Shown here one piece after another: positions 1 to 64,000 of a DNA stretch of 64,000 bases. Under the pieces are notes generated by a model. That model saw nothing but the letters and a program-made list of their open reading frames with translations, was not told the origin of the DNA and made no database searches. The position numbers were made by a program, and so were the translations under genes. The stretch comes from Candidatus Woesearchaeota archaeon (GTDB lineage Archaea > Nanobdellota > Nanobdellia > Pacearchaeales > GW2011-AR1), in the NCBI GenBank assembly GCA_964621025.1, contig CAZUKQ010000002.1:35292-99291 (forward strand). The letters run 5' to 3'. The first letter of the stretch is position 1. Every line of letters begins with the position of its first letter.

Positions 1-610
1 AGAATTAAATAGGCTTCAGTTTTCTTTTTGTCGTCTAATTTCTTGATTTTTTCTGAAACATACTTTTGCGCTTTTTCCATACTGAATTCTGCTTTGTCTT
101 TTCCTTGTTCGGATAAATTCTTTGCTATGAATTCGCCTTGCTTACTCATATTAATTCTTTCAACAATTCTTCTTAATGCTTCTGGATCTCTTATTGTAGA
201 GGCGTAATAGCTTAGAATAGGATCATTCTTTATTTCTTGACCGTAAAGTTTACCCATTAATCCATAGTCTTTGTTTCTTAATGCTTGATCCATTAATTTA
301 ATCTCGTCAGAAGCTCCGTAAATTAATGAAAGATTAACTAGTTCGTCTTTTCCTAAACTTGAAACAACTCCATCGTAATTTTCTTGAACTGTTTTAACGA
401 GCTTTGATTCTTCATCTTTTTTTGCTATGTCTATCATTCCACCTAATTGCTCAGGAGTTATAATATCTACTAAGTGGCTTCTTCCAGTATTTGCTAAATA
501 TTTTGAGAATTGTGCATATGCTTGACTATACTCACTTGCTTGAGCTAATTGTTCAGTTTGTAAGCCGAAATATTTATCCCCTGATTTTAGTACATCTTCT
601 AATGCCATAA
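1..610 (-). CDS. hypothetical protein (partial; start codon at 610, C-terminus runs off the window start)
   Basis: Continuous minus-strand reading frame from ATG at 610 (MALEDVLKSGDKYFG...) to position 1 with no stop. Absent from the ORF track because it is truncated. No recognisable motif. Confidence 0.45.
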
Positions 611-693
611 TTATTGTATGTCAAAATAGTTTATAAACCTTTCGATATTGTTGTATCTTATAAGTGGTTACAAATAGTAAGATTTAAATAACT

Positions 694-1992
694 ATGTTTA
701 TTCAAATTAGTATGACTGATACTCAACAGAATTATAGGACTTACAAGCTACAAAATGGATTAGTTCTGGCTTTCCAAAATACGCCTACTAAAACTATTTC
801 TGCGAAGTTAAATGTAAATTATGGTGCTTTACATGAGAAAGAGGGAGAAGAGGGCATGGCTCATTTTTTAGAACATTGTTTAGTTACAGGGGGAAATAAA
901 AAATATAATCTTTCTCATGCAGATAGAATCAGAGGATCCTTTGGTTATGTAAATGCTCAAACAAACGTAGCTAGAACTTCTTTTTTAGGAGGGATGCTAA
1001 CTGAAGATCTTGAAAAATGGTTAGATTTTTTTTCACAGCAAGTTTTTAATCCGTTATTTGAAGAGAGCAGAGTAAATGGTGAGAGAGCAAGAGTTTTAAG
1101 AGAAATTGCAGATGATAGAAGTAGTTCCAGTTATTTTATAGCCGGAGAATTCGATAGGGCATTTTATAGAGAGCACCCAGCGGGAAAAAATGTTCTTGGA
1201 AAAGAAGAAGTAGTAATTTCTACAAAAATTGAAAAATTGAAAAAGTTTCATGAGAGAGGTTTTCATCCAAACAATATGGACCTCTTATTAGTAGGAGGAT
1301 TACCCGAAAATTTAGAACAAATAATTGAAAGATATTTTGCAATTTTGCCTGCTGGAGAGAATATGAGGGCCGTTTTTCCGCAATTACCTGATTTAACAGA
1401 AAAGATTATTTTGCATAGGTCTTTTAAGGATTTATTAAATAAAGAAAGAATTGAAAATAGTTCTGCTCAAATTGGAATAACTAGTATTGCCTGTTCAGAA
1501 AGTAATAAAGATACTTATGCTTTAGGGATATTGGCCCATGTTCTTGGAGGAGATGCTTCTTCTAGACTATTTCAAGTTTTAGGTTTAGAAAAGGGTTTGG
1601 CATATGATGCAGGTACTCGTTATAAGGGTAATCACAATGCCATGGCTATTCAAACTTACGCAAAAGTTCCTGCAGGAAGAATAGAAGAGGCAGTTTTAAC
1701 AATTTTTGAAGAAATGCAGAAATTGAAAACTGAAAAAATTGATGAGCCCTATATGGATCGAATTAAAAAACTTGTAGCTTATGGGGTTGCAAAAGAAGTT
1801 GATTCTAATGAAAATCTTTTAGTATCTTTAGAAAGTCAGTTAGCCGGGGGGAAAAGTCCTGAAGAAAAATTAGAAAGATATAATAAAGTTACTTCTGACG
1901 AAGTTTTAGAGGCAGCACAAAGATATTTACCTGACCGAGAAACTGGAAAATATATTCTATCAATAAAAGATCCTTTATTAAAATCAGATTAA
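694..1992 (+). CDS. M16-family (pitrilysin/insulinase-like) zinc peptidase
   Basis: Inverted zincin motif HFLEHC (HxxEH) near the N-terminus. 432 aa is typical for an M16 subunit. Confidence 0.8.
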   Translation: MFIQISMTDTQQNYRTYKLQNGLVLAFQNTPTKTISAKLNVNYGALHEKEGEEGMAHFLEHCLVTGGNKKYNLSHADRIRGSFGYVNAQTNVARTSFLGGMLTEDLEKWLDFFSQQVFNPLFEESRVNGERARVLREIADDRSSSSYFIAGEFDRAFYREHPAGKNVLGKEEVVISTKIEKLKKFHERGFHPNNMDLLLVGGLPENLEQIIERYFAILPAGENMRAVFPQLPDLTEKIILHRSFKDLLNKERIENSSAQIGITSIACSESNKDTYALGILAHVLGGDASSRLFQVLGLEKGLAYDAGTRYKGNHNAMAIQTYAKVPAGRIEEAVLTIFEEMQKLKTEKIDEPYMDRIKKLVAYGVAKEVDSNENLLVSLESQLAGGKSPEEKLERYNKVTSDEVLEAAQRYLPDRETGKYILSIKDPLLKSD

Positions 1993-2007
1993 ACAAAAAC
2001 TAAAAAT

Positions 2008-2622
2008 TTATTTTTCTAAAGATTTTCTGAAAGGAGTTGTTTTCTTTTCGTGCTTTACTGCTGTAGAATGTTTTGCTGCTTTATTAGCTTGTTTCTGAGC
2101 TTGCTTTCCAGCTTCTTGTGTTGCTTTTTCTTTTTCATTCTCTTCAATTTTTTCTTCTACTGTTTCTTTAGCTTTGTGTTCGTGCTTAGGAGTTTCAACT
2201 GGAGTTGCATGTCTCTTTTTGTCTTTAGCCATCAAGAATTTTACATGGTCTGGAACATCAGCTAGTTCAGCGTAGACAATTCCGTCTCTTTTAACAGCTT
2301 TAACTTTGATAGATTTTGGAGGGTGTTTAATTCCTCTGAACCAAACTTCATTGTTAAGGTAAATGTTAACTCTAACTTTTCTTATGTCTCTGTTTTCAAC
2401 TTTCATGTGTTTAGCTAAGAAAATTTTGATTGTCTTTACAGCTTTTTTTGCTCTTCCGAACTTAGGCGATTTGATGAATTCTCTTCTTAAAGGAATTACA
2501 TATTCTCTTTCTAGTTCAACTTTAGCTTCTTTCTCTACATTTTTTGTCTCTTTAGCTACAGCTGGTTTTGATTTTTTAGTTTCCTCAACTTTCTCTTCTT
2601 GTTTGATTGTTTCGTCTACCAT
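2008..2622 (-). CDS. rpl31e: ribosomal protein L31e with long Lys/Glu-rich N- and C-terminal extensions
   Basis: The core EYVIPLRR...VRVNIYLNNEVWFRGIKHPPKSIKVKAVKRDG matches the L31e family. At 204 aa it is about twice the usual L31e length. Confidence 0.8.
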   Translation of the reverse strand: MVDETIKQEEKVEETKKSKPAVAKETKNVEKEAKVELEREYVIPLRREFIKSPKFGRAKKAVKTIKIFLAKHMKVENRDIRKVRVNIYLNNEVWFRGIKHPPKSIKVKAVKRDGIVYAELADVPDHVKFLMAKDKKRHATPVETPKHEHKAKETVEEKIEENEKEKATQEAGKQAQKQANKAAKHSTAVKHEKKTTPFRKSLEK

Positions 2623-2626
2623 ATTT

Positions 2627-2854
2627 TTAACCTAAGAAATTCTTTTTAATTCTCCTTGGTTTAATTTTTAACTTTCTAGTTCTCCAACTTCTCTTCACAT
2701 GAGTCATTGCAGAAGGATGTACTGATTTTCCTTTTCCGTATTTTTTCATAACTGCCCAGTATGGAGCCCACTTTGTTTGTTTACCAGCTTTCTCTAAATG
2801 TCTTTTCTTAGATTTTCTATTTCCTTGACCTCGCTTTCCACATAATCTTGTCAT
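2627..2854 (-). CDS. rpl39e: ribosomal protein L39e
   Basis: Very basic 75-aa protein (KKRHLEK...KRSWRTRKLKIKPRRIKK) in the conserved archaeal S19e-L39e-L31e neighbourhood. Confidence 0.75.
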   Translation of the reverse strand: MTRLCGKRGQGNRKSKKRHLEKAGKQTKWAPYWAVMKKYGKGKSVHPSAMTHVKRSWRTRKLKIKPRRIKKNFLG

Positions 2855-3279
2855 TATTCTTTGTCTCCTAGTTTAATTGAATCTAAAAATTTTCTTCCTT
2901 TTTCTGTTAGTCTTCTTCCGTGTTGCATGTTTGTAACTTTTTCTACTAAGCCTGCTGCTTCACTTTGTTGAAGGATAACTCTAATCATTTTACCAGAAGC
3001 TTTCATGAATTTGTCTTTTCTTGCTCCTCTGTTTTTTCTGCTACCATATCTTGTTCTTAATTTTCCAACACCAACAACACCTTGGATGTAAAGTTGTCTT
3101 AAAACAGAAGCTGTTCTAACATACCAGAAGTCTGGGTCAGCAGGAACTCTTTCTTTTGAAACACCTGATTTTACTAAGCCTACCCATTCAGGTGCTTTCA
3201 ATTCTTTTACTCCTTTTAATGCTTCAGCTAGAGCAGCGTTAAATTGCTGTGGATCTTGTGTATGTACTATTCTTGCCAT
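2854..3279 (-). CDS. rps19e: ribosomal protein S19e
   Basis: PDFWYVRTASVLRQLYIQGVVGVGKLRTRYG is the characteristic S19e signature. Its stop and the L39e start abut at 2854. Confidence 0.9.
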   Translation of the reverse strand: MARIVHTQDPQQFNAALAEALKGVKELKAPEWVGLVKSGVSKERVPADPDFWYVRTASVLRQLYIQGVVGVGKLRTRYGSRKNRGARKDKFMKASGKMIRVILQQSEAAGLVEKVTNMQHGRRLTEKGRKFLDSIKLGDKE

Positions 3280-3378
3280 GTTTATGTTTTGGGCGCATCT
3301 TACGATGCTAAATTGTCAACTCTTGCGAGGACTCTTAACCTTGTATTATACTAGAATTTCGGTTTATAAAGGTTTTGA

Positions 3379-3714
3379 TTAAATTTCTATTAGGATTATG
3401 CTAACAACTCCTAGACAGATCCCTATTTTGTTCGTTAATGTCAAATTTTCATTGAAGTAAAGAACTCCGACTAAAACAACGACTATTAAATTGAGAATTG
3501 TTAGGAGAGATATTGCTTTTGAAAGGTCGCCGTATTTTATAGATAATGCCCAAAAGATTGTACCAAGTGTGTAAATTATAAATCCAATAATCAAAATTGC
3601 ACTTTTTCCATTTATACTCCATTTCTTGAAGAAAATGTCTCCCGTTATTTCTAAGGCAGTTGCTAAAATAATTAGTCCAAAGAAAATTAATTTGAGCATT
3701 GTTTCAGAGGCCAT
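3379..3714 (-). CDS. small 4-TM membrane protein (EamA/SMR-like)
   Basis: 111 aa, four hydrophobic helices. Resembles half of an EamA/DMT transporter. Assignment by hydropathy and general similarity only. Confidence 0.45.
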   Translation of the reverse strand: MASETMLKLIFFGLIILATALEITGDIFFKKWSINGKSAILIIGFIIYTLGTIFWALSIKYGDLSKAISLLTILNLIVVVLVGVLYFNENLTLTNKIGICLGVVSIILIEI

Positions 3715-3792
3715 TTAAAGAATAACTTGTGGAGATTATTAAATGTTTTCAAATTCGCAAAATTTATAAAGGAATGTTTACTATAGTAAACA

Positions 3793-4158
3793 ATGTACTC
3801 TCTACCTCAAGAAATCGAAGTCTGGTATATCATTCCGATGATAAGAAAAACTCTAGCGAAGCATCTGGTAGAGGATTACAAGTTGAGTTATGAAAAGACA
3901 GGTAACATTTTAGGAATCAGCAAGGCTGCGGTTTCTCAATACATGAATAATAAGAGAGCAAATAAAATAAAACTTTCTGCAGAAGTTCAAGCGGAAATAA
4001 AAAAATCCGCAAAAATTCTTCATGAAAATCCTCGAATGGCTGTGATGGAAATTGAAAGAATTTTAACCTTAATGAAAACTAAAAAATGTTCGTGTGATGT
4101 TTGCAAGAAATACAACAAAGACGTTTTGAATTATTGCAACTGCGAACCAAAATACTAA
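3793..4158 (+). CDS. HTH transcriptional regulator with C-terminal cysteine cluster (candidate Fe-S sensing regulator of iscSU)
   Basis: HTH-like segment TGNILGISKAAVSQYMNNKR. C-terminus CSCDVCKKYNKDVLNYCNC carries six Cys. Its stop overlaps the iscS start (TAATG at 4156-4160). Confidence 0.55.
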   Translation: MYSLPQEIEVWYIIPMIRKTLAKHLVEDYKLSYEKTGNILGISKAAVSQYMNNKRANKIKLSAEVQAEIKKSAKILHENPRMAVMEIERILTLMKTKKCSCDVCKKYNKDVLNYCNCEPKY

Positions 4159-5291
4159 TGAACAAAATTTATTTAGATAACGCGTCTACAACACCTATCA
4201 ATTCTAAAGTGTTGAAGGTCATGAATGATGTTTCTAGTAAATATTTTGCAAATCCCTCTTCACAACACACTCTCGGAAAAGAAGTTAGAGCTAAATTGGA
4301 AAAAGCAAGAGAAGAACTTGCGCATTTTATCGGAGCTGATGCGAGTGACATTTATTTTACATCTGGAGGAACAGAAAGTAATAATCTTGCGTTGAAAGGT
4401 TTAGCTTTGGCGAACCCGGATAAGAAACATATTATCACTTCTAAAATTGAACATCCTTGTATCTTGGAAAGTTGTATGGCCTTAGAAAAACAAGGTTACA
4501 AAATAACTTACATTGGTGTAAATTCCGAAGGATTAGTTAATTTGAAAGAATTAGAAAATAGTATTTCTGATAAAACTTTAGTTGTTTCTATTATGTTTGT
4601 AAATAATGAGATAGGTGTAATACAAGATATAAAAAAGATTTCTGAAATTTGTAAAAGGAAAGGAGTTTACTTTCACACCGACGCCGTTCAGGCTTTTGGA
4701 AAGTTAGATATTAAGGTAGACAATTTAGGTGTAGATTTACTTTCTGTTTCAGGGCACAAGATAAACGCACCAAAAGGAATTGGTTTTCTTTATGTTAGAA
4801 AAGGAACTCAGATTAGTTCTATTATGAATGGTGGCGGGCAAGAAAGAAGACTAAGAAGTGGAACCGAAAATGTTGTCGGAGCTATTGCAATGGCTGAAGC
4901 AATTAAAATAAAAAGAAATACTGAGAAAATAAAGAAATCTAGAGACAACATAATTTCTGTTTTGAAAGAAATTAAAAAAGTCAGTATAAATGGTTCTTTA
5001 ACTTCTAGAATTTACAATAACATCAATGTTTCTTTTTATGGAATAGAAGGAGAGAGTTTAATGCTTTTACTCGACGGAGATGGAATATTTGTCTCAACGG
5101 GTTCTGCTTGTAATTCTACAAAACTTGAAGAGAGTCATGTTTTGAAATCTATTGGAGTAGATGAAACTTACATAAATGGAAGTATAAGAATTACTTTGGA
5201 TGTTTTAACTAAGCAAGAAGAAGATTTTATAATCTCAAAAATAAATGAACATGTAAGCCGACTAAGACAAATTAGTCCTTTCAAAATTTAA
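4158..5291 (+). CDS. iscS: cysteine desulfurase (class V aminotransferase, IscS/NifS)
   Basis: PLP-lysine motif SGHKINAPKGIGFLYVRKG plus an N-terminal LDNASTTP and C-terminal GSAC region. The start is reassigned to ATG 4158 (MNKIYLDNASTTP); the track start at 4101 overlaps the upstream gene. Confidence 0.9.
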   Translation: MNKIYLDNASTTPINSKVLKVMNDVSSKYFANPSSQHTLGKEVRAKLEKAREELAHFIGADASDIYFTSGGTESNNLALKGLALANPDKKHIITSKIEHPCILESCMALEKQGYKITYIGVNSEGLVNLKELENSISDKTLVVSIMFVNNEIGVIQDIKKISEICKRKGVYFHTDAVQAFGKLDIKVDNLGVDLLSVSGHKINAPKGIGFLYVRKGTQISSIMNGGGQERRLRSGTENVVGAIAMAEAIKIKRNTEKIKKSRDNIISVLKEIKKVSINGSLTSRIYNNINVSFYGIEGESLMLLLDGDGIFVSTGSACNSTKLEESHVLKSIGVDETYINGSIRITLDVLTKQEEDFIISKINEHVSRLRQISPFKI

Positions 5292-5292
5292 A

Positions 5293-5535
5293 ATGAAAAA
5301 GAAAACTGTGAAGAAAATAAAGAAAGATATGACTTTTTATGAATTGATTGAGTCTAATCCTGATGCTGCTAGAAAGTTAGCTGAGCGAGGAATGTTCTGT
5401 GGTGGTTGCCCTATGGCGATGATGGAAACTGTTGAACAGGGCGCAATGGCTCATGGTGTCGATGTTGATGATTTAATGAGTGAGTTGAACGCTAAGAAAA
5501 AAGCAATTTCTAAGAAAAAAGATAGGAAAAAATAA
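5293..5535 (+). CDS. DUF1858-like redox-disulfide small protein
   Basis: MFCGGCPMAMMETVEQGAMAHG motif typical of the hybrid-cluster-protein-associated disulfide domain. Sits between iscS and iscU. Confidence 0.5.
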   Translation: MKKKTVKKIKKDMTFYELIESNPDAARKLAERGMFCGGCPMAMMETVEQGAMAHGVDVDDLMSELNAKKKAISKKKDRKK

Positions 5536-6287
5536 TGGGAAATACAGATTATAACAAAAGCGTGTTGGAACATTTCAGAAATCCACAAAATATGGGGGAG
5601 ATAAAAAATCCTTCTGCTGTTGGGAAAGTTGGGAATCCAAAATGTGGAGATGTTATGCAAATTTATTTAGACATAAAAGATGAGAAAATTAAAAATATAA
5701 AATTTCAGACGATGGGTTGTGCTGCAGCAATAGCAACTTCGTCTATGTTAACTGTTTTGGCCAAAGGTAAAAGTTTGAAAGATGCTAAGAAAATCACAAA
5801 TCTTGATGTTGCAAAAGCTCTTGGAGATTTGCCGCCAATTAAAGTTCATTGTTCGAATTTGGCTGCCGATGCTTTGCAGGAAGCTATTAAGAATTACGAA
5901 AAAAAAGATAAAAAAGTTGAAACTAGTAAATATCGAACTTTTGTTTGTTCTTCTGGTAAAAAATTGATTGCAGGAAAAGATTCAAATCAGAATGATGAAG
6001 TTGTTGCAATGGCAAAACCAAACGACACACTTCTACATACTGCTGCGGCTGGAAGCCCCTTTTGTAACGTCGGTGAAAATTCAACTAAAGAAGAAATTAG
6101 CGAAGCTGCAATTTTCACGGCCTCAAAGAGTAAGGTCTGGAGAGATTCAAAGAAAGATGTTATAATGCACATATTTAAGAAGAAAGATGTTTACAAAGAT
6201 AAGACAATGAAGGAAGGAACTTGGGGCGTGAAAAAGTTCTATGAAATCAAAGTCAAGAAATCGGAGATAGAAAAATGCAAGCAATAA
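5535..6287 (+). CDS. iscU: Fe-S cluster scaffold IscU/NifU-like fused to a C-terminal DUF814 (NFACT-R_1)-like domain
   Basis: N-terminal half has the three IscU cysteines (NPKCGD, GCAAAIATSS, HCSNLAADA). C-terminal half (KLIAGKDSNQNDEVV...DTLLHTAAAGSPFCNV...EAAIFTASKSKVW...) follows the DUF814 pattern vGrna.eNd...D.wfH..d.pGSH / AA..aa.ySka. Confidence 0.75.
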   Translation: MGNTDYNKSVLEHFRNPQNMGEIKNPSAVGKVGNPKCGDVMQIYLDIKDEKIKNIKFQTMGCAAAIATSSMLTVLAKGKSLKDAKKITNLDVAKALGDLPPIKVHCSNLAADALQEAIKNYEKKDKKVETSKYRTFVCSSGKKLIAGKDSNQNDEVVAMAKPNDTLLHTAAAGSPFCNVGENSTKEEISEAAIFTASKSKVWRDSKKDVIMHIFKKKDVYKDKTMKEGTWGVKKFYEIKVKKSEIEKCKQ

Positions 6288-6520
6288 AAAAATTACAAAT
6301 TGGAAAGAAAGGTCTTACTCCTGAGTTCGCTGAACAGTTGAGAAGAATTTTCGAGAATGAACAAATGTTGAAAGTTGCAATTCTGAAGTCGGCTTGTAGA
6401 GATAAAAAAGAAGCAACTAAGATGGCTGACGAACTTTTGGAAATGTTAGGAAGAAATTATACTTACAGATTAGTGGGTTATACTTTAACAATTAGAAAAT
6501 GGCGAAAGCCAATGAGATAA
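6275..6520 (+). CDS. YhbY/CRS1 (CRM-domain) RNA-binding protein
   Basis: GKKGLTPEFAEQLRRIFENEQMLKVAILKS...YRLVGYTLTIRK follows the YhbY pattern G.nGLT......i...l..hELiKVk... Confidence 0.65.
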   Translation: MQAIKKLQIGKKGLTPEFAEQLRRIFENEQMLKVAILKSACRDKKEATKMADELLEMLGRNYTYRLVGYTLTIRKWRKPMR

Positions 6521-6543
6521 TTCTTCAAGAATTTAAGTCATAA

Positions 6544-6732
6544 TTAGTTAGACACTTTGATTGCGTCAACTGGACAGGCAGATTCAGCATCTTTTTCGCA
6601 AGTCAATTTTTCAACTGTCTTTTTGACAGGTTCTGCTTTTCCGTCTTTCATCGTGAAAGATTTTGGACAGATTGCATTACAACTACCGCAACCGATGCAC
6701 TTCTTTTTGTCTACGCTTATTTTGAAAACCAT
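6544..6732 (-). CDS. 4Fe-4S ferredoxin
   Basis: CIGCGSCNAICP and a second Cys cluster (C...ACP) in 62 aa. Confidence 0.8.
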   Translation of the reverse strand: MVFKISVDKKKCIGCGSCNAICPKSFTMKDGKAEPVKKTVEKLTCEKDAESACPVDAIKVSN

Positions 6733-6859
6733 TATTATACCTCTAATTATTTATAATAAATTGTTTTTATATAGTTTACTAAAAAGATTTATACCAATTC
6801 TTGGCACGAGAGATTTTAGTTGGAGATAAATTTAAATAGGTGTTTTAATTTAAGTAATT

Positions 6860-7411
6860 ATGAATTGGTTAATAATCACAATAGTTTTGATAGTAATCGT
6901 TGCTTTAGTTTTCTTTAGTTATTACAATAGATTTGTGACTTTGCGAAACAGAATCGAGAATTCTATGGCTCAAATTAACGTTCAATTGAAAAAGAGAGCG
7001 GATTTGGTTCCAAATCTATTGGAGTCGGTTAAAGGTTATATGAAACACGAGAAGGCAGTTATAACAGAAGTTACTAACGCAAGAAAAGAATTGGTTGGTG
7101 CTAAAACTTTAGGTAAGAAGATGGCTGCAGGTAACAAATTGCAAGCGGCATTAGGTTCAATCTTTGCTATCGCTGAAGGATACCCAAACTTAAAGGCAAA
7201 TGAGAATTTCTTACAATTGCAACAAGAGATGTCTGCTATTGAGGACAAAGTTGCTTATTCAAGACAATACTACAACGATAACATTATGACATTCAATACT
7301 ATGACTCAGACAATTCCAGGAATCTGGTTTGCTAAAATGTATGGCTTTGCAGGAAAAACTTATTTAGAAATTTCCGAAGCTGAAAAGAAGATGCCTCAAG
7401 TTAAATTTTAG
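6860..7411 (+). CDS. lemA: LemA family protein
   Basis: N-terminal TM helix followed by YNRFVTLRNRIENSMAQINVQLKKRADLVPNLLE and a GYPNLKANENFLQLQ region, characteristic of LemA. Confidence 0.8.
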   Translation: MNWLIITIVLIVIVALVFFSYYNRFVTLRNRIENSMAQINVQLKKRADLVPNLLESVKGYMKHEKAVITEVTNARKELVGAKTLGKKMAAGNKLQAALGSIFAIAEGYPNLKANENFLQLQQEMSAIEDKVAYSRQYYNDNIMTFNTMTQTIPGIWFAKMYGFAGKTYLEISEAEKKMPQVKF

Positions 7412-7531
7412 TCATATATTTTAATATATATTTTAGATTGACTATGTTTTAATAGTATGTATTGCGATGTATATCTTGTAGTATATAAGTTGATTTATGG
7501 GCTACTTTATAAATTCAAAAGAGTTTAGTTT

Positions 7532-7873
7532 ATGATGGTAGATTATGTCGATAAAGAGGGGTTTCCTTTAAGTAGCGAGTCTTTTTACAAAGTTTATCCC
7601 TATACTTCTCCACATATTTTTAATGGACTAACCTCTGATGGTCTCATGGCAAAATTTGCTAATTTTCAAGGAGAAGAAGATGTTTTAGTTCCTGAAAAAG
7701 TTGCAATTCATGTTAGAGTTTATGAACCTGAAGAACTTAAAGATTTTCTTGATAGTTTTCTTAAATCAATAGATAATTCTCAGGACCTTCAAAATACTCA
7801 AGAAATTACTAGGATGGGTAAGAGTTTGTGTAGTTTTATTAGAGAGTCTGGAAGGCATTGTAAACAGAGATAG
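7532..7873 (+). CDS. hypothetical protein
   Basis: 113-aa ORF between lemA and htpX. No recognisable motif. Confidence 0.35.
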   Translation: MMVDYVDKEGFPLSSESFYKVYPYTSPHIFNGLTSDGLMAKFANFQGEEDVLVPEKVAIHVRVYEPEELKDFLDSFLKSIDNSQDLQNTQEITRMGKSLCSFIRESGRHCKQR

Positions 7874-7907
7874 ATACAAATAAAAACTAAATTTTCTTAT
7901 AAAAATT

Positions 7908-8798
7908 ATGGGTGAACGAATATCTTTTTACGAGGAAATAGCAAGGAACAAGAGAAGTTCGTACTTTTTGATTAGTGTAGTTTTCTTTGTTCTACTTTTG
8001 TTAGTTTATGTTATTGCGTTGATTGTAGGTGGAGATTATTTCTTTATGATTCTTTTCTTCGGAACAATCATCTCAATTATTTATGTTGTTGGAGGATATT
8101 ATAATTCAGATAAGCTGGCGCTTGCCTCTGTAAACGCTAAAGCAGCAGATGGAAGAGAATTTAAGCAATTTCACGATATAGTTGAAGGTTTATGTTTGGC
8201 GTCTGGTTTGCCTAAGCCCCGATTGTATATTATGGATGATGCGCAGATAAATGCTTTCGCTTCGGGAAGAGACCCTCAGCATGCAGTAATTTGTGTTACA
8301 AAAGGTTGCCTAGAGAAATTGAACAAACAAGAATTGGAAGGAGTTTTAGCTCACGAGTTAAGCCATATTGCTAATTATGATATTAAGTTTATGACTTTGA
8401 CGGCAGTTTTGGTTGGTATGATTTCGATGATTGCTCAAATATTTCTAAGAAGTTTGTTCTGGGGTTCGTTTGGAAATGATGATCGAGATGGAAGATCAAA
8501 AATAATTTTCTTTGTTGTAGGAATTGTTCTTGCAATTTTAGCTCCAATTGTCGTCGCTCTAGTTCAGTTGGCAATTTCACGAAAGAGAGAATATGCAGCT
8601 GACTCTTCGGCAGTGAAGTTTGTTAGAAGTCCAACTGGTTTAATTGGTGCTTTACAAAAGATAAAGTCTAATCAGCCTTCCAAAAGAGTTTCCGGAGCTG
8701 TTGCACCGTTGTTTATTGCTAAGCCAGGTAAAGAAAAAGAATTATTCCAGACACATCCTTCATTGGATAAGAGAATTGCTAAGTTGAAGCTGATGTAA
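7908..8798 (+). CDS. htpX: HtpX-like M48 zinc metalloprotease
   Basis: HEXXH motif (AHELSHIANYD) flanked by TM helices. The LemA-HtpX pairing is a known conserved neighbourhood. Confidence 0.85.
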   Translation: MGERISFYEEIARNKRSSYFLISVVFFVLLLLVYVIALIVGGDYFFMILFFGTIISIIYVVGGYYNSDKLALASVNAKAADGREFKQFHDIVEGLCLASGLPKPRLYIMDDAQINAFASGRDPQHAVICVTKGCLEKLNKQELEGVLAHELSHIANYDIKFMTLTAVLVGMISMIAQIFLRSLFWGSFGNDDRDGRSKIIFFVVGIVLAILAPIVVALVQLAISRKREYAADSSAVKFVRSPTGLIGALQKIKSNQPSKRVSGAVAPLFIAKPGKEKELFQTHPSLDKRIAKLKLM

Positions 8799-8830
8799 AC
8801 CTTTTTAAATAAAAATCACTTTAATGAAAT

Positions 8831-9433
8831 ATGGTCGAAACAAAATTAAAAAAGATTGAAGAGTTCTTGTTTAAGATTGCTCTTGAAATTGCTAAGGATG
8901 GCGAAGGCGCTCTTTTTGTAATTGGAGATGATATAAAATATTCAAAGTTGATGAATCAAAGATTTGATGATTTTTCCGTGTTTTCAAAAGGAGCAAACAA
9001 AATTATTAAGAGTCTGGCGGTGATTGATGGTGCTGTGATTATCAGTAAAGAAGGAAATGTTGTGGATTATGGTGCGATGATTAAAGGTGCTAAACCTTTT
9101 GTAGGCTATGGAACAAGACATGCTGCGGCGATAACTGCGTCTAAGAATAACAACATTGCAATTTTATGTTCAGAAGAGGAAAGAAAAGTAAAAGTTTTCA
9201 AGAATGGGAAGTATGTTATGCAATTGGACTCGCTAGAAAAAAATATTCATCAAGATGTTTCACAGGCTGCCGGAATTTTGGAAAGTGTTGGCGTTGGAAC
9301 ATTGAGTACTATCGGTGTTGCAACTCTTGCTCCAACTTTAGGTTTCGCTTTAATTCCTGGAATTTTAGTTTTTGGTGGAAGTTATTATACTATTAAGAAA
9401 CTTTCAAAAATACATTTTAAGAAAAAGAAATAA
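8831..9433 (+). CDS. DisA_N (diadenylate cyclase, c-di-AMP synthase) domain protein with C-terminal TM segment
   Basis: GALFVIGDD, IDGAVIISKEGNVV and GYGTRHAAAITAS correspond to the DGA and RHR motifs of DAC domains. C-terminal hydrophobic stretch. Confidence 0.6.
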   Translation: MVETKLKKIEEFLFKIALEIAKDGEGALFVIGDDIKYSKLMNQRFDDFSVFSKGANKIIKSLAVIDGAVIISKEGNVVDYGAMIKGAKPFVGYGTRHAAAITASKNNNIAILCSEEERKVKVFKNGKYVMQLDSLEKNIHQDVSQAAGILESVGVGTLSTIGVATLAPTLGFALIPGILVFGGSYYTIKKLSKIHFKKKK

Positions 9434-9463
9434 GTTTATTAATTATCAATTTTAGAAGTTATT

Positions 9464-9940
9464 ATGAAGAAATTATTTTTGGTAATAACAATTTTGTTTT
9501 TTTCTCTTGCGGTTATGGCTAGTTTTGCTATTGGTTATATCCTTTCTATTAAAGGGCCGATTGAAAATGAAGACATAAACATTCCAGTTATTCAAATTAA
9601 TTATTCAAATATTGAGACTCAACTTTCACAGACTTATTTAGTTCAAGCTATTCCTTCAGAAGAAACTGCGTCTCTGAAATTTTATAATTTTGATTCCGGA
9701 GAAAGAACCATAGAAAAATCTTTTTTGATTAAACAAGGTTCTTTAATTGAAAGTGACGAAGCTGCAGAAGTTGTTTTATTTTTACATTCAAAATATATCT
9801 CAGAGTTGACTAATAAGAATTTTTGTGAAACTTTGAAGAAAGCTAATCAAAATGGAGATTTATTAATTGAAACAAATCTATCAGAAATTTATTTAGCTTG
9901 GAAATTTAAATCAATGTATGAGTTTAAAGACTGTTTCTAG
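9464..9940 (+). CDS. hypothetical secreted/membrane-anchored protein
   Basis: N-terminal signal/anchor sequence (LFLVITILFFSLAVMASFAIG). No recognisable motif. Confidence 0.35.
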   Translation: MKKLFLVITILFFSLAVMASFAIGYILSIKGPIENEDINIPVIQINYSNIETQLSQTYLVQAIPSEETASLKFYNFDSGERTIEKSFLIKQGSLIESDEAAEVVLFLHSKYISELTNKNFCETLKKANQNGDLLIETNLSEIYLAWKFKSMYEFKDCF

Positions 9941-10881
9941 TTATTCTTTAAAAAATCATAAGCTGACTTCGCGGCAACTGCACCTTCGCCTGCTGCTACA
10001 ATCATTTGCTTGAATTTGTTGTTTGTGTTGTCTCCGGCTGCGAAAACGCCGTCGACGTTTGTTTTCATTTGTTTATCAGTTTTAATATACATCTGGTCCA
10101 TTTCAAGAGCTAGAGCTTTTGTAAGTTCTGTCATAGGTGTTGAGCCGATTTCAATGAAGATTCCATTTATGTCAATTGTTTTCTCTACTTCTTTTTCACC
10201 AACTGTTTGAGTGTACTTTAGAGATTTTACAAATTTGTCTCCGATTATTTCTGTTGGAATTGATTGATAGATTATTTCTACGTTTTCTTTTTCACATAAT
10301 TTTTTCAGAGAGATTGGTTCGCATCGCATTTCGTGTTTTCTGTAGAGAATGTAAACTTTTTTTGTGATTTCAGATAAATACAAAGCAGCTTTAGCTGCAG
10401 AGTCTGCTCCACCAACTACAGCAACAGTTTTATTTTTGAAGAACATTCCGTCGCAAGTTGCACAGTATGAAACTCCTTTCCCTAAAAATTCTTTTTCTCC
10501 GGGAACATTTAGTTTTCTGTTTTCAGTTCCCAGGGCAAGAATAATTGTTTTTGCAGAGATTTCTTTTTCTTCAATTAGAATTTTAAATCCTTCTTTTGTT
10601 TTTTCTACGCTTTTCATATCGGCTTCTATGAAGTTTGTTCCAAAACTTTCTGCTTGTTCTTTCATTTTAGCCATTAATTCTGCTCCAGAACCTAGAAATC
10701 CTGGCCAGTTTTCTATATGCCCTGCAAGATTTGCAGTTCCTCCGAAGGATTTAGCAACTATAAGTACGCTTAAATGATATCTAGAGGCGTAGATTGCTGC
10801 AGTTAGGCCTGCCGGACCGCCACCTAAGATAACTAAGTCGTAACTTTCAGTTTTAGAAGTTTTAGTTTCACCTTTTGCCAT
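9937..10881 (-). CDS. trxB: thioredoxin-disulfide reductase
   Basis: FAD-binding motif LVILGGGPAGLTAA, redox-active CATC pair (SYCATCDG) and a second GxGxxA NAD(P)H site (AVVGGADSAA). Confidence 0.85.
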   Translation of the reverse strand: MAKGETKTSKTESYDLVILGGGPAGLTAAIYASRYHLSVLIVAKSFGGTANLAGHIENWPGFLGSGAELMAKMKEQAESFGTNFIEADMKSVEKTKEGFKILIEEKEISAKTIILALGTENRKLNVPGEKEFLGKGVSYCATCDGMFFKNKTVAVVGGADSAAKAALYLSEITKKVYILYRKHEMRCEPISLKKLCEKENVEIIYQSIPTEIIGDKFVKSLKYTQTVGEKEVEKTIDINGIFIEIGSTPMTELTKALALEMDQMYIKTDKQMKTNVDGVFAAGDNTNNKFKQMIVAAGEGAVAAKSAYDFLKNN

Positions 10882-10939
10882 ATTCTTAATTATCGTTTTG
10901 GCTTTTTATAGTTTTGTTAACGGCGATAACAGGCGAAGA

Positions 10940-10952
10940 TTTATATATATTT
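10940..10952 (+). promoter_or_regulatory. archaeal TATA box (TTTATATATATTT) upstream of a leaderless tyrS
   Basis: A/T TATA-like element about 17-29 nt upstream of the tyrS ATG, implying a leaderless or near-leaderless transcript. Confidence 0.4.
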
Positions 10953-10968
10953 GAAAGTAGATATAGTT

Positions 10969-12102
10969 ATGACACCAGAAGAGAAATTTGAGTTGATAAA
11001 AAGAAATACTGAAGAGATAATTGGCGAAGATGAGTTAAAGGAATTGTTGAAAAATAAAGAAAAACTTAAGCATTACATTGGTTTTGAAATTTCCGGTAAG
11101 CCCCATCTAGGTCATGGTTTAGTTTGTATGTCAAAGGTTAAAGATTTGCATGATGCAGGTGTTGAGACTTCAATATTCTTAGCAGATTATCATTCATGGA
11201 TTAATAACAAATTAGGAGGAGATATGAAAGTTATTCAAGAAGTCGGAGTTCCTTTTTTCAAAGAAGCTATGATTGCTGCATACAAGTGTGTTGGAGGAGA
11301 TGTTAAAGATTTAAAATTTGTCTTGGGTAGTGAGTTATATCATAATAATGATAAGTTCTGGCGGACGGTAATAGACGTTTCTAAAAATACGACTTTAGCA
11401 AGAATGCAGAGAAGTATAACTATCGCTGGAAGAAAAGAAGGCGAAAGCGTTAATTTTGCAATTATGCTTTACCCAGCAATGCAAGTTGCAGATATATTTG
11501 AACAGGGAATAAATATTACTCATGCAGGAAATGACCAGAGAAAGGCACAAGTGATTGCAAGAGAAGTTGCTCTTAGTATGAAGTATTCTCCTTTATTAAA
11601 CAAGAAAAAAGAAAAAATAAAACCTGTCGCGGTTCATGGACATTTAATTTTAGGTTTACAAAAACCTTCCGTTTGGCCAGTTCCTAAAGAGAGTATGCAA
11701 GATTTATGGGCACAGATGAAAATGTCCAAATCTCTACCAAATTCTGCGATTTATATGACTGATAGCGAAGACGAAGTTAAGAAAAAAATTTCTAATGCTT
11801 TCTGTCCAGAAGGTGAAAAAGATTTCAATCCACTTTTAGACTGGGCGAAATATTTAGTATTTACTAACGATAAAGTGAAATTAGAAGTTAAGAGACCTGA
11901 GAAGTTTGGTGGAAATTTAACTTTCAATTCTTATGAAGAATTAGAAACCGCCTTTGTTGGAAAAAAATTGCATCCAATGGATTTGAAATCCGCGATGGCA
12001 GAAAAGATAAATGAAATTTTGAAACCTGCTAGAGAACATTTTGCACAAGCTCGTGTAAAAAAACTTAAAGAAGAAATGGATAAGTTACTGATAACAAGAT
12101 AA
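10969..12102 (+). CDS. tyrS: tyrosyl-tRNA synthetase (archaeal type)
   Basis: IKRNTEEIIGEDELKELL, YIGFEISGKPHLGH (HIGH), KMSKS and C-terminal RPEKFGGNLTFNSYEELE...LHPMDLK closely follow the Methanocaldococcus TyrRS pattern. The track start is a TTG at 10951. I prefer ATG 10969 (MTPEEKFELIKRNT). Confidence 0.9.
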   Translation: MTPEEKFELIKRNTEEIIGEDELKELLKNKEKLKHYIGFEISGKPHLGHGLVCMSKVKDLHDAGVETSIFLADYHSWINNKLGGDMKVIQEVGVPFFKEAMIAAYKCVGGDVKDLKFVLGSELYHNNDKFWRTVIDVSKNTTLARMQRSITIAGRKEGESVNFAIMLYPAMQVADIFEQGINITHAGNDQRKAQVIAREVALSMKYSPLLNKKKEKIKPVAVHGHLILGLQKPSVWPVPKESMQDLWAQMKMSKSLPNSAIYMTDSEDEVKKKISNAFCPEGEKDFNPLLDWAKYLVFTNDKVKLEVKRPEKFGGNLTFNSYEELETAFVGKKLHPMDLKSAMAEKINEILKPAREHFAQARVKKLKEEMDKLLITR

Positions 12103-12249
12103 TACAAAAATATATAAACTTCTTACTACTTAGTTATTCATGGTTGCACAAAGAGGAATCAGACATTCGTGGAATATTATGACTACCTTAGTGTGCGGTC
12201 CATCTAAGTTCTATTTTAGTTGCTAAACAACGACGATATTATTCAAAAA

Positions 12250-12648
12250 ATGAAAAAGGAATATAACGCCGTTGTCTCGGCAGAGGTTTTTAAAGCGAAT
12301 GATTGTTTAGGTTGCGGTCAGCCAATTACTCATCCAATTTGTCCTAGCTGTTTAGCTCGAGCATTGCAAGTTTGGTCAAGAGAACACAGACACATTGAGA
12401 AAGAAGTTTCTAAAAAGTTGAAAAGATTTTTGCAGTCACACGAACACTTAGATGAAGATGGTGCGAACTGTGCAGTCTGTGGAAAGAAGGCGAGTGTTTG
12501 CCCTTACTGTTTTACAGAATTCTTGTATAACTTAGTGAAAGAAGCAGGAGCAGGAGTAAAAACTCTTTCAGAGTTTTTGTTTATGTTCAATTTCGATTTC
12601 GAACAAGATGGTTATTCGCAAGAGTTGAATGCGATGGGAGGATACTAG
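12250..12648 (+). CDS. small Cys-rich Zn-ribbon protein, paralog A of an unassigned family
   Basis: CLGCGQPITHPICPSC ... CAVCGKKASVCPYCF. Colinear with the ORF at 37518..37868. Start taken as ATG 12250; the track start at 12220 is an alternative TTG. Confidence 0.5.
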   Translation: MKKEYNAVVSAEVFKANDCLGCGQPITHPICPSCLARALQVWSREHRHIEKEVSKKLKRFLQSHEHLDEDGANCAVCGKKASVCPYCFTEFLYNLVKEAGAGVKTLSEFLFMFNFDFEQDGYSQELNAMGGY

Positions 12649-12706
12649 TTTTTCTTCTTATTTGAAAAATTAATAAATTTATATACTGAAAAGAATAAGA
12701 AATTAC

Positions 12707-13192
12707 ATGAATATCCAACTATTCTTGCTAGGAATTATTTTAACAGTTGTTCCTTTGATTGAATTAAGGGGCGGCCTTCCATTAGTTATACTAGCGATTC
12801 AGGATTCAAGTCCTTTTTGGTTAATCGTAGCTTTTTTTTTGGTCACATTAATTAACATCCTTTTAATTTTCTTAATATTCTTATTCTTAGAAACATTACA
12901 TCATAAACTCTTAAAATGGCAGTTCTATAACAGAACCTTTGAAAAGTATTTATTAAGAGTACAAAAGAAATCTCACAAGCTTACAGAGAAAGAAGGTATT
13001 TGGGTTTTCTTCTCTTTATTTTTATTTGTTGCAATTCCCTTTCCGTTGACCGGGGCCTATACAGGAACAGTTATAGCGTGGTTCTTAGACTTAGATAGAA
13101 AGAAAAGTATCCTTGCTATTGCTCTAGGAGTTTTGGTTGCGGGAATAATAGTGTTCTTAGCAACTAATGGTGTGATTAGTTTATTTAATTAG
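12707..13192 (+). CDS. polytopic membrane protein (small-export/COG2426-like)
   Basis: 161 aa with four hydrophobic helices and a GGLPLVILAI motif. Confidence 0.45.
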   Translation: MNIQLFLLGIILTVVPLIELRGGLPLVILAIQDSSPFWLIVAFFLVTLINILLIFLIFLFLETLHHKLLKWQFYNRTFEKYLLRVQKKSHKLTEKEGIWVFFSLFLFVAIPFPLTGAYTGTVIAWFLDLDRKKSILAIALGVLVAGIIVFLATNGVISLFN

Positions 13193-13206
13193 TTTTTCTA
13201 CAGAGA

Positions 13207-13653
13207 TTATAAAAACAATAATTTTTTGCATTCATCTCTCATAAAATTTTGATAAAGTTCTAATTTAGGTGTTCCACTTTCTATTACTTTAGAACATCTT
13301 ATCTTAACTCTCTGAGGACATTTTTCTGTTTCGTCTTCCATACTTGCACCGTAGATAATTCCTTTCATTCTTGCCCAAATCGCTGCAGAAGTACACATGG
13401 GGCAAGGTTCAAAAGTAGAATAAAGATAGCAGTTTTCTAAAACTTTTGAGTTTAATTTTTTTGCTGCAAGTTTTATTGCGTTTATTTCTGCATGACATGT
13501 AGGGTCTTGGTCTCTGTTAATTGTTGTGAAAGCTTCAGAAATAATTTCATCATCTTTTACAATTATTGCCGCTACTGCGTGGCCGCCTTCTTTATGTTTT
13601 TCTTTTGCAAGGTCTATAATCCTTTGCATAATTTTTTTATTAGGGTGTTTCAT
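13207..13653 (-). CDS. CMP/dCMP-type nucleoside deaminase (TadA/guanine-deaminase-like)
   Basis: Zinc-binding signature HAEINAI ... PCPMC (H-A-E / PC..C). Confidence 0.8.
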   Translation of the reverse strand: MKHPNKKIMQRIIDLAKEKHKEGGHAVAAIIVKDDEIISEAFTTINRDQDPTCHAEINAIKLAAKKLNSKVLENCYLYSTFEPCPMCTSAAIWARMKGIIYGASMEDETEKCPQRVKIRCSKVIESGTPKLELYQNFMRDECKKLLFL

Positions 13654-13730
13654 ATTAGAACTTACTGAGACTTATTTATATAGTTTGTTAAAGGAGTAAA
13701 CCTTATAATCTTCTTTTTTCTTTTTATCAT

Positions 13731-14234
13731 ATGGTTGAGAAGGTTGTTTGGGAATTTACAAATCAGCGAAAGCTGAACAAGAAAGAATTTCTTAATTATG
13801 TTGAGAGAAAAGTTTTTAGAACGATAAGAAAATATTCCATGTTGCCAGAGAGTAGAAAGATTGTTTTGAAGAAGTCTGATGATTCGAACACAGTTTTTTT
13901 GAAACATATTCTTGAGCAAAAGTTTCCAGTTTCATTCTCGGCAAAATCTCAGTTCTCCAGTAATAATTTGTCAGATATTTCAGAGGAGATTTTCAATAAT
14001 CTTTTGAATGGAAAATTCGAAGGTCCTCAGAACACTAAAAAGGAATTTTTCCCTTTGTATGATATTTCAGATAAAGAGATTGAGGTTTATGCTTCTCTAG
14101 TTGGTTTGAAGGGGAAAAAAGTTAAGAGAGACGAAAGAATTCAAGAGCTGTTCGAGAGATTTATGAAGAAGAATCCTGATTTAGAACATAACATTGTCAA
14201 CGCGATGGAACAGATTAATGAGGTAAATAAATGA
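13731..14234 (+). CDS. degenerate PP-loop ATPase-like (TilS/TtcA N-domain-like) protein
   Basis: KIVLKKSDDSNTVFL sits where SGGKDS is expected, and FPLYDISDKEIEVYASLVGLKG resembles the R-P-L...kei..ya motif of PP-loop enzymes. The P-loop glycines are replaced. Confidence 0.35.
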   Translation: MVEKVVWEFTNQRKLNKKEFLNYVERKVFRTIRKYSMLPESRKIVLKKSDDSNTVFLKHILEQKFPVSFSAKSQFSSNNLSDISEEIFNNLLNGKFEGPQNTKKEFFPLYDISDKEIEVYASLVGLKGKKVKRDERIQELFERFMKKNPDLEHNIVNAMEQINEVNK

Positions 14235-14602
14235 AGAAATATCGAATTTTAATGAATGATGTGCAGTTTGATGAAACTAAAAAATACTTTGATTTTTATC
14301 TTTTGAAAGGCCAGCCACAATTAGTTGAAATCGAATTAGAAGGAACGCTTGAAAAATTGACGAAAGGAGAATTGGCTGTAGATTCTGATTTTAAAGATTA
14401 TTTAATGTATTTATCTAGATGGACTGTAGAAGCGCCAAGAAAAAAGGGTTTACGTAAGATGCGATTAGAAGGAATCCAGGTATTAACCAGCGAGGTTTTA
14501 TTCGATGAAGAAGAGACTGGAGAGGAAATTATTAATAATCTAGAAAACACTGGAAAATTTGCAGAATATTTTTTGGAAGAAGTTTATGGGACTAAGAACT
14601 AG
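14231..14602 (+). CDS. hypothetical protein
   Basis: 123-aa ORF overlapping the upstream gene by 4 nt, suggesting operonic coupling. No recognisable motif. Confidence 0.35.
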   Translation: MKKYRILMNDVQFDETKKYFDFYLLKGQPQLVEIELEGTLEKLTKGELAVDSDFKDYLMYLSRWTVEAPRKKGLRKMRLEGIQVLTSEVLFDEEETGEEIINNLENTGKFAEYFLEEVYGTKN

Positions 14603-15246
14603 TTAACCTTATTCAACTTCTCAACAATTCGTTTTAGGTCTTTGAAATCTTTTATGATAAAGTCTGGTTTTTCTTTCATAATTGTTGCTTTTGTGGACCA
14701 AGCACATTGATTATGAATTGCAACTGCATAACAGCCGGCTTCTCGAGCGTAATCAACGTCGGAAAATCTGTCACCTATATACATTGCTTCTACTGGACGA
14801 ATTTTCATCTTTTTGAATAACTCCTCTAACAATTTATCTTTTGTGGTGAATTTTTCAGCGCCGTAAATTTTGTTAAACAATTTTTTTATTCCAAGAGCCT
14901 TGACAGAGGCTTTTATAAATGATGAATGAGAGTTTGATATTATCATTAACTTAATTCTTTCTTTTTTTAATTCTTTTAAAGGTTCAACAGAAACACATAG
15001 ACTTAGTTTTTCTTGCTTTGCGCCTTTGATTACTCTTCTGTAGAAAACTTTGTTTATTTTCTTTGAATCGGCATGAATATTTAGGCCTTTCAAAATATCT
15101 TTTGTTTTAACTCCCATTAGCTGTTTGAATTTTTTATCTTCAAATTTATAGCCAAGTTCTTTCAGAACAGAGTACATTGTTTCAAAAGTTAGTTTTCTAG
15201 CGTCAGAGATAGTTCCATCAAAATCAAACAGAAGAGTTTTAATCAT
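14599..15246 (-). CDS. HAD-superfamily hydrolase (phosphatase)
   Basis: Motif I LLFDFDGTISD (DxDGT), plus a later S/T motif and a terminal GD..SD. Confidence 0.8.
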   Translation of the reverse strand: MIKTLLFDFDGTISDARKLTFETMYSVLKELGYKFEDKKFKQLMGVKTKDILKGLNIHADSKKINKVFYRRVIKGAKQEKLSLCVSVEPLKELKKERIKLMIISNSHSSFIKASVKALGIKKLFNKIYGAEKFTTKDKLLEELFKKMKIRPVEAMYIGDRFSDVDYAREAGCYAVAIHNQCAWSTKATIMKEKPDFIIKDFKDLKRIVEKLNKVN

Positions 15247-15247
15247 T

Positions 15248-17230
15248 TTAGTCGTGACCCATTCTGTTTAGTAGGTCTTGTAGTTTGTCTTTGTTAGCTT
15301 CTTTATCTGTTACGTGTGTTACGGAGAATACTCCTGTCTTTCCAACAGCAGGCATTTTTTCCCCTCTTAAATCTCTTAGCATTTTGTTTCTTATGCTATC
15401 TGAAACTAATAGTTTAGCGTCTGCTGAATCTGCGATTTTCTTAGCTAAGATAACTGTGCTACCTAAACTAGTATACTGTAACTTTCCTGTTTTTGTTGAT
15501 ATTACTAATTCACCGCTGTTGATACCAATACTGTAGTCTAATTTTTGCTTGAATCTTTTATTATATTCATTAAGAGCAGTCATCAAGCCAAAACCCGTCT
15601 TTGTTGCAGCCATTTCATTATTATAGCTCTTTGTTACACTAGGTGTGAAAATAATCATTAAATAATCTTCTTTCTTTTCAATCATGCCTTTCTTGTCTTT
15701 AGCTAATTCTAAAATTTTTACTAGTTCCTCTTTAGCATGTATTCCTAGTGTTGACATATCTTTTATTTTTAATGCTAGAACTGAAGCAAGTTCTTTCTTT
15801 CCGTCCATGACTAATGAAGATTCCGCGTTGCCTTTTTTGTGGATTTCTTGTTTTGGCTCTACAAATTGTTCTGGTTTAACTTTTTCTTTTCTTGTTGGCA
15901 TCTTAAAAAATTTTCTGAAGGAAAATTTTTCTTTAATTCGGTGAGAGTTATTTGTTTTTTTGTATAAAACAAATGCAGTGCTTCCAAGTAACAATATTAA
16001 GAAAACCCAGATTAGAGGATATTTATTTAGTAAACCTATTGAGGAGGAATCTCTAACAGAGATTGCATCACCAGTTAACAGAAGGTTTTTCTGAACAGAA
16101 TCTGCACCGCTTTGAACATCCACATCATAATTTCCGTTTGGAGCATTTAAATTAAACTTTCTTACCTCGCCAACTGCAATACTCAAGTTGAATCTTTCTG
16201 TTTTATCTCCGATTTTAACTGCAATTGACTGATTGTATTTTGTGTTTCCAATGTTTGTTATTGTTAGTAGAGAACCAGAAAGATCTAAAGAAACCTTTTG
16301 TATTTCTTTAACTGCAAATTCTTTTGCCGTGATAATTTCTCCAAATGAAGCAGTAATTTGATATATTCCGGGTGTAGAATTTGTAAGGAAGTTTATGGAT
16401 GCTGTTTCTCCAGATTTAACTGACATCTTGGTTTCTTCTTCTGTTGGTGAAAGGATTGCTACATCAATTGTTCCGTCCATTTTCTTTCCAGCCTGGTCTA
16501 ATAGTTCTAAGGAGAATTTGTAATCTTGACTTGGTGTAGCCTCTAGTTCTGATAAACTTAATTCAACAAAAGTAGGAATCTGATTAACAGCTAATTTTAA
16601 AGTTTTATTATCGCTGTTTAGTATTTTTCCGTTAATTTTATCATAAACAAGAACGTTTAATTCGTAAACGCCAGCTTCTTGTTTTTCACTTACTGTAAAT
16701 TTTTCTATTACTTCTCCAGCAACGATTGCTTTTGTGATTGATGCAATCCCCCTCGTTTCTAAAAATCCTTCTAAAGGTTTTCCATTTTCTTTTATTGCAC
16801 TTATTGTTAAAGTTACAATCTCATTAGGGTTATATCTGTCTTTGTCTAACTTTGCGTCCAAATTAACTTTGTTTGATACTCTGAAAGTTTGTGTAGAAGT
16901 TTCTTCGCTGTTTATTGCAGTTTTTATCTTACAGTCTCCTGTAATGTTTCCAATATAATCTTCTGTTAAGGGTAATTTTAAAGTTCTAATTTGTTCTTCT
17001 GTTGGATAGAAACTTTTACCCATTATTTTTTCTATTGTGATTGTTTGGCTTCCGCAAATTAAATCAACAGTGAACCATCCATCGTTAGAGTTTGGTGCTA
17101 AGGTAATAGTTAGTGGAACACTATCTCCTAAATTGTAGACTGAAAGAGGTTCACTTATTGAAATTTTTGCAGAAACAAGACAGACTAGGAAGAAAAATGC
17201 TAGAACGTTCATCACCAACTTTTTTACCAT
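15248..17230 (-). CDS. receptor-like membrane protein: signal peptide, ~400-aa extracellular beta-rich region, single TM, cytoplasmic class-III nucleotidyl-cyclase-homology (CHD)-like domain with substituted catalytic residues
   Basis: N-terminal signal peptide and a TM helix (YPLIWVFLILLLGSTAFVLY). C-terminus (ASVLALKIKDMSTL ... EDYLMIIF ... DYSIGINSGELVISTKTG...YTSLGSTVILAKKIADSA...LLVSDSI) parallels the cyclase motifs FaDivGFT / GDaym / RIGIHtG.vvaG / GdtVN.AsR, but with K at the first metal-binding Asp position, I for the Asn and K for the Arg. Confidence 0.5.
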   Translation of the reverse strand: MVKKLVMNVLAFFFLVCLVSAKISISEPLSVYNLGDSVPLTITLAPNSNDGWFTVDLICGSQTITIEKIMGKSFYPTEEQIRTLKLPLTEDYIGNITGDCKIKTAINSEETSTQTFRVSNKVNLDAKLDKDRYNPNEIVTLTISAIKENGKPLEGFLETRGIASITKAIVAGEVIEKFTVSEKQEAGVYELNVLVYDKINGKILNSDNKTLKLAVNQIPTFVELSLSELEATPSQDYKFSLELLDQAGKKMDGTIDVAILSPTEEETKMSVKSGETASINFLTNSTPGIYQITASFGEIITAKEFAVKEIQKVSLDLSGSLLTITNIGNTKYNQSIAVKIGDKTERFNLSIAVGEVRKFNLNAPNGNYDVDVQSGADSVQKNLLLTGDAISVRDSSSIGLLNKYPLIWVFLILLLGSTAFVLYKKTNNSHRIKEKFSFRKFFKMPTRKEKVKPEQFVEPKQEIHKKGNAESSLVMDGKKELASVLALKIKDMSTLGIHAKEELVKILELAKDKKGMIEKKEDYLMIIFTPSVTKSYNNEMAATKTGFGLMTALNEYNKRFKQKLDYSIGINSGELVISTKTGKLQYTSLGSTVILAKKIADSADAKLLVSDSIRNKMLRDLRGEKMPAVGKTGVFSVTHVTDKEANKDKLQDLLNRMGHD

Positions 17231-17276
17231 AGTTCTTTTATAGAAGCTAACTATTTAAAGATTTTTATAATAGAAT

Positions 17277-19145
17277 TTAATAGACTAATTCAAAATCTCC
17301 GAAAGATTTTTTCAAGATTTCTAATGCTTTTAGGTCAATTTTAGATTCATTTTTCTTTTCGGCAAGTCTTTTTTGCAGTTCTTCAGCATTTGAGTCTACT
17401 ATTTTCCCTTCTAAAATCTTAGTTATTTTGTCTCCTTCAACTACAAATGTGTTTCCTAAAAAGAATACTTCTGCAGATTTCTTATTTCCTTTAATTATGA
17501 ATCTTGTTCGGTCCATTGACATGAAATCGCATCTTTGATTATATTCTACAAGTGCGTTGATAACTTCCATTCCGCTTCTTCTTGCTTTTTCAACTTCGTT
17601 TATCTCTTTTCCAGTCAACAAATCTTTTTTCTTTTCTTTTTTAGCTTCGTTCTTTTCAGATTTTAATTCGTCCTTTACTCTGATAAGAACTTTTAGGTTT
17701 TCAAGATATTTTCTCGGGAATTTTCCAGTTTTAATCATCTTATTTTCAAATTCCTTAACAACATCTGCTTCTTTTTCTTTTTTCAACATAGGTCTTAACA
17801 TTCCCAAAACGTCTTCATATATTTGTGAAATACTTTTTTCCTCAACTCTTTTTTCAATTTGTTTTCTCAGATCTTTTAGTCTAGTGTAATAATCAATAGA
17901 GTCTTTTACTAATCTATCTAATTCTTGTCCCGAAACTTTCTTGATTTTTCCGTGTTCGAATCCTTTGTAGTATTTTATAACAACTTCTTCGAGAATATCT
18001 GCGTATTTTGCTTCTACAAGTTTCTCTTTTTCTACGAAAATTTCTCTAAAGGCTTTTACAGTTTCTTTAGGAGTTGAAGGTGTTAGCCCGTAAATCATAA
18101 GTAGACCTTGTGTTGGTGTTGAAATTCCCCAATATAAATCATGAAGAACTACATCCATTAATTTTCTTTCGACCATTTCGCCCATTTTATCGCCTGAGGA
18201 CATGAACATATCAATTGCTTCAGGTGTTGGTTTGATTTTTCCTCTTCTCAATAAAGATTTCCAAGGTAGGAAAACTGCTCTGTCGTAAAGTGGAACACCG
18301 TCTCTTAGAAAAGTGAAAGCTACAGGTTCTGCGTCTCTCAATCTTTCCCAGAATTCTGTTAACAATGCAACTTGAACGTTTAGAACATTTCCAACGCCAG
18401 CCATTGCAGTTGCTTCTGCAATATAACTGTAAATTATTGAACGTAACTTTTCTCTGATTTCTGCACCGGACATTCTTTTTACATCAGTATCATCGATTAT
18501 TACGAAAACATCTACATCTGAAGTTTTTTTTGCTTCGCCTCTAACTAGAGAACCTGCAATAATATAGGAAGTTACGTATTTTTCGAATTTTTTTAAGACT
18601 AAAGTTCTGTGAATCATTGAAACTCTTAGAGCACCAAGCAATCCTTTGTCGAAAAGAGGGAAAGACATTGCTATCGCTTCCATTACATCGAATTTGCTAT
18701 CTAAACCTAGGTTCCAAACATCAACTGGAGTCATTATATGTGTCCAGATTTTGTCGTTGTATTTCTTTGCTGTTTTGATAACTTCTGCTTTTATCTTTGC
18801 TAAGTTTTTGAATTGGTTTTCTGGAAGAACTAAAATAATGTGGATAAGTTTTTTGTCTGCTGCTTCTTTTGCAATTTCATATTCTTCTTCTATTTTTTGA
18901 TTTGCTTGTGCAGGAATTATCCCTATAGATTCAATAAATTTGTATTTTGTTTTGATTTCCTTCGTGAATTTGTCAATGTCTTGCTTTGTTTTGTCTGCTT
19001 CTTTCTTCATTTTTTCTTCTAGAGAGCTTTGAATAGTGTTTGCAATTGGAAGATCGCCCAGTTTTCCTTTAGGAACATATCCGCTAGAAAGGTTTTTTTC
19101 AACAGAAGCATTTTCAGTCTTTATTCTAGAACTTGGTTCAGCCAT
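17277..19145 (-). CDS. large Pol-beta-superfamily nucleotidyltransferase-domain protein (unknown specificity)
   Basis: Catalytic signature GSLVRGEAKKTSDVDVFVIIDD (hG[GS]...D.D), flanked by a Lys/Glu-rich coiled-coil N-terminus and a long helical C-terminus. Does not follow the archaeal CCA-adding enzyme pattern. Confidence 0.5.
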   Translation of the reverse strand: MAEPSSRIKTENASVEKNLSSGYVPKGKLGDLPIANTIQSSLEEKMKKEADKTKQDIDKFTKEIKTKYKFIESIGIIPAQANQKIEEEYEIAKEAADKKLIHIILVLPENQFKNLAKIKAEVIKTAKKYNDKIWTHIMTPVDVWNLGLDSKFDVMEAIAMSFPLFDKGLLGALRVSMIHRTLVLKKFEKYVTSYIIAGSLVRGEAKKTSDVDVFVIIDDTDVKRMSGAEIREKLRSIIYSYIAEATAMAGVGNVLNVQVALLTEFWERLRDAEPVAFTFLRDGVPLYDRAVFLPWKSLLRRGKIKPTPEAIDMFMSSGDKMGEMVERKLMDVVLHDLYWGISTPTQGLLMIYGLTPSTPKETVKAFREIFVEKEKLVEAKYADILEEVVIKYYKGFEHGKIKKVSGQELDRLVKDSIDYYTRLKDLRKQIEKRVEEKSISQIYEDVLGMLRPMLKKEKEADVVKEFENKMIKTGKFPRKYLENLKVLIRVKDELKSEKNEAKKEKKKDLLTGKEINEVEKARRSGMEVINALVEYNQRCDFMSMDRTRFIIKGNKKSAEVFFLGNTFVVEGDKITKILEGKIVDSNAEELQKRLAEKKNESKIDLKALEILKKSFGDFELVY

Positions 19146-19259
19146 GATTTTATTTGAGTTTTTAGATATATAAATGTTATTACTTAATTCTAGTAGGGAT
19201 TTCTTTAGATTATGTTAGACCACACAAATCCTTAAATAATAACTCTCTTAAAAGAATAG

Positions 19260-19466
19260 ATGAGATACATACTTCATGGAAGCAATGATGCAGATACTGA
19301 TAACGCGATGAAACTTTTGGACAAAGCAGAGATTCCTTACAGACTAGAAATGGACAAAACAGAAATTGTTACTTTAGTAGGATTTGGTGGAAGATACACA
19401 GGTTTACTTCAGATTCATCAGGCATTTGGTAGTGGTTCTTTAGAAGATTTAACTATAGCTGCTTAA
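19260..19466 (+). CDS. small hypothetical protein
   Basis: 68-aa ORF upstream of tRNA-Val. Weak support. Confidence 0.25.
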   Translation: MRYILHGSNDADTDNAMKLLDKAEIPYRLEMDKTEIVTLVGFGGRYTGLLQIHQAFGSGSLEDLTIAA

Positions 19467-19513
19467 TTCTATTTTTACTCAATAAGAAAACTTTAAAAGC
19501 CTTCCAGAACTAT

Positions 19514-19586
19514 AAAATTTATCGATCCCGTGGTCTAGTGGTTACGACGTCTCGTTTACACCGAGAAGATCACCGGTTCAATTCCG
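19514..19586 (+). tRNA. tRNA-Val (anticodon TAC)
   Basis: Cloverleaf folded by hand: acceptor GATCCCG/CGGGATC, anticodon stem TCTCG/CGAGA with loop TTTACAC, T-arm ACCGG-TTCAATT-CCGGT, discriminator A. No encoded CCA. Confidence 0.85.
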
Positions 19587-19620
19587 GTCGGGATCATTCG
19601 TAATTCTATTCAAATTTTTA

Positions 19621-20202
19621 TTAAGCAGCCAAAGTGAATAGGTTGTAAGCGCCAGTGAATATCAATTCTATTGCTATTGCTGTCAAGAATAGGCCCAAGA
19701 TTTTAGAGCTGATTTTGATAACTTTAAGGTTTATTTTTCTGATGCTGTAGGAGAACAGGACAAAAACAATCCCTACTAGAATAAATGTTGGGATGATGTT
19801 TAAAAGAAGCGCAGTTTTTCCTATTTCTATAGATTTGATTATTATGAATGAAATTGTAGCCGGACCAGTTAAAAGAGGGGTTGCTAAAATAGAAATTAGG
19901 CTGTCAACTTTTCCAACTTTATCTTCTTTTTCTTTATCTCTAACGGTGTCTAGGCCAAGTAAAAGTAAACAAATACCTCCAGCAATTCTAAATGAATCGA
20001 TGGTTATTCCAAAAAAACCGAAAAGGCTTGAACCTATGAGGCAGATGATAATCGCAATAACGAATGCTAACAATGAAGCTTGAACTGCAATTTTTTTAAC
20101 ATTCATTTTGTTTTGATATGCAGTAAATAGAACTGGAAAAGACGAAAAAGGATTTATCAGCACAAACATTTGTACAATCAATGCAAGACTTATAATTTCC
20201 AT
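19621..20202 (-). CDS. marC: MarC-family integral membrane protein
   Basis: Six predicted helices. N-terminal LINPFSSFPVLF and GICLLLLGLD motifs typical of the MarC/UPF0056 family. Confidence 0.7.
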   Translation of the reverse strand: MEIISLALIVQMFVLINPFSSFPVLFTAYQNKMNVKKIAVQASLLAFVIAIIICLIGSSLFGFFGITIDSFRIAGGICLLLLGLDTVRDKEKEDKVGKVDSLISILATPLLTGPATISFIIIKSIEIGKTALLLNIIPTFILVGIVFVLFSYSIRKINLKVIKISSKILGLFLTAIAIELIFTGAYNLFTLAA

Positions 20203-20262
20203 TTGATTAAAAGGATAATCTATTTTTTAAATACTTCTGCTAGAGAAAATTAAATTAATTTC

Positions 20263-22176
20263 TTACTCTTTCTTTCTATTTCTTCTTACTTTGTATGCTG
20301 CGATTGCACCAGCTGCTCCAAGAATGTATGGCCAAGGTCCAAGATAGATTTGTTTCTTAAGAAGAGGATTGTTTTCTACAAATTGTCCTTTAAATTCAGA
20401 TTCAATTCCATACTTTTGAGCTAGGTCTTTTGCATAAGGTCTTTTTGTTGCGTTAAGTAATTTGACGATGTCGTATCTTGCAACCAAAGTAGATTCTTGA
20501 GTAAGGGCTCTGCTTAAATTTCCAACGTTCAAATCATTGAATAACATTATGTCACTTCTTTGGTCATTTATGAATCCCAAAACTGAATGTTGGCCAAATC
20601 CTCTATGGATTTGATCAGGCATCAAAGATTCCATATAGGCCCCATATTTGAAATATTGCTGTGAAGTTTTCATATCGCTTTCTGATGGAGCCATAAATGA
20701 ATAGTTTGCTGTTAGTGTGAGGTCTGTTTCTGGTTTTATTCCCCTTGCAAGTTTTTCTAGTTCGACTATTTCGTCGTGTGTAGGTTTACATAAAACTTTT
20801 CCAATAAGTTCTTTTTTCTTGTCTATTTTTCCGTTGCCGTTCAGGTCAAGATAATAACTGTAAATTACGTCGCTACCATAACTCAGGAAGAAATCTCTTA
20901 TTTCTATTCTAGCTATTTCTCCGAATTTGTCTTCTAAAGAGTAACCGCCGTTGTTGTATTTATCGAATAAATAATTTGCATCTTTTCCCTTTCCAAGTTT
21001 AAATGATTTAATAATTGGCCAAGAACCTGGAAAAAGGTCCCATTCATTTTCAACTCTTAGAATGTTTGATTTGTCTCTGTTAACTCCAAGCCACTGACTA
21101 AATCTTTGTAGATTACTTGGATCTTCTCCAAGATAAATTGTACTTTCTTGAGGTAATATTTTTAGAACACCATCTTCAAAAGTGGAGTAGATTGGTTGTT
21201 TTTTCATTTGACTAGTTAAATCAACCATTTTATTAGCTAATTTTTCTCTAACTTTTTCATTAACTGAGCTTGAACTGTTAATTGCTTTTACTGTTTTGAA
21301 GAATTCATCTGCTAAAACTTTGTTTTCAGGAGTTTCAAGAAAATCTTCTAGCAATGTTCCTTCTCTGTAAAAGTCTCCAAATAAAAATCCAAATACTCCT
21401 CTTTTTTCAGCTAGACGGTTAACCATTACTCTTTTGTCTAGTTTACCTCGGTGATCTGTTTCAATAATCCCTAGTTCGTTTGGACCAAGAGTTCCATCAG
21501 TAGGAAATTCTACAACGTCTATGTCAACTTGTCTTGTTCCTCTTTCCGGATCATGTTTGTATACCATGTATTTGTTTGCACCTTTTGTAGATGTACCATC
21601 TTCATCTACGATTAATTCTGCAAATTGTTCTTTGAAATTTATGCTTCCACCGATACTCAATCCTGCCTGAAATCTTTCTGGTTTTTGATCGGTAGCAGCA
21701 ATTCTTCTCTGTTGAGTGTTGAACATTTTGTAATATTCTATATCTCCTCTTGTTTCTCGAATAGTTTCTGTAATGAAAGTTCCAACTTTACTTTCTACTC
21801 CTCCGCCTTCCTGTACTTGTGTTATTGATTCTCTGTCGGCTTTTTCTGCAGCTTTCTTCTCTTTATTTCCTGCGACGTAAACTGTATGAGATGTTCGGTA
21901 GGTGACATTTCTTTCAGCAACATTCTGTCTTTTTGTTAAATAATCATAACTTAACCAGGCTACTCCCAAACCCAATGCTACTGCACCAATTTTAAGATAA
22001 GGTCCGAGATGCTCGCTGCTTTCTTTTTTTAGAGTTTCAAATCCTCCTTTTAGTTTATCTGCGAGTGTCTTTTTTTGTGGAGCTCCAGCTAAATTTTCTC
22101 CAGTTGGTTCAACTGAAGGTCTATTTGACATTCCTTCTTTCAGTCTTGCGATTCTTTCGCTGTTATCTTCTACCAT
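20263..22176 (-). CDS. hypothetical 637-aa protein with N- and C-terminal TM anchors (island gene 6)
   Basis: TM helices near residues 60-80 (IGAVALGLGVAWL) and 610-630 (GPWPYILGAAGAIAAY) with a large intervening domain. Gln/Arg/Gly/Thr-rich composition unlike the neighbouring genes. No known motif. Confidence 0.5.
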   Translation of the reverse strand: MVEDNSERIARLKEGMSNRPSVEPTGENLAGAPQKKTLADKLKGGFETLKKESSEHLGPYLKIGAVALGLGVAWLSYDYLTKRQNVAERNVTYRTSHTVYVAGNKEKKAAEKADRESITQVQEGGGVESKVGTFITETIRETRGDIEYYKMFNTQQRRIAATDQKPERFQAGLSIGGSINFKEQFAELIVDEDGTSTKGANKYMVYKHDPERGTRQVDIDVVEFPTDGTLGPNELGIIETDHRGKLDKRVMVNRLAEKRGVFGFLFGDFYREGTLLEDFLETPENKVLADEFFKTVKAINSSSSVNEKVREKLANKMVDLTSQMKKQPIYSTFEDGVLKILPQESTIYLGEDPSNLQRFSQWLGVNRDKSNILRVENEWDLFPGSWPIIKSFKLGKGKDANYLFDKYNNGGYSLEDKFGEIARIEIRDFFLSYGSDVIYSYYLDLNGNGKIDKKKELIGKVLCKPTHDEIVELEKLARGIKPETDLTLTANYSFMAPSESDMKTSQQYFKYGAYMESLMPDQIHRGFGQHSVLGFINDQRSDIMLFNDLNVGNLSRALTQESTLVARYDIVKLLNATKRPYAKDLAQKYGIESEFKGQFVENNPLLKKQIYLGPWPYILGAAGAIAAYKVRRNRKKE

Positions 22177-22182
22177 GCTACT

Positions 22183-23067
22183 TTATTTACGTCCTAAAAC
22201 ATTTTTCTCGAAGTCGTCTAGTTCTTGTTTTCTTTTTGCCTTAGCATCGTCTAGTTTCTTCTGAGCAGCTTGTTCTTTGGATCTTCTTTTGTCAATAAGA
22301 CCTTGTCTTATTGATTCTATTCCAGTTCCAATAGCACTAGTTACGCCTACAGTAGCCTTACCAGCTTTTTCTCCAATAGCCGCGCCAATTTCTCCAGCAG
22401 ACAAATCTTTTTTCATTTCATTCTGTTCTGGACTCTTAGCTAGTTCTAGATTAGCTGTAGCTGAATAAGTTCTAACAACTTCTAAAAGTTTTCCGTCCTT
22501 TGTTAGTTGTTTAAGAATGTTATTCACTTCAGTTTCTTCTTTGGATCTTCGGATATAATCTTTTGTTTTAAGCATTCCTTTTCCAAATTGCAATCCTAAG
22601 AACAATCCTGCTGCTTGTGCAGGTGTGTACAAAAGTGCGTTAATTGGATTCCCTACTCCTGTCGCAATACTTGAAGCAGTCACAATTCCGTCGCCTACAA
22701 GTTCTATACCGAAAGCAGTTCCTAATTGAGCACGAGCACTTAAAGTGTTTAGTCTCTCATATGGTTTCAATCTTCCAAGTCTTTCTGTAAGTCTTTCTGT
22801 TCTAGATGTATTTTGTGTTGTTACAGTTTCACCATAACTTCTAAAATATTCTCTTGCAGTCATTACGTTTTTCAAATAGTCTTGAGAACTTGTTTCTTCT
22901 GAATGTTGTACTAGATATTCTAGTGCTTCAGCTTGTCCAAGTTTTTTTGCAATTCGTGTGTCTGCATTTCTTCTTGCGTTTTCAGAATAGTGTCTGTCTG
23001 TTAAAGACAAAGCTAGTCCGCCGACAAAATGTCCAGCAAAGTTTAAACCCATTTCTTGTAATGTCAT
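22183..23067 (-). CDS. hypothetical 294-aa protein with Gly/Ala-rich segments (island gene 5)
   Basis: Contains GVGNPINALLYTPAQAAGLFLGLQFGKG and SAGEIGAAIGEKAGKATVGVTSAIGTGIES. The C-terminus is charged and coiled-coil. No known motif. Confidence 0.5.
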   Translation of the reverse strand: MTLQEMGLNFAGHFVGGLALSLTDRHYSENARRNADTRIAKKLGQAEALEYLVQHSEETSSQDYLKNVMTAREYFRSYGETVTTQNTSRTERLTERLGRLKPYERLNTLSARAQLGTAFGIELVGDGIVTASSIATGVGNPINALLYTPAQAAGLFLGLQFGKGMLKTKDYIRRSKEETEVNNILKQLTKDGKLLEVVRTYSATANLELAKSPEQNEMKKDLSAGEIGAAIGEKAGKATVGVTSAIGTGIESIRQGLIDKRRSKEQAAQKKLDDAKAKRKQELDDFEKNVLGRK

Positions 23068-24359
23068 TTTTTACCTCCTTGTTGATTTAGTTGATTTTCA
23101 AGTAAAACACGAGCAACATGTCTTTTTCGGTTTAGGGGCATCGAAGGGAATTCTCTTCTTAATTTGCTTCTGTTGTATTCATACATTCTGATAACATCTG
23201 TAGGGTCTATTTCTGCAAGTAGGTGATTGATTACTTCTGGTTTAGATACAGGTTCAGAAAGTTTTAACATTGTTTCGTAACATAATTCATCGGCTTCTAC
23301 TAATTCTTTAATTTTTATACTAGAACTTCCTAAAACTTTTCTCACCTTACTCATCTCAGTCCAAGTAGGTGATAATTCTGAGGAGTGAGCTGTTACTTCT
23401 CTTTTTCTAGCAGTGTCATCTAAGTCTGCTAAATCAATTCCAGCAGTGAGAAGAGTTTCATCTTCCATTTCTTGTAATCTTCTACCCACTAAATCCGGAT
23501 TAAATTGTAGGAATTTGTATTTATGTAATGTTTTGATTAATTCTGTGTCGTGTAAGTCAGAAGTTAATATTTCAGAACTCAAATCTTTCGGTTGGCCTTG
23601 ATGATGGGAAATAAAAATTCCTGCAAGGTCGTCTTTATTTTTGAAATTTCTCAAACAGTAAGCTCCTTTAAAAAATTCAGCATAGAAACAGTGAACTTCT
23701 TTTGTTACAGGAAATACTTTTGAAATTGCTCTGTTTGTTGAACCACCTAATATGGCTGCTAATCCTTGAAGTTGTGAAATGTATTCGTCATCTAGTGCAT
23801 TGTGCACATTTAATTTTCCAAGCATCTGATCCAATCTTAAACAATTTTTTACAGTTCCTCTTGAAGTGTCCAAGTTTACTTCTACAGTTCTTAATTGAAG
23901 TAAATCATCTGCTGTTTGAAAAATATCTACGCCGTCTTCCATTTCACCGAATAAAGCTTCTGAGTGAGTGACATCTTCGATAGTATGCTTTGCTTGTCTA
24001 TAAACTTCGTCGAATAAACCATTTTCATAGGAAGTTTGAGGAAATACTAGAGGAGCATCTTTTTGGTCTGGAGAAACTACAATCATGTATCTATTAGCCG
24101 AACCAATGTTAAGATAGTTTTCTCCAAATTCTAAAAGTCTATGTGTCGGATTTTTTTCTTTTAAGTGTGCAGCAACTTCCGGACTTAATCCTCTTTTGTC
24201 TACTCTAAAAGAATCTAATGTACAGTCCCAACTGAAAGCTTCTTTCAAAACTGCGTTGTATCTTTTTGCAAGTTCTCCGTCGACAGTAAGGAGTCCTTGA
24301 TTGATTAAGCCAAGTTGTTCTAAATCAACATTTCTTTTTGATATTTTTATTTCTGCCAT
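23064..24359 (-). CDS. hypothetical 431-aa protein (island gene 4)
   Basis: Overlaps the downstream gene by 4 nt, suggesting translational coupling. No recognisable motif. Confidence 0.5.
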   Translation of the reverse strand: MAEIKISKRNVDLEQLGLINQGLLTVDGELAKRYNAVLKEAFSWDCTLDSFRVDKRGLSPEVAAHLKEKNPTHRLLEFGENYLNIGSANRYMIVVSPDQKDAPLVFPQTSYENGLFDEVYRQAKHTIEDVTHSEALFGEMEDGVDIFQTADDLLQLRTVEVNLDTSRGTVKNCLRLDQMLGKLNVHNALDDEYISQLQGLAAILGGSTNRAISKVFPVTKEVHCFYAEFFKGAYCLRNFKNKDDLAGIFISHHQGQPKDLSSEILTSDLHDTELIKTLHKYKFLQFNPDLVGRRLQEMEDETLLTAGIDLADLDDTARKREVTAHSSELSPTWTEMSKVRKVLGSSSIKIKELVEADELCYETMLKLSEPVSKPEVINHLLAEIDPTDVIRMYEYNRSKLRREFPSMPLNRKRHVARVLLENQLNQQGGKK

Positions 24360-24360
24360 T

Positions 24361-26223
24361 TTATTTTCCAGTTAGTCTTTTCATTGCCTCTTGATTTACT
24401 TGTGCTTGATGCATTACTTTCTTGACATCTGATTCAAATTTTTCTTGAGTGTACACGTCTTGGTTTTTTGCGTATCTTATAATTTCTCTAGCGATATCTT
24501 CTGCGGAAACTTTTTTAGATAAATCTCTTAGGATTCCGACTCTTTCTTCATATGGTTTAAAGAAAAATTCGTTTGGATTTTCAAACCAAGTTTCTGGAAT
24601 ATCATAATCGTTAATTCTTTTTTTGATTGCGTCAGAAACAGAATCAATAGGTCTTCCGGTAAATCGAGGGTTTAGTCCCTTGTAATAAACACAGAGTTCA
24701 CCAATATCTTTGAAGGTTTTTATTCCGCCTTTGAATCTTGAAAGTGCTTCGTTTACAAATTTTTCATCTTCTTTCGAGGTGATTTCAAAACCAGTTTGGC
24801 CTTTTCTCATTTCAAAAGGAGTGTATCCTTTGCCAAGTTCAACGTCGATGATACTCATTCCAGGTTTAAGCCAACTTCCAAGTTTGTTTCGTAATATGTC
24901 TGCATAGTCATACCATTCTTGAGGACCATCTACTTGATATTGTGAACCAAATCTCTGAAGTAACGCTGCGTCTAGAGAAGTAGGTGCGTTTGTAGCAGCC
25001 CACCATTGTACATTTCCTCTTTTTCTTTTACTCAAATCTGTTCCAGCCATTATCTGCATTAATCCATTCAAAATATCTTTATCTGCTCCACCATTGCTAC
25101 CGTCTCTGTCTCCTTCCATCAATAAGTCAATATCATCTATAACTCCAATGTTCAGTCTTGTTGGGTCAGCAGTTTCGTCGTCTGCAGCAGCCATCTTTGC
25201 AGCAGTTCCACCATACATTTTATCTTTAACTTTCGGATCTATCATTATTCTATGTAAGTTAAGTCCTTTGGCATTTTTTTCTTTCCAGAATTCAGCTGTT
25301 TGATCGCATCTAAGTTTTGCTCTTGTCCAACCAGCTAAGAATAAAGTAGACTTACCAGTTCCGGGAAGACCGACGTAAAGAACGCTCCAAGATAGCCCTC
25401 CAACTTCGCCAATAGGATTCTTTTTTAATATTGGATCGTAAAGTCCTAATCTGTCCATGTCTCTAAACATTTCTTTTTTAGCAAGAACATTTCCTGCAAC
25501 TTCATGAGGTTGAACTAATGTGAATTCTGTTTTAGAAGCAGTTTTTTCTTCAAGTTTGCTTTCAAAACCAGAGAGAGTAAATTCTCCCATAACATCGAAG
25601 TTAGTAGTACTTACCAAATCTACTAATCTTTTATTTAGATTAGGTTTTAATTCAAGCGCTTTACTTTTTAGGTGTTCAAAATATGGAATGGTTGATTGGA
25701 CTAGTTCTTGTCCGTTGTTTATTATACTTTTATCTTTTCTGTGTTTGGTAATTCCATAATATACTGCAAGAGTATTATTAAGGACTTCATTTTCTGTTTG
25801 ACTAAAATCTGGATTAAAGGTTTTTATAGGAAATTCCATTGGTTCACCCTGTAATATTTTACTAAGTCTGCTTTCAATGAAGGATGCTGCTCCGAACGTA
25901 GAATAAGCTCCCATGAAAGTTCTTTTTTCTTTGTCAGGAATTTCTCCATCTATTTTTTCCTGAATCATTCTTCTTTGAAGTTGTTCATATAATTCCCCGT
26001 ATAAAGAAAAGCCACTTCTTAGAGCGTCGGTTGTCCCAACTAATTCGTTATCTAATTTTAAACCTTTTATTAAGTCTGTCAAGCTTGGTCTATTTTGTGG
26101 GTCGATTCTAACACAATTCATTCTGCTATCTACATCTGCTCCTCGTTTTTCTAGTGCGTCTTTAGATATAGGTATTAAATTGCCGCTCATTTGTTTCCTC
26201 CGTTTATGCCATAAACTCTGCAA
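24361..26223 (-). CDS. AAA+ ATPase, classic clade with Vps4/spastin/katanin-like sensor/Arg-finger region (island gene 3)
   Basis: Walker A VLYVGLPGTGKST, Walker B IGVIDDIDLL, sensor-1/Arg finger WAATNAPTSLDAALLQRFG (compare ATN.P..LD.A..RRF of meiotic-clade AAA). About 270-aa N-terminal and 190-aa C-terminal regions are unassigned. Confidence 0.75.
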   Translation of the reverse strand: MQSLWHKRRKQMSGNLIPISKDALEKRGADVDSRMNCVRIDPQNRPSLTDLIKGLKLDNELVGTTDALRSGFSLYGELYEQLQRRMIQEKIDGEIPDKEKRTFMGAYSTFGAASFIESRLSKILQGEPMEFPIKTFNPDFSQTENEVLNNTLAVYYGITKHRKDKSIINNGQELVQSTIPYFEHLKSKALELKPNLNKRLVDLVSTTNFDVMGEFTLSGFESKLEEKTASKTEFTLVQPHEVAGNVLAKKEMFRDMDRLGLYDPILKKNPIGEVGGLSWSVLYVGLPGTGKSTLFLAGWTRAKLRCDQTAEFWKEKNAKGLNLHRIMIDPKVKDKMYGGTAAKMAAADDETADPTRLNIGVIDDIDLLMEGDRDGSNGGADKDILNGLMQIMAGTDLSKRKRGNVQWWAATNAPTSLDAALLQRFGSQYQVDGPQEWYDYADILRNKLGSWLKPGMSIIDVELGKGYTPFEMRKGQTGFEITSKEDEKFVNEALSRFKGGIKTFKDIGELCVYYKGLNPRFTGRPIDSVSDAIKKRINDYDIPETWFENPNEFFFKPYEERVGILRDLSKKVSAEDIAREIIRYAKNQDVYTQEKFESDVKKVMHQAQVNQEAMKRLTGK

Positions 26224-27302
26224 GGATTTCCATATTCGTTGTGGTCTCCTCTCAGATTTTGTTTTATTCTCGTCGGCACTATTAATCCTTCGTGCATTAG
26301 TTGAGCTTCAGAATAAATTTCATATTCCATAGGTCTTTGAGTTACAACTGCTTTGATGTGTTCTAAAGTATTTCTAAAAACTCTTCGTCTGATGTCTACA
26401 CTTAAGGCTAATTCAACTTTGAATTTCAAAGCAGATGGGTCTTGACATCCTTCGAAGGCTTTTATCATTTGTTCAGAATTAGAAGTAACCGAATCATAAA
26501 ATGGACCTAGAGTATATTTTCTAACTTCTTTAGGGTGTATTTCTTCTATGGACTGGTTTAATCTAGTAGCAAAACTTTTTAGTCCTTCAATTCCGCTTTT
26601 AGTTTGTTGAATAAAGTCTTCTAGTTTAGGATTTGGTGTTGCAGGTTTATCTCCTTCGGCATGTAATGCTGGGAAATTTTCATTTTGTGTAAACCACATT
26701 TTGTAAAATACAGGTACTGCCGGAGAAGATTGAAGACTACACCAGTCGATCGCATAAAATCTTTTTTGGTTATTTGTTCCTCGGAATTCTAGTTGACCAG
26801 GAACGACTCCTTCACCTGGAAGAGTTTTTGTTTCTAGCAATTTACTGTAGTAAAGATTTCTTTTAAGAAGAATTTGTTCATGTGCAATTGGTTCTCCAGC
26901 TTTAATTTTCCATTTCATAGTATTTAACAAAGCAGGTTGTGTTGGGAGTTGAGCTAAAACTTCTTGAGCTTGTTCTCTATCTTTGTCTAAATAATAAAAA
27001 TCTTTGAAAGTAGGAAAACCTGATTCGAAAGGAAGAATGGTTGGTTGAAAGTCAATTCTGTCTTCGCCTTCAGTAGCATGTTTCAGTCTTAAACAATCTA
27101 AGCTGTCTATCAGAAAGTCTAAACTAGGCGATAAAAAACTGTGATCAAATTGTTCGGTAGAAATTTCTCCAATTACTCCTTTGAATTCTGTAACTTTTTT
27201 TATTAGTCTGTTAAAATAAGGAACAGCTTGTGTAGAATCTAATCTTCTCAAACTATTAGCCGCTTCTCTTTCAAAATCTTTCAAACCCTCTGTAAGTTCC
27301 AT
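26187..27302 (-). CDS. hypothetical 371-aa protein (island gene 2)
   Basis: Its 3' end overlaps the AAA gene start by about 37 nt. No recognisable motif. Confidence 0.5.
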   Translation of the reverse strand: MELTEGLKDFEREAANSLRRLDSTQAVPYFNRLIKKVTEFKGVIGEISTEQFDHSFLSPSLDFLIDSLDCLRLKHATEGEDRIDFQPTILPFESGFPTFKDFYYLDKDREQAQEVLAQLPTQPALLNTMKWKIKAGEPIAHEQILLKRNLYYSKLLETKTLPGEGVVPGQLEFRGTNNQKRFYAIDWCSLQSSPAVPVFYKMWFTQNENFPALHAEGDKPATPNPKLEDFIQQTKSGIEGLKSFATRLNQSIEEIHPKEVRKYTLGPFYDSVTSNSEQMIKAFEGCQDPSALKFKVELALSVDIRRRVFRNTLEHIKAVVTQRPMEYEIYSEAQLMHEGLIVPTRIKQNLRGDHNEYGNPCRVYGINGGNK

Positions 27303-27318
27303 TTGATTTAATAAAGAA

Positions 27319-28536
27319 TTAAGCTCTAGTAGGATCTGCAGCTGCGTAATCAGCCTTTGCAGTTCCGACTACCTTTTCGTAAAGTTCTCTTGAAGCCTTG
27401 GATCTTGCTAACCAAGTATTTAATTCATCAGGAGTCATAGGTTTAGCAGTTGTTCTTGCTCCTAATTCTCCCAAGATAGCTTCTGTGTGAATTGCTCCGA
27501 CTTTTACAATTTCTGCAACCGTTTTGTCCATTGCAACATCTGCTTGACCGAAAGATCTAACTTGGTAACCCGTTTTTAAGATTGTTTCAATATTTGTGAA
27601 TAGGACTGTTCTGTTGTCAATCTTTTCTTGCATATCAACAATACCATTGTTAATTCCTCTGATAATGTCTCTAAAGTTGGATAAAACTTGTTCTTGGTAT
27701 TTCAAGTCGTTTTGAGCGTTTTTTACAATTCCGAAGTAAAAGTCTTCTTGAGTCTTAGCTGTTTCAAGTGCGTCTCTAACTTCAATTCTTTCTTTGTCTT
27801 TAGCTGTTCTTGCTTCTCCAGTTAGTGTTGCTAGTTGTAATTCTAATTCTCCTAGTTTTATTTCTTCTTTCTTTCTTTCTGTTTGCCAAGCATCATATTG
27901 TTTTTCGTTTTCAAATAGTTTGGTCATAGTTGTATCTCTTGTTGATTGAACTTCATTTGCAGCCTTTTGGTTGTTTATACCTGCCTGGTACATTACATCT
28001 TTCATAGACTTGTAGTAATCTAAGAGTGTAATTACATTTTGATCTAAAGTTGATTTAAGAATTCTTTTTGTTCTTAGTTTTTCTGCTTCTTGCTGTAAAC
28101 CTACTCTTGCTGTTTCTAATTTTGCTTTGTTATAAAACTTGCCAATGATTGGAAGATTAGCTTTTTTTGTTAAATTGTCAGCTTTATCAATTAACAATTG
28201 TTCTTCAGGAAGGTAGGTAGTTATTCCACCAAGGTATTGTTCAATTTCACCAAAAGTAGATGTTAAGAAACCAACTGTTTCACCAACGAAGGAAGTAAAT
28301 TCTTTACCCGTTTCAAGTGCTGCTTCAAGTTGGCTTTGTCCAGTTTTTACATCTCTAACTCCTCCAGCTAAAACCTGTTCAGATCCTTGTCTGTATGTTT
28401 TAAGAAATTCTTCGTTAGATTGCTGTAACTTTTGTGCTTTACCAGCAATGTCTGTTTGTTTTTTCCCAGCTTCAGTAGTCATTTGTTCAAATAAGTTTGT
28501 TTTGATTAATGTTGTTGGTGCTGTTTCGTTTACCAT
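27319..28536 (-). CDS. hypothetical 405-aa coiled-coil protein (island gene 1, promoter-proximal)
   Basis: Almost entirely heptad-like, charged helical sequence (KLGELELQLATLTGEARTAKDKERIEVRDALETAK...). Could be TelA-like, ESCRT-III-like or another helical scaffold; I could not tell which. Confidence 0.45.
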   Translation of the reverse strand: MVNETAPTTLIKTNLFEQMTTEAGKKQTDIAGKAQKLQQSNEEFLKTYRQGSEQVLAGGVRDVKTGQSQLEAALETGKEFTSFVGETVGFLTSTFGEIEQYLGGITTYLPEEQLLIDKADNLTKKANLPIIGKFYNKAKLETARVGLQQEAEKLRTKRILKSTLDQNVITLLDYYKSMKDVMYQAGINNQKAANEVQSTRDTTMTKLFENEKQYDAWQTERKKEEIKLGELELQLATLTGEARTAKDKERIEVRDALETAKTQEDFYFGIVKNAQNDLKYQEQVLSNFRDIIRGINNGIVDMQEKIDNRTVLFTNIETILKTGYQVRSFGQADVAMDKTVAEIVKVGAIHTEAILGELGARTTAKPMTPDELNTWLARSKASRELYEKVVGTAKADYAAADPTRA

Positions 28537-28626
28537 GTTCGTATGATTATTTTATCAAAAGTTCATATTTAAATCTTTCGTTTTTGTTACTCTTTTATAA
28601 TTACCACACTAATCTTTTGAGAAAAA

Positions 28627-28697
28627 TGCAGTCGCCGAGAATCGAACTCGGGTCACAACCTTGGCAAGGTCGTATTCTACCACTAAACCACGACTGC
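28627..28697 (-). tRNA. tRNA-Gly (anticodon GCC)
   Basis: Reverse complement gives GCAGTCG...CGACTGC-A. Anticodon stem CGACC/GGTTG with loop TTGCCAA, T-arm CCGAG-TTCGATT-CTCGG. 71 nt. Confidence 0.85.
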
Positions 28698-28823
28698 GTG
28701 TAACAATACGACCTTTTGAGGATTTAAAAATATATTGAATTGGAGTAATCAGAAGTTTTTTAAATAGTTATAACTTAAATAAATTATTCCTAAGGAAAAA
28801 AGTTCTGGTGATTTAGCATAAAA

Positions 28824-29642
28824 ATGAAATACGATCAATTTGAAAAACACCGGGCAAAGTCCATGACAAAAATATCTCTTGATAAATGTAATCCTGAAGA
28901 TACTTCTATTTTTCCCGAAGGTAAACAAGCAGCTATGGAACTTCTTGTAGGGGTTAATCAGGAATTAGGTAATCTTCAAGATATGCTTTATGCAGAACAT
29001 AAAAATAAATTATTGATAGTTCTACAGGCAATGGATACTGGTGGAAAAGATGGAACAATTAAAACCGCTTTTAGCGGATTTGGTCCTCAAGGTGTGAGGG
29101 TTGTCAGTTACAAAGTTCCTACTGCTGAAGAAACGAGTCATGATTATTTATGGAGAGTTCACAAACAAGTTCCTGCTAGTGGAGAAATTGTAGTGTTTAA
29201 TAGAAGTCATTATGAAGATGTTTTGTCTGGTAGAGTTCATGGAAAAATCTCCGAAGAAGTTTGTGAAAGAAGATATCAACACATAAATTATTTTGAGAGA
29301 ATGTTATCTGATGAAGGAACCACTATCTTGAAATTTTTTCTTAATATAAGCAAAGATGAACAAAAAGAAAGATTAGAAGAAAGATTGACTAATCCTTCGA
29401 AAAATTGGAAATTTAGTACAGGCGATCTTTCTGAAAGAGAATTTTGGCAAGATTACATGAAAGTTTATAGCGACGTAATTAGTAAGACAAGTAGCTCTGT
29501 TGCTCCATGGTATATTATTCCTTCAAACAAAAATTGGTATCGGAATTTAGCTGTTGCTTCTATTACTGCAAATACTCTTAAAAAATTAAAAATGAGTTAC
29601 CCTTCTACAAGTATTGATTTGAAAGGGATTGTTGTAAACTGA
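28824..29642 (+). CDS. ppk2: polyphosphate kinase 2 family protein (polyphosphate:nucleotide phosphotransferase)
   Basis: Walker-A-like LQAMDTGGKDGTIK motif and PPK2-typical length of 272 aa. Confidence 0.75.
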   Translation: MKYDQFEKHRAKSMTKISLDKCNPEDTSIFPEGKQAAMELLVGVNQELGNLQDMLYAEHKNKLLIVLQAMDTGGKDGTIKTAFSGFGPQGVRVVSYKVPTAEETSHDYLWRVHKQVPASGEIVVFNRSHYEDVLSGRVHGKISEEVCERRYQHINYFERMLSDEGTTILKFFLNISKDEQKERLEERLTNPSKNWKFSTGDLSEREFWQDYMKVYSDVISKTSSSVAPWYIIPSNKNWYRNLAVASITANTLKKLKMSYPSTSIDLKGIVVN

Positions 29643-29682
29643 TTTAGAACAGATTTAAATATTAGTTTCTGTTTAATAGACT

Positions 29683-29883
29683 ATGAAAAATAAATTGAAT
29701 CAAATTTTGTTGACTACTCTTACTGGTCTAACTTTAGTTGGATGTCAAACAGACAAAAATGTTCGTGAGTTAAAAAGTTTACAAGAACTTGAAATGTATC
29801 AATGTCCTCTTCTTACAAATTTTGTTGAAAATATTAAAAATTACTCTGGAACAAATGACTCTCGTTATGTTGGTTTTAGATGA
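29683..29883 (+). CDS. small putative lipoprotein
   Basis: Signal peptide ending in a lipobox-like LTLVGC, then about 45 aa. Confidence 0.3.
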   Translation: MKNKLNQILLTTLTGLTLVGCQTDKNVRELKSLQELEMYQCPLLTNFVENIKNYSGTNDSRYVGFR

Positions 29884-29918
29884 AAAACGTTTAAATACTA
29901 AATTTACATATATAATTT

Positions 29919-30071
29919 ATGGAAAACAAACCAAATTTACAGGCAATCCTGAAGGAAGGATTTGAAGATGTAGGTATGGAAAATTGTAAAATCTATAGAA
30001 AAGGTGAGGAAATGGTTCTTTATAATTTTGCAAAAGACGAGGTTCTTCATCGTTACAAATTGACTGAATGA
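29919..30071 (+). CDS. small hypothetical ORF (50 aa, not in track)
   Basis: ATG at 29919 preceded by TTTACATATATAATTT. Translation MENKPNLQAILKEGFEDVGMENCKIYRKGEEMVLYNFAKDEVLHRYKLTE. Weak support. Confidence 0.2.
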   Translation: MENKPNLQAILKEGFEDVGMENCKIYRKGEEMVLYNFAKDEVLHRYKLTE

Positions 30072-30107
30072 AGACAGATTTAAATATTACAAATAATTAT
30101 AAAAAAT

Positions 30108-30716
30108 ATGTTAAAAAAGTGGTTATTGAGATTTATTTCTAGAGAGAAAATTTATACAATTTTAAAATGGTTTATTTGGGTTACTCTTGTTATTGCTTTT
30201 GTTGGAGCAATTAGGGATGGGAATTATTTTGTGTTGTTTTTATCGGCTCTTGCTTTTTTGTTAACTTTAGCCCCTCATTTTGTAAAAGATAGATTTAACC
30301 TTAAACTTCCACAAGAATTAGAATTAATAATTATCTTTTTTATCTATGCAACCCTTTTTCTTGGAGAGATTGAGAATTATTATTACGTTTATTGGTGGTG
30401 GGATATTTTAATGCACGCTTTCTCTGCTGTTGCTCTTGGTTTCATTGGCGTAGGTATTCTTTATGAGATGGATAAGAAAACTATTATCCAAGCAAGACCG
30501 TCTACTTTAGTGTTCTTCGGTTTCTGTTTTGCTGTTGCTTTCGGTGCTGTTTGGGAAATTCTAGAATTTAATGTTGATCAGACTTTCGGAACCAATATGC
30601 AGAAGTCAGGTTTAATGGATACAATGGGTGATTTGATGGTAGATGCCTTTGGAGCTTTTGTAGCTTCTTTTATTGGATATTTTTATATTAAGAGAGAAAA
30701 TAGGAAACACAAATAA
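30108..30716 (+). CDS. polytopic membrane protein, unknown function
   Basis: 202 aa with about five hydrophobic helices. Confidence 0.45.
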   Translation: MLKKWLLRFISREKIYTILKWFIWVTLVIAFVGAIRDGNYFVLFLSALAFLLTLAPHFVKDRFNLKLPQELELIIIFFIYATLFLGEIENYYYVYWWWDILMHAFSAVALGFIGVGILYEMDKKTIIQARPSTLVFFGFCFAVAFGAVWEILEFNVDQTFGTNMQKSGLMDTMGDLMVDAFGAFVASFIGYFYIKRENRKHK

Positions 30717-32312
30717 TTATTCGTAATCGCTCATTTCACTAATGTCGTGTTTTTTTGGTTTGATTTTTCCGGAAGCAATTATGTCATCAATTCTAAGAAT
30801 CATCATGGAAACTTCCGAAGCTGATGCGACTGCCTGAGTTTTTACTCTCAGAGGTTCGATTATTCCTTTTTGCATGGTGTCTTCGATTTTTCCGTTAAAT
30901 AAATTTAATCCGAAATTTTTATTTCCAGATTCGTGATGAACTTTTAATTCTGTTAAAATGTCCAAAGGATCTAGACCGGCATTTTCTGCGAGAGTTGTTG
31001 GAATAAATTCCATTGCAGACGCAAATTCCTGAACTGCAAGTTGTTCTCTTCCTTTTAATGTTCTTGCATATTCTCTCAATCTTTTTGCAAGTTCTACTTC
31101 AACTGCTCCACCACCAGCAACAACTTTTGAGTCTTTCATAACTGCGGAAACATCTCCAAGGGCGTCCATGATTGCTCTTTCAATTTCGTCGATGACATGT
31201 TCAGTTCCACCACGAATTAATATTGTTACCGCTTTTGGATTTTCGCAACCAGTGATGTAAGTCATGCCTTCTTCATTTTCCTTTCTTTCTTCTACTCTTT
31301 TTGCAAAACCTAAATCTTCTTTTGTCAATTCCTTAATATTTGTAACAATTTTTCCGCTTGTTGCCTTTGCTAATTTCAGCATGTCAGTTTTTGCAACTCT
31401 TCTTACTGCGTAAATTCCTTTTTTAGCTAAATAGAACTGTGCAGATTCATCAATTCCTCTTTGACAAATTACAACTTTTGCCCCTACTTCTTCTAACTTT
31501 CCAACCATTGATTTCAATAAATTTTCTTCTTGGTTTATGAAACTTTGAAATTGGTCTGGAGAAGAAATTGAAATTCTTGTTTCTCTTTCTAAACCTTTTA
31601 CTTCAAGAGCGCATTCTAGTAAAGCGATTTTTGCATTTTCAACAACTAGGGGCATTTCTAAAGAAACTCGTTCTTTGTCTAAAACAATTCCGTAGATTAG
31701 TTCTGTTTTTTCAATTGATTCGCCTTTTTGTTTTTCTATTTTTATGTCATCAAGATTAACTTTTCCGTCAACAGCTACGGCTTTTACTGCGTTGATTATA
31801 ATGCTATCAAATTTTTCTTTTACATATTCTGCGCCCTTTCCGGTCATTGCTGTTTGTGCGATTTTCGCTAGTTCTTCTTCAGTAGAAATTTCAATTGCAA
31901 GTTCATTCAAGATTTGTTTAGATTTTTCTGCTGCTAGTTTGTAACCTTTAGTAATAATCGTTGGGTGAATTTTTTGGTCTAATAATTTTTCTGCGTTTTC
32001 TAAAAGTTTTCCAGCTAACATTACGGCAGTTGTTGTTCCGTCGCCAACCTCACTTTCCTGAGTCTTTGCAATTTCAACAATCATTCTTGCAGCAGGGTGT
32101 TCAATTTCCATTTCAGATAAGATTGTTACTCCATCGTTTGTTACAGTAATGTTTCCTGCAGAATCAACTAACATTTTGTCCATTCCCATTGGACCTAAAG
32201 TTGTTTTTACAGTTTCAGCTAAAACTCTCGCAGCTAGAATATTATTTCTTTGGGCATCTTTTCCCATGAATCTTTCTGTGTTATCGGAAGTGATTGGGTT
32301 GTTAGTTGTCAT
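30717..32312 (-). CDS. ths: thermosome subunit (group II chaperonin)
   Basis: N-terminal [39 protein letters not shown] and C-terminal VAGGGAVE are canonical thermosome/CCT motifs. 531 aa. Confidence 0.9.
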
Positions 32313-32593
32313 CCGTTTCTAGCAGACCAGACGTAGCTTTCTGTCTTTTCAAGTTTAGTTTTTAGGGAGTTATTTTGAGCATACTTTTCAGCAATTTTTC
32401 TCATTCTCCCGTAAAGTCTGTCTGTTTCTTTTTTTTCTTCTGGAATCTGATGCTTATTAACGCAAGAACTAAGATAAGTTTTACGAAGACTATCAAAGTC
32501 TCTATAAAAACTACAAACGTCTTCTACTGCTTCAGCAATAGTTTCTTCTAATCTTCTTGGAGAAGCTTTTTTTGGTTGAACTAGTTTTTTCAT
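32309..32593 (-). CDS. hypothetical protein
   Basis: 94-aa ORF whose stop overlaps the thermosome start (ATGA), suggesting translational coupling. No recognisable motif. Confidence 0.4.
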
Positions 32594-32624
32594 GTTTCTA
32601 TTAGTCGTCGTCTATTTTTAAGTA

Positions 32625-32915
32625 TTATTGCCCTAGAACATCTATCTTCACAGCACTTGTTATGGGAGTACCCCCTCTTGCAATTTTTTCTAATTGTCTA
32701 ATTGAATTCCTTAATGTGTGTTTATCTTCTGCTTCAATTGTAAAAAAATTGTAATTTGCGCTTCTTCCTTTTTCAGAGTAGTATGCTTCCGTTCCTTTGA
32801 CTGTTACTGAGCTATTTCCTATTTGAATATCTGATAAGATTTCTCCATCAAACATTCCTCTTTCTATTGTTAAAAGAGTACATACGGGTACTGCGTATAT
32901 TTGTGTGTAATTCAT
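32625..32915 (-). CDS. hypothetical protein
   Basis: 96-aa ORF in a minus-strand string with the thermosome gene. No recognisable motif. Confidence 0.35.
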   Translation of the reverse strand: MNYTQIYAVPVCTLLTIERGMFDGEILSDIQIGNSSVTVKGTEAYYSEKGRSANYNFFTIEAEDKHTLRNSIRQLEKIARGGTPITSAVKIDVLGQ

Positions 32916-32925
32916 GTTCTTTATT

Positions 32926-33330
32926 TTATTTAAATTCTAAGGTATTTAATGCAAGGAAGATTGTCTGTTCGGTAGAAGGATAATTGGTTAAAATTTCTAA
33001 GGAATCTCCCAAACCATGAGTAAATGCATGAATATACTTTCTTTTTTCTTGAGGTATATTTTCGGGTAAAACATCTAAGGATCCTTCAACTTCCAGATGG
33101 CCCCTATACATTCCTTTTTCAGCTTTAATAATATATACAAGGCCACGGAGTGCTGTTTCTCTTCCAGGACTAATTGGTAAGCTAAATGAAGCCATATAAT
33201 TTTTTCCTTGATGCAGTCCATCCCTATATCCTTCAAAATGGCCCTTATCTGTTTCAAATTTGTTAGTAGTCAATTCAGCTATTGTTCCAAAAATGTAACT
33301 TTCAATTATTGTATTTTCTTTTTCTTTCAT
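32926..33330 (-). CDS. hypothetical protein
   Basis: 134-aa ORF, first in the minus-strand string ending at the thermosome gene. No recognisable motif. Confidence 0.35.
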   Translation of the reverse strand: MKEKENTIIESYIFGTIAELTTNKFETDKGHFEGYRDGLHQGKNYMASFSLPISPGRETALRGLVYIIKAEKGMYRGHLEVEGSLDVLPENIPQEKRKYIHAFTHGLGDSLEILTNYPSTEQTIFLALNTLEFK

Positions 33331-33428
33331 AGAATAATCTTTCTCTTTTTCTTTTTAAGTATTATTGTGATTGAAGTGATTTTAAAAAAGGTTAAAAACG
33401 TGCTTTTTTTAAGAGATATAGAGGAAAA

Positions 33429-34631
33429 ATGAATTTTCAAACAATAACTTTTGGTATATTTCTGTTTACCTTTCTGTTTGTGCTTACTTCTAGCTATATA
33501 GACCACAAGAAAAAACATCATTCTACAAAAACACCCTTCATTTCAGTTCTTATTCCCACACACAATGATGGAGATACTCTAGAGGAATCAATAAAAGGAA
33601 TCTACGATTCTTATGATTCAAAAAACTTGGAGATTATTGTTGTAAATGATTGTAGCACAGATAATACTGCTGAGATCTTAAAAAAACTTTCAAAGAAGTA
33701 TAAACTAAAGACTGTTACAAACAAAACAAACTTGGGAAAAGTTGATTCGTTGAATAAAATTAGTTCAATGGCAAAAGGTAATTTAATTTTGTTTTTAGAT
33801 TCTGATTTAATACTCAATAAAAAAGCATTAAGAGTTATGATTACTGACCTAGAACATGAAAAAGTTGCTGCTTCTACTTGCACTTACAAACCAAGAAATA
33901 AAGGATTTTGGGCACGAATGCAGGAATTAGAGTACGGTATGGATGGGCTAATAAAAACCTCCCATAATCATAGTTCAAGTTTGGGTCTTTGGGGAGGATG
34001 TTTCTTGATTAGAAAAAAAGCATTCGAAGAAGTTGGAAAATTCTCTAAACATATGTTAATAGAAGATGTAGATTTAGCTTTGAAACTTGTCGAAGCTGGT
34101 TGGAAAGTCAAGGAAGGTCATTGTTATGTTGAAACATACGTTCCTTCTACCTTCAAAAGTTTTGTTAAACAAAAAATGAGATGGAATGCTGGGTTTGGTC
34201 AATGTTTTGTTAAATACTCTAAGACTATGTTGTCCCACCCCCTTATGTTGTTTTTTGTTCTTACCTATGTTATGCTAACTGTTTCTTTTGTTTTCGTTGC
34301 AATTAAATATGCTACTTCTTTGAACTATCTCTTTGACTGGTTTGAATATTTTCACAGAGAAGGCTATTCCTTGTATACTTCTTTTGGTATGGCTCAGGTG
34401 AACACGGGTTTTAATATAATTCAAAGTTTGGCTTTGTATTTTTTCTATCCTCTGTTCTCTCTTCCCTATGTTTTCGTGACTATGAAAAGTAAGAAGGAAT
34501 GGTATAAGGTTTTTCTAATATTTCCTTTTTCAATAGTTTACGTTCCAATTTATGGTGTTCTTGGTGTTGTTGGAATTGCTAAGGGAATTTGGTTAGGTTT
34601 CACGCTTAAGGAAAATCAACGTGGTTGGTAA
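33429..34631 (+). CDS. family-2 glycosyltransferase with C-terminal multi-TM region (processive/synthase-like)
   Basis: ISVLIPTHNDGDTLEESI...IIVVNDCSTDNT (GT-A DxD region), FLDSDL, and a QxxRW-like KQKMRWNAG, followed by several TM helices. Confidence 0.8.
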   Translation: MNFQTITFGIFLFTFLFVLTSSYIDHKKKHHSTKTPFISVLIPTHNDGDTLEESIKGIYDSYDSKNLEIIVVNDCSTDNTAEILKKLSKKYKLKTVTNKTNLGKVDSLNKISSMAKGNLILFLDSDLILNKKALRVMITDLEHEKVAASTCTYKPRNKGFWARMQELEYGMDGLIKTSHNHSSSLGLWGGCFLIRKKAFEEVGKFSKHMLIEDVDLALKLVEAGWKVKEGHCYVETYVPSTFKSFVKQKMRWNAGFGQCFVKYSKTMLSHPLMLFFVLTYVMLTVSFVFVAIKYATSLNYLFDWFEYFHREGYSLYTSFGMAQVNTGFNIIQSLALYFFYPLFSLPYVFVTMKSKKEWYKVFLIFPFSIVYVPIYGVLGVVGIAKGIWLGFTLKENQRGW

Positions 34632-34671
34632 AAACATTTAAATATGAGATTATTGAATTAATTATAAGAAG

Positions 34672-35175
34672 ATGGCAACAACTGATTCAGAGGTTTTCAA
34701 AGAGAAATTAAAACATAAGGGATTTTTTAGTTATTCTGACTTGTATAATTTTTGTTATAACTGGTTAAAGGATGAAGGTTTTAGTGTTTCTGAAGATGAG
34801 TACACTGAAAAGATTGCAGGAAATGGTAAGGAGATTATCATTAAGTGGAAGGCTACCAAGAAAGTTTCGGATTATATTAAAAATGAGATAAAAGCAGAGT
34901 GGCATATTTTAGGTTTGACAGATGCAGAAGTGATGGTTGGTGAAAAGAAGGAAAAAACAAACAAAGGAGAAGTTAAGATAACTGTTACTGCAAATTTGAA
35001 AAAAGACTATGAAAGCAAATGGGATACTTCAGTTACCATGAGATTTCTTAGGGATATCTATGATAGGTATATTATTAGAGAGTCTGTAAAGAAATATGAA
35101 GATAGACTAGAGGATAAAGCTCAAGATTTTGTTGAAGATACTAAATCTTTCTTGAATTTGGAAGGTAAGCGATAA
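34672..35175 (+). CDS. hypothetical protein
   Basis: 167-aa soluble ORF. No recognisable motif. Confidence 0.35.
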   Translation: MATTDSEVFKEKLKHKGFFSYSDLYNFCYNWLKDEGFSVSEDEYTEKIAGNGKEIIIKWKATKKVSDYIKNEIKAEWHILGLTDAEVMVGEKKEKTNKGEVKITVTANLKKDYESKWDTSVTMRFLRDIYDRYIIRESVKKYEDRLEDKAQDFVEDTKSFLNLEGKR

Positions 35176-35216
35176 ACCATACAAATATTTATAAAAGATT
35201 TCGTACTAAATTAAAT

Positions 35217-36572
35217 ATGGAAAAAAAGATTTTACTGGTTTTTGCAATTTTATTAATCAATTTTGTGTCGGCGATTTCAATAAATGATAGTGTTACTAAA
35301 GATGCAATTATCCCTGAGCTTAACCATCCTGCTGAGGTAGATTTAATTGTTTCAAATTTAAACAGTGGAGACTACAATGTGTACACTTTAACTGATGTTA
35401 AGATGATTCCTACAGACTCCTTTAAATTAGACTCTCCTAATGATAATGTTAAGTTGTTGATCTATCCAACTTCTGAGTTAAATGTTACTGGTTACTATTC
35501 ATTTACATATTATTTGAGAGAAGACAGAACAAATACCAATAATGAGGACAAAATGCTTGTTAACATTATGCCTTTAAAGTCTGCTCTAGAGATTACTTCC
35601 GAAGCTAACGACATGAATAAAGATACTGTTAGATTTTTTGTTAGAAACAGAGCTAATGCTGATTTAAAGAATTTAAATGTTAATTTCAGTTCCGCTTTAT
35701 TCAAATTAGAAAATCAGAAATTTGATTTAGATGCTTATTCAACAAAAATCTTCGACGTTGCTGTTCCAAATTTAAAAACTGTTCAAGCAGGTTCTTATTT
35801 GGTTAATGGTAATGTAGAAGTTATAAGTGGAAGCGGAAACATTGAAGGAAAAGTTTACATTGGTGAAAAGAAAGGAATTGACACAACAGACGAGAAAAAA
35901 GGTTTAATCATAAGAACTCAGACTATAACAAAAACAAATGTTGGAAATGTTCCAGAAGAAGTTAATGTTGTTATTGAAAGAGATGCTTTTAGTAGACTGT
36001 TTACTACATTCAATGTTGAACCAAATGTCGTCGATAGAGATGGTTGGAAGGTTAGTTATATATGGAGCGAAAAATTAGGTCCTGCTGAAAAATTTGAGTT
36101 AGTTGCAAAGACTAATTTCGTTTTTCCGGTTTTAGTTTTAATAGTAGCTTTATTTTTAGTTTTCGGATTCCAGAAATTTTATACTCAAAAGGTGGAAGTT
36201 GTTAAGTCTGTTTCGCCAGTTAGGACAAAAGGTGGTCAATTTGCATTAAGAGTTAGAGTTACCGTCAAAGCAAAAGACAATGTTCAAAATGTTTCGTTGG
36301 TTGATAAAATCCCTGCAGTTGTGAAGGTACATGAGAACTTTGGTGTTGCTGAACCTAATAAAGTTGATTTGAAGAATAGAAGAATTGAATGGAATTTTGG
36401 TAATATGAACTCTGGAGAGACTAGAACTGTTAGTTATATTGTTTATTCAACTGTCGGAGTTGTTGGGAGATTTGCTTTACCTAGCTCAGTTGTAGTATTT
36501 GAACAAAACAATGAGATTCATGAAGTTGAATCAAATCAAGTTTATTTCTTATCTGAGCAAACATTGGAGTAA
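35217..36572 (+). CDS. cell-surface protein with signal peptide and C-proximal TM anchor
   Basis: Signal peptide (LLVFAILLINFVSA), Thr/Asn/Val-rich beta-type sequence, and a TM segment (VFPVLVLIVALFLVFGF) about two-thirds along. Confidence 0.45.
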   Translation: MEKKILLVFAILLINFVSAISINDSVTKDAIIPELNHPAEVDLIVSNLNSGDYNVYTLTDVKMIPTDSFKLDSPNDNVKLLIYPTSELNVTGYYSFTYYLREDRTNTNNEDKMLVNIMPLKSALEITSEANDMNKDTVRFFVRNRANADLKNLNVNFSSALFKLENQKFDLDAYSTKIFDVAVPNLKTVQAGSYLVNGNVEVISGSGNIEGKVYIGEKKGIDTTDEKKGLIIRTQTITKTNVGNVPEEVNVVIERDAFSRLFTTFNVEPNVVDRDGWKVSYIWSEKLGPAEKFELVAKTNFVFPVLVLIVALFLVFGFQKFYTQKVEVVKSVSPVRTKGGQFALRVRVTVKAKDNVQNVSLVDKIPAVVKVHENFGVAEPNKVDLKNRRIEWNFGNMNSGETRTVSYIVYSTVGVVGRFALPSSVVVFEQNNEIHEVESNQVYFLSEQTLE

Positions 36573-36732
36573 TTGTAACCATCGGTTGAGGGTGTTTTTT
36601 TGTCGCTATGTTTATATATTTGTTTGACTTTACATTTACATAGGGGTGAGTGGAGTTTCCGATGGCAAAGTTGGAAGAAATTTGCTCCTGTTTGGGATTG
36701 TTTTACATAGATTTTTTGCTGGAGGTTTCAAC

Positions 36733-37464
36733 ATGAAAGAGATTGAAGATGCACTTGCTACAATTGGTTTTAGTAAAAATGAAATAAAAACCTATGTAGC
36801 TTTAGTCAAATTTGGAAGGTCTTCTGCTCTAGAATGTTCAAAAAATACTGGAATTCATAGATCTAATAGTTATGATGCCCTCAAAAGTTTATTGGAAAAG
36901 GGTTTTGTTAGCCAGGTTATTGAGGGCAGTCGAATGGTTTTTGTTGCTCGTGAGCCAGAAGTTTTGAAAGATTTTATGAAACAGCAAGAAAGGGAGTTAG
37001 AGATAGCAGTTCAAGAATTAAATGATTTATCTTCGCATTTAGATGAAGAGGAAGGAGTTCAAATTTCAACGGGCTTGTTTAGTGTTAAAGAAATTTTCAA
37101 TACGTGTATTTTTTGTGAATCTCCAGTAGAGGTTTATGGGATTACAAAGAAAGTGATAGATAGATTGGGAGAGGGGTATTTTAAAGAATTACAGAAAAAT
37201 TCCATTAAGAACAAAATTCGGTTTAAAGTTATTGGAAATTTTTATGATGAAAAATTATTTGAGGCTGCAAAAAAATTAGATTTTATTGAGACAAGACATC
37301 TACCTGAAAAGTTCGATGGAGAAGTTGTGACAAGTCTTTGTGGAGGAAAGGTTACACTTTTTGTTTTTTCACAACTGCCTTTGGTAATTGAAATAAAAAA
37401 TAAGACTGTTTATGATTCGTACAAAAAATATTTTGAAATCTTGTGGAAGAAAGCAAGAGATTAG
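36733..37464 (+). CDS. trmB: TrmB-family transcriptional regulator
   Basis: N-terminal LATIGFSKNEIKTYVALVKFGRSSALECSKNTGIHRSNSYDALKSLLEKGFV matches the TrmB winged-HTH. The track begins at GTG 36646; ATG 36733 fits the family N-terminus better. Confidence 0.65.
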   Translation: MKEIEDALATIGFSKNEIKTYVALVKFGRSSALECSKNTGIHRSNSYDALKSLLEKGFVSQVIEGSRMVFVAREPEVLKDFMKQQERELEIAVQELNDLSSHLDEEEGVQISTGLFSVKEIFNTCIFCESPVEVYGITKKVIDRLGEGYFKELQKNSIKNKIRFKVIGNFYDEKLFEAAKKLDFIETRHLPEKFDGEVVTSLCGGKVTLFVFSQLPLVIEIKNKTVYDSYKKYFEILWKKARD

Positions 37465-37517
37465 TTGTCGCCTTTGCGACTACACTTCTTCATATACTAA
37501 AATGAGTAGTATATGAA

Positions 37518-37868
37518 ATGGTAATCACAAATGTTCAGAACAGATGTATGAGGTGTTATGAGCCTATTACTAATCCTGTTTGTGTTAAATGTCATTTAGA
37601 CGAGGTTAGATTTTTTTTGAAGGATTTTGATATAGATCCTCATCTAGTGGGCCTAATGGTAAATGATATTAAGAGCCACATTAGGGAAGAACCTATCCAT
37701 TCTGAAATTTGTTTATTATGTGGGAAGGAAAATCTTTCATTTTGTTCATACTGTTTTTTCATGATTGCCGCGAGGATAATAAAGAAATGGCTTGGTAGAG
37801 GAATTGTTTTAGATTCGTTCTTAGAAGTTTTCAATTATCAATTCGGTCATGAAGAATATACTTTGTAA
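37518..37868 (+). CDS. small Cys-rich Zn-ribbon protein, paralog B (see 12250..12648)
   Basis: CMRCYEPITNPVCVKC ... CLLCGKENLSFCSYCF and a C-terminal FLEVFNYQF...EEY, colinear with paralog A. Confidence 0.5.
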   Translation: MVITNVQNRCMRCYEPITNPVCVKCHLDEVRFFLKDFDIDPHLVGLMVNDIKSHIREEPIHSEICLLCGKENLSFCSYCFFMIAARIIKKWLGRGIVLDSFLEVFNYQFGHEEYTL

Positions 37869-37888
37869 CGAAGAATATACTTTGTAAC
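37851..37888. repeat. perfect 19-bp tandem duplication GAAGAATATACTTTGTAAC x2 spanning the stop codon of the upstream gene
   Basis: Copy 1 at 37851-37869 and copy 2 at 37870-37888 are identical. Copy 1 encodes the last residues (EEYTL*) of the Zn-ribbon gene. Confidence 0.7.
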
Positions 37889-37910
37889 TCAATAACATGA
37901 GATGCCTCCT

Positions 37911-37956
37911 GGAAGCGAAAGCTTCCCCATATTAGCAGCCCGTAGGGGCTGCTTTT
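37911..37956 (+). terminator. two consecutive perfect hairpins followed by a T-tract (possible terminator or small structured RNA)
   Basis: GGAAGC-GAAA-GCTTCC (37911-37926) and GCAGCCC-GTAG-GGGCTGC (37935-37952), followed by TTTT (37953-37956). Confidence 0.35.
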
Positions 37957-37992
37957 AAAATCATCATGGAAAATGTTTGAAAGAATAAATTT

Positions 37993-38172
37993 TTATTCTG
38001 TTTTTGTTTCTAGGTTAATTTTTCTTGTAGAACCGCAATTTCCGCAATTCCCTTGGTGGAATCCGGGAATATCTCCAAAACCTTCTTGATATCCCAAATA
38101 AGTATGTAACCCTAACCAATTACAGCTCTTGCATTCAGTCCAATAGGGAGCATCTTTATAAAAATTTGACAT
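37993..38172 (-). CDS. small Zn-ribbon ORF (59 aa, not in track)
   Basis: MSNFYKDAPYWTECKSCNW...GNCGNCGSTRKINLETKTE carries CxxC...CxxC. Just below the track length cutoff. Weak support. Confidence 0.3.
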   Translation of the reverse strand: MSNFYKDAPYWTECKSCNWLGLHTYLGYQEGFGDIPGFHQGNCGNCGSTRKINLETKTE

Positions 38173-38257
38173 AATTTTTTGTTGAAATATTAGTTTAAAA
38201 AGCTTTAGTTTTTGACAACCAACATCTTTAAAAATAGAATTTATCTTTATTGATTAT

Positions 38258-38406
38258 CCTCCCATAGCTCAGCGGTAGAGCACATGGCTGTAGAATAGCG
38301 TTGACATTTCCACTAAAGTGGCTAAGGATGAAACGTGAAAAGTCTGTGACTAAGGTTTTGTAATGCAGAACCCGTGGTGTCCCCGGTTCAATTCCGGGTG
38401 GGGGGA
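38258..38406 (+). tRNA. tRNA-Tyr (anticodon GTA) with ~77-nt intron at the canonical 37/38 position
   Basis: Exon 1 CCTCCCA-TA-GCTC-AGCGGTA-GAGC-A-CATGG-CTGTAG (38258-38293). Exon 2 starts near 38371 (C-CCGTG-GTGTC-CCCGG-TTCAATT-CCGGG-TGGGGGG-A). The intervening ~77 nt (38294-38370) interrupts the anticodon loop. Exact splice sites were not determined. Confidence 0.7.
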
Positions 38407-38467
38407 TTTCATATTTATTTTCGTTTTCGAAGGAAGATTTTATAAAGATTATATCTGTTATTTTAAC

Positions 38468-38938
38468 ATGCAAATAAATTGGCTTCTATTGATCGGATTT
38501 ATAGTCCTCTGTAATCTTCTTGGTTCCTTAGGTGCTATTTGGACAGCTTCAGATAGAAGTTGGTATAATTCTATAAACAAACCAAGTTTCAATCCACCTA
38601 GTTGGGTTTTTGGTCCAGTTTGGACACTTCTATTTACTGCCTTGGGGATTGCTTTATATTTTATCTGGGTTGCTCCTTCCTCCCAGGTTAAAATTATTGC
38701 ATTATCTTTTTTTATTATTCAATTTATTTTTAATATACTCTGGAGTTATTTGTTTTTTGGAGTTAATAATCCTCTCTGGTCTTTGATTGAAATATTAGTT
38801 TTACTTATTTTTATCTTGGCAACAGGAGTTTCTTTTTTCATGATTAATAGGCTCGCGGGATATTTAATTATGCCTTATTTTATTTGGGTTAGTTTTGCTA
38901 CTTTTTTGAATTATAATCTCTGGATTCTAAACAGATAG
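38468..38938 (+). CDS. tspO: TspO/MBR (tryptophan-rich sensory protein) family
   Basis: NPPSWVFGPVWTLLF plus five Trp/Tyr-rich TM helices. Start set to ATG 38468 (MQINWLL); the track start at 38363 overlaps the tRNA. Confidence 0.8.
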   Translation: MQINWLLLIGFIVLCNLLGSLGAIWTASDRSWYNSINKPSFNPPSWVFGPVWTLLFTALGIALYFIWVAPSSQVKIIALSFFIIQFIFNILWSYLFFGVNNPLWSLIEILVLLIFILATGVSFFMINRLAGYLIMPYFIWVSFATFLNYNLWILNR

Positions 38939-39006
38939 TTTTAATCTAGTTGTATTCATAAATTCCTCTTCTAAACATTTAAATAACTCCTTAACGTGAA
39001 TATTTT

Positions 39007-39219
39007 ATGGTGAAAAAGAGTGATAGCGTTGCATTTGTTCCAAATAAATATTTTTATATGTCTGCTTTCTTTGCTTTAGTTACAGTCCTCTTCGTTTGCT
39101 ACGGATTGAGAAATGACGACGTTGTTTATCTTTTAGAGTCTATTTTTTTAGGAATTATTGGTTTATTTTTTATTAACAAGAGTAAGAAATTTAAGGTTAG
39201 TAAGAAGAAAAAGAGATAA
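39007..39219 (+). CDS. small membrane protein
   Basis: 70 aa with two hydrophobic helices. Confidence 0.3.
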   Translation: MVKKSDSVAFVPNKYFYMSAFFALVTVLFVCYGLRNDDVVYLLESIFLGIIGLFFINKSKKFKVSKKKKR

Positions 39220-39224
39220 TTCTG

Positions 39225-39572
39225 TTGACTAAATTATATACTTTTTTGAATAGTAATTCTTATAAAGAGGACTGTACTAAGATTTGTATGCCAAAGGAAA
39301 AAGAAGTCGTGACAAAAATTGTTGACTACGTTGAGAAAAATTTGAAGAAAGGTTACAAGCTTGATGAGTTAAAATGGGCCTTAATTTCTCAGAAATATTC
39401 TAAGATTGAAATTGATAAAGCAATGTCAATCATTAACGCAAGAACAGCTAAGACTCAACAAGAAAAAAGAGCACAAGAAGTTCAAGCTGCGATGGTTGTT
39501 GAAGAAGAAAAACCTGTTGAAAAGAAAGTTGGTTTTTTCAAAAAAGTTCTTGGCAAGTTAAAAAATAATTAA
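39225..39572 (+). CDS. hypothetical protein
   Basis: 115-aa charged C-terminal ORF. No recognisable motif. Confidence 0.35.
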   Translation: MTKLYTFLNSNSYKEDCTKICMPKEKEVVTKIVDYVEKNLKKGYKLDELKWALISQKYSKIEIDKAMSIINARTAKTQQEKRAQEVQAAMVVEEEKPVEKKVGFFKKVLGKLKNN

Positions 39573-39895
39573 GGTCTATTAGAGTCTATGTTTCTTATTC
39601 TTGATGGTGCGTAAGCTCTTAAGTACATCCTTGCTTCTTCCATAATTTCTCTACTTTCTACTTCTCCAACTCCAGTTACTTGTTTTAAAATTCCATTAGT
39701 TACTGCATAAGCTGCGCCGTATCTTGCAAGTGTTTTTTCCGCTTCATTAGGGTTTCCATAATCAGTGTTTTTGTCTGCCTCTCCCCCAAGTTTTCTTACT
39801 TCTAAAGGATCAATACCTGTAATTCTCGTTCCTAAATTTATACCTGTGCTTTCTCTAGCAGAATATTTTCTCTCTTTCTTTTCTTTTGTTGCCAT
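39569..39895 (-). CDS. hypothetical protein (second compositionally atypical cassette)
   Basis: 108-aa Gly/Arg/Ala-rich ORF, unlike the Lys/Ile/Asn-rich neighbours. Confidence 0.4.
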   Translation of the reverse strand: MATKEKKERKYSARESTGINLGTRITGIDPLEVRKLGGEADKNTDYGNPNEAEKTLARYGAAYAVTNGILKQVTGVGEVESREIMEEARMYLRAYAPSRIRNIDSNRP

Positions 39896-39932
39896 AATGT
39901 TACAACTTTAAAGTGGTTTAAAAATCTTTTGA

Positions 39933-40271
39933 TTACCAAAGCAAAGGATAGAATTCTTTTTCTTCCATTAGCTCTCTGCATATCTCTTTCATCTTGATTG
40001 AATAAACTTGTTGAAGATACGTTCCGGTTTCAAAACTCTCTTGAAGATTTTCATATTCTTGAACGCTTTTAATAAATTTTTCTAATTCTGACAAAGTTTC
40101 TCCAGATTCTTGTGCACAAATTCTACATAAAAAATCCTGACCTCTTCTTATTGTTCGTAATGTTTCCTCTTGTTCAAAGTCTTCTTGAAAGAAATTATAG
40201 TCTACAGATTTTTCTCCTTTTTCGTCAAGGTAACCTTCTTGTGTTAGATAATTAACTAGTTCTTGTCCCAT
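39933..40271 (-). CDS. hypothetical protein (second cassette)
   Basis: 112-aa acidic Gln/Glu-rich ORF overlapping the upstream gene by 16 nt. Confidence 0.4.
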   Translation of the reverse strand: MGQELVNYLTQEGYLDEKGEKSVDYNFFQEDFEQEETLRTIRRGQDFLCRICAQESGETLSELEKFIKSVQEYENLQESFETGTYLQQVYSIKMKEICRELMEEKEFYPLLW

Positions 40272-40582
40272 CTTAAAGATTCAGCGTGTTCAGCTTTAAT
40301 AATTTTTGGAATTTCTTGGTAAGGCACCAATGTAAGTCTTACTTTTTCATCAATAAATACTGTTAATTGTAAGCAAGTTCTGTAAAGACCTTCTGCTTTC
40401 TCACTCATAAGATAGTCTTTTGTTGCATGTTTAATCGCTGGAAATCTAGTTTCGAATATCATTCTTTCTCGAGCATATTCTTCTAACCAATTTTCTAATT
40501 CTCTTCTAGAAAAATCTATTTTGCAAGTTTCAAGATCAGTCATTATTTCTGAAAGAGGTCTTATTTTAGTTTGTGTTTCCAT
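40256..40582 (-). CDS. hypothetical protein (second cassette)
   Basis: 108-aa ORF directly downstream of the metallophosphoesterase gene. Confidence 0.4.
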   Translation of the reverse strand: METQTKIRPLSEIMTDLETCKIDFSRRELENWLEEYARERMIFETRFPAIKHATKDYLMSEKAEGLYRTCLQLTVFIDEKVRLTLVPYQEIPKIIKAEHAESLRWDKN

Positions 40583-40603
40583 TTAAATTTCTATCCAGTT
40601 ATC

Positions 40604-42136
40604 TTATCTCCATCTTCCTGTAGGCATCAATAACATTTGTTTTTTACCGTTTTCATATAGGACATCGCTTGCAGCCATTGCTGAGCTAGAAGAACCTTCT
40701 GTGTAAGCTTGATCAGGTGCTAGAGTGCCCGTTACATGAACGTCTCCAGATATTTCTGGTGCGTGTGTGTGCCCGTAAATTCCCTTTCCGAAATGTGCTG
40801 CTTTTTGTTTTGCACTTCCTCCTCTTGAGCCATTTCTTCCGATATGTCCGTGAATTGAAAGATTGTTTCCAAGAACGTTAAGTTTGTCTTTTAATTTTAA
40901 GAACCGAACATTCTCAGGAAGTTTCCCATATAGGCCTATAGCATTCTTTAGATAGCTATCTTTATCAGGTAAACTTCCAATTATTTTTGCAACAATTGCG
41001 ACATTCCAAGGGTCTCTTTTCCAAATATCATCCTGAATATATTTTTTCAAGAAATCATCGTGGTTTGAATGAGGTAAATAGACCATATTCTTTTTGCCTA
41101 TAGCATTTGCAAATCTATGAAGTTCTAGGTAGCAGTTTTCTAATTCTTCTTCAAGGCAAAGATTAGACGGAGTAAATTTAAATTGCCTTGCCCTTTCTAC
41201 CCAGTCTTCCATTTCGTGATGACATATAGAATGTCCATTAAAAAAATCATGAAGTACTAATTTCTTCGGTTTGAAATAATCTATTTGTCCATAGGTTGCT
41301 TCTAGTAGTTCTCTTTTATGTGCGCCAAGATGAATATCTCCGGGAACTAAAGCTTCTACCCCCACTCTTTTTGGTTTACTATCTCCGTCAAATTTTTCGG
41401 CCAAGTCTACAAATTGTCCGTTTGGTGTTGCGGTTAAATGTCTCATGTTATATTGCGTTGGGCTCAGAACTTCAACAAATAAGGCACCCATGACGTGGTC
41501 TCTTACTGCCTGATTACCTCGGTCATTTCTCCAGTTGTAATGGGGAGTAGTTATACATCCTGTTGTTGCTAAAAACCTTGTCCAAGTTTGAAATGTTCCT
41601 ACCGGAGCAAGTCTTTGTTTTGAATGTGGATAGATAAGTGTCGCTTGATATCGGTTAGGTAAGCTTGTTCTTCCTGTTGAAGGATCTACATTTTGTGGAG
41701 GAACTCTGATATCTGAACGAGTAACATTATCATTTAATTTTTTGTAATTGTCTGCCCAATTTTCTTCTACTTCAGGTAAGTCTCTTACAGATTCATGAAG
41801 GACATCTTCTCTTTGACATTTTCCAGCCATAGGAAGTATTTGTAATTCTGCATCTTTTTCTTTTGCAAATCTTTTTAGACCAGCGTAAAGATTTTCGTGT
41901 AATGGTGCGGAACCTTCATCTAACCAAGGTTTTAGTACAGTATTTTCATTTCCTTCTTTATCTTTTTCAGTAGACTCATAATACGAAGCTTGTGCGCCAG
42001 TGAAAATGTATCTTTTAGGATATCTTGAATGATGTTCTGGAACAGATGTAGGTGTGATTTCAACAGAAGGTCTTTTTGATTGACGCTTCTTAGCTACCAT
42101 CAGAAATGTTTTACTCCTTTCATCACGCTCATACAA
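40604..42136 (-). CDS. calcineurin-like metallophosphoesterase with ~230-aa N-terminal extension
   Basis: Ordered motifs GDIHLGAHK (GDxHxG), LVLHDFFNG, LPHSNHDDF (GNHD-like), IHGHIG and GIYGHTHAP (GHxH). The local DNA is visibly GC-richer. Confidence 0.7.
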   Translation of the reverse strand: MYERDERSKTFLMVAKKRQSKRPSVEITPTSVPEHHSRYPKRYIFTGAQASYYESTEKDKEGNENTVLKPWLDEGSAPLHENLYAGLKRFAKEKDAELQILPMAGKCQREDVLHESVRDLPEVEENWADNYKKLNDNVTRSDIRVPPQNVDPSTGRTSLPNRYQATLIYPHSKQRLAPVGTFQTWTRFLATTGCITTPHYNWRNDRGNQAVRDHVMGALFVEVLSPTQYNMRHLTATPNGQFVDLAEKFDGDSKPKRVGVEALVPGDIHLGAHKRELLEATYGQIDYFKPKKLVLHDFFNGHSICHHEMEDWVERARQFKFTPSNLCLEEELENCYLELHRFANAIGKKNMVYLPHSNHDDFLKKYIQDDIWKRDPWNVAIVAKIIGSLPDKDSYLKNAIGLYGKLPENVRFLKLKDKLNVLGNNLSIHGHIGRNGSRGGSAKQKAAHFGKGIYGHTHAPEISGDVHVTGTLAPDQAYTEGSSSSAMAASDVLYENGKKQMLLMPTGRWR

Positions 42137-42218
42137 CTTTCTATTTTCATTTCTTTATAAACATTTATGTGCTGAAAAATAGTATTTTAAAAAATCTTTA
42201 TCTCCGTCGGTAAAATTG

Positions 42219-43256
42219 TTAATCGTGCTTTCCGTGAGCGATACTTTCGCCTCTTCCTGCTGAGGTCATAGAAATAAAATCTGCTTTTCCAATTATCTTT
42301 CTCATGTTGTTTGCTCCGATGTAGGTCATACCAGAAGCTAAACCGCCGATATATTTTTTGATGATTGGTTCAACCAGGCCCTTGAATGGAATTTTTGTCG
42401 CTTCACCTTCAACAGAAATGACTTCAGTCTTCTCTCCATTAAGTTGTAACTTTTTTATTGTTGCATCATAGGAGGCCATGCCACGATATTCTTTTACAAG
42501 TTTGCCTTTTTCTTTCAAAATTTTTCCAGGTGATTCTTTTGTTCCTGCTAAAACAAAACCAAGCATGACATTATCTGCACCAGCACCTATAGCCTTTACA
42601 ATGTCCCCAGGATGTCTTATTCCTCCGTCGGCACAAATTGGTATCTCCCCCCTAATCGCTTCGTAGACATCCATGATTGCAGTAATTTGAGGTACTCCTG
42701 CTCCAGACATTATTCTTGTTATGCACATAGAACCTGGACCGATTCCAACTTTGATTGCATCTGCGCCTTTAGATAAAAAATATTCTGCTGCATCTTTTGT
42801 TGCGATATTCCCACACATCACATCTATTTTTGGATAGTTTGTTTTAATCCATTCTAAAGTTTTTCCTGCATATTTTGAATGTCCATGTGCTATGTCTAGG
42901 ACTAAAATGTTTACGTCTGCCTTGACTAGTGCGGGCACTCTTTCTTCATAGTCTTTGATTCCGATGGCGGCGGCACAAATAAGATTGTATTGCTTTACCT
43001 TTCTTACCTGTGCTACTTGTTCTTCGATTGTTAAAAACCGATGAATCACGCCAAGTCCACCCATTTTCCCCAGTGTGATAGCCATTTCAGCTTCACAAAC
43101 TGTGTCCATGTTTGCTGCAATTATAGGAATGTTAATAGAATAATTTCTCGTGACTCTCGTTGTGAAGTCAACTTCTTTTCTAGAACGAATCTTGTTATAT
43201 TTAGGCACCATTAGAACGTCATCATAAGAATATCCTTTGCCCACGATTCTTGCCAT
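42219..43256 (-). CDS. IMP dehydrogenase/GMP reductase family protein lacking CBS domains
   Basis: N-terminal [11 protein letters not shown], catalytic-loop [11 protein letters not shown] (compare GIGPGSICTTR), [11 protein letters not shown] and CADGGIRH. Confidence 0.85.
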
Positions 43257-43362
43257 GAATTTCTGTATGGTTTCTTTTTTATAAAGATGTATATGGTGGA
43301 AAGTATATTTTGATTTGCATCAGAATCATTAAATTTAATTAGCCAAAATTTCTTATTTTTTT

Positions 43363-43737
43363 ATGTCAAGATTAAGAGAAAATGGTTTAGTTTGTAGTAG
43401 GCATGAAAGAGGGCCTGCGAGAATTATTCAAATGTATGTAGATGGAACTAAACCAGTTTTGTTTATAGGAGAGGATATTCATTCAGAGTCTTTAGAAGGA
43501 ATTTTAGATATGCTCGGCATAGATTATGAAATGGGAAGAATTCCAAATGGGAAGCAAGGTCCAGCCTTAGAAGGAAAAGAGTACAAAGTTGTGGGAATGG
43601 GATATGCGGAAGTAAGGGGCGATAAAATTTCAGTTAATACGTATGATCGTAGTTCAGGCTATGGAATTGGAATAAATCATGAACATTTTGAGAAAGTAAG
43701 ACCTTTTTTGAACGGTTTTGAACTCGAGATTGTTTAG
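43363..43737 (+). CDS. hypothetical protein
   Basis: 124-aa ORF. No recognisable motif. Confidence 0.35.
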   Translation: MSRLRENGLVCSRHERGPARIIQMYVDGTKPVLFIGEDIHSESLEGILDMLGIDYEMGRIPNGKQGPALEGKEYKVVGMGYAEVRGDKISVNTYDRSSGYGIGINHEHFEKVRPFLNGFELEIV

Positions 43738-43771
43738 TTATCTTTAAAAGTCTATTTTACATCTTAAAATC

Positions 43772-44866
43772 ATGGAATATTTTTTCGTTTTTGGTAGAAA
43801 TCCTGCACTTTCATATGCAGAACTAGTTGCGTATATGCAAACTCGTGGCGTGACTTTCAAGAAAGTTTTTTTTGAGAGAAATATTCTTATTGTAGAATTT
43901 GAGAAAGACCCTAATTTAGACATTCAGGAATTTGGAGGAATCATCAAAATGGGCAAAGTTCAGTTTAAAGGAGAAATGAAGAACTTTGAAATATTTATGT
44001 CTGAAGACGAATTAATAGAAAGCGACAAATTTACTTATTCTGTCTTGGGACATTCTGTTGAAGACTTATTGTCTGAAAAATTTAAGAGTGAAAAAAGAAA
44101 GGCAATGTTAAAGAGAGGTAGAAGAATGTTAAGTTTGCAGAATGATGATACTATTTTAATTCCAAATGCGGATATTGAATTTTTTAGTTATGATATCGAA
44201 GGCAAAATTTATTTTGGAAAAGTTGAACAAGATTATTCTTACTCTGAAATTAAAGAAAGAGATATGAAGAAACCAATTAGAAGAGAGAGTTTGGCGATTT
44301 CTCCAAGACTTGCAAAAATTTTAGTTAATCTTGCGCAGGTTCATGAAGGAGGATTATTATTGGATCCATTTTGTGGTGTTGGTGGAATTTTACAGGAAGC
44401 TTTGATTAAAAAAATAAATTGTTATGGTCTGGACAGAGATTTAGATGCAATTGAAAGTGCAAGAAAGAATTTGAAATGGATGGAACAAAGATATGATTTA
44501 AATGCGAGTTATAAATTGGTAAATGTTGATTCACGAAAAGCACCAAATATAAAAGTTGATGGTGTTGCGACAGAACCTGATTTAGGCGAGTTGGTTAGAG
44601 ATAAACCTAGCGATAAGAAAGCACAAGAAATTTTGAAAGGTTTTGAAACTTTATTCATTGCAGTTTTGAGAAGAATAAAAGAAATAAAAAAACCTGGTGC
44701 GAAGATTGCAGCGACGATGCCGTTCATTAGAAAACATTCTGTTGATTTAGCAAAGATTTGCGAGAAGACTGGTTTGAAACTTTCTAAACTTGAAGGTGTT
44801 GAGTTTCCAATCAAAGAATACCGAGATGAGCAATTTATTGGTAGAGAAGTTATAATCTTTGAATAG
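43772..44866 (+). CDS. THUMP-type RNA (tRNA guanine-N2-like) SAM-dependent methyltransferase
   Basis: SAM-binding LLLDPFCGVGGILQEA (compare DPFCGSGT of Trm14/RlmL-type enzymes), downstream of an N-terminal domain of about 170 aa. Confidence 0.6.
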   Translation: MEYFFVFGRNPALSYAELVAYMQTRGVTFKKVFFERNILIVEFEKDPNLDIQEFGGIIKMGKVQFKGEMKNFEIFMSEDELIESDKFTYSVLGHSVEDLLSEKFKSEKRKAMLKRGRRMLSLQNDDTILIPNADIEFFSYDIEGKIYFGKVEQDYSYSEIKERDMKKPIRRESLAISPRLAKILVNLAQVHEGGLLLDPFCGVGGILQEALIKKINCYGLDRDLDAIESARKNLKWMEQRYDLNASYKLVNVDSRKAPNIKVDGVATEPDLGELVRDKPSDKKAQEILKGFETLFIAVLRRIKEIKKPGAKIAATMPFIRKHSVDLAKICEKTGLKLSKLEGVEFPIKEYRDEQFIGREVIIFE

Positions 44867-44939
44867 GTCCTTATTTTGAAGTTACTTTAAAGTAGTTACA
44901 AATAGGAAGGTTTAAATACTTGTTTTAACTAGAGATTAT

Positions 44940-45677
44940 ATGAAAAAAGGGATGCTTAGTGTAATATTGGCTGCGGGAACTACTCTTAATGTTTTAGCTG
45001 GCGGTCCTACTGAATTAAATCGGCAATTGGTTTCTCAACAAGGAGCAATAACCGAATATGGCGAATGTGGTTCGGTAGTTCTAGGAGAGAGAAGTTTAGA
45101 AAGTAAGGAAGGATATGTAGTAAAAGTAAGAGCAACAGAGGAAAAAGGTTACGATTTTTATAAACTTGCAGACTCAAGAGATTTAAAGTTCACTATAAGC
45201 ACCCCAAAGACTAGAATGTACATTACTGACAAAGGAGCCAACGGTTTAGACAAAGGAGACTATCTTCTTTTAGACCATAAATTTGAAAATGGAGACTCAT
45301 TAAACATGTATATTAGTTACTGTGGAGCAGACGACTTTTTCAGAGTTAGGTCCGCAATCTATTCTGCCGATAATGGTCGTGAAGAAAATTGTTACTCTTA
45401 TTCTGATGTAGACACTTCTGCCTTAAACTTTGCTCCAAGAAAAATGGTGGCACAAAAAATGAAACCAGTCTTCGAGTTAGGAAAGAGTATCTATTCAAAT
45501 TTGGTATCCTGTGTTGAAAGTAATACAAATCCTTCAATACCCTTTAAAGATTTAGAAACTGCTCTTTCAAGAGTAGAACCCTTACTTCCAAGAATAAAAA
45601 ATCAAGATTCTTCAGTAGGCTTGCCTCTAATAAGAATTGCGAATGAGTATTCTCAATTGGCGAAAGAAAGACTGTAA
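44940..45677 (+). CDS. secreted hypothetical protein
   Basis: Signal peptide (MLSVILAAGTTLNVLAGG), then a 220-aa Cys-containing domain. Confidence 0.4.
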   Translation: MKKGMLSVILAAGTTLNVLAGGPTELNRQLVSQQGAITEYGECGSVVLGERSLESKEGYVVKVRATEEKGYDFYKLADSRDLKFTISTPKTRMYITDKGANGLDKGDYLLLDHKFENGDSLNMYISYCGADDFFRVRSAIYSADNGREENCYSYSDVDTSALNFAPRKMVAQKMKPVFELGKSIYSNLVSCVESNTNPSIPFKDLETALSRVEPLLPRIKNQDSSVGLPLIRIANEYSQLAKERL

Positions 45678-45737
45678 TAGGCTTAGATAGCTCTAATAAA
45701 ACTAAAGAAATAAAAACTATCAATTTTTATCAATTCT

Positions 45738-46406
45738 ATGAGGTTATTCTTATCTGGTGGGAGTATGGAACCATTTATTCTGGATAAAATGTTTGTTGAT
45801 GCAATTGATAAAACTAAACCTCTTTTATACATTCCAATTGCGATGGACCCAAAAGAACATTCTGCAGAAGAATGTTTTGTCTGGATGAAGAATTATTTTT
45901 CTAAATTTAATTTTAGCAACATAGTTATGACTACAGACTTGAGAAAAATTTCAGAAAAAGATTTGGATAAATTTGGAGGAGTTTACATCGGTGGGGGAAA
46001 CACTCCTTTTTTGTTGAAAGAATTAAAAGATTCTGGATTTTATGAACATTTGAAAACTCTGATAGAGAAAGATGTTCCTTTAGCTGGTGGAAGTGCAGGC
46101 GCAATAATTTTTGCAAAAACAATTGTTCCTTCTTTAAGCACAGATGAGAATGGGGTTAAACTAAAAATTTTTGATTCACTAGATAAACTTCAAGGTTGGG
46201 ATTTAGATGCTCATTATGAAATTTCTATGGATGCTGACATCAGGAGATATATGAAAGAATACAATCTGAAGAAGGTTATTGCTTTGCCAGAAAGATGTGG
46301 TTTATTTGTCGAAGGCAAAAAGATGAAAATAATCGGCGAGCTTTCTGCTTGGATTTTTGATTCTAAAGGAAAAAAAGAAATTAGGAATGGAGAAGAGTTG
46401 AAATGA
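45738..46406 (+). CDS. peptidase S51 (dipeptidase E / cyanophycinase-like) family
   Basis: IGGGNTPFLLKELKDSGFYEHL...PLAGGSAGAIIF matches the S51 GGGNT...GxSAGA nucleophile region. Confidence 0.6.
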   Translation: MRLFLSGGSMEPFILDKMFVDAIDKTKPLLYIPIAMDPKEHSAEECFVWMKNYFSKFNFSNIVMTTDLRKISEKDLDKFGGVYIGGGNTPFLLKELKDSGFYEHLKTLIEKDVPLAGGSAGAIIFAKTIVPSLSTDENGVKLKIFDSLDKLQGWDLDAHYEISMDADIRRYMKEYNLKKVIALPERCGLFVEGKKMKIIGELSAWIFDSKGKKEIRNGEELK

Positions 46407-47587
46407 AGTCAAAAAGAAACGTTGGCAGTAATGTAAAAAAGTATTATCTTTTTAGTTTTTTTAGTGAGTTAGTCTTCTTTATTCCTATTATCGTTTTATT
46501 TTGGCAGAGCAACGGTTTGAGTTTAACACAAATTATGTTGTTACAGTCTCTTTATGCGATTTCTGTTGTTTTATTAGAAGTTCCAACAGGTGTTGTTGCT
46601 GATAAAATAGGTAGAAAACAAAGTTTGGTTTGTGGAGGATTTTTCTCTATTATAGGTTTTGTTTCTTATGCTTTGGGACATAACTTTTGGCAATTCTTAA
46701 TTGCTGAAATGATTCTTGCCTTAGCGAATAGTTTTATTTCAGGAGCTGATTCAGCTTTTATTTATGATTCATTAAAAGAACAAAAGCAAGAAAATAATTT
46801 TAAGAAAGTTAGAGGTAATGGAAAATCGTTAGAGTATTTTGCTGCAGCTTTTGCAAGTGTTTGTGGGGGTTTCATTGCTATCTATGGATTAAGACTAAAT
46901 TTCTGGTTAACTGTTTTTGGTATGATTCTTGCTTTTTTTGTTATGTTGTCTTTAGTAGAACCAAAAAGATTTAGCAAGGTTTTGAATAATAAGAGTTACT
47001 GGAAGCACACTAAAGAAAGTTTTAGGGAATTATTCAAAACTAAACAATTATTATTCTTGATATTATTTAATGGTCTTCTGGTAATTATGCTTAGAACTTC
47101 TCTTTGGTTTTATCAGCCGTACATGAAAAGCTCGGGTTTAGCTTTAGCTTACTTTGGTATTGTGTGGGCTAGTTTCAATCTCTTTGCAATTTTGGGTAGC
47201 AAGTCTGCACACAGATTTGAAAAATATCTTGGGGAAAAGTGGAGTCTTTGGTTTATGGGCGTCGGTATAGTTTTAAGTTTAGTTTTTATGAGTTTTTGGT
47301 TTGCGCTTTTTGGTTTGCTTTTTATCTGTTTTCAACAATTTATCAGAGGTTTTATCCCACCAGTTATAGAGAGTTATACTCACAAGCATCTTAGTTCTGA
47401 AAAAAGAGCAACTTTAATGTCGATACAGAATATGACTGGAAGTTTAATGTTCGCGATAGCTGGTCCAATTTATGGAAAGATTGCAGATGTTTATTCGTTG
47501 AGTACCGCTTTGCTAGTTACTGCTCTAAGTGTTTTCGTTGCTCTCGTTTTATTGATGATTTGGAATAGGAAGAATAACTCACATTAA
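46403..47587 (+). CDS. MFS transporter
   Basis: About 12 hydrophobic helices and a D-K/R-IGRK-like loop (ADKIGRKQSL) after TM2. Confidence 0.75.
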   Translation: MKSKRNVGSNVKKYYLFSFFSELVFFIPIIVLFWQSNGLSLTQIMLLQSLYAISVVLLEVPTGVVADKIGRKQSLVCGGFFSIIGFVSYALGHNFWQFLIAEMILALANSFISGADSAFIYDSLKEQKQENNFKKVRGNGKSLEYFAAAFASVCGGFIAIYGLRLNFWLTVFGMILAFFVMLSLVEPKRFSKVLNNKSYWKHTKESFRELFKTKQLLFLILFNGLLVIMLRTSLWFYQPYMKSSGLALAYFGIVWASFNLFAILGSKSAHRFEKYLGEKWSLWFMGVGIVLSLVFMSFWFALFGLLFICFQQFIRGFIPPVIESYTHKHLSSEKRATLMSIQNMTGSLMFAIAGPIYGKIADVYSLSTALLVTALSVFVALVLLMIWNRKNNSH

Positions 47588-47785
47588 AACTCTTAAGATT
47601 CCGATAGCTACTAAAAGAAATCCGAGCATTGCACTGACAATATCTTTGTTAATTGTTTTTCCAGTGTGGTGTTTTTTTATTTCACAGAATGTTGACCAAC
47701 ATTTTTTTCTGGAGATTGTGAATAGATATATTCCTAATAAAGCGAGCAGGATTCCAAAAAACCAATCGTGTAGATGTGTTATCAT
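47579..47785 (-). CDS. small membrane protein
   Basis: 68 aa with two helices. Confidence 0.3.
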   Translation of the reverse strand: MITHLHDWFFGILLALLGIYLFTISRKKCWSTFCEIKKHHTGKTINKDIVSAMLGFLLVAIGILRVLM

Positions 47786-47854
47786 ATTTTTATTAAGTGT
47801 GAGAAGATTATAAGTTTTGTGAATGTTTATTAAGTTTAATTCTATTGATAATTT

Positions 47855-48094
47855 ATGAAAAAAGAGAAGGAAGAGGTTTGGTTCCGGGCAAAATGTTATG
47901 GTTGGGGCTGGTATCCTTCAACTTGGCAAGGCGTTTTAGTGATTTTAGTCTGGGTAATTCTTTTTACTTTGTCGATGATGAAATTAGATCACGAATGGTT
48001 GAAAAATTTTGTTGCTATTTTTATTTTTACGGCAATTCTTCTTTGGATTTGTTGGAAAAAAGGTGAAAAACCAAGATGGAGATGGGGAAAATGA
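47855..48094 (+). CDS. small membrane protein
   Basis: 79 aa, Trp-rich, two helices. Preferred over the alternative frame at 47845. Confidence 0.3.
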   Translation: MKKEKEEVWFRAKCYGWGWYPSTWQGVLVILVWVILFTLSMMKLDHEWLKNFVAIFIFTAILLWICWKKGEKPRWRWGK

Positions 48095-48573
48095 AAGTAG
48101 GTATAATTGGACCAAATAAAATTTTCAAAGGTGATGTAAATGAAAGAAAGAAATTACTTGCTAAAGTAGCTGAGATTTTAGTTAGCGAAAAGCATGAATT
48201 AGTTCTTACTCCCGACAAAGGTTCTTTATTGGAATATTTTGGGAAAAGATATAATGAACTTGGTGGAAAGAAAATCACGCTAGTTTTACCGACGGGCGAA
48301 GTTGGTCACGAAGAATATCTAAACACCGATTTAGGAGAAATAATTTCCTCAATGGATTGGGATAGGCAAGCAAATGAATTTAATAGACGGTGTGATGTTT
48401 TTGTTTGCGTTGGTTATTCTTGGGGTGCAATGAAAGAAATTGCCTGTGCCCAGTATTTCAATAAAAAGAAAATTTATGTTTTGAAAGAATTTATCTCTAA
48501 GAAAATGCCAGATGAATTAAATTTCTTGGTAGATTATATAAAAATTAGTGAGTTGAAGAGGAAATTAAAATGA
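48076..48573 (+). CDS. LOG/TIGR00725-like Rossmann-fold protein
   Basis: KVGIIGPNK... and VFVCVGYSWGAMKEIACAQYF resemble the SLOG/LOG-family glycine-rich core. Confidence 0.45.
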   Translation: MEMGKMKVGIIGPNKIFKGDVNERKKLLAKVAEILVSEKHELVLTPDKGSLLEYFGKRYNELGGKKITLVLPTGEVGHEEYLNTDLGEIISSMDWDRQANEFNRRCDVFVCVGYSWGAMKEIACAQYFNKKKIYVLKEFISKKMPDELNFLVDYIKISELKRKLK

Positions 48574-48721
48574 AAAGAAAAATAAATAAAAAAGTTACTG
48601 CTCTATCCATAATTGCAATTGTCTGTTTAATTCTGACTTATGTTGTTAATTGGATTTTTATTATTCCTGCAATTGTGATTATGTTAATGAATCACAAAGA
48701 ATTGTTTGGGAAGAAAAGATA

Positions 48722-49015
48722 TTAAGTCAGTACGCCATAGGCTTCGAGAAGTAAATCGTGAAGTTCTGCTTCTTCTTTTTCTTCTAGTTCTTTTCCTCGA
48801 TTATATTTTGTTTCCCAATAGGTTACGAGGTCCCAAATGACTGCATCATCCTGTTCACCGTTTCCACAATCGCGGTACCAATCTTTTGGATTGGTGTAGC
48901 CCTCCCGAACATACGTTTCTTTAGGTATTGATGCTAACTTCATTTCTAAAAGATGGCCGATTTCATCCTCGGGGTAATCTTGTTGTATTTGGGTAACTAT
49001 GTCTGCTAAATTCAT
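48722..49015 (-). CDS. hypothetical protein
   Basis: 97-aa acidic Trp/Tyr-rich ORF with locally higher GC. Confidence 0.35.
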   Translation of the reverse strand: MNLADIVTQIQQDYPEDEIGHLLEMKLASIPKETYVREGYTNPKDWYRDCGNGEQDDAVIWDLVTYWETKYNRGKELEEKEEAELHDLLLEAYGVLT

Positions 49016-49161
49016 AAAAGAATTATTGTTGTAAAATTATCCGAAAGCGACCCCACTCGTCCGGATTTAAGTATTTTAGTCTGATGAATTGTATTCATGT
49101 TTGATCTTAAACTTATAATTGCGTCATCCCTTTATTAATCTTTGTTTTAACTATCTAGAAA

Positions 49162-51642
49162 CTATTCTTTAAACACTTCACTAACATCTTCTGTAGCTGT
49201 TCCTTCTGGTTCTTGACTTGCTACTTCTTCTATCGTTGTGCTTTGTTCTGCAATTTCTCTTTTTTCTATTGTCTCAGCGACTCGTTCCGATTCTTTTTCG
49301 TCAATTCTTTCTTTAATGTCTGAGATGTTATCTAGTGGTTCAATTTTTACCTTACCTTGAACAGTAGAAGTAGGTTTAGCATCTTCCATTGATTTGATTA
49401 ATATTGAAAGTTCGTGAGCTACGTCGGCGTTTACGGAGATGGAATCAATTCCTTGCTTAACCAAGAACTCAACCATTTCTTTTTTACTTCCTGCTTGGCC
49501 ACAAATAGAAGTTTCAATCTTAGGTTTTCTTGAATGACATTCTCTTATCACTTTTGAAATTTGTTTTAGAACTGCCCAGTTCATTTCGTCATAGATGTAT
49601 TGGACTTGGTCATTTCCTCTATCGATTGCCAATGTGAACTGTGTTAGGTCGTTTGTTCCGAAAGAGATGAAGTCAATTCCAACATCACAGATATCTTTAA
49701 TCAAAGTTGTTGCGGCAGGAGTTTCAATCATTGCTCCGACTTTTACATTTTCGTGTCCAAGCATTCCCATGTCTTTCATTATCACTTTTGCTGCTTTGAC
49801 TTCTTCGGGAGAGATAACTTGGGGAAACATTACACCAAACTTGAAACCTTTCTTTGCTAGTTCAAACATTGCGCCAAGTTCTGCTCTGAATAAGTCTTCA
49901 TGCTTCAATGAGAATCGGATTCCGTGGAAACCTAACATAGGATTACCTTCCTTTGCCTTAGGTGCACCTTGTAAATTTGAATATTCGTCACTTCTGATGT
50001 CTGAGGTTCTTACCCAAACTTCTTTTCCAGGGAAGTTCTCAGCGATTTTTAGGAAACCATCTCGTAACATCGTTTGGTATTCATCAATTTTATTATTGTC
50101 TTTGTAGTACATTGGGTGTTTACCAGACATTGCGATTAAACCTTCCATTCTAACTAATCCAACACCATCAGCGTTTGTCTTAGCAGCCCTCTCAGCGAAT
50201 TGTGGAAGGTCTACAAGAACTTTTATTTTTATTTTGGTGTGAACAATAGGTAAGATTTCAACTTTCTTATTTTCAGCTCTCCCTAAGTAAACTTTTCCGT
50301 TAGCACCATCAACCGTTACTTCTTTTCCTTCTTCTAAAACTTGTGTTGCGTTTCCTGTTCCGACTACTGCAGGAATTCCCATTTCTCTTGAAACTATTGC
50401 TGCGTGAGCCGTGATTCCACCTTCGTCAGTTACTATCGCAGAAGCTTTTTGCATTGTTACAACCATATCTGGATTTGTCATTTCAGTTACAAGAACATCG
50501 CCGTCTTTTACTTTATCTAAGTCATCCATTGAATGAACAATTCTTACAATACCTGATGCAACTCCGGGGCTAGCTCCAAGACCTTGAACTAAAATTTGTC
50601 CAGATAATTCTTGTGCTTCTTTTTTATTTCCAATTGTCGTGATAGGTCTTGTTTGTAAAATGAAAATGTTTCCGTCTTCAATTGAAAATTCAATGTCTTG
50701 AGGTTTGTTATAATGTTTTTCCAATTTCAATGCAAATTCTGCAAGTTGTTTTACTTCATGAGTTTTCAAAACTTTTTTATTAGAAATTTCTGGAGTAAGC
50801 TGAACCGTTTTCGTGATACCTGAAGAATCTCTTACAATTGCTACTTTTTTTTCTGCGATTGTTTCACTTAATATTTCTAAATCTCTAGATACGACGTATC
50901 CATCAGGTTTGATTCTTCCAGAAACAATTCCTTCTCCCTGGCCGAAAACAGCTTCGATTAAAATGTTATCTTGTTTTACTGGGTCGACTGAGAACATTAC
51001 TCCTGACTTGTCAGAGTTTATCATTCTTTGAACTATCGCCGAAATTCCAACGTGTGCGTCGAAGCCCTTACTTATTCTGTAGAAAATTGCTCTTGCAGTA
51101 AATGTCGATGCGAAAACTTTCTTTACGTGTAATATCACTTCTGAGTTTCCTTTTACATTGATGAAAGAATCTTGTTGGCCTGCGAAAGATGCGTCGGATA
51201 AGTCTTCTGCTGTTGCGGAACTTCTTACAGAAACGAAAATTGGTTCTTGTGCAGTCTTCATTATTGTCATAACATTTGCTGCGCCTTTCATGTCGTCTAA
51301 GTTTACATTAAAGTGACCGTATGCTTCTAAAATTTCTTTTTCTAAATCTTCGGGCATTGGTGTGCTAATAACTAAATCTCTAATCTCTTTTGCTTTTTCG
51401 GTTAGTGCTTTTGTATCGTTCTTGTCAATCTTAGAAAGCATGTGGTCAATTTGTTGTCTTACTCCAGTTTTACCTAAGAAATGATCATAAGCGTAAGTTG
51501 TAACGGCGAATGCAGGTGGAACCGGGAAGCCAGCGTTGTACATCTCTCCGAGATTTGCACCTTTACCACCAACGATAGCACCATCAGATTTAGAAAGCTC
51601 CGAAAGCCATGCTATAAACCTCTCTTTCATGAAATAAAACAA
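49162..51642 (-). CDS. ppsA: phosphoenolpyruvate synthase (pyruvate, water dikinase)
   Basis: N-terminal VGGKGANLGEM ATP-grasp region, phospho-His domain TDEGGITAHAAIVSREMGIPAVVG, and a C-terminal PEP-utilising TIM barrel. 826 aa. Confidence 0.9.
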   Translation of the reverse strand: MFYFMKERFIAWLSELSKSDGAIVGGKGANLGEMYNAGFPVPPAFAVTTYAYDHFLGKTGVRQQIDHMLSKIDKNDTKALTEKAKEIRDLVISTPMPEDLEKEILEAYGHFNVNLDDMKGAANVMTIMKTAQEPIFVSVRSSATAEDLSDASFAGQQDSFINVKGNSEVILHVKKVFASTFTARAIFYRISKGFDAHVGISAIVQRMINSDKSGVMFSVDPVKQDNILIEAVFGQGEGIVSGRIKPDGYVVSRDLEILSETIAEKKVAIVRDSSGITKTVQLTPEISNKKVLKTHEVKQLAEFALKLEKHYNKPQDIEFSIEDGNIFILQTRPITTIGNKKEAQELSGQILVQGLGASPGVASGIVRIVHSMDDLDKVKDGDVLVTEMTNPDMVVTMQKASAIVTDEGGITAHAAIVSREMGIPAVVGTGNATQVLEEGKEVTVDGANGKVYLGRAENKKVEILPIVHTKIKIKVLVDLPQFAERAAKTNADGVGLVRMEGLIAMSGKHPMYYKDNNKIDEYQTMLRDGFLKIAENFPGKEVWVRTSDIRSDEYSNLQGAPKAKEGNPMLGFHGIRFSLKHEDLFRAELGAMFELAKKGFKFGVMFPQVISPEEVKAAKVIMKDMGMLGHENVKVGAMIETPAATTLIKDICDVGIDFISFGTNDLTQFTLAIDRGNDQVQYIYDEMNWAVLKQISKVIRECHSRKPKIETSICGQAGSKKEMVEFLVKQGIDSISVNADVAHELSILIKSMEDAKPTSTVQGKVKIEPLDNISDIKERIDEKESERVAETIEKREIAEQSTTIEEVASQEPEGTATEDVSEVFKE

Positions 51643-51690
51643 TCAAATGATTATATAAATCTTTTTAAATCGCTGAGAACTCTCAAAATT

Positions 51691-53007
51691 ATGACAACAT
51701 ATGAAGAGTCAGGGGTTCATAATGATGCGAAGGAAGATGTTTCTAAAATTCTTTATCATGCTGCGAGAGAGACTTGGAAAAATAGAGAAGGAAAATTGGG
51801 AGAAGTTATTTCTGCGTTTGATAATTTTTCTGGTGTGAGAGCAATAGATGTTTCAAATCTTCCAAAAGGAACTTTGATGAATATGGGTTTTGATGGGGTT
51901 GGAACAAAAATGGAAATTGCAGAAAGGATGAATGATTACCGAACAATTGCTTACGATTTATTCGCTATGGTTTGCGACGACGCTATTGTGCGAGGTGCAG
52001 AGCCAGTTTTAATTGGTTCAATTTTAGACACAAATTCTCTTAAGGGAAAAAATGGCCCTTACACAAAACAAGTTAGACAACTTGCTGAGGGTTATGTTAA
52101 AGCAGCTAGAGAAGCGAATGTTGCTGTTGTGAATGGCGAATGTGCGGAACTTGGAAGTAGAGTTGGAGGTTATGGTGGAAACAATTTCGCCTTGCAATTA
52201 GCTCACAGTTACATTTCTGTCAATCTGAATAGAGATAATTTCCTAAGTATAAAACTTCTTTCAAGTTATTTAGTGGAGAAAAATGAAGAGGTTAAAAAGA
52301 AAATTCTTGAAGGAATAGATTTGCCAGAAAGAAAATTTTTAGAAGGTCTTGAAAACATGGTTGGTTTCAATTCTAATTGGGGTGCAAGTGCAGTTTGGTT
52401 TGCAAATAAAGATAGACTGTTTACAGGAATGGAAATTAAGGAAGGTAATGACTTAATAGCATTAAGAGAGCAAGGATTTAGGTCTAATGGGCTTTCACTT
52501 GTGAGAAAAATTTTGGAAGATAACTTTGGAAATGAGTGGCACAAAAAAGAATTTATGGAAGGTACTTACGGAAGTGCAGTTTTAACTCCTTCGAGAATTT
52601 ATACAAAAGCAGTTGTTGATATGTTTGGCGGTTTTAATGGTTTGGTAAAAACCGAAGTTCATGGAGTTGCACATATAACTGGGGGAGGAATTCCTGAAAA
52701 GTTGGGAAGAATGTTAGAACCTTCTGGTTTGTCTGCTTATTTGAATTCTTTGATTGCTCCTCCGTTAATTATGGAACAGGTTAGAAAAATGGGAGATGTT
52801 TCTCATATTAATGCTTACAAAACTTGGAACATGGGAAATGGATTAATTATAGCGACGCCAAGAGCAGAAGAAGTTATAAAAATTGCTGGCGAACATCAAA
52901 TTTATGCGAAGAAAATTGGGAAGGTTGTGAAAGAAGATAAACCTAAAGTAATAATTGAAGCGCAGTCTTCTGGTCCTAAAGAAAGATTAGAATTTTTAAT
53001 TGATTAA
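51691..53007 (+). CDS. purM: phosphoribosylformylglycinamidine cyclo-ligase (AIR synthase, PurM)
   Basis: GFDGVGTKMEIA...DLFAMVCDDAIVRGAEP, GLSLVRKIL, TPSRIYTK, VHGVAHITGGGIPEKL and WNMGNGLIIA follow PurM throughout. Start moved to ATG 51691; the track start at 51481 would overlap ppsA by 160 nt. Confidence 0.9.
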   Translation: MTTYEESGVHNDAKEDVSKILYHAARETWKNREGKLGEVISAFDNFSGVRAIDVSNLPKGTLMNMGFDGVGTKMEIAERMNDYRTIAYDLFAMVCDDAIVRGAEPVLIGSILDTNSLKGKNGPYTKQVRQLAEGYVKAAREANVAVVNGECAELGSRVGGYGGNNFALQLAHSYISVNLNRDNFLSIKLLSSYLVEKNEEVKKKILEGIDLPERKFLEGLENMVGFNSNWGASAVWFANKDRLFTGMEIKEGNDLIALREQGFRSNGLSLVRKILEDNFGNEWHKKEFMEGTYGSAVLTPSRIYTKAVVDMFGGFNGLVKTEVHGVAHITGGGIPEKLGRMLEPSGLSAYLNSLIAPPLIMEQVRKMGDVSHINAYKTWNMGNGLIIATPRAEEVIKIAGEHQIYAKKIGKVVKEDKPKVIIEAQSSGPKERLEFLID

Positions 53008-53355
53008 TTATTCAGAAAATAAAACTTCGTGGTAGGGTTGGTCTAGTAAATATTCTGGGAGTTTGCATAAAGCACAGGAGTATTGTTCTATCTCTGGATT
53101 ACTTCCAACAATTTGTTTAACTCTTTTAAAAGTAAAAACAATTCTTTCGTCTTCTATGTCTAAACTGGTTATTGTTTTTCCGTATCTATTGTGAATTCTT
53201 GCTTGGGCTTTTTCTCTAGTTTTTTGGTCTGGGCAGAATAGAGATCTTTGGGCTAGTCGAGAAAACAGAGCAACTTCTTTATCAAATTTTTCTAAATCTA
53301 TATCATTAAACCTTAAGGTTTCTTCAAGTGTTTGTTTATCTAACGATGCTGCCAT
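53008..53355 (-). CDS. hypothetical protein
   Basis: 115-aa ORF. No recognisable motif. Confidence 0.35.
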   Translation of the reverse strand: MAASLDKQTLEETLRFNDIDLEKFDKEVALFSRLAQRSLFCPDQKTREKAQARIHNRYGKTITSLDIEDERIVFTFKRVKQIVGSNPEIEQYSCALCKLPEYLLDQPYHEVLFSE

Positions 53356-53671
53356 TTTCTATGTCATCTGATGGGCTGATTAAAACTACTTTTGATTCGT
53401 CTTTGTTGACTGCTGCGAGAACCATTCCCTGACTTTCAATTCCTTTTAGTTTTCGCGGGGCAAGATTCTTGAACAGAATTATCTTTTTCCCTTTCAACTC
53501 TTCTCTTGAATAAAATTTCTTGATACCTGCACAAACAGTTCGGTTTTCATCTCCGATATTTATCAATAATTTGTAAAGTTTGTCAGCACCGGGAATGTCT
53601 TCGACGTTTTCTATCACGCCTACAACTAGATTTATTTTTTCCCAATCGTCAAAATTGGCAATGCCTTCCAT
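53336..53671 (-). CDS. tRNA-binding (Trbp111/CsaA/EMAP-like OB-fold) domain protein
   Basis: KLYKLLINIGDENRTVCAGIKKFYSREELKGKKIILFKNLAPRKLKGIESQGMVLAA matches the Myf/tRNA-binding domain of Trbp111 and the MetRS C-terminus. Confidence 0.7.
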   Translation of the reverse strand: MEGIANFDDWEKINLVVGVIENVEDIPGADKLYKLLINIGDENRTVCAGIKKFYSREELKGKKIILFKNLAPRKLKGIESQGMVLAAVNKDESKVVLISPSDDIENGSIVR

Positions 53672-53751
53672 GTTTATTTCTAGAATTTGAAGATTTTAAA
53701 TGTTTACATCGTTATCATTACGTTTAAAAATGAGGGTGACTTTAGTGGTTT

Positions 53752-54357
53752 ATGTTTGGTAAAAGATGTCCGTCATGTAATGAAAGAGTAAAGAAGAAAT
53801 TCAACTATTGTCCTCATTGTAGCTATGGTCTTAAACAGCGAAAGCCTACCGGAGATTTTGGTTTGCTTGGTCTTGGCGATGACATAAAATTACCTTTTGG
53901 ATTTAATGCGATTATGAAACCTTTGATGAAACAACTTGAAAAGGAGCTTGGTTCTTTGGACATGAGTGAGTTGAATCAAAATATGGGTCAACAGCCGAAG
54001 GGATTCAAAATTCAAATATCTACGGGAAAACCTCAGAACCACCAGAACGTTGGAAAGGTTGAAATGCCTGTAATTGAAAATGATGAAGTTTCACACAGAG
54101 AATCAGAACGAAGACAGAAATTGCCTAGAGTCGACGCTAAATCAACCATTCGGAGATTGCCTGAAGGAATTGTTTATGAAATTTCTACACCCGGTGTAAA
54201 GAATCAAAAAGAAGTCGTTGTTTCTCAGCTTGAAGATGGAATTGAAGTTCGAGCTTATTCAAAGGCAAAATGTTATACTAAGATAATTCCTATGAAGGCA
54301 GAGATTTTAGGTTACAAAGTTAGTGACGAGAAAGTTTTGGTCAAGTTGAAGGCTTAA
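53752..54357 (+). CDS. Zn-ribbon protein with possible C-terminal HSP20/alpha-crystallin-like domain
   Basis: N-terminal CPSCNERV...YCPHC. The C-terminus (VYEISTPGVKNQKEVVVSQLEDGIEVRAY...KVLVKLKA) loosely follows the alpha-crystallin-domain pattern. Confidence 0.35.
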   Translation: MFGKRCPSCNERVKKKFNYCPHCSYGLKQRKPTGDFGLLGLGDDIKLPFGFNAIMKPLMKQLEKELGSLDMSELNQNMGQQPKGFKIQISTGKPQNHQNVGKVEMPVIENDEVSHRESERRQKLPRVDAKSTIRRLPEGIVYEISTPGVKNQKEVVVSQLEDGIEVRAYSKAKCYTKIIPMKAEILGYKVSDEKVLVKLKA

Positions 54358-54382
54358 TTATTTATTTAAAATAAAAAAGAGA

Positions 54383-55012
54383 ATGTTAATATACCTCTTT
54401 TTATTTCAATTATTTATGGTGCTAAGTGTATTCCTTTATGCTTTTATTATAGTTTTTCTTTTAAATGTTATACCTATTTTTGGTCCGCCAACATGGCTGG
54501 TTTTGTCTTTTATCTCATTTAATTATCCTATTTCTTCTTTACCTCTTTTTGTTTTAGTAACTCTTACGGCATCTACTTTAGGAAGAATTATTTTAACGCT
54601 TTCGGCTAAACAGATTATTAGAAATAGATTCTTGGGCGAAAAGTATAGAAAAAATATGGAATATCTCAGAAAACGTCTTGAAAAACGTCCATTTTCAGTG
54701 GTTGTAGTTTTTTTCTTAGAAGCATTCACTCCTTTACCTTCGGATCAATTTTTTATAGCTTATGGATTAACTGGCATGAAGCTACGGTATGCAATTGTTC
54801 CCTTTTTCGTGGCGCGTCTTTTCACTTATAGTTTCTGGATATATACTGCCAGTGCAGTTTCAAGAGGTATTGCAGCTAACTCTCTAATTAATTTTTCTTT
54901 TTTGAGTTGGTCGTTTGTATTGGGGGAGCTTCTACTTTTAGTTATTATTTTCTTTTTTGTAAAAATTGATTGGCAACGTCTTATTTTGGAGCATAAAGTA
55001 GAAGTATTATAG
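54383..55012 (+). CDS. polytopic membrane protein (DedA/TVP38-like?)
   Basis: 209 aa with about five helices. Family assignment tentative. Confidence 0.4.
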   Translation: MLIYLFLFQLFMVLSVFLYAFIIVFLLNVIPIFGPPTWLVLSFISFNYPISSLPLFVLVTLTASTLGRIILTLSAKQIIRNRFLGEKYRKNMEYLRKRLEKRPFSVVVVFFLEAFTPLPSDQFFIAYGLTGMKLRYAIVPFFVARLFTYSFWIYTASAVSRGIAANSLINFSFLSWSFVLGELLLLVIIFFFVKIDWQRLILEHKVEVL

Positions 55013-55082
55013 GATAATTCTTAAATTGCCCCTTTAACAACTTTTATAAATAGATTTTTTGTTTAAATTTAGTAGTGCGATT

Positions 55083-55156
55083 GAGCCCGTGGCGCAGCCA
55101 GGTAGCGCACCGCTCTGATAAGGCGGGGGTCCCAAGTTCAAATCTTGGCGGGCTCA
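55083..55156 (+). tRNA. tRNA-Ile (anticodon GAT)
   Basis: GAGCCCG...CGGGCTC-A acceptor, anticodon stem CCGCT/GGCGG with loop CTGATAA, T-arm CCAAG-TTCAAAT-CTTGG. 74 nt. Confidence 0.85.
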
Positions 55157-55227
55157 TTTTCTATTAGTACCTATTTCACTATAGCAATCCTTAAATAATT
55201 CTTGCTCTAGATTAAATTGTAAAAAAG

Positions 55228-55419
55228 ATGGTAACTGCAAATTTAGAATCTTTGACTGATAAGCAAATTCAGGAATTAACTTCCGAACAACTTGGTGACC
55301 AAATTGAAAATACTCTTATTCGGATACAGCAATATTGTGGAAGAGATTCAGAAAAATGCAACCATTATCACGAACAAATTAAGAGATATTGGATGGAAGA
55401 ACATCGGCGAAAGGCATAA
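55228..55419 (+). CDS. small hypothetical protein
   Basis: 63-aa ORF. Weak support. Confidence 0.25.
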   Translation: MVTANLESLTDKQIQELTSEQLGDQIENTLIRIQQYCGRDSEKCNHYHEQIKRYWMEEHRRKA

Positions 55420-55449
55420 GATTAAATATTTCTAACGCTCTTCTCTAAT

Positions 55450-55692
55450 ATGGGTCGTTTGACTGAAAAAGAAATTGTGAAATTAGCTGCAGAATACGGA
55501 AAAAATATTGAGCATGAATTGGATGAGTGGATTAAAATTGGAAAAACTGATGAAAATAAAATAATCGATAATTTAGATATTCTAAAGCTTTCTGGTCTGC
55601 CTTTAGAGGTTTATAGTTATTATGTGGACATGTACAACTCGGTCGCATCTTATTGTTCACCTAAAACAAGAGAGTTAGAAGACTTAGTTTAG
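55450..55692 (+). CDS. small hypothetical protein
   Basis: 80-aa ORF. Weak support. Confidence 0.25.
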   Translation: MGRLTEKEIVKLAAEYGKNIEHELDEWIKIGKTDENKIIDNLDILKLSGLPLEVYSYYVDMYNSVASYCSPKTRELEDLV

Positions 55693-56670
55693 AACTGGTG
55701 AATTTGTGCTTGCTGATTTTTCTAATTTGCTTAATCTTTCAATAAGGGAAGCACCTACTTTTTTCTGTTCTTCAAGTTGTGTTTCATAGAGTTTTATTTT
55801 TTCGTCTTGTTCTGTTATTTTTTCTGCTTGAGTTTTTAGTGTTGCTGTTAAACTTCCTAAAGAGTCTTTTCTTTCTTGTTCTAGTCTTGTTGAATCTTCT
55901 TGAATTTTTTTAAAACTTTTTTCTGTTTCAATTTCATAGTTTCCAGTTTTTGCAATAATTGTGCTAATATCTTCGGCGAGAATAGAGGTTTTTGTTCCAA
56001 AGAGAGTTTCTAGATTATTTATTCTTAAAGAGTTTTGTCCGTCTGTAATCATCTTCGCTTCTTTATCAGACTGTATTTGTTCTGAAACTTTTACTATTTT
56101 TCCGTTCATGGAATCTAATGTTTCACCCACATATTTTCGATCATAGTATCCTTTCCCGACGTATGTAGCTCCAATTGCTAAAGTAGTCGCAACTATTGTT
56201 GTTCCAACAATTCTAACAGTTCTTCTCATTTGTTTATGCCTTTTAACTTCTAAGTTTGTTTGTGCTTCAACATGTTTTTGTTGTGCGTTGTATAAATCCG
56301 TTAGTCTATCTCTAAATTCTGGATGAGACAGAAGATAAATAGTCATTTTATCTAAAGAGTGAGAAACTTCCGCAGAAGTTATTTGCTCTCTAATTAGAGG
56401 ACTTTCATTGGAGGCTTTTACTAAAGCAGTATAGATTTCTTGAGCTCTTGTGAGACTTATTCCTCCGTCTATTTTTTCACCCATAGATAGAATCATTGCT
56501 TCTAAATCTGTTTTGTGTTTTTCTTCTAATTCTCTAAGAGTCTTTATTTCTTCGCCTTGTTTATACAAGGTTCTTCTGACATTTTTGTCTCGGTAATATG
56601 GTTGAGAAGCACTTTTATGTTTAAGTAATTTAGGAATATACGTGAGGAACTCATACAGTCTATTGACCAT
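55684..56670 (-). CDS. coiled-coil protein with one TM segment
   Basis: TM helix (RIVGTTIVATTLAIGATYVG) between two long helical/coiled regions. Confidence 0.4.
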   Translation of the reverse strand: MVNRLYEFLTYIPKLLKHKSASQPYYRDKNVRRTLYKQGEEIKTLRELEEKHKTDLEAMILSMGEKIDGGISLTRAQEIYTALVKASNESPLIREQITSAEVSHSLDKMTIYLLSHPEFRDRLTDLYNAQQKHVEAQTNLEVKRHKQMRRTVRIVGTTIVATTLAIGATYVGKGYYDRKYVGETLDSMNGKIVKVSEQIQSDKEAKMITDGQNSLRINNLETLFGTKTSILAEDISTIIAKTGNYEIETEKSFKKIQEDSTRLEQERKDSLGSLTATLKTQAEKITEQDEKIKLYETQLEEQKKVGASLIERLSKLEKSASTNSPVLN

Positions 56671-56782
56671 ATTTTATCTATGAAAATCTTGCTTAAAAAG
56701 ATGATTATCTCCGACTATACATATTTATTTTGAGATTTTATTGTTTAGCAAGCTTTAAAAACCGATTTTTACAAGAAATGAT

Positions 56783-57352
56783 ATGGCACTTGCAAAATAT
56801 TTGAGAGACTCTTGGAAGAATGTTAGTCCAGAAGTTTATCGAACTAGAATGATTGATTGGAGACGATCTGAAACAATTGTTAGAGTTGATCAACCATTAA
56901 GATTAGACAGAGCAAGAGCTTTAGGTTACAAAGCAAAAGAAGGAGTTTTTATTGTAAGAATCAGACTTGTCCGAGGCGGTCACAAGAGAATGAGACCAAG
57001 AAAAGGTAGAAGATCTGCAAGAATGACTCCGAGAAAAGTTGTTTCTATGAACTACAGAGAAATCGCAGAACAAAGAGTTGCTAGAAAATATACAAACTGT
57101 GAAGTTATTAATTCTTATTTAATTGGTAAAGACGGTTTACACGCTTTCTATGAAGTTATTTTAGTAGACCGAGCTGCACCAACAATAAAGAACGACAAAC
57201 AATTATCTTATGTTACAAACCCTGCAAACAAGGCTAGAGCTTTGAGAGGTTTGACTTCTGCTGGTCACAAGGCAAGAGGATTAAGAAATTCTACAGTTAA
57301 GGCTCCTAAAGTTAGACCTTCATTGAGAGCAAATAGAAGAAGAGGAAACTAA
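56783..57352 (+). CDS. rpl15e: ribosomal protein L15e
   Basis: RLDRARALGYKAKEGVFIVRIRLVRGG, NSYLIGKDGLHAFYEVILVD and RGLTSAGHKARGL match L15e along its length. Confidence 0.9.
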   Translation: MALAKYLRDSWKNVSPEVYRTRMIDWRRSETIVRVDQPLRLDRARALGYKAKEGVFIVRIRLVRGGHKRMRPRKGRRSARMTPRKVVSMNYREIAEQRVARKYTNCEVINSYLIGKDGLHAFYEVILVDRAAPTIKNDKQLSYVTNPANKARALRGLTSAGHKARGLRNSTVKAPKVRPSLRANRRRGN

Positions 57353-57356
57353 ACTC

Positions 57357-57590
57357 ATGAACTGGTTGTTTAGAACTATTTTAAGCGTTTTTGCATTTCT
57401 TTGTGTTATATTATTCGTATTAGTTTTATTAGTAATTTTGATTCCGCTTTTCTTTGTTGGATTAATTTTTTGGATAATACTTCTTATTTTGTTTTTTATT
57501 TTAGGAATATATCTGTCTATTTATTTCTGGAATTTAAAGAGAAAGATGAAGGTTGCTAGACATTCAAGAAGAATAGTAGTTAGAAATTAA
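57357..57590 (+). CDS. small membrane protein
   Basis: 77 aa with two helices. Confidence 0.3.
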   Translation: MNWLFRTILSVFAFLCVILFVLVLLVILIPLFFVGLIFWIILLILFFILGIYLSIYFWNLKRKMKVARHSRRIVVRN

Positions 57591-57904
57591 ATATTAGAAT
57601 CAATCCATTCTTTAACTGCTGATGCTGGTCTTGCGCCTAAGAATTCTGCAGAGATTTCGCCATCCTTGAACATTTTAACAGAGGGAATTGACATGATTCC
57701 GTAAATCATTGCGTTTTCTTGGTTTTCTTCTACGTTCATTTTTACAACGGAAACTTTAGAGGAGTATTCTTTTCCAACTTGTTCCATGATTGGTCCAAGC
57801 ATTAAACAAGGTCCGCACCAAGGTGCCCAGAAGTCTACAACTACTGGTTTCTTGAAGCTTGCTTCAATAACATCTTTCTGAAATGATTCATCTGTAACGT
57901 CCAT
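57587..57904 (-). CDS. trxA: thioredoxin
   Basis: VVVDFWAPWCGPC active site in a 105-aa protein. Confidence 0.85.
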   Translation of the reverse strand: MDVTDESFQKDVIEASFKKPVVVDFWAPWCGPCLMLGPIMEQVGKEYSSKVSVVKMNVEENQENAMIYGIMSIPSVKMFKDGEISAEFLGARPASAVKEWIDSNI

Positions 57905-57950
57905 GTTTATTTTGTGTATTATTTTATTTTTAAATGTTGGTTAACTCGGT

Positions 57951-59288
57951 TTACTCTAATTTACTTCCAACATCAAATATAATTTCTTCGTGGAATGCTG
58001 GTGCGAGGATTTGTAGTCCGACTGCTTTTTTATCGATTTCTCCGACGGGAATTGAGATAGCAGGCAAACTTGCAAGGTTTGCTAATACTGTTAGAACATC
58101 ATAGCCATACATTTCTTCAACTGAAATTTGTTCTCCAACTTTATGAGCTGTTCTTGGAACTGTTGGCATAACTAAGAAATCAACTTCTTCAAATAATTTT
58201 TCAAATTGTTCTTTGATGTATCTTTTTGCCTTCAAAGATTCTCTGTAATATTTTCCTGCGTATTCTGCCTGTGAAATTTCTGAACCGCCAAGAATTCTTC
58301 TCAAAACTTCTGGTCCTGCAGCTTCTTCTATTTTTTTACCAAATCTTCTTCCGTCATATTTTCTCGTCGCTGAAAAGAACTCAACATAAACCATAACGTA
58401 ATAAGTTTGAATCGCAATATCTAGTGGAAGATTTACTTCTTTTATTTCCCAACCATTTTTCTTTGCTAAGTCTTTTGTTTTTTTCTCAATTAAATTTGCG
58501 ATTTCTTGGTTCGCAAATTTTTCTACGTTTACTAAACCAATTTTATATTTTTTCTTTGGTTTTGCATCTTTGAAATCTTGTGTAACCGAATCAAAATTAT
58601 CCTGGCCTTTTATTATATCAAAAATTAATTTTGCATCTTCAACTGAATTTGTAATTGGCCCTATTTGATCTAAGGACATTGACATATCTAAAAGTCCGTA
58701 ACGTGAAACTGCGCCATATGTTGGTTTAATGCCGACCACACCACAATGTGAAGCTGGATTTCTTATACTTCCGCCAGTGTCAGAACCAAGAGCAAAATCA
58801 CATAAACCCGCAGCTACCGCTGCTGCTGAACCAGATGAAGAACCACCGGGAATTAAATTTTTATCTCGCGGATTTTTTGTTGGACCGAAAGCAGAAGTTT
58901 CTCCAGAACCGCCACAAGCAAATTCGTCCATGTTAACCATTCCTAAAATTATTACATCTTCTTGTTTCAATTTTTGAATTACTGTTGCGTCGTATCCAGA
59001 AATGTAGCCTTCCAAAACTTTAGAAGCACAATTTGTTTCTAAATCTTTTACAGAAATATTTGATTTGATTGCACAACATAAACCAGCCAATTTACCGACG
59101 GTCTTTTTCGCTTTTATTTTTTCATCTAGTGCTTCCGCTTGTTTTAGTGCTTCATCGTTTAATACTAAATAAATATTCAATTCTTTGTTCAACTTATCAA
59201 TTTGCTTCGCAAATTGCATTACATTTTCTCTTACAGTCATCTTTCCTGATTTTATGTCTTTGATTTTTTGTGCTAGTGTGGTTTTCAT
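57951..59288 (-). CDS. gatA: Asp/Glu-tRNA amidotransferase subunit A (amidase signature family)
   Basis: Amidase signature GGSSGGSAAAVAAG with the catalytic Ser-cisSer-Lys context. Lies in a gatB-aspS-gatC-gatA string. Confidence 0.8.
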   Translation of the reverse strand: MKTTLAQKIKDIKSGKMTVRENVMQFAKQIDKLNKELNIYLVLNDEALKQAEALDEKIKAKKTVGKLAGLCCAIKSNISVKDLETNCASKVLEGYISGYDATVIQKLKQEDVIILGMVNMDEFACGGSGETSAFGPTKNPRDKNLIPGGSSSGSAAAVAAGLCDFALGSDTGGSIRNPASHCGVVGIKPTYGAVSRYGLLDMSMSLDQIGPITNSVEDAKLIFDIIKGQDNFDSVTQDFKDAKPKKKYKIGLVNVEKFANQEIANLIEKKTKDLAKKNGWEIKEVNLPLDIAIQTYYVMVYVEFFSATRKYDGRRFGKKIEEAAGPEVLRRILGGSEISQAEYAGKYYRESLKAKRYIKEQFEKLFEEVDFLVMPTVPRTAHKVGEQISVEEMYGYDVLTVLANLASLPAISIPVGEIDKKAVGLQILAPAFHEEIIFDVGSKLE

Positions 59289-59557
59289 TTTTTCCAGCCT
59301 CCTTTTTCAGCTAAAATTAAATCATCTTCGACTAGCGGAGCATTGTCAAACATTGTGTCTTTGAAATCTTCGTCAGTTTTCCAGCCAGAGCCTTCGGTTC
59401 TTAATCCAGTTCCTTTAGAAAAATGTCCTTCTTCAGTTTTTATCTTTTCAAGTTTCTTAGAAAAATCATCCAAAAGTTTCTTCGCATTCTTCTTTATTTC
59501 CTCTTTCTCTTTTTCAGAAACCTCGTGCCAGGTAAAACTGTTTGCCATAGAATTCAT
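59285..59557 (-). CDS. gatC: probable amidotransferase subunit C (GatC-like)
   Basis: 90 aa directly upstream of and overlapping gatA. The C-terminal FDNAPLVEDDLIL resembles the GatC ...NAP... tail. Confidence 0.45.
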   Translation of the reverse strand: MNSMANSFTWHEVSEKEKEEIKKNAKKLLDDFSKKLEKIKTEEGHFSKGTGLRTEGSGWKTDEDFKDTMFDNAPLVEDDLILAEKGGWKK

Positions 59558-59582
59558 TAGTTTGAGAGACTTATAAGGTTTT

Positions 59583-60878
59583 TTATGGAGTTAATCTGTC
59601 TCGGTCTCTAGGGAAAAGAACTGCTTCTCTGATGTTTTTCAAACCAAGAACTAACATTGTTAATCTTTCTAAACCAATTCCCCAGCCAGAGTGTGGCGGA
59701 GCTCCGTATCTGAAAGAGTCAATATAATCTTTGAACATTTCAGGGTTTAGTCCTTTAACCTTTAATCTTTCAATTAATAATTCTGGAAGGTGGATTCTTT
59801 GACCGCCGGAAGTGATTTCCATTCCTTTGTAAATAGCGTCGAAACCGTTTGCTAATTTTGCTTTAGGGTCTCCGTCTTTAGGCATGATGTAGAAAGGTTT
59901 TCCTGAAAGTGGCCAGTCGTGAACAAACACAATTGTGTCAGGATATAATTCTCCAAGTTTTTCTTCGGATTCTCCGTTTAAGTCATCTTCACCAACATGA
60001 ACCTTTTCTTTTTTCATAATCTCTTTTACTTCTGCGAAAGTCATGTATTTTACTGCTGGAACTTTTAATTCTACTCCAAGAAGTTTCAATTCTTTGTCAT
60101 TTTTCTCCAATATTTTTTTAACAATATACTGAACTGTTTTTCCCATTATGTCCATTACAACTTTGTCGTCTGCAAAAGCCATTTCAAAATCCATCTGTCT
60201 ACATTCATTCAGATGTCTAACGGTATTATGCTTTTCTGCTCTCCAAACTGTGAAGACGGTGAAAACTTTTTCCATTGAACAAGCCAACATTTGTTTGTAT
60301 AGCTGACAGGATTGTGATAAGAATGCTTCTTTCTCGAAATATTTCATTTTGAAAACGTCTGTTCCACCTTCGGAAGAGGCTCCAATTAAACCAGGGAAGG
60401 CTGCTTCTAATGCGTCTTGTTCGTTTACCATGTATTCTCTGAATGCTGTCATTATTGTGCTTTGTATTTTGAAAATTGCCTGAGCTTTTTCTCTGTGCAA
60501 GTCTAAGAATCTGTTGTCTAATCTGATTGGTAATTCTGTTTTAGAATAGTCTGAAACGTCAATAGGTAATGGGTCTGCAGCTTTTGCAATGACTTCTATT
60601 TTGTCAGGTAAGATTTCTTTTCCGCCAGGTGCTTGTTTGGAATTTTTTACTGTTCCTTCAACAATAATTACTGATTCTCTTGAAATTTTATCCATTAAAG
60701 CGAAAGTATCTTTGTCAGTTTTTCCGTCAACACCAGTAACCTGAACTCTTCCAGTGATGTCTCTTAGTACAATAAATCTTATTTTCTTCAAATCTCTAGC
60801 TTCGTAGACCCAGCCTTTCAACTGAACCTTGTCGCCTTCGTTCAATTCAAATAAGTTTTTGATTTGTGTTCTTTCCAT
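59583..60878 (-). CDS. aspS: aspartyl-tRNA synthetase, archaeal type (probably non-discriminating)
   Basis: Class II motif 3 FRYGAPPHSGWGIGLERLTMLVLGLKNIREAVLFPRDRDRLTP and an N-terminal OB anticodon-binding domain. 431 aa. Confidence 0.9.
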   Translation of the reverse strand: MERTQIKNLFELNEGDKVQLKGWVYEARDLKKIRFIVLRDITGRVQVTGVDGKTDKDTFALMDKISRESVIIVEGTVKNSKQAPGGKEILPDKIEVIAKAADPLPIDVSDYSKTELPIRLDNRFLDLHREKAQAIFKIQSTIMTAFREYMVNEQDALEAAFPGLIGASSEGGTDVFKMKYFEKEAFLSQSCQLYKQMLACSMEKVFTVFTVWRAEKHNTVRHLNECRQMDFEMAFADDKVVMDIMGKTVQYIVKKILEKNDKELKLLGVELKVPAVKYMTFAEVKEIMKKEKVHVGEDDLNGESEEKLGELYPDTIVFVHDWPLSGKPFYIMPKDGDPKAKLANGFDAIYKGMEITSGGQRIHLPELLIERLKVKGLNPEMFKDYIDSFRYGAPPHSGWGIGLERLTMLVLGLKNIREAVLFPRDRDRLTP

Positions 60879-60886
60879 GATTTTGA

Positions 60887-62311
60887 TTATTCTTTTTGCT
60901 TTTTAAGTTCTTCCATTACTTCCTTTCCACTAACTTGACCTTTGAATTTACCCATGACTAGTCCCATATAGGCACCGTCGGTTAAACCCGGTTTTTCTTT
61001 CAATAATCTCTTAACTTCGCCTGCTAAATCTACTTCGGATTTTGCTAAAGATTCTTTCAAAGATTTTCCTTCCGCTATTTTTTGCATTACTGTCTTCACA
61101 TCGTTTTCTGAGATTTTGCTTTCGGCTACTGCTGTCAAAATTCCTTCCAAAGTTTGTGCAGAAAGTCTTTTCTCAAATTCTTCTTCAGATAGTTGTGATT
61201 TCTTTTGTATTTCGTTTTTGAAAATTGTTAAAATCTTTACAATCAGCTGAGGATTATTCAAAACAGTCATTAGCTCTTTGAATTCTTCTAATTTGTTTTC
61301 TTTCAACAAAGCTTTTACAAGTTCTTCATTCAAACCGAATTCTGCTAAATAAGATTTATGTTCAGAAGTTAATTTTGGTAAGGTTGCTTTTGCTTCGTTT
61401 ATCATTTCTCTTGAAATTTTTAATAAAGGATGGTCGGTTTCAGGATACATTCTTGCAGCACCAGGCATAGGTCTCAAAAATGTTGTTGTACCATCAGGAT
61501 TTGTTCTTCTAACTTCTTTTTTAGAAAATTTATTTTTCACACATTCTTGCTGTCTTTCTATTTCTGTGTCAACCGTTTTAATCATTATTTTTGGATCCTG
61601 GAAACCTTTTATTTCAACTCTTTCCGAGCCTTTGATAGAAACGTTTACGTCTTGTCTGATTGTTCCAATTCCTCTTTTAACATTACAAGCTCTCAAAATT
61701 TCTCCGATTTTCAACGCAGCTTCTTTTATTTGGTCAGGAGTTTTCAAATCTGGTTTTGTAGTTATTTCAACTAAAGGAATTCCAAGTCTGTCTAATCTGT
61801 AGGTTGTAGTCTTTTCATCTTCTGATATTTTTCTTGCTGCGTCTTCTTCTAGTGCGATTGTTTCTATTCCAACCTTTCCGTATGAAGTTTCAATAAATCC
61901 GTCGTGGCCTATTAAAACTGTTCTCTGGAAACCAGAAGTGTTAGAACCGTCAATTACAGTCTTTCTCATTACCTGAGTTACTGGGAAAACTTTGCAGTTC
62001 ATAAGTTCGCAAATTTGTAGTGCAACTTTTAAAGATTCAGGGTTTATTGTATGTGGTGGTTCTTCGTCTAATTCAACCAAACAGTTTGTGTCATAGAATT
62101 CATAAACGAATGTTTTGTCTTTTAATTTTTCATAGGCTGCTGCAGAATCTACTTCGCCGGTTTCACCAACTACGGGGTTAAGTTTTCTTTCTACCTTGAA
62201 TTTTGGTTCTTCGTTTACTAGAATAGAAGGACAATTACAGAAGAGTTTGTTTGTGTTCAACTGCTGGTGTATTTCTAGTCCAGACTTTAGGCCAATTTTT
62301 TCATAATCCAT
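60887..62311 (-). CDS. gatB: Asp/Glu-tRNA amidotransferase subunit B
   Basis: N-terminal IGLKSGLEIHQQLNTNKLFCNCPS matches the GatB/GatE signature. C-terminal GatB/YqeY-like helical domain. Confidence 0.85.
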   Translation of the reverse strand: MDYEKIGLKSGLEIHQQLNTNKLFCNCPSILVNEEPKFKVERKLNPVVGETGEVDSAAAYEKLKDKTFVYEFYDTNCLVELDEEPPHTINPESLKVALQICELMNCKVFPVTQVMRKTVIDGSNTSGFQRTVLIGHDGFIETSYGKVGIETIALEEDAARKISEDEKTTTYRLDRLGIPLVEITTKPDLKTPDQIKEAALKIGEILRACNVKRGIGTIRQDVNVSIKGSERVEIKGFQDPKIMIKTVDTEIERQQECVKNKFSKKEVRRTNPDGTTTFLRPMPGAARMYPETDHPLLKISREMINEAKATLPKLTSEHKSYLAEFGLNEELVKALLKENKLEEFKELMTVLNNPQLIVKILTIFKNEIQKKSQLSEEEFEKRLSAQTLEGILTAVAESKISENDVKTVMQKIAEGKSLKESLAKSEVDLAGEVKRLLKEKPGLTDGAYMGLVMGKFKGQVSGKEVMEELKKQKE

Positions 62312-62349
62312 AATATCACAAGTTTTTGATTGTTAATAAATCTTACCAG

Positions 62350-62607
62350 CTAAGCTTTTTTGTAAATTATTCTCTGAATCGTTAGAATTGCCCAAAGAAC
62401 CGCATTTAACAGATTTACAAGAGCAGAAATAACTAAACCTAGGTAAAGAAGACTGATAGTCATTACAAAAGCCCCTATGACTGTGAGAATAGCTGTCCCA
62501 AAGTGAATAAAACCTATTTTGTGTTTAAATCCTTGAATAATCTGGTTGATAATTGAATAACTAAACAAAATATTTGCTAGTGCGATTGCAATGTCTGGCC
62601 AAGTCAT
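62350..62607 (-). CDS. small membrane protein
   Basis: 85 aa with three helices. Confidence 0.3.
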   Translation of the reverse strand: MTWPDIAIALANILFSYSIINQIIQGFKHKIGFIHFGTAILTVIGAFVMTISLLYLGLVISALVNLLNAVLWAILTIQRIIYKKA

Positions 62608-62680
62608 TTCTTTTTAATCAAAAATTAAGTTATAAAGATATAGGTGATAAGCTTAAAAATAGGGCCAAATTAATTTTCAT

Positions 62681-64000
62681 ATGGTGAATGCGAAATTATC
62701 TAAGTTAGAGATTAAAAAAAGAGCGAAGGCGAGAAAGGTGAGTATCGCAGAAGGTTCTGCGTACAGTGTAATGGATGGTTTCGGTTTGAGAAATATAACT
62801 TCCTATGCGGTTGCGTTAAATTCTTCTAACTTTGTGATTGGTATGCTTAATTCAGTTCCTTCTCTGATTGGAAATATTGCACAGATTTTTAGTAATAAAC
62901 TTTTAGAAAAATATCCCCGAAAAAAAATAGTTCAGGTTTCAGTTTTCCTTCAGGCATTAATGTGGTTGTTCTTGATTATTCCAGGTGTTTTATACTTACT
63001 TTCTTTGGAAAAGATCAGCGGAGGACTTTTAGTTTTAGTTTATACTTTGTTGATTAGTTTTGGTGCTACTGGTGGTCCTGCATGGAGTTCTTGGATGAAA
63101 GATTTAATCGACGATAAAAGTGGGACTTATTTTGCTAAGCGAGGTAAAATTATTAGTTTTATTGCTTTAGTTTCAATGTTAGTTGGAGGATTTGTTCTAG
63201 ACTATTTTAAACAGACAAATGTATTTGTAGGTTTCTTTATTCTTTTCTTTTTCTCATTTGTAGCCAGGAGTATTTCTGGATTGACCTTCGCAAAACAATA
63301 TGAACCAAAATTAAAACTTGACAAAGATAAAAAATACTATTTCAGTTTTGCTGATTTTGTAAGAAAAATTACTAAGAATAACTTTGGGAGATTTGTAATT
63401 TTCGTTGCTGGAATAACCTTTGCAACTCAGTTGTCCTCTCCATTCTTCGCAGTTTTTATGTTGAAAGAATTACACTTTAGTTATTCAGTCTTTTTTATGA
63501 TTAGTCTTGCTTCTGTTCTATCAGGTATCTTATCTATGAACTCTTGGGGGAAAGTTGTTGATAGATATGGTGATGTGAAAATTTTGAGAGTATCTGGGGT
63601 TTTTATTTTCTTAATTCCTTTGATGTGGGTTTTACCAATATTTTTACCAACTGGTTTAGTAATTCCTTTTCTTTTCTTTGCAGAATTTTTCTCAGGTTTT
63701 GTCTGGGCAGGTTTCAATTTGGCTGCAGGTAACTTCATTTACACTGTTGTAACCAGAGAAAGAGTTGCATTATGTTCTTCTTATTTCAATATGATTAATG
63801 GTCTTGGAGTTTTCTTAGGTGCAGCACTTGGAGGAGTTTTAGCTTCGTCAAATATTTCACTAATGGGCTCATCTTTAATTGCTTTGTTCATTATTTCTGC
63901 TTTTGCAAGAGCGACATTTTACTTTATGTTTTACAAATCATTTAAAGAAAATAAAAAAGTTGATGGATTCAAATTTAACGAATTCGCGAAAGAAGTATTT
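62681..64000 (+). CDS. MFS transporter (partial, runs off window end)
   Basis: ATG at 62681, open to position 64000 with no stop. Many hydrophobic helices. Not in the track because no stop is reached. Confidence 0.6.
   Translation, partial: MVNAKLSKLEIKKRAKARKVSIAEGSAYSVMDGFGLRNITSYAVALNSSNFVIGMLNSVPSLIGNIAQIFSNKLLEKYPRKKIVQVSVFLQALMWLFLIIPGVLYLLSLEKISGGLLVLVYTLLISFGATGGPAWSSWMKDLIDDKSGTYFAKRGKIISFIALVSMLVGGFVLDYFKQTNVFVGFFILFFFSFVARSISGLTFAKQYEPKLKLDKDKKYYFSFADFVRKITKNNFGRFVIFVAGITFATQLSSPFFAVFMLKELHFSYSVFFMISLASVLSGILSMNSWGKVVDRYGDVKILRVSGVFIFLIPLMWVLPIFLPTGLVIPFLFFAEFFSGFVWAGFNLAAGNFIYTVVTRERVALCSSYFNMINGLGVFLGAALGGVLASSNISLMGSSLIALFIISAFARATFYFMFYKSFKENKKVDGFKFNEFAKEVF

Follow-up and report, generated by a model that had tools for sequence, protein, structure and literature searches.

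Does the cassette of six large genes lying between a tRNA-Val and a tRNA-Gly gene in this DPANN archaeon represent a recently acquired element, and what might its products do together? We addressed both questions in a window of 64 kb, the whole stretch of DNA that was analysed.

A tightly packed operon

The six minus-strand ORFs occupy 8.3 kb (20263-28536) and were found at exactly the coordinates proposed in an earlier reading of the DNA sequence alone (hereafter the sequence-only reading). Their gene-to-gene spacings of 16, -4, 1, -4 and 6 nt (ORF coordinates), together with ATGA overlaps, indicate co-translation; the six genes form one tightly coupled operon, translationally coupled. For the third gene, g3, the 620-aa ORF of that reading stands but its TTG start at 26223 probably does not: the start is most likely ATG 26190 (MSGNLIP..., 609 aa), which overlaps the stop of g2 as ATGA and is preceded by GGAGG.

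Upstream of g1, a candidate archaeal promoter (28566..28580, minus strand) combines a purine-rich BRE-like stretch with a TATA-like box, TTTAAATA, at 28573-28566. We assign it tentatively from the known BRE/TATA architecture of archaeal promoters; a scan for sigma-70 promoters gave no enrichment. The box precedes the start codon of g1 (ATG) by about 34 nt, which would give a very short leader. At the other end, a T-rich stretch immediately 3' of the g6 stop (20240..20262, minus strand) is a candidate archaeal oligo-T terminator, likewise read from the sequence. Both flanking tRNA genes exist, tRNA-Gly(GCC) where it had been noted (28627-28697, minus strand) and tRNA-Val at 19524-19596, 10 nt off its noted position; the MarC gene described beside the latter is at 19621-20202.

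A native operon rather than a recent insertion

The cassette had been proposed to be a tRNA-targeted acquired element marked by a compositional break. A mobile element recently integrated at tRNA-Val or tRNA-Gly would fit the tRNA genes on either side and an amino acid usage unlike that of the neighbours, the share of Gln, Arg, Gly and Thr being 0.24 in the cassette and 0.176 ± 0.032 outside it. This is the sole usage difference, however: GC differs by less than 1 SD from that of the other 40 ORFs of the window (0.352 versus 0.337 ± 0.023) and GC3 is lower rather than higher (0.21 versus 0.257 ± 0.041), so that only the amino acid part of the supposed break stands. Nor did a search for att-like direct repeats, which the sequence-only reading had suggested along with one for an integrase, find any that pair the two borders, where repeats are short, imperfect and scattered (17-28 nt, 73-94% identical), and a scan of ten flanking ORFs turned up neither an integrase nor any other mobility gene. 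These flanks encode MarC, a nucleotidyltransferase, PPK2, the thermosome, a HAD hydrolase and an aminoacyl-tRNA synthetase (Trp/Tyr class).

Most related loci have no adjoining tRNA, and in the nearest relative (L005/L012, about 75% amino acid identity) the cassette lies, inverted, beside the same thermosome and downstream genes. Divergence from this relative has proceeded at an equal rate in the cassette proteins (55-76% identity) and their neighbours (43-77%). Given the housekeeping flanks and the neighbourhood kept in the nearest relative, the operon is native to its DPANN host and not a recently inserted island, and integration at either tRNA gene is highly improbable.

A classic-clade AAA+ ATPase

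The ATPase noted in the 620-aa ORF (g3, 24361..26190) is borne out by a Pfam match to the AAA domain (PF00004; 41 bits, threshold 21.2) at residues 281-431. The protein's single AAA module lies between a helical N-domain of about 270 aa and a C-domain that is peculiar to the family and carries an NPRFTGR motif. As judged on orthologues in the fetched loci, bacterial ones included, the family keeps a Walker A motif (GxPGTGK[ST]), a pore loop (K..[YW]YG), a Walker B motif (hhhhDDID), a sensor-1 Asn and an Arg finger within LRQRF. Elements such as GLPGTGKST, AATN, LLQRF and KMYGG are kept across the family alignment and align to the D1 domain of Cdc48. An aromatic pore loop, sensor-1 and an Arg finger are hallmarks of substrate-threading unfoldases in the Cdc48 clade.

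Searched against PDB, the g3 profile matches the D1 domains of Cdc48, AFG2 and VAT (about 4e-20, confined to the AAA core), and its top relatives are Cdc48, AFG2, VAT, NSF and PAN. By these sequence criteria g3 is a classic-clade AAA+ ATPase nearest to Cdc48/AFG2/VAT D1 and not, as first suggested, specifically meiotic-clade-like. Walker A, the aromatic pore loop 1, the sensor-1 Asn and the SRH Arg finger align residue for residue with D1 of Cdc48/p97/VAT and AFG2 (PF00004), which points to a ring-forming, substrate-threading ATPase. Several features nonetheless set g3 apart from Cdc48/VAT: it has a single AAA module instead of two, there are no known matches to its N-domain (about 270 aa) or its C-domain (NPRFTGR...INDYDIPE), and its partners are g1, g2 and a DUF6638 protein rather than proteasome or ubiquitin adaptors. 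In addition, Walker B reads hhhhDD(I/V)D and not hhhhDE in all family members, archaeal and bacterial, a change from the DE of Cdc48/VAT that retains the carboxylate on a shorter side chain. Hydrolysis may thus be slow or switch-like rather than processive, and the invariant DD defines a separate AAA+ subfamily.

A single-ring AAA+ ATPase encoded with helical, possibly membrane-associated proteins also recalls Vps4/CdvC with ESCRT-III/CdvB, and the 'RF' following the Arg finger is a meiotic-clade-like feature. Membership of g3 in the meiotic clade (Vps4/CdvC, katanin, spastin) was rejected because no MIT domain was detected with Pfam and because of the top PDB relatives named above; Vps4, katanin and spastin chains are not among the 60 best PDB matches, and g3 reaches 17.6 bits with the CdvC equivalog model, whose cut-off is 650. 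We nevertheless weighed the reading in which g1 and/or g5 form membrane-bound helical polymers of ESCRT-III or PspA type that the AAA+ ATPase disassembles. In its favour, the classic-clade AAA+, which has a pore loop, is encoded together with a long helical protein and with another that has hydrophobic segments and whose conserved C-terminal helix is basic; AAA+ proteins are moreover documented as partners of the PspA/Snf7 family in both bacteria and archaea (PMC11237479). However, Snf7 and PspA_IM30 matched none of 79 sequences of g1, g2, g5 and g6 (Pfam, E<=0.01), so that neither g1 nor g5 appears to belong to the ESCRT-III/PspA-Vipp1 superfamily. Neither g1 (370-405 aa) nor g5 is of ESCRT-III size, and g2, DUF6638 and the large ectodomain of g6 would be left unexplained. 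With the AAA+ domain itself closest to Cdc48/AFG2, such remodelling is improbable.

Conserved cytoplasmic partners

The ATPase is encoded among three proteins that recur with it. The first core component, g1 (27319..28536, 405 aa), is a coiled-coil-type cytoplasmic protein, predicted to be largely helical, whose orthologues hold the equivalent position in related loci; hhalign relates it to the gene that opens the bacterial clusters (97.4% for Sinorhizobium, 99.9% for Planctomycetota), while its Pfam and PDB matches do not rise above coiled-coil noise. The soluble g2 (26187..27302, 371 aa) is likewise a core component and a constant companion of DUF6638, which it adjoins also in loci that lack a nearby AAA gene (L042, L043). 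It corresponds to the neighbouring gene in Sinorhizobium (hhalign, 99.6%) and has no Pfam or PDB match, even using a 26-sequence cross-domain profile.

The 431-aa g4 (23064..24359) had been taken to lack motifs, but it is a full-length member of DUF6638 (PF20343; 80.4 bits, gathering cut-off 27; residues 29-425 on positions 12-399 of the 439-position profile) and the remaining core component. PF20343 is a family without known function, to which our analysis adds a context: its members nearly always adjoin g2, and usually the AAA+ ATPase and g1 too. Profile and database searches gave no assignable fold or motif for g1, g2, g4 or g5.

A probable helix-anchored envelope module

The Gly/Ala-rich g5 (22183..23067, 294 aa), whose ATGA start overlaps the g4 stop, has no Pfam or PDB match; hydropathy and alignment reveal three moderately hydrophobic segments, one N-terminal and two central, and a basic helix at the C-terminus. 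Bacterial loci (L040, L044, L045) pair it with g6, also where the core is missing. The membrane protein g6 (20263..22176, 637 aa) runs from a disordered N-tail (pLDDT <50 at 23-36) through a TM helix (about 61-77), a beta-rich domain of roughly 530 aa and a second TM helix (about 610-630) to a basic tail. Its structure model is confident and places both helices terminally, in agreement with the TM helices proposed at both ends. Positive charges are enriched after TM2 (K/R 5.2, versus 2.6 before), a bias that is weak at TM1 (4.3 versus 3.4), and this charge bias would place the large domain on the outer face. The domain carries a DLNGxGKID Ca-loop motif at 444-452; Ca-loops of the DxNxDG type are typical of extracytoplasmic proteins.

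The beta-rich domain resembles VDAC/Tom40, porin barrels and Rhs/YD-repeat shells at the level of topology only, with 4-8% identity and Foldseek matches that are not significant (TM-scores below 0.2, none at E<=0.001). The fold of g6 is confidently predicted and is without a close solved relative. We rejected a transmembrane beta-barrel of the porin/VDAC type: 61 of 170 strand residues are charged or strongly polar and most strands are polar on both faces, which argues against a lipid-embedded barrel, and anchoring is by helices. Unlike porin and VDAC barrels, g6 is held by alpha-helices in an organism without an outer membrane.

Strands polar on both faces are compatible with a water-filled chamber, and export or surface assembly was considered accordingly: the AAA+ ATPase would unfold cargo leaving through or with g5/g6, the barrel-like domain of g6 serving as an external chamber or conduit that might, in DPANN, make contact with a host cell. 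Linked small soluble families (g7, h240 and the paralogues of L041, described below) could be the cargo, but these candidate genes are absent from the 64-kb window. The operon also encodes no multi-TM channel component, the likeness of g6 to a barrel is the topological and statistically insignificant one just given, and the system is present in free-living bacteria with large genomes as well; we therefore give this reading little credence.

Distribution and modularity

The relatives of the operon reveal how its parts combine. All six genes occur in strict shared order in about 25 distinct loci, seven of them from genomes labelled DPANN, which supports their being real genes and provides the conservation in related genomes that the sequence-only reading had left to be checked. 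All six are together on a Planctomycetota contig (L040), and a 10-Mb bacterial contig (L045) has five of the six, with g1 at the locus edge. Smaller sets are also found: the core g1-g4 (coiled-coil, g2, AAA+, DUF6638) occurs without g5/g6 in Vibrio and Sinorhizobium, where in the latter it is followed by another membrane protein, DUF2333; g2 and g4 stand alone in Riflebacteria and Acidobacteriota, and g5 and g6 in Ca. Vecturithrix. An archaeal variant (L041) has ten tandem paralogues in place of g5/g6.

Archaeal and bacterial versions are 36-50% identical across the whole system, which the two domains share, implying inter-domain transfer; 'acquired' holds only on a deep time scale. Identity at this level documents the passage of a multi-gene machine from bacteria to DPANN or the reverse. 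For five of the six families there is no characterised match in Pfam, NCBIfam, PADLOC, PHROGs or PDB, and the literature does not mention the cassette families, in keeping with the earlier view that several proteins, among them an ATPase, a helical one and one anchored in the membrane at both ends, make up a system not yet described.

This distribution bears on the main rival reading, an anti-virus or anti-plasmid defence system in which the AAA+ core senses or processes an invader signal and variable downstream modules (g5/g6, DUF2333, the tandem paralogues) act on the membrane and cause abortive infection. The system is patchily distributed among distant phyla of both domains, with high identity between the two domains, the modules downstream of the constant ATPase core appear swappable (with the tandem array of L041 as one case), and genomic contexts vary among DPANN loci. 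In Vibrio the core is carried on a plasmid of 882 kb, the Sinorhizobium cluster contains an IS element and an endonuclease gene, and L045 is interrupted by a PIN toxin-antitoxin pair. However, PADLOC (PADLOC-DB 2.0) returned only AAA-level noise for g3 (E 0.03-0.15; IetA, TRIP13) and no match for the other five proteins; no known effector domain, be it a nuclease, a protease, an NADase or another, was found in the system, and no homologue on phage or viral contigs. Flanks are mostly housekeeping genes, without defence islands. Strong and uniform conservation, strict synteny and a divergence in the lineage of the window at the rate of the thermosome are atypical of fast-turnover defence loci, and defence is thus rather unlikely.

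A proposed two-module protein machine

The reading that we prefer, at a probability of roughly 40%, is that the operon encodes a two-module protein machine in which a cytoplasmic AAA+ unfoldase complex assembles, extracts or operates an envelope module. Module A, common to many bacteria, would comprise g1, g2, the single-ring AAA+ g3 and g4 in the cytoplasm, and module B would comprise g5 and g6. The preceding sections establish the operon, its conservation and modular make-up, the clade and motifs of the AAA+ and the architecture of g6; the topology of g6, and how the two modules are coupled, on which substrate and to what biological end, we infer as follows. Held by two membrane helices, g6 would display its large, polar, Ca-loop-bearing, beta-barrel-like domain outside, while g1, g2 and g4 would position the AAA+ hexamer at the inner face of the membrane. 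The pore loops would then thread or remodel a polypeptide, perhaps the cytoplasmic tail of g6, which is disordered, and/or the C-terminal tail of g5, which is conserved. The effect of threading would be to assemble, extract, recycle or gate the g5/g6 complex. Since several bacteria have the core without g5/g6, and the archaeal variant has ten paralogues instead, the envelope module may be one of several interchangeable clients or effectors.

Known machines that act on membrane clients (FtsH, Msp1/ATAD1, Bcs1 and mycobacterial EccA with the ESX membrane complex) pair a cytoplasmic classic-clade AAA+ with membrane proteins bearing disordered tails. By analogy, our cassette may be of this kind, a cytoplasmic AAA+ being encoded with tailed membrane proteins. 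The likeness is one of function only: unlike these systems, g3 has neither a TM segment nor a protease domain, and no homology to their partner proteins was detected.

A bolder version of the two-module machine, which we hold to be unlikely, is a trans-envelope machine of an unrecognised kind, exchanged between bacteria and DPANN, in which the AAA+ ATPase and its three cytoplasmic partners would build or drive an external beta-barrel or chamber of new fold that binds Ca and is anchored by helices.

Implications

DPANN archaeal genomes are about 1 Mb, and this archaeon still retains an 8.3-kb, six-protein, apparently ATP-driven system whose non-AAA parts match nothing characterised. Planctomycetota, Proteobacteria, Acidobacteriota and further bacteria also have the system or its four-gene core, which makes it a widespread piece of prokaryotic cell or conflict biology. 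Its culturable, genetically tractable hosts (Sinorhizobium meliloti, Vibrio parahaemolyticus) make it directly testable. If the trans-envelope machine proved true, the system could have a cell-surface or host-contact role in episymbiotic DPANN, such as attachment or the transfer of material.

Operon structure and expression signals

Six minus-strand genes, g1 to g6 in operon order, run from 28536 to 20263 in the window and encode a coiled-coil protein (g1), a soluble protein (g2), an AAA+ ATPase (g3), a DUF6638 protein (g4, PF20343), a Gly/Ala-rich protein (g5) and a membrane protein (g6); ORF calling returned exactly the coordinates of the sequence-only reading. The two tRNA genes that it described as bracketing this cassette are both present, tRNA-Gly(GCC) at 28627-28697 and tRNA-Val(TAC) at 19524-19596, the latter lying 10 nt from where it had been placed. 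Orthologue alignment sets the start of g3 at ATG 26190 (MSGNLIP...) rather than at an upstream TTG, and this ATG, preceded by GGAGG, overlaps the g2 stop codon as ATGA. With g3 read from here, the ORF coordinates give gene spacings of 16, -4, 1, -4 and 6 nt, indicating that the six genes are translationally coupled in a single operon. Candidate signals that fit an archaeal promoter and terminator are a TTTAAATA box, which precedes the g1 ATG by ~34 nt, and a T-rich tract directly 3' of the g6 stop; a sigma-70 promoter scan, a model uninformative for an archaeon, showed no enrichment.

Elsewhere in the window, an Rfam tRNA match of 43.9 bits at 38258-38406 (+) spans 149 nt and represents an intron-bearing tRNA missed by ARAGORN in bacterial mode. 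Because it overlaps the start of the ORF at 38363-38938, the called start of that ORF is probably wrong. This intron-bearing tRNA, a thermosome gene and cassette homologues from named archaeal genomes mark the host as an archaeon.

Genomic neighbourhood and origin of the cassette

The cassette had been proposed to be an acquired island beside tRNA genes, set apart by its composition. Its GC content is 0.352 against 0.337 +/- 0.023 in the 40 other window ORFs, while its GC3 is lower (0.21 against 0.257 +/- 0.041), so that the proposed compositional break holds for amino-acid usage alone and the small rise in GC stems from the kind of protein encoded rather than from foreign DNA. The two borders share no att-like repeat, and no integrase was found among the flanking genes scanned, which encode MarC, a nucleotidyltransferase, PPK2, a thermosome and an aminoacyl-tRNA synthetase. 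In the nearest relative, the MAG archaeon ELA258 (loci L005 and L012), the cassette adjoins the same thermosome gene (76.5% identity) and is followed by the same downstream genes, and its proteins are 55-76% identical to those of the window, the same range as the neighbours. Conserved synteny among relatives had been named beforehand as speaking against acquisition, and the ELA258 neighbourhood provides it; confident assignment of the cassette proteins to housekeeping functions, also named, was not obtained. A tRNA adjoining the cassette is absent in most related loci, and although both tRNA genes stand at its borders here, we regard its origin as a tRNA-targeted island as essentially excluded.

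The orientation of the cassette with respect to the shared thermosome gene is opposite in the window (20263-28536) and in ELA258 (L005, 114-8492), and the end-points of this inversion fall at the two tRNA genes in the window. The ORF at 15248-17230 (-), beside the nucleotidyltransferase gene, encodes a further large protein without assignment (660 aa; no Pfam match at E<=1e-5). In a Nanoarchaeia genome (L003), an SMC-like gene with a LAGLIDADG-domain intein lies upstream of the cassette (1-1825), and immediately downstream come a tRNA-Ser and then a tyrosine integrase (16047-17425); the integrase element seems to run outward from the cassette. A viral or plasmid origin was considered and rejected: DUF6638 relatives were found neither in phage records nor on viral contigs.

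Distribution among archaeal and metagenomic loci

With the DUF6638 protein as a handle we recovered ~25 distinct related loci, seven of them from genomes labelled DPANN and the metagenome contigs being unlabelled, and wherever the contig was long enough all six genes were present in the same order. Where a homologue of a cassette protein carries a genome name, it is that of a Pacearchaeota, Woesearchaeota or Nanoarchaeia genome. A seventh conserved family, g7 (about 277-286 aa, no Pfam match on record), is encoded immediately after g6 in several DPANN loci (L001 14085-14918, L003 14345-15190, L004 14044-14877, L010 13977-14837 and L014 7262-8089), and an HMM search of the whole 64-kb window found no homologue of it. 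A further family linked to the cassette, the eighth (h240, about 215-260 aa, helical in appearance), occurs in most related loci, 19 in all (e.g. L001 5024-5668, L007 8265-8999, L008 14079-14810 and L023 3489-4151), either immediately after g6/g7 or immediately before g1; neither the window nor the locus of its closest relative contains it. One archaeal variant (L041) retains the core of g1, g2, AAA and DUF6638 genes, with DUF6638 extended to 543 aa, while g5 and g6 are replaced by ten tandem paralogues (11635-19350) of 185-307 aa and 23-48% identity, which may be interchangeable clients or effectors.

Bacterial copies and modularity

DUF6638 genes were found by tblastn in Vibrio and Sinorhizobium replicons, preceded by genes for three proteins, one helical (~360 aa), one of ~375 aa and an AAA protein of ~635 aa, which hhalign matches to g1 (97.4%), g2 (99.6%) and g3 (100%), the last over its full length, C-domain included. 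A Planctomycetota contig carries all six genes in permuted order, its g6 being 38% identical to the DPANN profile and lacking the C-terminal helix, and a 10-Mb bacterial contig (L045) has five confirmed genes, g2 to g6, ordered as in DPANN, the g1 position falling at the edge of the fetched stretch. A gene similar in size to g7 follows g6 in the latter contig too. Bacterial and archaeal g6 proteins show a mean similarity of 54%, the remaining sequences (archaeal or unlabelled) 51% among themselves, and this parity implies that the system was transferred between domains.

The modules also occur apart, g2 and DUF6638 being present without the ATPase in Riflebacteria and Acidobacteriota, and g5 and g6 without the core in Ca. 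Vecturithrix. At 50% identity the DUF6638 family falls into 400 clusters, almost all of 400-460 aa, and a fusion check of the longer proteins found no additional known domain. In Sinorhizobium, a DUF2333 membrane protein follows DUF6638 in the g5/g6 position and has in common with g6 the short motif NGG[YW]...D.F[WF]..[YF]G; as the hhalign probability is only 2.4%, we do not claim homology. Insertions were seen in two bacterial loci: a PIN/DUF6364 toxin-antitoxin pair with seven small ORFs between g5 and g6 (L045, 6470-9939), and an endonuclease-domain gene with an ISRm16 transposase between the AAA gene and DUF6638 in Sinorhizobium meliloti Ak57 (L039, 6997-8742).

The main rival to the functional reading proposed below is a defence or conflict system, in keeping with a patchy distribution, carriage on a plasmid, the insertion of IS and toxin-antitoxin genes, and downstream modules that can be swapped. 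We consider it unlikely; against it, the cassette has no known effector and no PADLOC match, lies in housekeeping neighbourhoods with strict synteny, and encodes proteins that diverge much as the thermosome does.

ChvI is an envelope-stress regulator. A ChvI-binding fragment has been mapped inside 'SMc02733' at ~2,587,012 on the S. meliloti 1021 chromosome (PMC3687685). As a lead only, the gene with this tag may be part of the core cluster in Sinorhizobium.

Protein families of the cassette

Pfam, NCBIfam, PADLOC and PHROGs scans of the six proteins, and a Pfam scan of 79 orthologues, recognized only AAA and DUF6638, and PDB searches with profiles of all six families, among them one of 108 sequences for DUF6638 and a cross-domain one of 26 sequences for g2, matched nothing beyond the AAA core. 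Thus g1, g2 and g5 have no relatives in these collections, even with cross-domain profiles, and a single-sequence homologue search with g2 returned only four proteins. We found no literature on DUF6638, PF20343 or PF10095, nothing relevant on DUF2333, nothing on this system in searches for DPANN and AAA, and no mention of the gene set as a whole in the literature searched.

Judged by its sequence, g3 is a classic-clade AAA+ ATPase: its core aligns to Cdc48/AFG2/VAT D1 (about 4e-20, PDB profile search), and the alignment contains Walker A, an aromatic pore loop (KMYGG), sensor-1 and an Arg finger. Its N- and C-domains have no match in the same search. No Vps4-type protein is among the best 60 PDB matches shown, and g3 fails the CdvC model; ESCRT/PspA-like remodelling by the cassette seems to us quite improbable. 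The Walker B of g3 (residues ~360-367, window region 25135-25146) reads hhhhDDID, not hhhhDE, as it does in all family members examined, whether archaeal or bacterial. The DD form defines a distinct AAA+ subfamily, possibly with altered hydrolysis.

The predicted model of g6 is of high confidence (pLDDT 89.8, pTM 0.86): a disordered N-tail leads into a long helix that includes TM1, after which come 19 strands with helices between them, among these helices 283-323 and 502-595, and a C-terminal TM helix. Since the strands are polar on both faces, the large domain is modelled as a soluble barrel-like sheet rather than a membrane barrel, and as the K/R bias puts the C-tail inside, this domain is predicted to lie outside. 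Conserved in g6 are residues N408-Y412 and a loop at D444, DLNGDGKID, which belongs to the Ca-binding DxDxDG type. Foldseek found no significant match to the model in the PDB. Protein export by the cassette we hold to be similarly improbable.

A proposed two-module machine

We rate the six-gene system as outside any described kind, and its function is one that we infer. The evidence supports a two-module machine, made up of a cytoplasmic core of the AAA+ ATPase and three dedicated partners (g1-g4) and of an envelope module (g5 and g6). Classic-clade unfoldases whose clients are anchored in membranes provide the analogy for the reading that we tentatively propose as the most likely one, with a probability of roughly 0.4: the ATPase would thread a cytoplasmic tail of g6 or g5, and such threading would assemble, extract or operate the envelope complex.

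Follow-up and report, generated by a model that had tools for sequence, protein, structure and literature searches.

The 64,000-nucleotide stretch of Candidatus Woesearchaeota DNA that we analysed (here called the window) encodes an AAA ATPase whose catalytic motifs are easy to read, and it raises the question of what kind of machine this ATPase drives and with which partners. A reading made earlier from the letters of the sequence (the sequence-only reading) saw in it a resemblance to the meiotic clade of AAA proteins (Vps4, spastin, katanin) and suggested, together with an upstream coiled-coil protein, an ESCRT-III/Vps4-like or substrate-disassembly pair. We looked into the motifs and layout of the protein, the genes encoded with it, the loci in which these genes recur, and the known AAA systems to which it can be compared.

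Catalytic motifs and domain layout of the ATPase

The open reading frame at 24361..26223 (−, minus strand) is present in the window, and the motifs named in the sequence-only reading can be read in its translation; its length of 620 aa, counted from a TTG at 26223, had to be corrected. We placed the start at the ATG at 26190, which gives a protein of 609 aa (g3; 24361..26190, −; supported by the ORF, Pfam, homologues, and an AF2 model), because this ATG overlaps the stop codon of the upstream gene g2 as ATGA, is preceded by GGAGG 8 nt 5′, agrees with the 609 aa of the database protein P0001, and encodes the Met at which the alignments of homologues begin. The protein passed the gathering threshold of Pfam PF00004 (E = 3e-10, 41 bits, cut-off 21.2), a model that was matched in 34 of 34 diverse members of the family. 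Besides the window's own protein, 38 homologues were found, nearly all of them full-length and 40 to 87% identical, and K280, D352, N401, and R413 were invariant across the 34 diverse relatives. The Pfam score, the homologues, and the invariant catalytic residues together indicate that the motifs did not arise by chance.

An alignment of the members placed the Walker A motif GLPGTGKS, with the invariant K280, at aa 274-281 (25348..25371, −). Pore loop 1 (KDKMYGG in the window protein; 25207..25227, −) follows a family pattern [YF]-[QY]-G, with Gly327 kept in 33 of 34 members, and is aligned by HMMER with the pore loop of Cdc48 (SKMAGES / SMWYGES). The Walker B motif ends in VIDDID (25126..25149, −; IDDID, aa 351-355). 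Its Asp352 is invariant, and Asp353, found in 33 of 34 members, stands at the position of the catalytic Glu of Cdc48, as HMMER pairs iDDiD of this family with iDEiD of Cdc48. The sensor 1/Arg-finger stretch, ATNAPTSLDAALLQRF, covers aa 399-414 of the 609-aa protein; sensor 1 (N401) and the second region of homology (SRH), ATNAPTSLDAALLQRFGSQYQVDGP, were located at 24922..24996 (−) from the member alignment, and R413, the invariant Arg finger, aligned to ALRRFGR of Cdc48. The SRH has the short form D-x-A-x-x-x-R-F-x-x-R-x-x-V-x-G-P, without the PGR(F/L)D insertion, both in the family consensus (MDPALRQRFxARYxVDGP) and in the window (LDAALLQRFGSQYQVDGP), so the sequence-only reading was right to set it apart from the RPGRFD form. 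Finally, a lid motif, F-T-G-R (24652..24663, −), was recognized from its invariance in members and from an AF2 helix (512-526). Its invariant R513 lies at the start of this last lid helix, at a sensor-2-like position with a corresponding putative role.

The protein is a single-module classical AAA ATPase in which the Walker A Lys, the Walker B Asp-Asp, the Asn of sensor 1, a single Arg finger, and the aromatic-x-Gly motif of the pore loop are under strong purifying selection, and the gene is read as encoding an ATP-driven protein-remodeling motor. In the classical AAA clade the Walker B Asp is followed by a catalytic Glu (hhhhDE), and the lid (GxSGAD-type) lacks a sensor-2 Arg. Judged by its DD Walker B, its Arg513, and the lack of an AAA_lid_3 match, the present family is atypical within that clade. 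With Asp in the place of the catalytic Glu, the enzyme might hydrolyze ATP slowly or act as a switch instead of working processively, which counts against the reading favored below.

The AF2 model (mean pLDDT 83.4) comprises an AAA core, a lid, and helical N- and C-terminal domains. The family-specific N-terminal domain (aa 1-215; 25546..26190, −), delimited by AF2, Pfam, and a profile search of the PDB, begins with a short strand and helices, continues with four long helices (48-77, 86-112, 133-153, and 160-180), and ends in a small beta sheet (196-213); its profile found no MIT protein among PDB sequences (best E = 0.26). The nucleotide-binding core (aa 225-440; 24871..25518, −) was defined by PF00004, HMMER alignments to Cdc48 D1/D2, and Foldseek, with a conserved pre-Walker segment beginning near aa 229. 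Four helices predicted at aa 426-526, among which a loop is inserted near 442-467, may be read as the AAA lid. They are followed by a family-specific C-terminal extension (aa 527-609; 24364..24612, −; defined by AF2, the member alignment, and the C-termini), in which the motif D-[FY]-[DE]-x-P-x-x-W...P..F is conserved and which ends in a helix of 46 residues. An HbYX tail is absent, there being no penultimate Tyr in the eight C-termini inspected (e.g., ...KRLTGK).

The ends of the protein are therefore specific to the family, as had been proposed, but the 270 N-terminal and 190 C-terminal residues given for them were overestimates of regions that truly span about 1-215 and 527-609. As had also been anticipated, these regions match no ordinary domain: only AAA-type P-loop Pfam models recurred among the 34 members, and the N-terminal domain found no counterpart in the PDB. 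Pfam detected one AAA module in the window protein, and neither a membrane anchor nor a protease domain was found in it. The best Foldseek matches of the model were the substrate-threading unfoldases Cdc48 (E = 3e-8), Rix7, NVL, AFG2, and Vps4.

The operon and its recurrence

The ATPase gene is the third of six tightly coupled genes (g1 to g6) in an operon of 8.3 kb, preceded about 30 nt 5′ of the g1 start by TTTAAATA (28566..28573, −), a candidate archaeal TATA box read in the sequence that is probably the operon promoter. The first gene, g1 (27319..28536, −; ORF and family HMM), encodes the 405-aa all-alpha coiled-coil protein, which the sequence-only reading had paired with the ATPase; the two genes are not adjacent, g2, a gene for 371 aa, lying between them. 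The g1 family is fast-evolving (mean column identity 33%, one invariant Arg) and 350 to 525 aa long, and no transmembrane segment was found in it; its Pfam matches amounted to coiled-coil noise. With respect to the ATPase, g1 may be a client or a scaffold. The g2 product (26187..27302, −; ORF and alignment) has the conserved motifs SGFPT and IGPFY and matched nothing in Pfam or the PDB; its archaeal and bacterial versions are homologues (BLAST E = 1e-8 to 1e-11).

Downstream of the ATPase lies g4 (431 aa; 23064..24359, −), a genuine member of DUF6638 as judged by its match to PF20343 (E = 1.7e-22; 80.4 bits against a cut-off of 27; positions 12-399 of the 439 in the model). Its AF2 model is a confident alpha/beta fold (pLDDT 90.8, pTM 0.87) for which no structural relatives were found (best Foldseek E = 1.3 in the PDB and 0.74 in BFVD; best profile E against the PDB = 0.041), and on this model DUF6638 looks like a new fold. 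The last two genes occur in the archaeal lineage only. The ORF g5 (294 aa; 22183..23067, −) has Gly-rich, moderately hydrophobic segments (aa 6-22 and 115-131), no Pfam match, and no homology to its bacterial counterparts. The ORF g6 (637 aa; 20263..22176, −) has hydrophobic segments at aa 60-76 and 610-626, and 11 of 13 archaeal members are anchored at both ends; its central domain of about 530 aa matched nothing in Pfam or the PDB and contains a DxNxNGxID motif resembling a loop that binds calcium. No internal homology was detected by hhalign among g1, g2, g4, g5, and the N- and C-terminal domains of the ATPase. Among the six proteins, only the AAA core has a recognizable domain, g4 matching an uncharacterized Pfam family.

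The order g1-g2-AAA-g4 was fixed in 27 loci, of which 15 are archaeal, counting the window, and the other 12 belong to bacteria, Nitrososphaera, or the phage-like contig, with partial exceptions at L016, L024, L030, and L031. The co-occurrence of the ATPase with the coiled-coil gene, raised in the sequence-only reading, was borne out: g1 was upstream in 25 of the 27 loci by family HMM and tblastn, where the L016 locus ends before g1, g1 of L024 is kept by position only, and g1 and g2 of L030 and L031 are assigned by size and position only. DUF6638 was the invariable downstream partner, and start and stop codons overlap within the core genes (translational coupling; ATGA, GGAGG). The hosts are DPANN archaea, Nitrososphaera, Flavobacteriales, Rhizobiaceae including Sinorhizobium meliloti, Vibrio megaplasmids, and one phage-like contig, and the sharing of the four-gene core by the last five of these points to a portable machine rather than a lineage curiosity. 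The family is rare: out of 1.84 billion clusters at 50% identity, 129 belonged to it (E < 1e-30); at 90% identity there were 39 ATPase and 56 DUF6638 clusters, and a pattern-limited scan of a genome collection gave 12 genome loci. Given this rarity, we abandoned the thought that all DPANN might carry the operon. PycTM, HEPN, ParE, and Imm5-like genes were seen near some loci.

The genes 3′ of the core are for membrane proteins, and each lineage has its own families of them: g5 and g6 in DPANN, DUF2333 in Rhizobiaceae, and in one locus a TM-anchored dynamin-like GTPase (Dynamin_N, E = 6.5e-13) with a Band_7 gene nearby. Bacterial loci have proteins with two to three TM segments downstream. The DUF2333 partner (Pfam matches of 131 and 27.8 bits) was found in S. 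meliloti, Shinella, Nitrososphaera, L024, and L031. No homology was detected by hhalign between archaeal g5/g6, their bacterial counterparts g5′/g6′, and DUF2333, and in Vibrio-type loci the module is followed by mfd rather than by an obvious membrane gene; for both reasons the link to the membrane is contextual. DUF6638 (PF20343) and DUF2333 (PF10095) are names of uncharacterized families only. In the literature searched, DUF6638 was not mentioned and DUF2333 once, in passing, nor does any connection of the two families with an operon of an AAA ATPase appear to have been reported there. The coiled-coil gene, g2, the ATPase, DUF6638, and the varying membrane proteins form an undescribed gene module, with the ATPase as its signature.

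Candidate functions of the module

The reading that we favor, tentatively, is that the ATPase is the motor of an uncharacterized, horizontally spread, membrane-associated machine, whose ring threads a partner polypeptide and recycles g1 as scaffold or client at the membrane. The protein would form a hexameric ring that pulls the partner through its pore with ATP, while the helical, family-specific N-terminal domain would dock the co-encoded cytoplasmic partners. As g2 and DUF6638 have no catalytic-type conserved His, Cys, or Glu, they may be adaptors or structural subunits. The motor would take apart or recycle the fast-evolving g1, as its client or as a scaffold, and the lineage-specific membrane proteins would adjoin this site at the membrane. 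Such a machine would resemble Vps4/ESCRT-III or NSF/SNARE in its logic rather than by demonstrated homology to either, and to this extent the looser idea of a disassembly pair is plausible, although the ESCRT-III/Vps4 homology proposed with it was not upheld. The likeness to NSF/alpha-SNAP/SNARE lies in the combination of a classical AAA motor, a helical adaptor, and a coiled-coil client at a membrane. NSF was among the profile matches (104 bits for two domains), but there is a single AAA module here, g1, g2, and g4 have no homology to SNAP or SNARE proteins, and the syntaxin and V-SNARE models gave single noise matches to g1 members (E = 0.016 to 0.05).

The rarity and patchiness of the family would also fit an accessory or a conflict role, which counts against the favored reading. 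The module could be a conflict system (anti-phage defense, superinfection exclusion, or anti-defense) in which a sensor/regulator core containing the ATPase controls interchangeable membrane-disrupting effectors, a possibility that we consider unlikely. Its distribution across domains, and a fixed core followed by non-homologous membrane proteins, an arrangement known from abortive-infection systems, are as expected of such a system; so are its presence on Vibrio plasmids of about 0.9 Mb and within the phage-like contig, where 8 of the 10 ORFs flanking it match PHROGs (E = 1e-19 to 1e-50), and the PycTM and other genes noted near some loci. The ATPase IetA of the anti-phage and anti-plasmid system IetAS was weakly matched by 9 of 34 members (best E = 5.8e-10), and an SGR-type lid motif recalls TRIP13, as a lead only. 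However, the IetA scores are no better than those for CDC48 or CdvC, no IetS protease or HORMA partner is encoded here, and the N- and C-terminal domains and the operon are unlike those of IetA and TRIP13/Cap6. Nothing significant was found for the six operon proteins in PADLOC-DB v2 (for the ATPase only IetA, E = 0.03, and TRIP13, E = 0.04) or, for the six module proteins, in PHROGs (one weak match of the ATPase, E = 0.0035), and searches of GenBank phages and IMG/VR found no relatives of DUF6638 or the ATPase. Moreover, there is no nuclease, protease, or NADase effector, and the neighbors are housekeeping genes in the window and most loci. The module also occupies the same chromosomal site, between tdk and fhs, in the Rhizobiaceae Sinorhizobium and Shinella (in S. 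meliloti, genes around SMc02729-SMc02733), and even divergent DPANN lineages keep all six genes in one strict order.

Somewhat less likely again, in our judgment, is that the ATPase serves the membrane or surface proteins encoded with it (g5/g6, DUF2333) as a chaperone, an extractor, or a motor for quality control, with g1, g2, and DUF6638 as adaptors, after the logic of Msp1/ATAD1, FtsH, or EccA. Most loci do encode membrane proteins downstream, the pore loop is intact, and the N-terminal domain recalls the helical adaptor domain of EccA, which one member matched weakly (E = 0.0034). Msp1/ATAD1 and FtsH are likewise classical AAA proteins in a membrane context, and Msp1 has a short SRH; they differ in that the ATPase here has no transmembrane anchor or protease domain. 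Furthermore, the supposed clients come from unrelated families, yet the N-terminal domain and the adaptors are conserved, and in some loci the gene that comes next does not encode a membrane protein.

Relation to known AAA systems and meaning

The remaining readings would assign the ATPase to a known AAA system. That the module is a true but very divergent Vps4/ESCRT-III scission system of the CdvC/CdvB type, with g1 as an ESCRT-III/PspA polymer and the N-terminal domain as an MIT derivative, we consider improbable. Vps4 and CdvC share with the present system a single AAA module, a short SRH, a coiled-coil gene in the same operon, and a helical N-terminal domain. Of the 34 members, 15 matched CdvC (best E = 4.3e-9), and the locus with the dynamin-like GTPase and the nearby Band_7 gene can be added in favor. 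In addition, Vps4/SKD1 was the best single-module match of the family profile in the PDB (69.6 bits, against single-domain scores of 64.0 for Cdc48 D1, 63.3 for Cdc48 D2, and 63.1 for VAT), but this lead of only about 5 bits over Cdc48 D1 arises from a longer alignment through the SRH, and the placement is a score ranking rather than a tree. Neither the window nor the loci examined for this contained another AAA gene as an in-genome reference. A short SRH also occurs outside the meiotic clade, in SpoVK/CbbX and TRIP13, and is therefore not diagnostic of it.

Membership in the meiotic clade, or in Vps4, was not supported by more specific features either: MIT (PF04212, at E ≤ 0.5), Vps4_C (PF09336), and AAA_lid_3 had no Pfam match in any of the 34 members, no beta-domain signal was found, and the window protein scored 17.7 bits with the CdvC equivalog model NF041006, whose cut-off is 650. 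An MIT-like fold at the N terminus, for which the sequence-only reading proposed a test, also appears unlikely, since an MIT domain is a three-helix bundle of about 75 aa and the AF2 domain here has about 215 aa, at least four long helices, and beta elements. Vps4, katanin, and spastin are not known for a DD Walker B or for an invariant Arg in the lid, and the C-terminal extension of 80 aa with its terminal helix and the obligatory partners g2 and DUF6638 set the present system apart from Vps4/CdvC as well. At the sequence level, g1 does not look like an ESCRT-III protein either. Snf7 (PF03357), PspA_IM30 (PF04012), and TelA were not among the Pfam matches of 17 members (E ≤ 1, best 25 of 56 families), and a profile search of the PDB returned keratin and myosin coiled-coil noise only. 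ESCRT-III and PspA proteins have about 200 to 260 aa, with a basic N-terminal and an acidic C-terminal half; this charge polarity was not found in the longer g1 proteins, whose N-terminal quarter was net negative in 14 of 17 members.

The Cdc48/p97/VAT/AFG2 group gave the best Foldseek and best whole-chain HMM matches, and it can be aligned with the family over the pore loop, Walker A, and sensor 1, but these proteins have tandem D1-D2 modules, their alignments to the profile end at the SRH, and Cdc48-type proteins carry a double-psi-barrel N-domain. An ordinary proteostasis unfoldase, a proteasome activator of the PAN or Cdc48 type, is very improbable even though Cdc48 and PAN were the best whole-chain PDB and NCBIfam matches (best NCBIfam E among the 34 members, 2.9e-10 for CDC48 and 1.7e-8 for PAN) and one relative carries the source name "Proteasome-activating nucleotidase", as the window protein scored 21.8 bits with TIGR01243 (CDC48; cut-off 802.65) and 15 to 24 bits with the PAN models (cut-offs 500 to 700), has one AAA module, no HbYX C terminus, an SRH without PGR, and, in the AF2 model, no coiled-coil/OB or double-psi-barrel N-domain, and is encoded in a dedicated operon. 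The FtsH model gave 16.9 bits (cut-off 600). The sequence-only reading had kept the protein apart from proteasomal and FtsH ATPases, and with scores so far below the cut-offs it is not firmly of the PAN or Cdc48 type. On these comparisons the ATPase belongs to a family of its own and is not a recognizable Vps4, proteasomal, or Cdc48 enzyme.

A bolder form of the favored reading is speculative, and we would not expect it to hold in full: g1-g2-AAA-DUF6638 might be an unrecognized, ancient, mobile machine for membrane remodeling or repair, in which a polymerizing coiled coil is recycled by a dedicated AAA protein, an analogue or extremely remote relative of ESCRT-III/Vps4, with DUF6638 as a new fold. 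According to a 2025 review, DPANN is the one archaeal group without reported ESCRT-III, and a Vps4-like ATPase appears absent in bacteria (PMC7619361). The genomes of DPANN archaea are tiny, yet some of them keep this tightly coupled operon of six genes. The presence of the module in S. meliloti makes the question open to ordinary genetics. If the module remodels membranes, it would be a new ATP-driven system beside ESCRT-III/Vps4 and PspA, and it would bear on how membranes are cut or repaired in DPANN cells, which are reported to lack ESCRT-III.

The AAA ATPase and its family

The open reading frame from 24361 to 26223 (minus strand) was real in the window DNA, and its translation contained GLPGTGKS, IDDID, and ATNAPTSLDAALLQRF, the motifs quoted in the sequence-only reading; it matched PF00004 at 41 bits (E value = 3e-10, cutoff = 21.2). 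The start and domain limits noted earlier needed correction. The gene should begin at the ATG at 26190 instead of the TTG at 26223, since this ATG and the preceding gene's stop overlap as ATGA, a GGAGG stands 8 nt before the ATG, an identical database protein is 609 aa long, and the alignments of homologues begin at this methionine. Residues are numbered by the 609-aa version throughout.

Across 34 diverse family members, K280 (Walker A), D352 (Walker B), N401 (sensor 1), and R413 (Arg finger) were invariant, as were G422, R513, and P532. The HMMER alignment placed Asp at the position of the Cdc48 catalytic Glu in 33 of the 34 (iDDiD versus iDEiD). Pore loop 1 retained a [YF]-[QY]-G pattern, which suggests that the protein may thread a substrate. 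In the AF2 model (pLDDT, 83.4; pTM, 0.59), the invariant Arg of the lid motif F-[TS]-[GS]-R starts the last lid helix, at the sensor 2 position, and we infer that role for it here. Typical classical AAA proteins have lost sensor 2. In the model, the N domain (aa 1 to 215) opens with a short strand and helices, continues with four long helices, and closes with a small sheet. An MIT-like fold had no support in domain and profile searches: MIT matched none of the 34 members, and the N-domain profile had no match in PDB (best E value = 0.26).

Apart from the window's own protein, a word-indexed search recovered 38 relatives (40 to 87% identity, nearly all full length), with source-given names that were DPANN (Nanoarchaeia, Pacearchaeota, and Nanoarchaeota). 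By exhaustive profile search, the family comprised 129 clusters at 50% identity with an E value of <1e-30 and 371 with an E value of <1e-10, including Flavobacteriales and Nitrososphaera relatives of 620 to 660 aa, and homology ran end to end, N and C regions included. A rough neighbor-joining tree gave three subfamilies: the archaeal six-gene type; one of Flavobacteriales, Nitrososphaera, and bacterial contigs; and one of Rhizobiaceae, Vibrio megaplasmids, and low-GC contigs.

The PGR(F/L)D insertion is missing from the second region of homology (SRH), which is of the short form (family consensus, MDPALRQRFxARYxVDGP), as the sequence-only reading had it. Searched against PDB as a whole chain, the family profile ranked the two-module proteins Cdc48 (130 bits), VAT (122 bits), and AFG2 (115 bits) on top. 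Split by module, Cdc48 scored 64.0 and 63.3 bits and VAT 63.1 and 56.7 bits; the top single-module chain was Vps4/SKD1 (69.6 bits), whose 5-bit lead arises because its alignment continues through the SRH, where the Cdc48 alignments end. The best NCBIfam E values were 2.9e-10 for CDC48 (23 of 34 members), 5.8e-10 for IetA (9 of 34), 4.3e-9 for CdvC (15 of 34), and 1.7e-8 for PAN (13 of 34), and the window protein scored 15 to 24 bits against each model (cutoffs, 500 to 800). Foldseek with the AF2 model returned Cdc48, Rix7, p97, AFG2, and NVL (E values of 3e-8 to 1e-6) and Metallosphaera Vps4 (1.4e-6). These E values, scores, and rankings do not discriminate between AAA clades. On score and motif comparison, the protein appears to represent a separate, atypical family inside the classical AAA clade. 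Membership of the meiotic clade was not demonstrable, with Vps4_C and AAA_lid_3, like MIT, matching none of the 34 members and the CdvC score far under its cutoff.

The operon and its four-gene core

The AAA gene (g3, 24361 to 26190) is the third of six minus-strand genes separated by gaps of at most 16 nt or overlapping: g1 (28536 to 27319; 405 aa, coiled coil), g2 (27302 to 26187; 371 aa), the AAA gene, g4 (24359 to 23064; 431 aa, DUF6638 at an E value of 1.7e-22), g5 (23067 to 22183; 294 aa), and g6 (22176 to 20263; 637 aa). Ahead of g1 are a TATA-like box and, directly upstream on the same strand, a tRNA-Gly(GCC) gene (28627 to 28697, minus). A tRNA-Val(TAC) gene (19524 to 19596, plus) lies ~670 nt past the downstream end, and the two tRNA genes flank the cassette and one small membrane-protein gene (19621 to 20202). 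Farther out, a 622-aa protein (17277 to 19145, minus) has an NTP_transf_2/Polbeta nucleotidyltransferase domain at aa 185 to 236 and long helical stretches; a review lists a DPANN-specific MNT-HEPN family in housekeeping contexts (PMC6393860). A group II chaperonin-like protein (thermosome; GDGTTT motif; 30717 to 32312, minus) and a polyphosphate-kinase-2-like protein (28824 to 29642, plus) were judged by eye, and such neighbors would be a housekeeping context, not a defense island.

Using HMMs of the six families, we found the six-gene order kept in all 14 other archaeal loci, which come from MAGs of Woese-, Pace-, and Nanoarchaeia and from a deeper branch labeled Euryarchaeota SM23-78 or Methanosarcinales; L016, a 3-kb fragment, holds g2 to g4 alone. 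In two archaeal MAGs, a frameshift or assembly error has divided g2 into two ORFs (L015, 6192 to 7100; L021, 3819 to 5001), the other five genes being intact. The core g1-g2-AAA-DUF6638 is retained in bacterial, Nitrososphaera, and phage-like loci. The co-occurrence of the ATPase gene with the coiled-coil gene holds in other genomes, g1 being placed by position in L024, where the HMM missed the protein. For L030 and L031, only size and position identify g1 and g2.

The g1 protein is fast evolving (mean column identity, 33%; sole invariant residue, one Arg), all alpha, and without a transmembrane segment. It gave coiled-coil noise only against Pfam and PDB, and ESCRT-III-like charge polarity is absent. 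Most members carry within the first ~20 residues an acidic-hydrophobic motif (NLFEQM, DIFEQL, DLLDEL, MLQLLED, or LQNFDAEI; window 28450 to 28536); that the ATPase might recognize it as a tag is pure speculation. No relatives of g2 were detectable by Pfam scan of its alignment members or by profile search of PDB. The AF2 model of DUF6638 is very confident (pLDDT, 90.8; pTM, 0.87). Foldseek matched it to nothing in PDB (best E value = 1.3) or BFVD (0.74), and a profile search of PDB sequences was likewise negative, which points to a novel-fold partner. The positions of DUF6638 that never vary between domains hold Arg, Tyr, Ser, Asn, Gln, and Asp, conserved His, Cys, and Glu being absent; it may be a structural or adaptor subunit. 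Comparison of g1, g2, g4, g5, and the AAA end domains gave no homologous pairs.

Membrane-protein neighbors and replicons

In 11 of the 13 archaeal g6 family members, hydrophobic segments lie close to both termini. A DxNxNGxID motif in the conserved central domain, YYLDLNGNGKIDKKKE (window 20809 to 20856, g6 aa 441 to 456; DLNGDGKID as the family consensus), resembles a DxNxDGxID-type calcium-binding loop and suggests an extracytoplasmic Ca-binding domain; g5 has moderately hydrophobic, Gly-rich segments. Bacterial downstream genes encode clear 2- to 3-TM proteins of ~180 to 200 and ~520 to 530 aa. DUF2333, with predicted N-terminal hydrophobic segments, is an alternative partner (Nitrososphaera, 131 bits; L024, 27.8 bits; Sinorhizobium meliloti, Shinella, Sinorhizobium sp., and L031). 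On L025, a 26%-GC contig, the usual membrane genes give way (13366 to 15746) to a membrane-anchored dynamin-like GTPase (PF00350, E value = 6.5e-13) whose hydrophobic segment is C terminal (weak Reticulon match, E value = 0.006), a two-TM protein of 91 aa, and, after the GTPase, DUF1523. Band_7/SPFH is encoded four genes upstream of g1 (5806 to 6666), and three of five tested ORFs matched PHROG. SecA and several of the PHROG-matching genes are in the vicinity. Vibrio-type loci have mfd in place of membrane genes. No homology was found between the downstream membrane proteins of different lineages. In the bacterial locus L022, a PycTM-family (Pycsar effector-like) transmembrane protein lies just upstream of g1 on the same strand (6713 to 7228), and no cyclase gene is annotated in the 22 kb covered there.

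Large Rhizobiaceae replicons carry DUF6638 and the AAA gene, as do plasmids of ~0.9 Mb from Vibrio parahaemolyticus and V. vulnificus. On these low-GC Vibrio "plasmids" (NZ_CP062152.1 of V. parahaemolyticus, 133046 to 151492), mfd comes directly after the four-gene core, and genes for an A24 prepilin peptidase and DUF3592 lie nearby; L030, an unrelated metagenomic contig, has the same arrangement. In S. meliloti Ak57 (CP090106.1, 2659750 to 2678439; a 3.7-Mb record labeled pSymB, probably the chromosome), the order is tdk/g1-g2-AAA-(endonuclease-domain gene, ISRm16)-DUF6638-DUF2333/fhs, with the IS4-like ISRm16 transposase between the AAA gene and DUF6638. The endonuclease-domain gene (DUF559-like) is also present in Sinorhizobium sp. 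K101, and the Shinella locus has neither gene. Module genes and flanks are shared by all three, which speaks for a stable chromosomal locus. In a microarray supplement, SMc02729 is described as a "hypothetical transmembrane protein" and SMc02730 as a "conserved hypothetical protein," which fits DUF2333 and DUF6638, and a DNA-binding screen placed a ChvI-binding fragment inside SMc02733 (PMC3687685), probably g1 or g2.

On L031 (contig logan:SRR10367862_64062, 6955 to 12979), g1-g2-AAA-DUF6638-DUF2333 is set among short ORFs that follow one another in long series on the same strand. PHROG families were matched by 8 of the 10 flanking ORFs tested (E values of 1e-19 to 1e-50; Thg1-like, DprA-like, QueE-like, and others), and by gene content the contig looks like a large phage. 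Neither the contig nor relatives of the module were found in GenBank phages or IMG/VR.

A proposed membrane-linked module

An intact classical AAA motor is combined with a fixed four-gene core and variable membrane-protein neighbors. Our preferred reading, a tentative one, is that the AAA protein would form a hexameric ring whose family-specific N domain docks co-encoded cytoplasmic partners and which, at the membrane, threads one of these or takes it apart, g1 being the most plausible candidate. Such a scheme resembles Vps4/ESCRT-III and NSF/SNARE in logic, with homology undemonstrated.

A conflict system with interchangeable membrane effectors would suit the patchy distribution and the presence on a phage-like contig and megaplasmids, but it is made unlikely by the housekeeping surroundings, by the stable locus in Rhizobiaceae, and by the lack of matches to defense models. 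That the ATPase is a chaperone or extractor serving the membrane proteins seems to us rather less probable. For a true divergent Vps4/ESCRT-III system, close to one of the possibilities raised in the sequence-only reading, the SRH form and the co-occurrence with the coiled-coil gene stood, and clade membership and ESCRT-III identity did not; we consider it very improbable. A 2025 review finds ESCRT-III homologues in all major archaeal lineages but DPANN and a Vps4-like ATPase apparently absent from bacteria (PMC7619361), and a 2024 ESCRT survey leaves DPANN unmentioned (PMC10936438). An ordinary PAN- or Cdc48-type unfoldase is scarcely credible and was rejected on the model scores and on the lack of an HbYX tail in all eight AAA-family C-termini inspected.

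Within the library searched, we found no mention of DUF6638, and the module therefore appears undescribed in that literature. The finding is larger than an ATPase paired with a coiled-coil protein: an orphan AAA family is the marker of a membrane-linked module that is conserved across domains and includes a partner of putatively novel fold, and the module is open to testing in S. meliloti.
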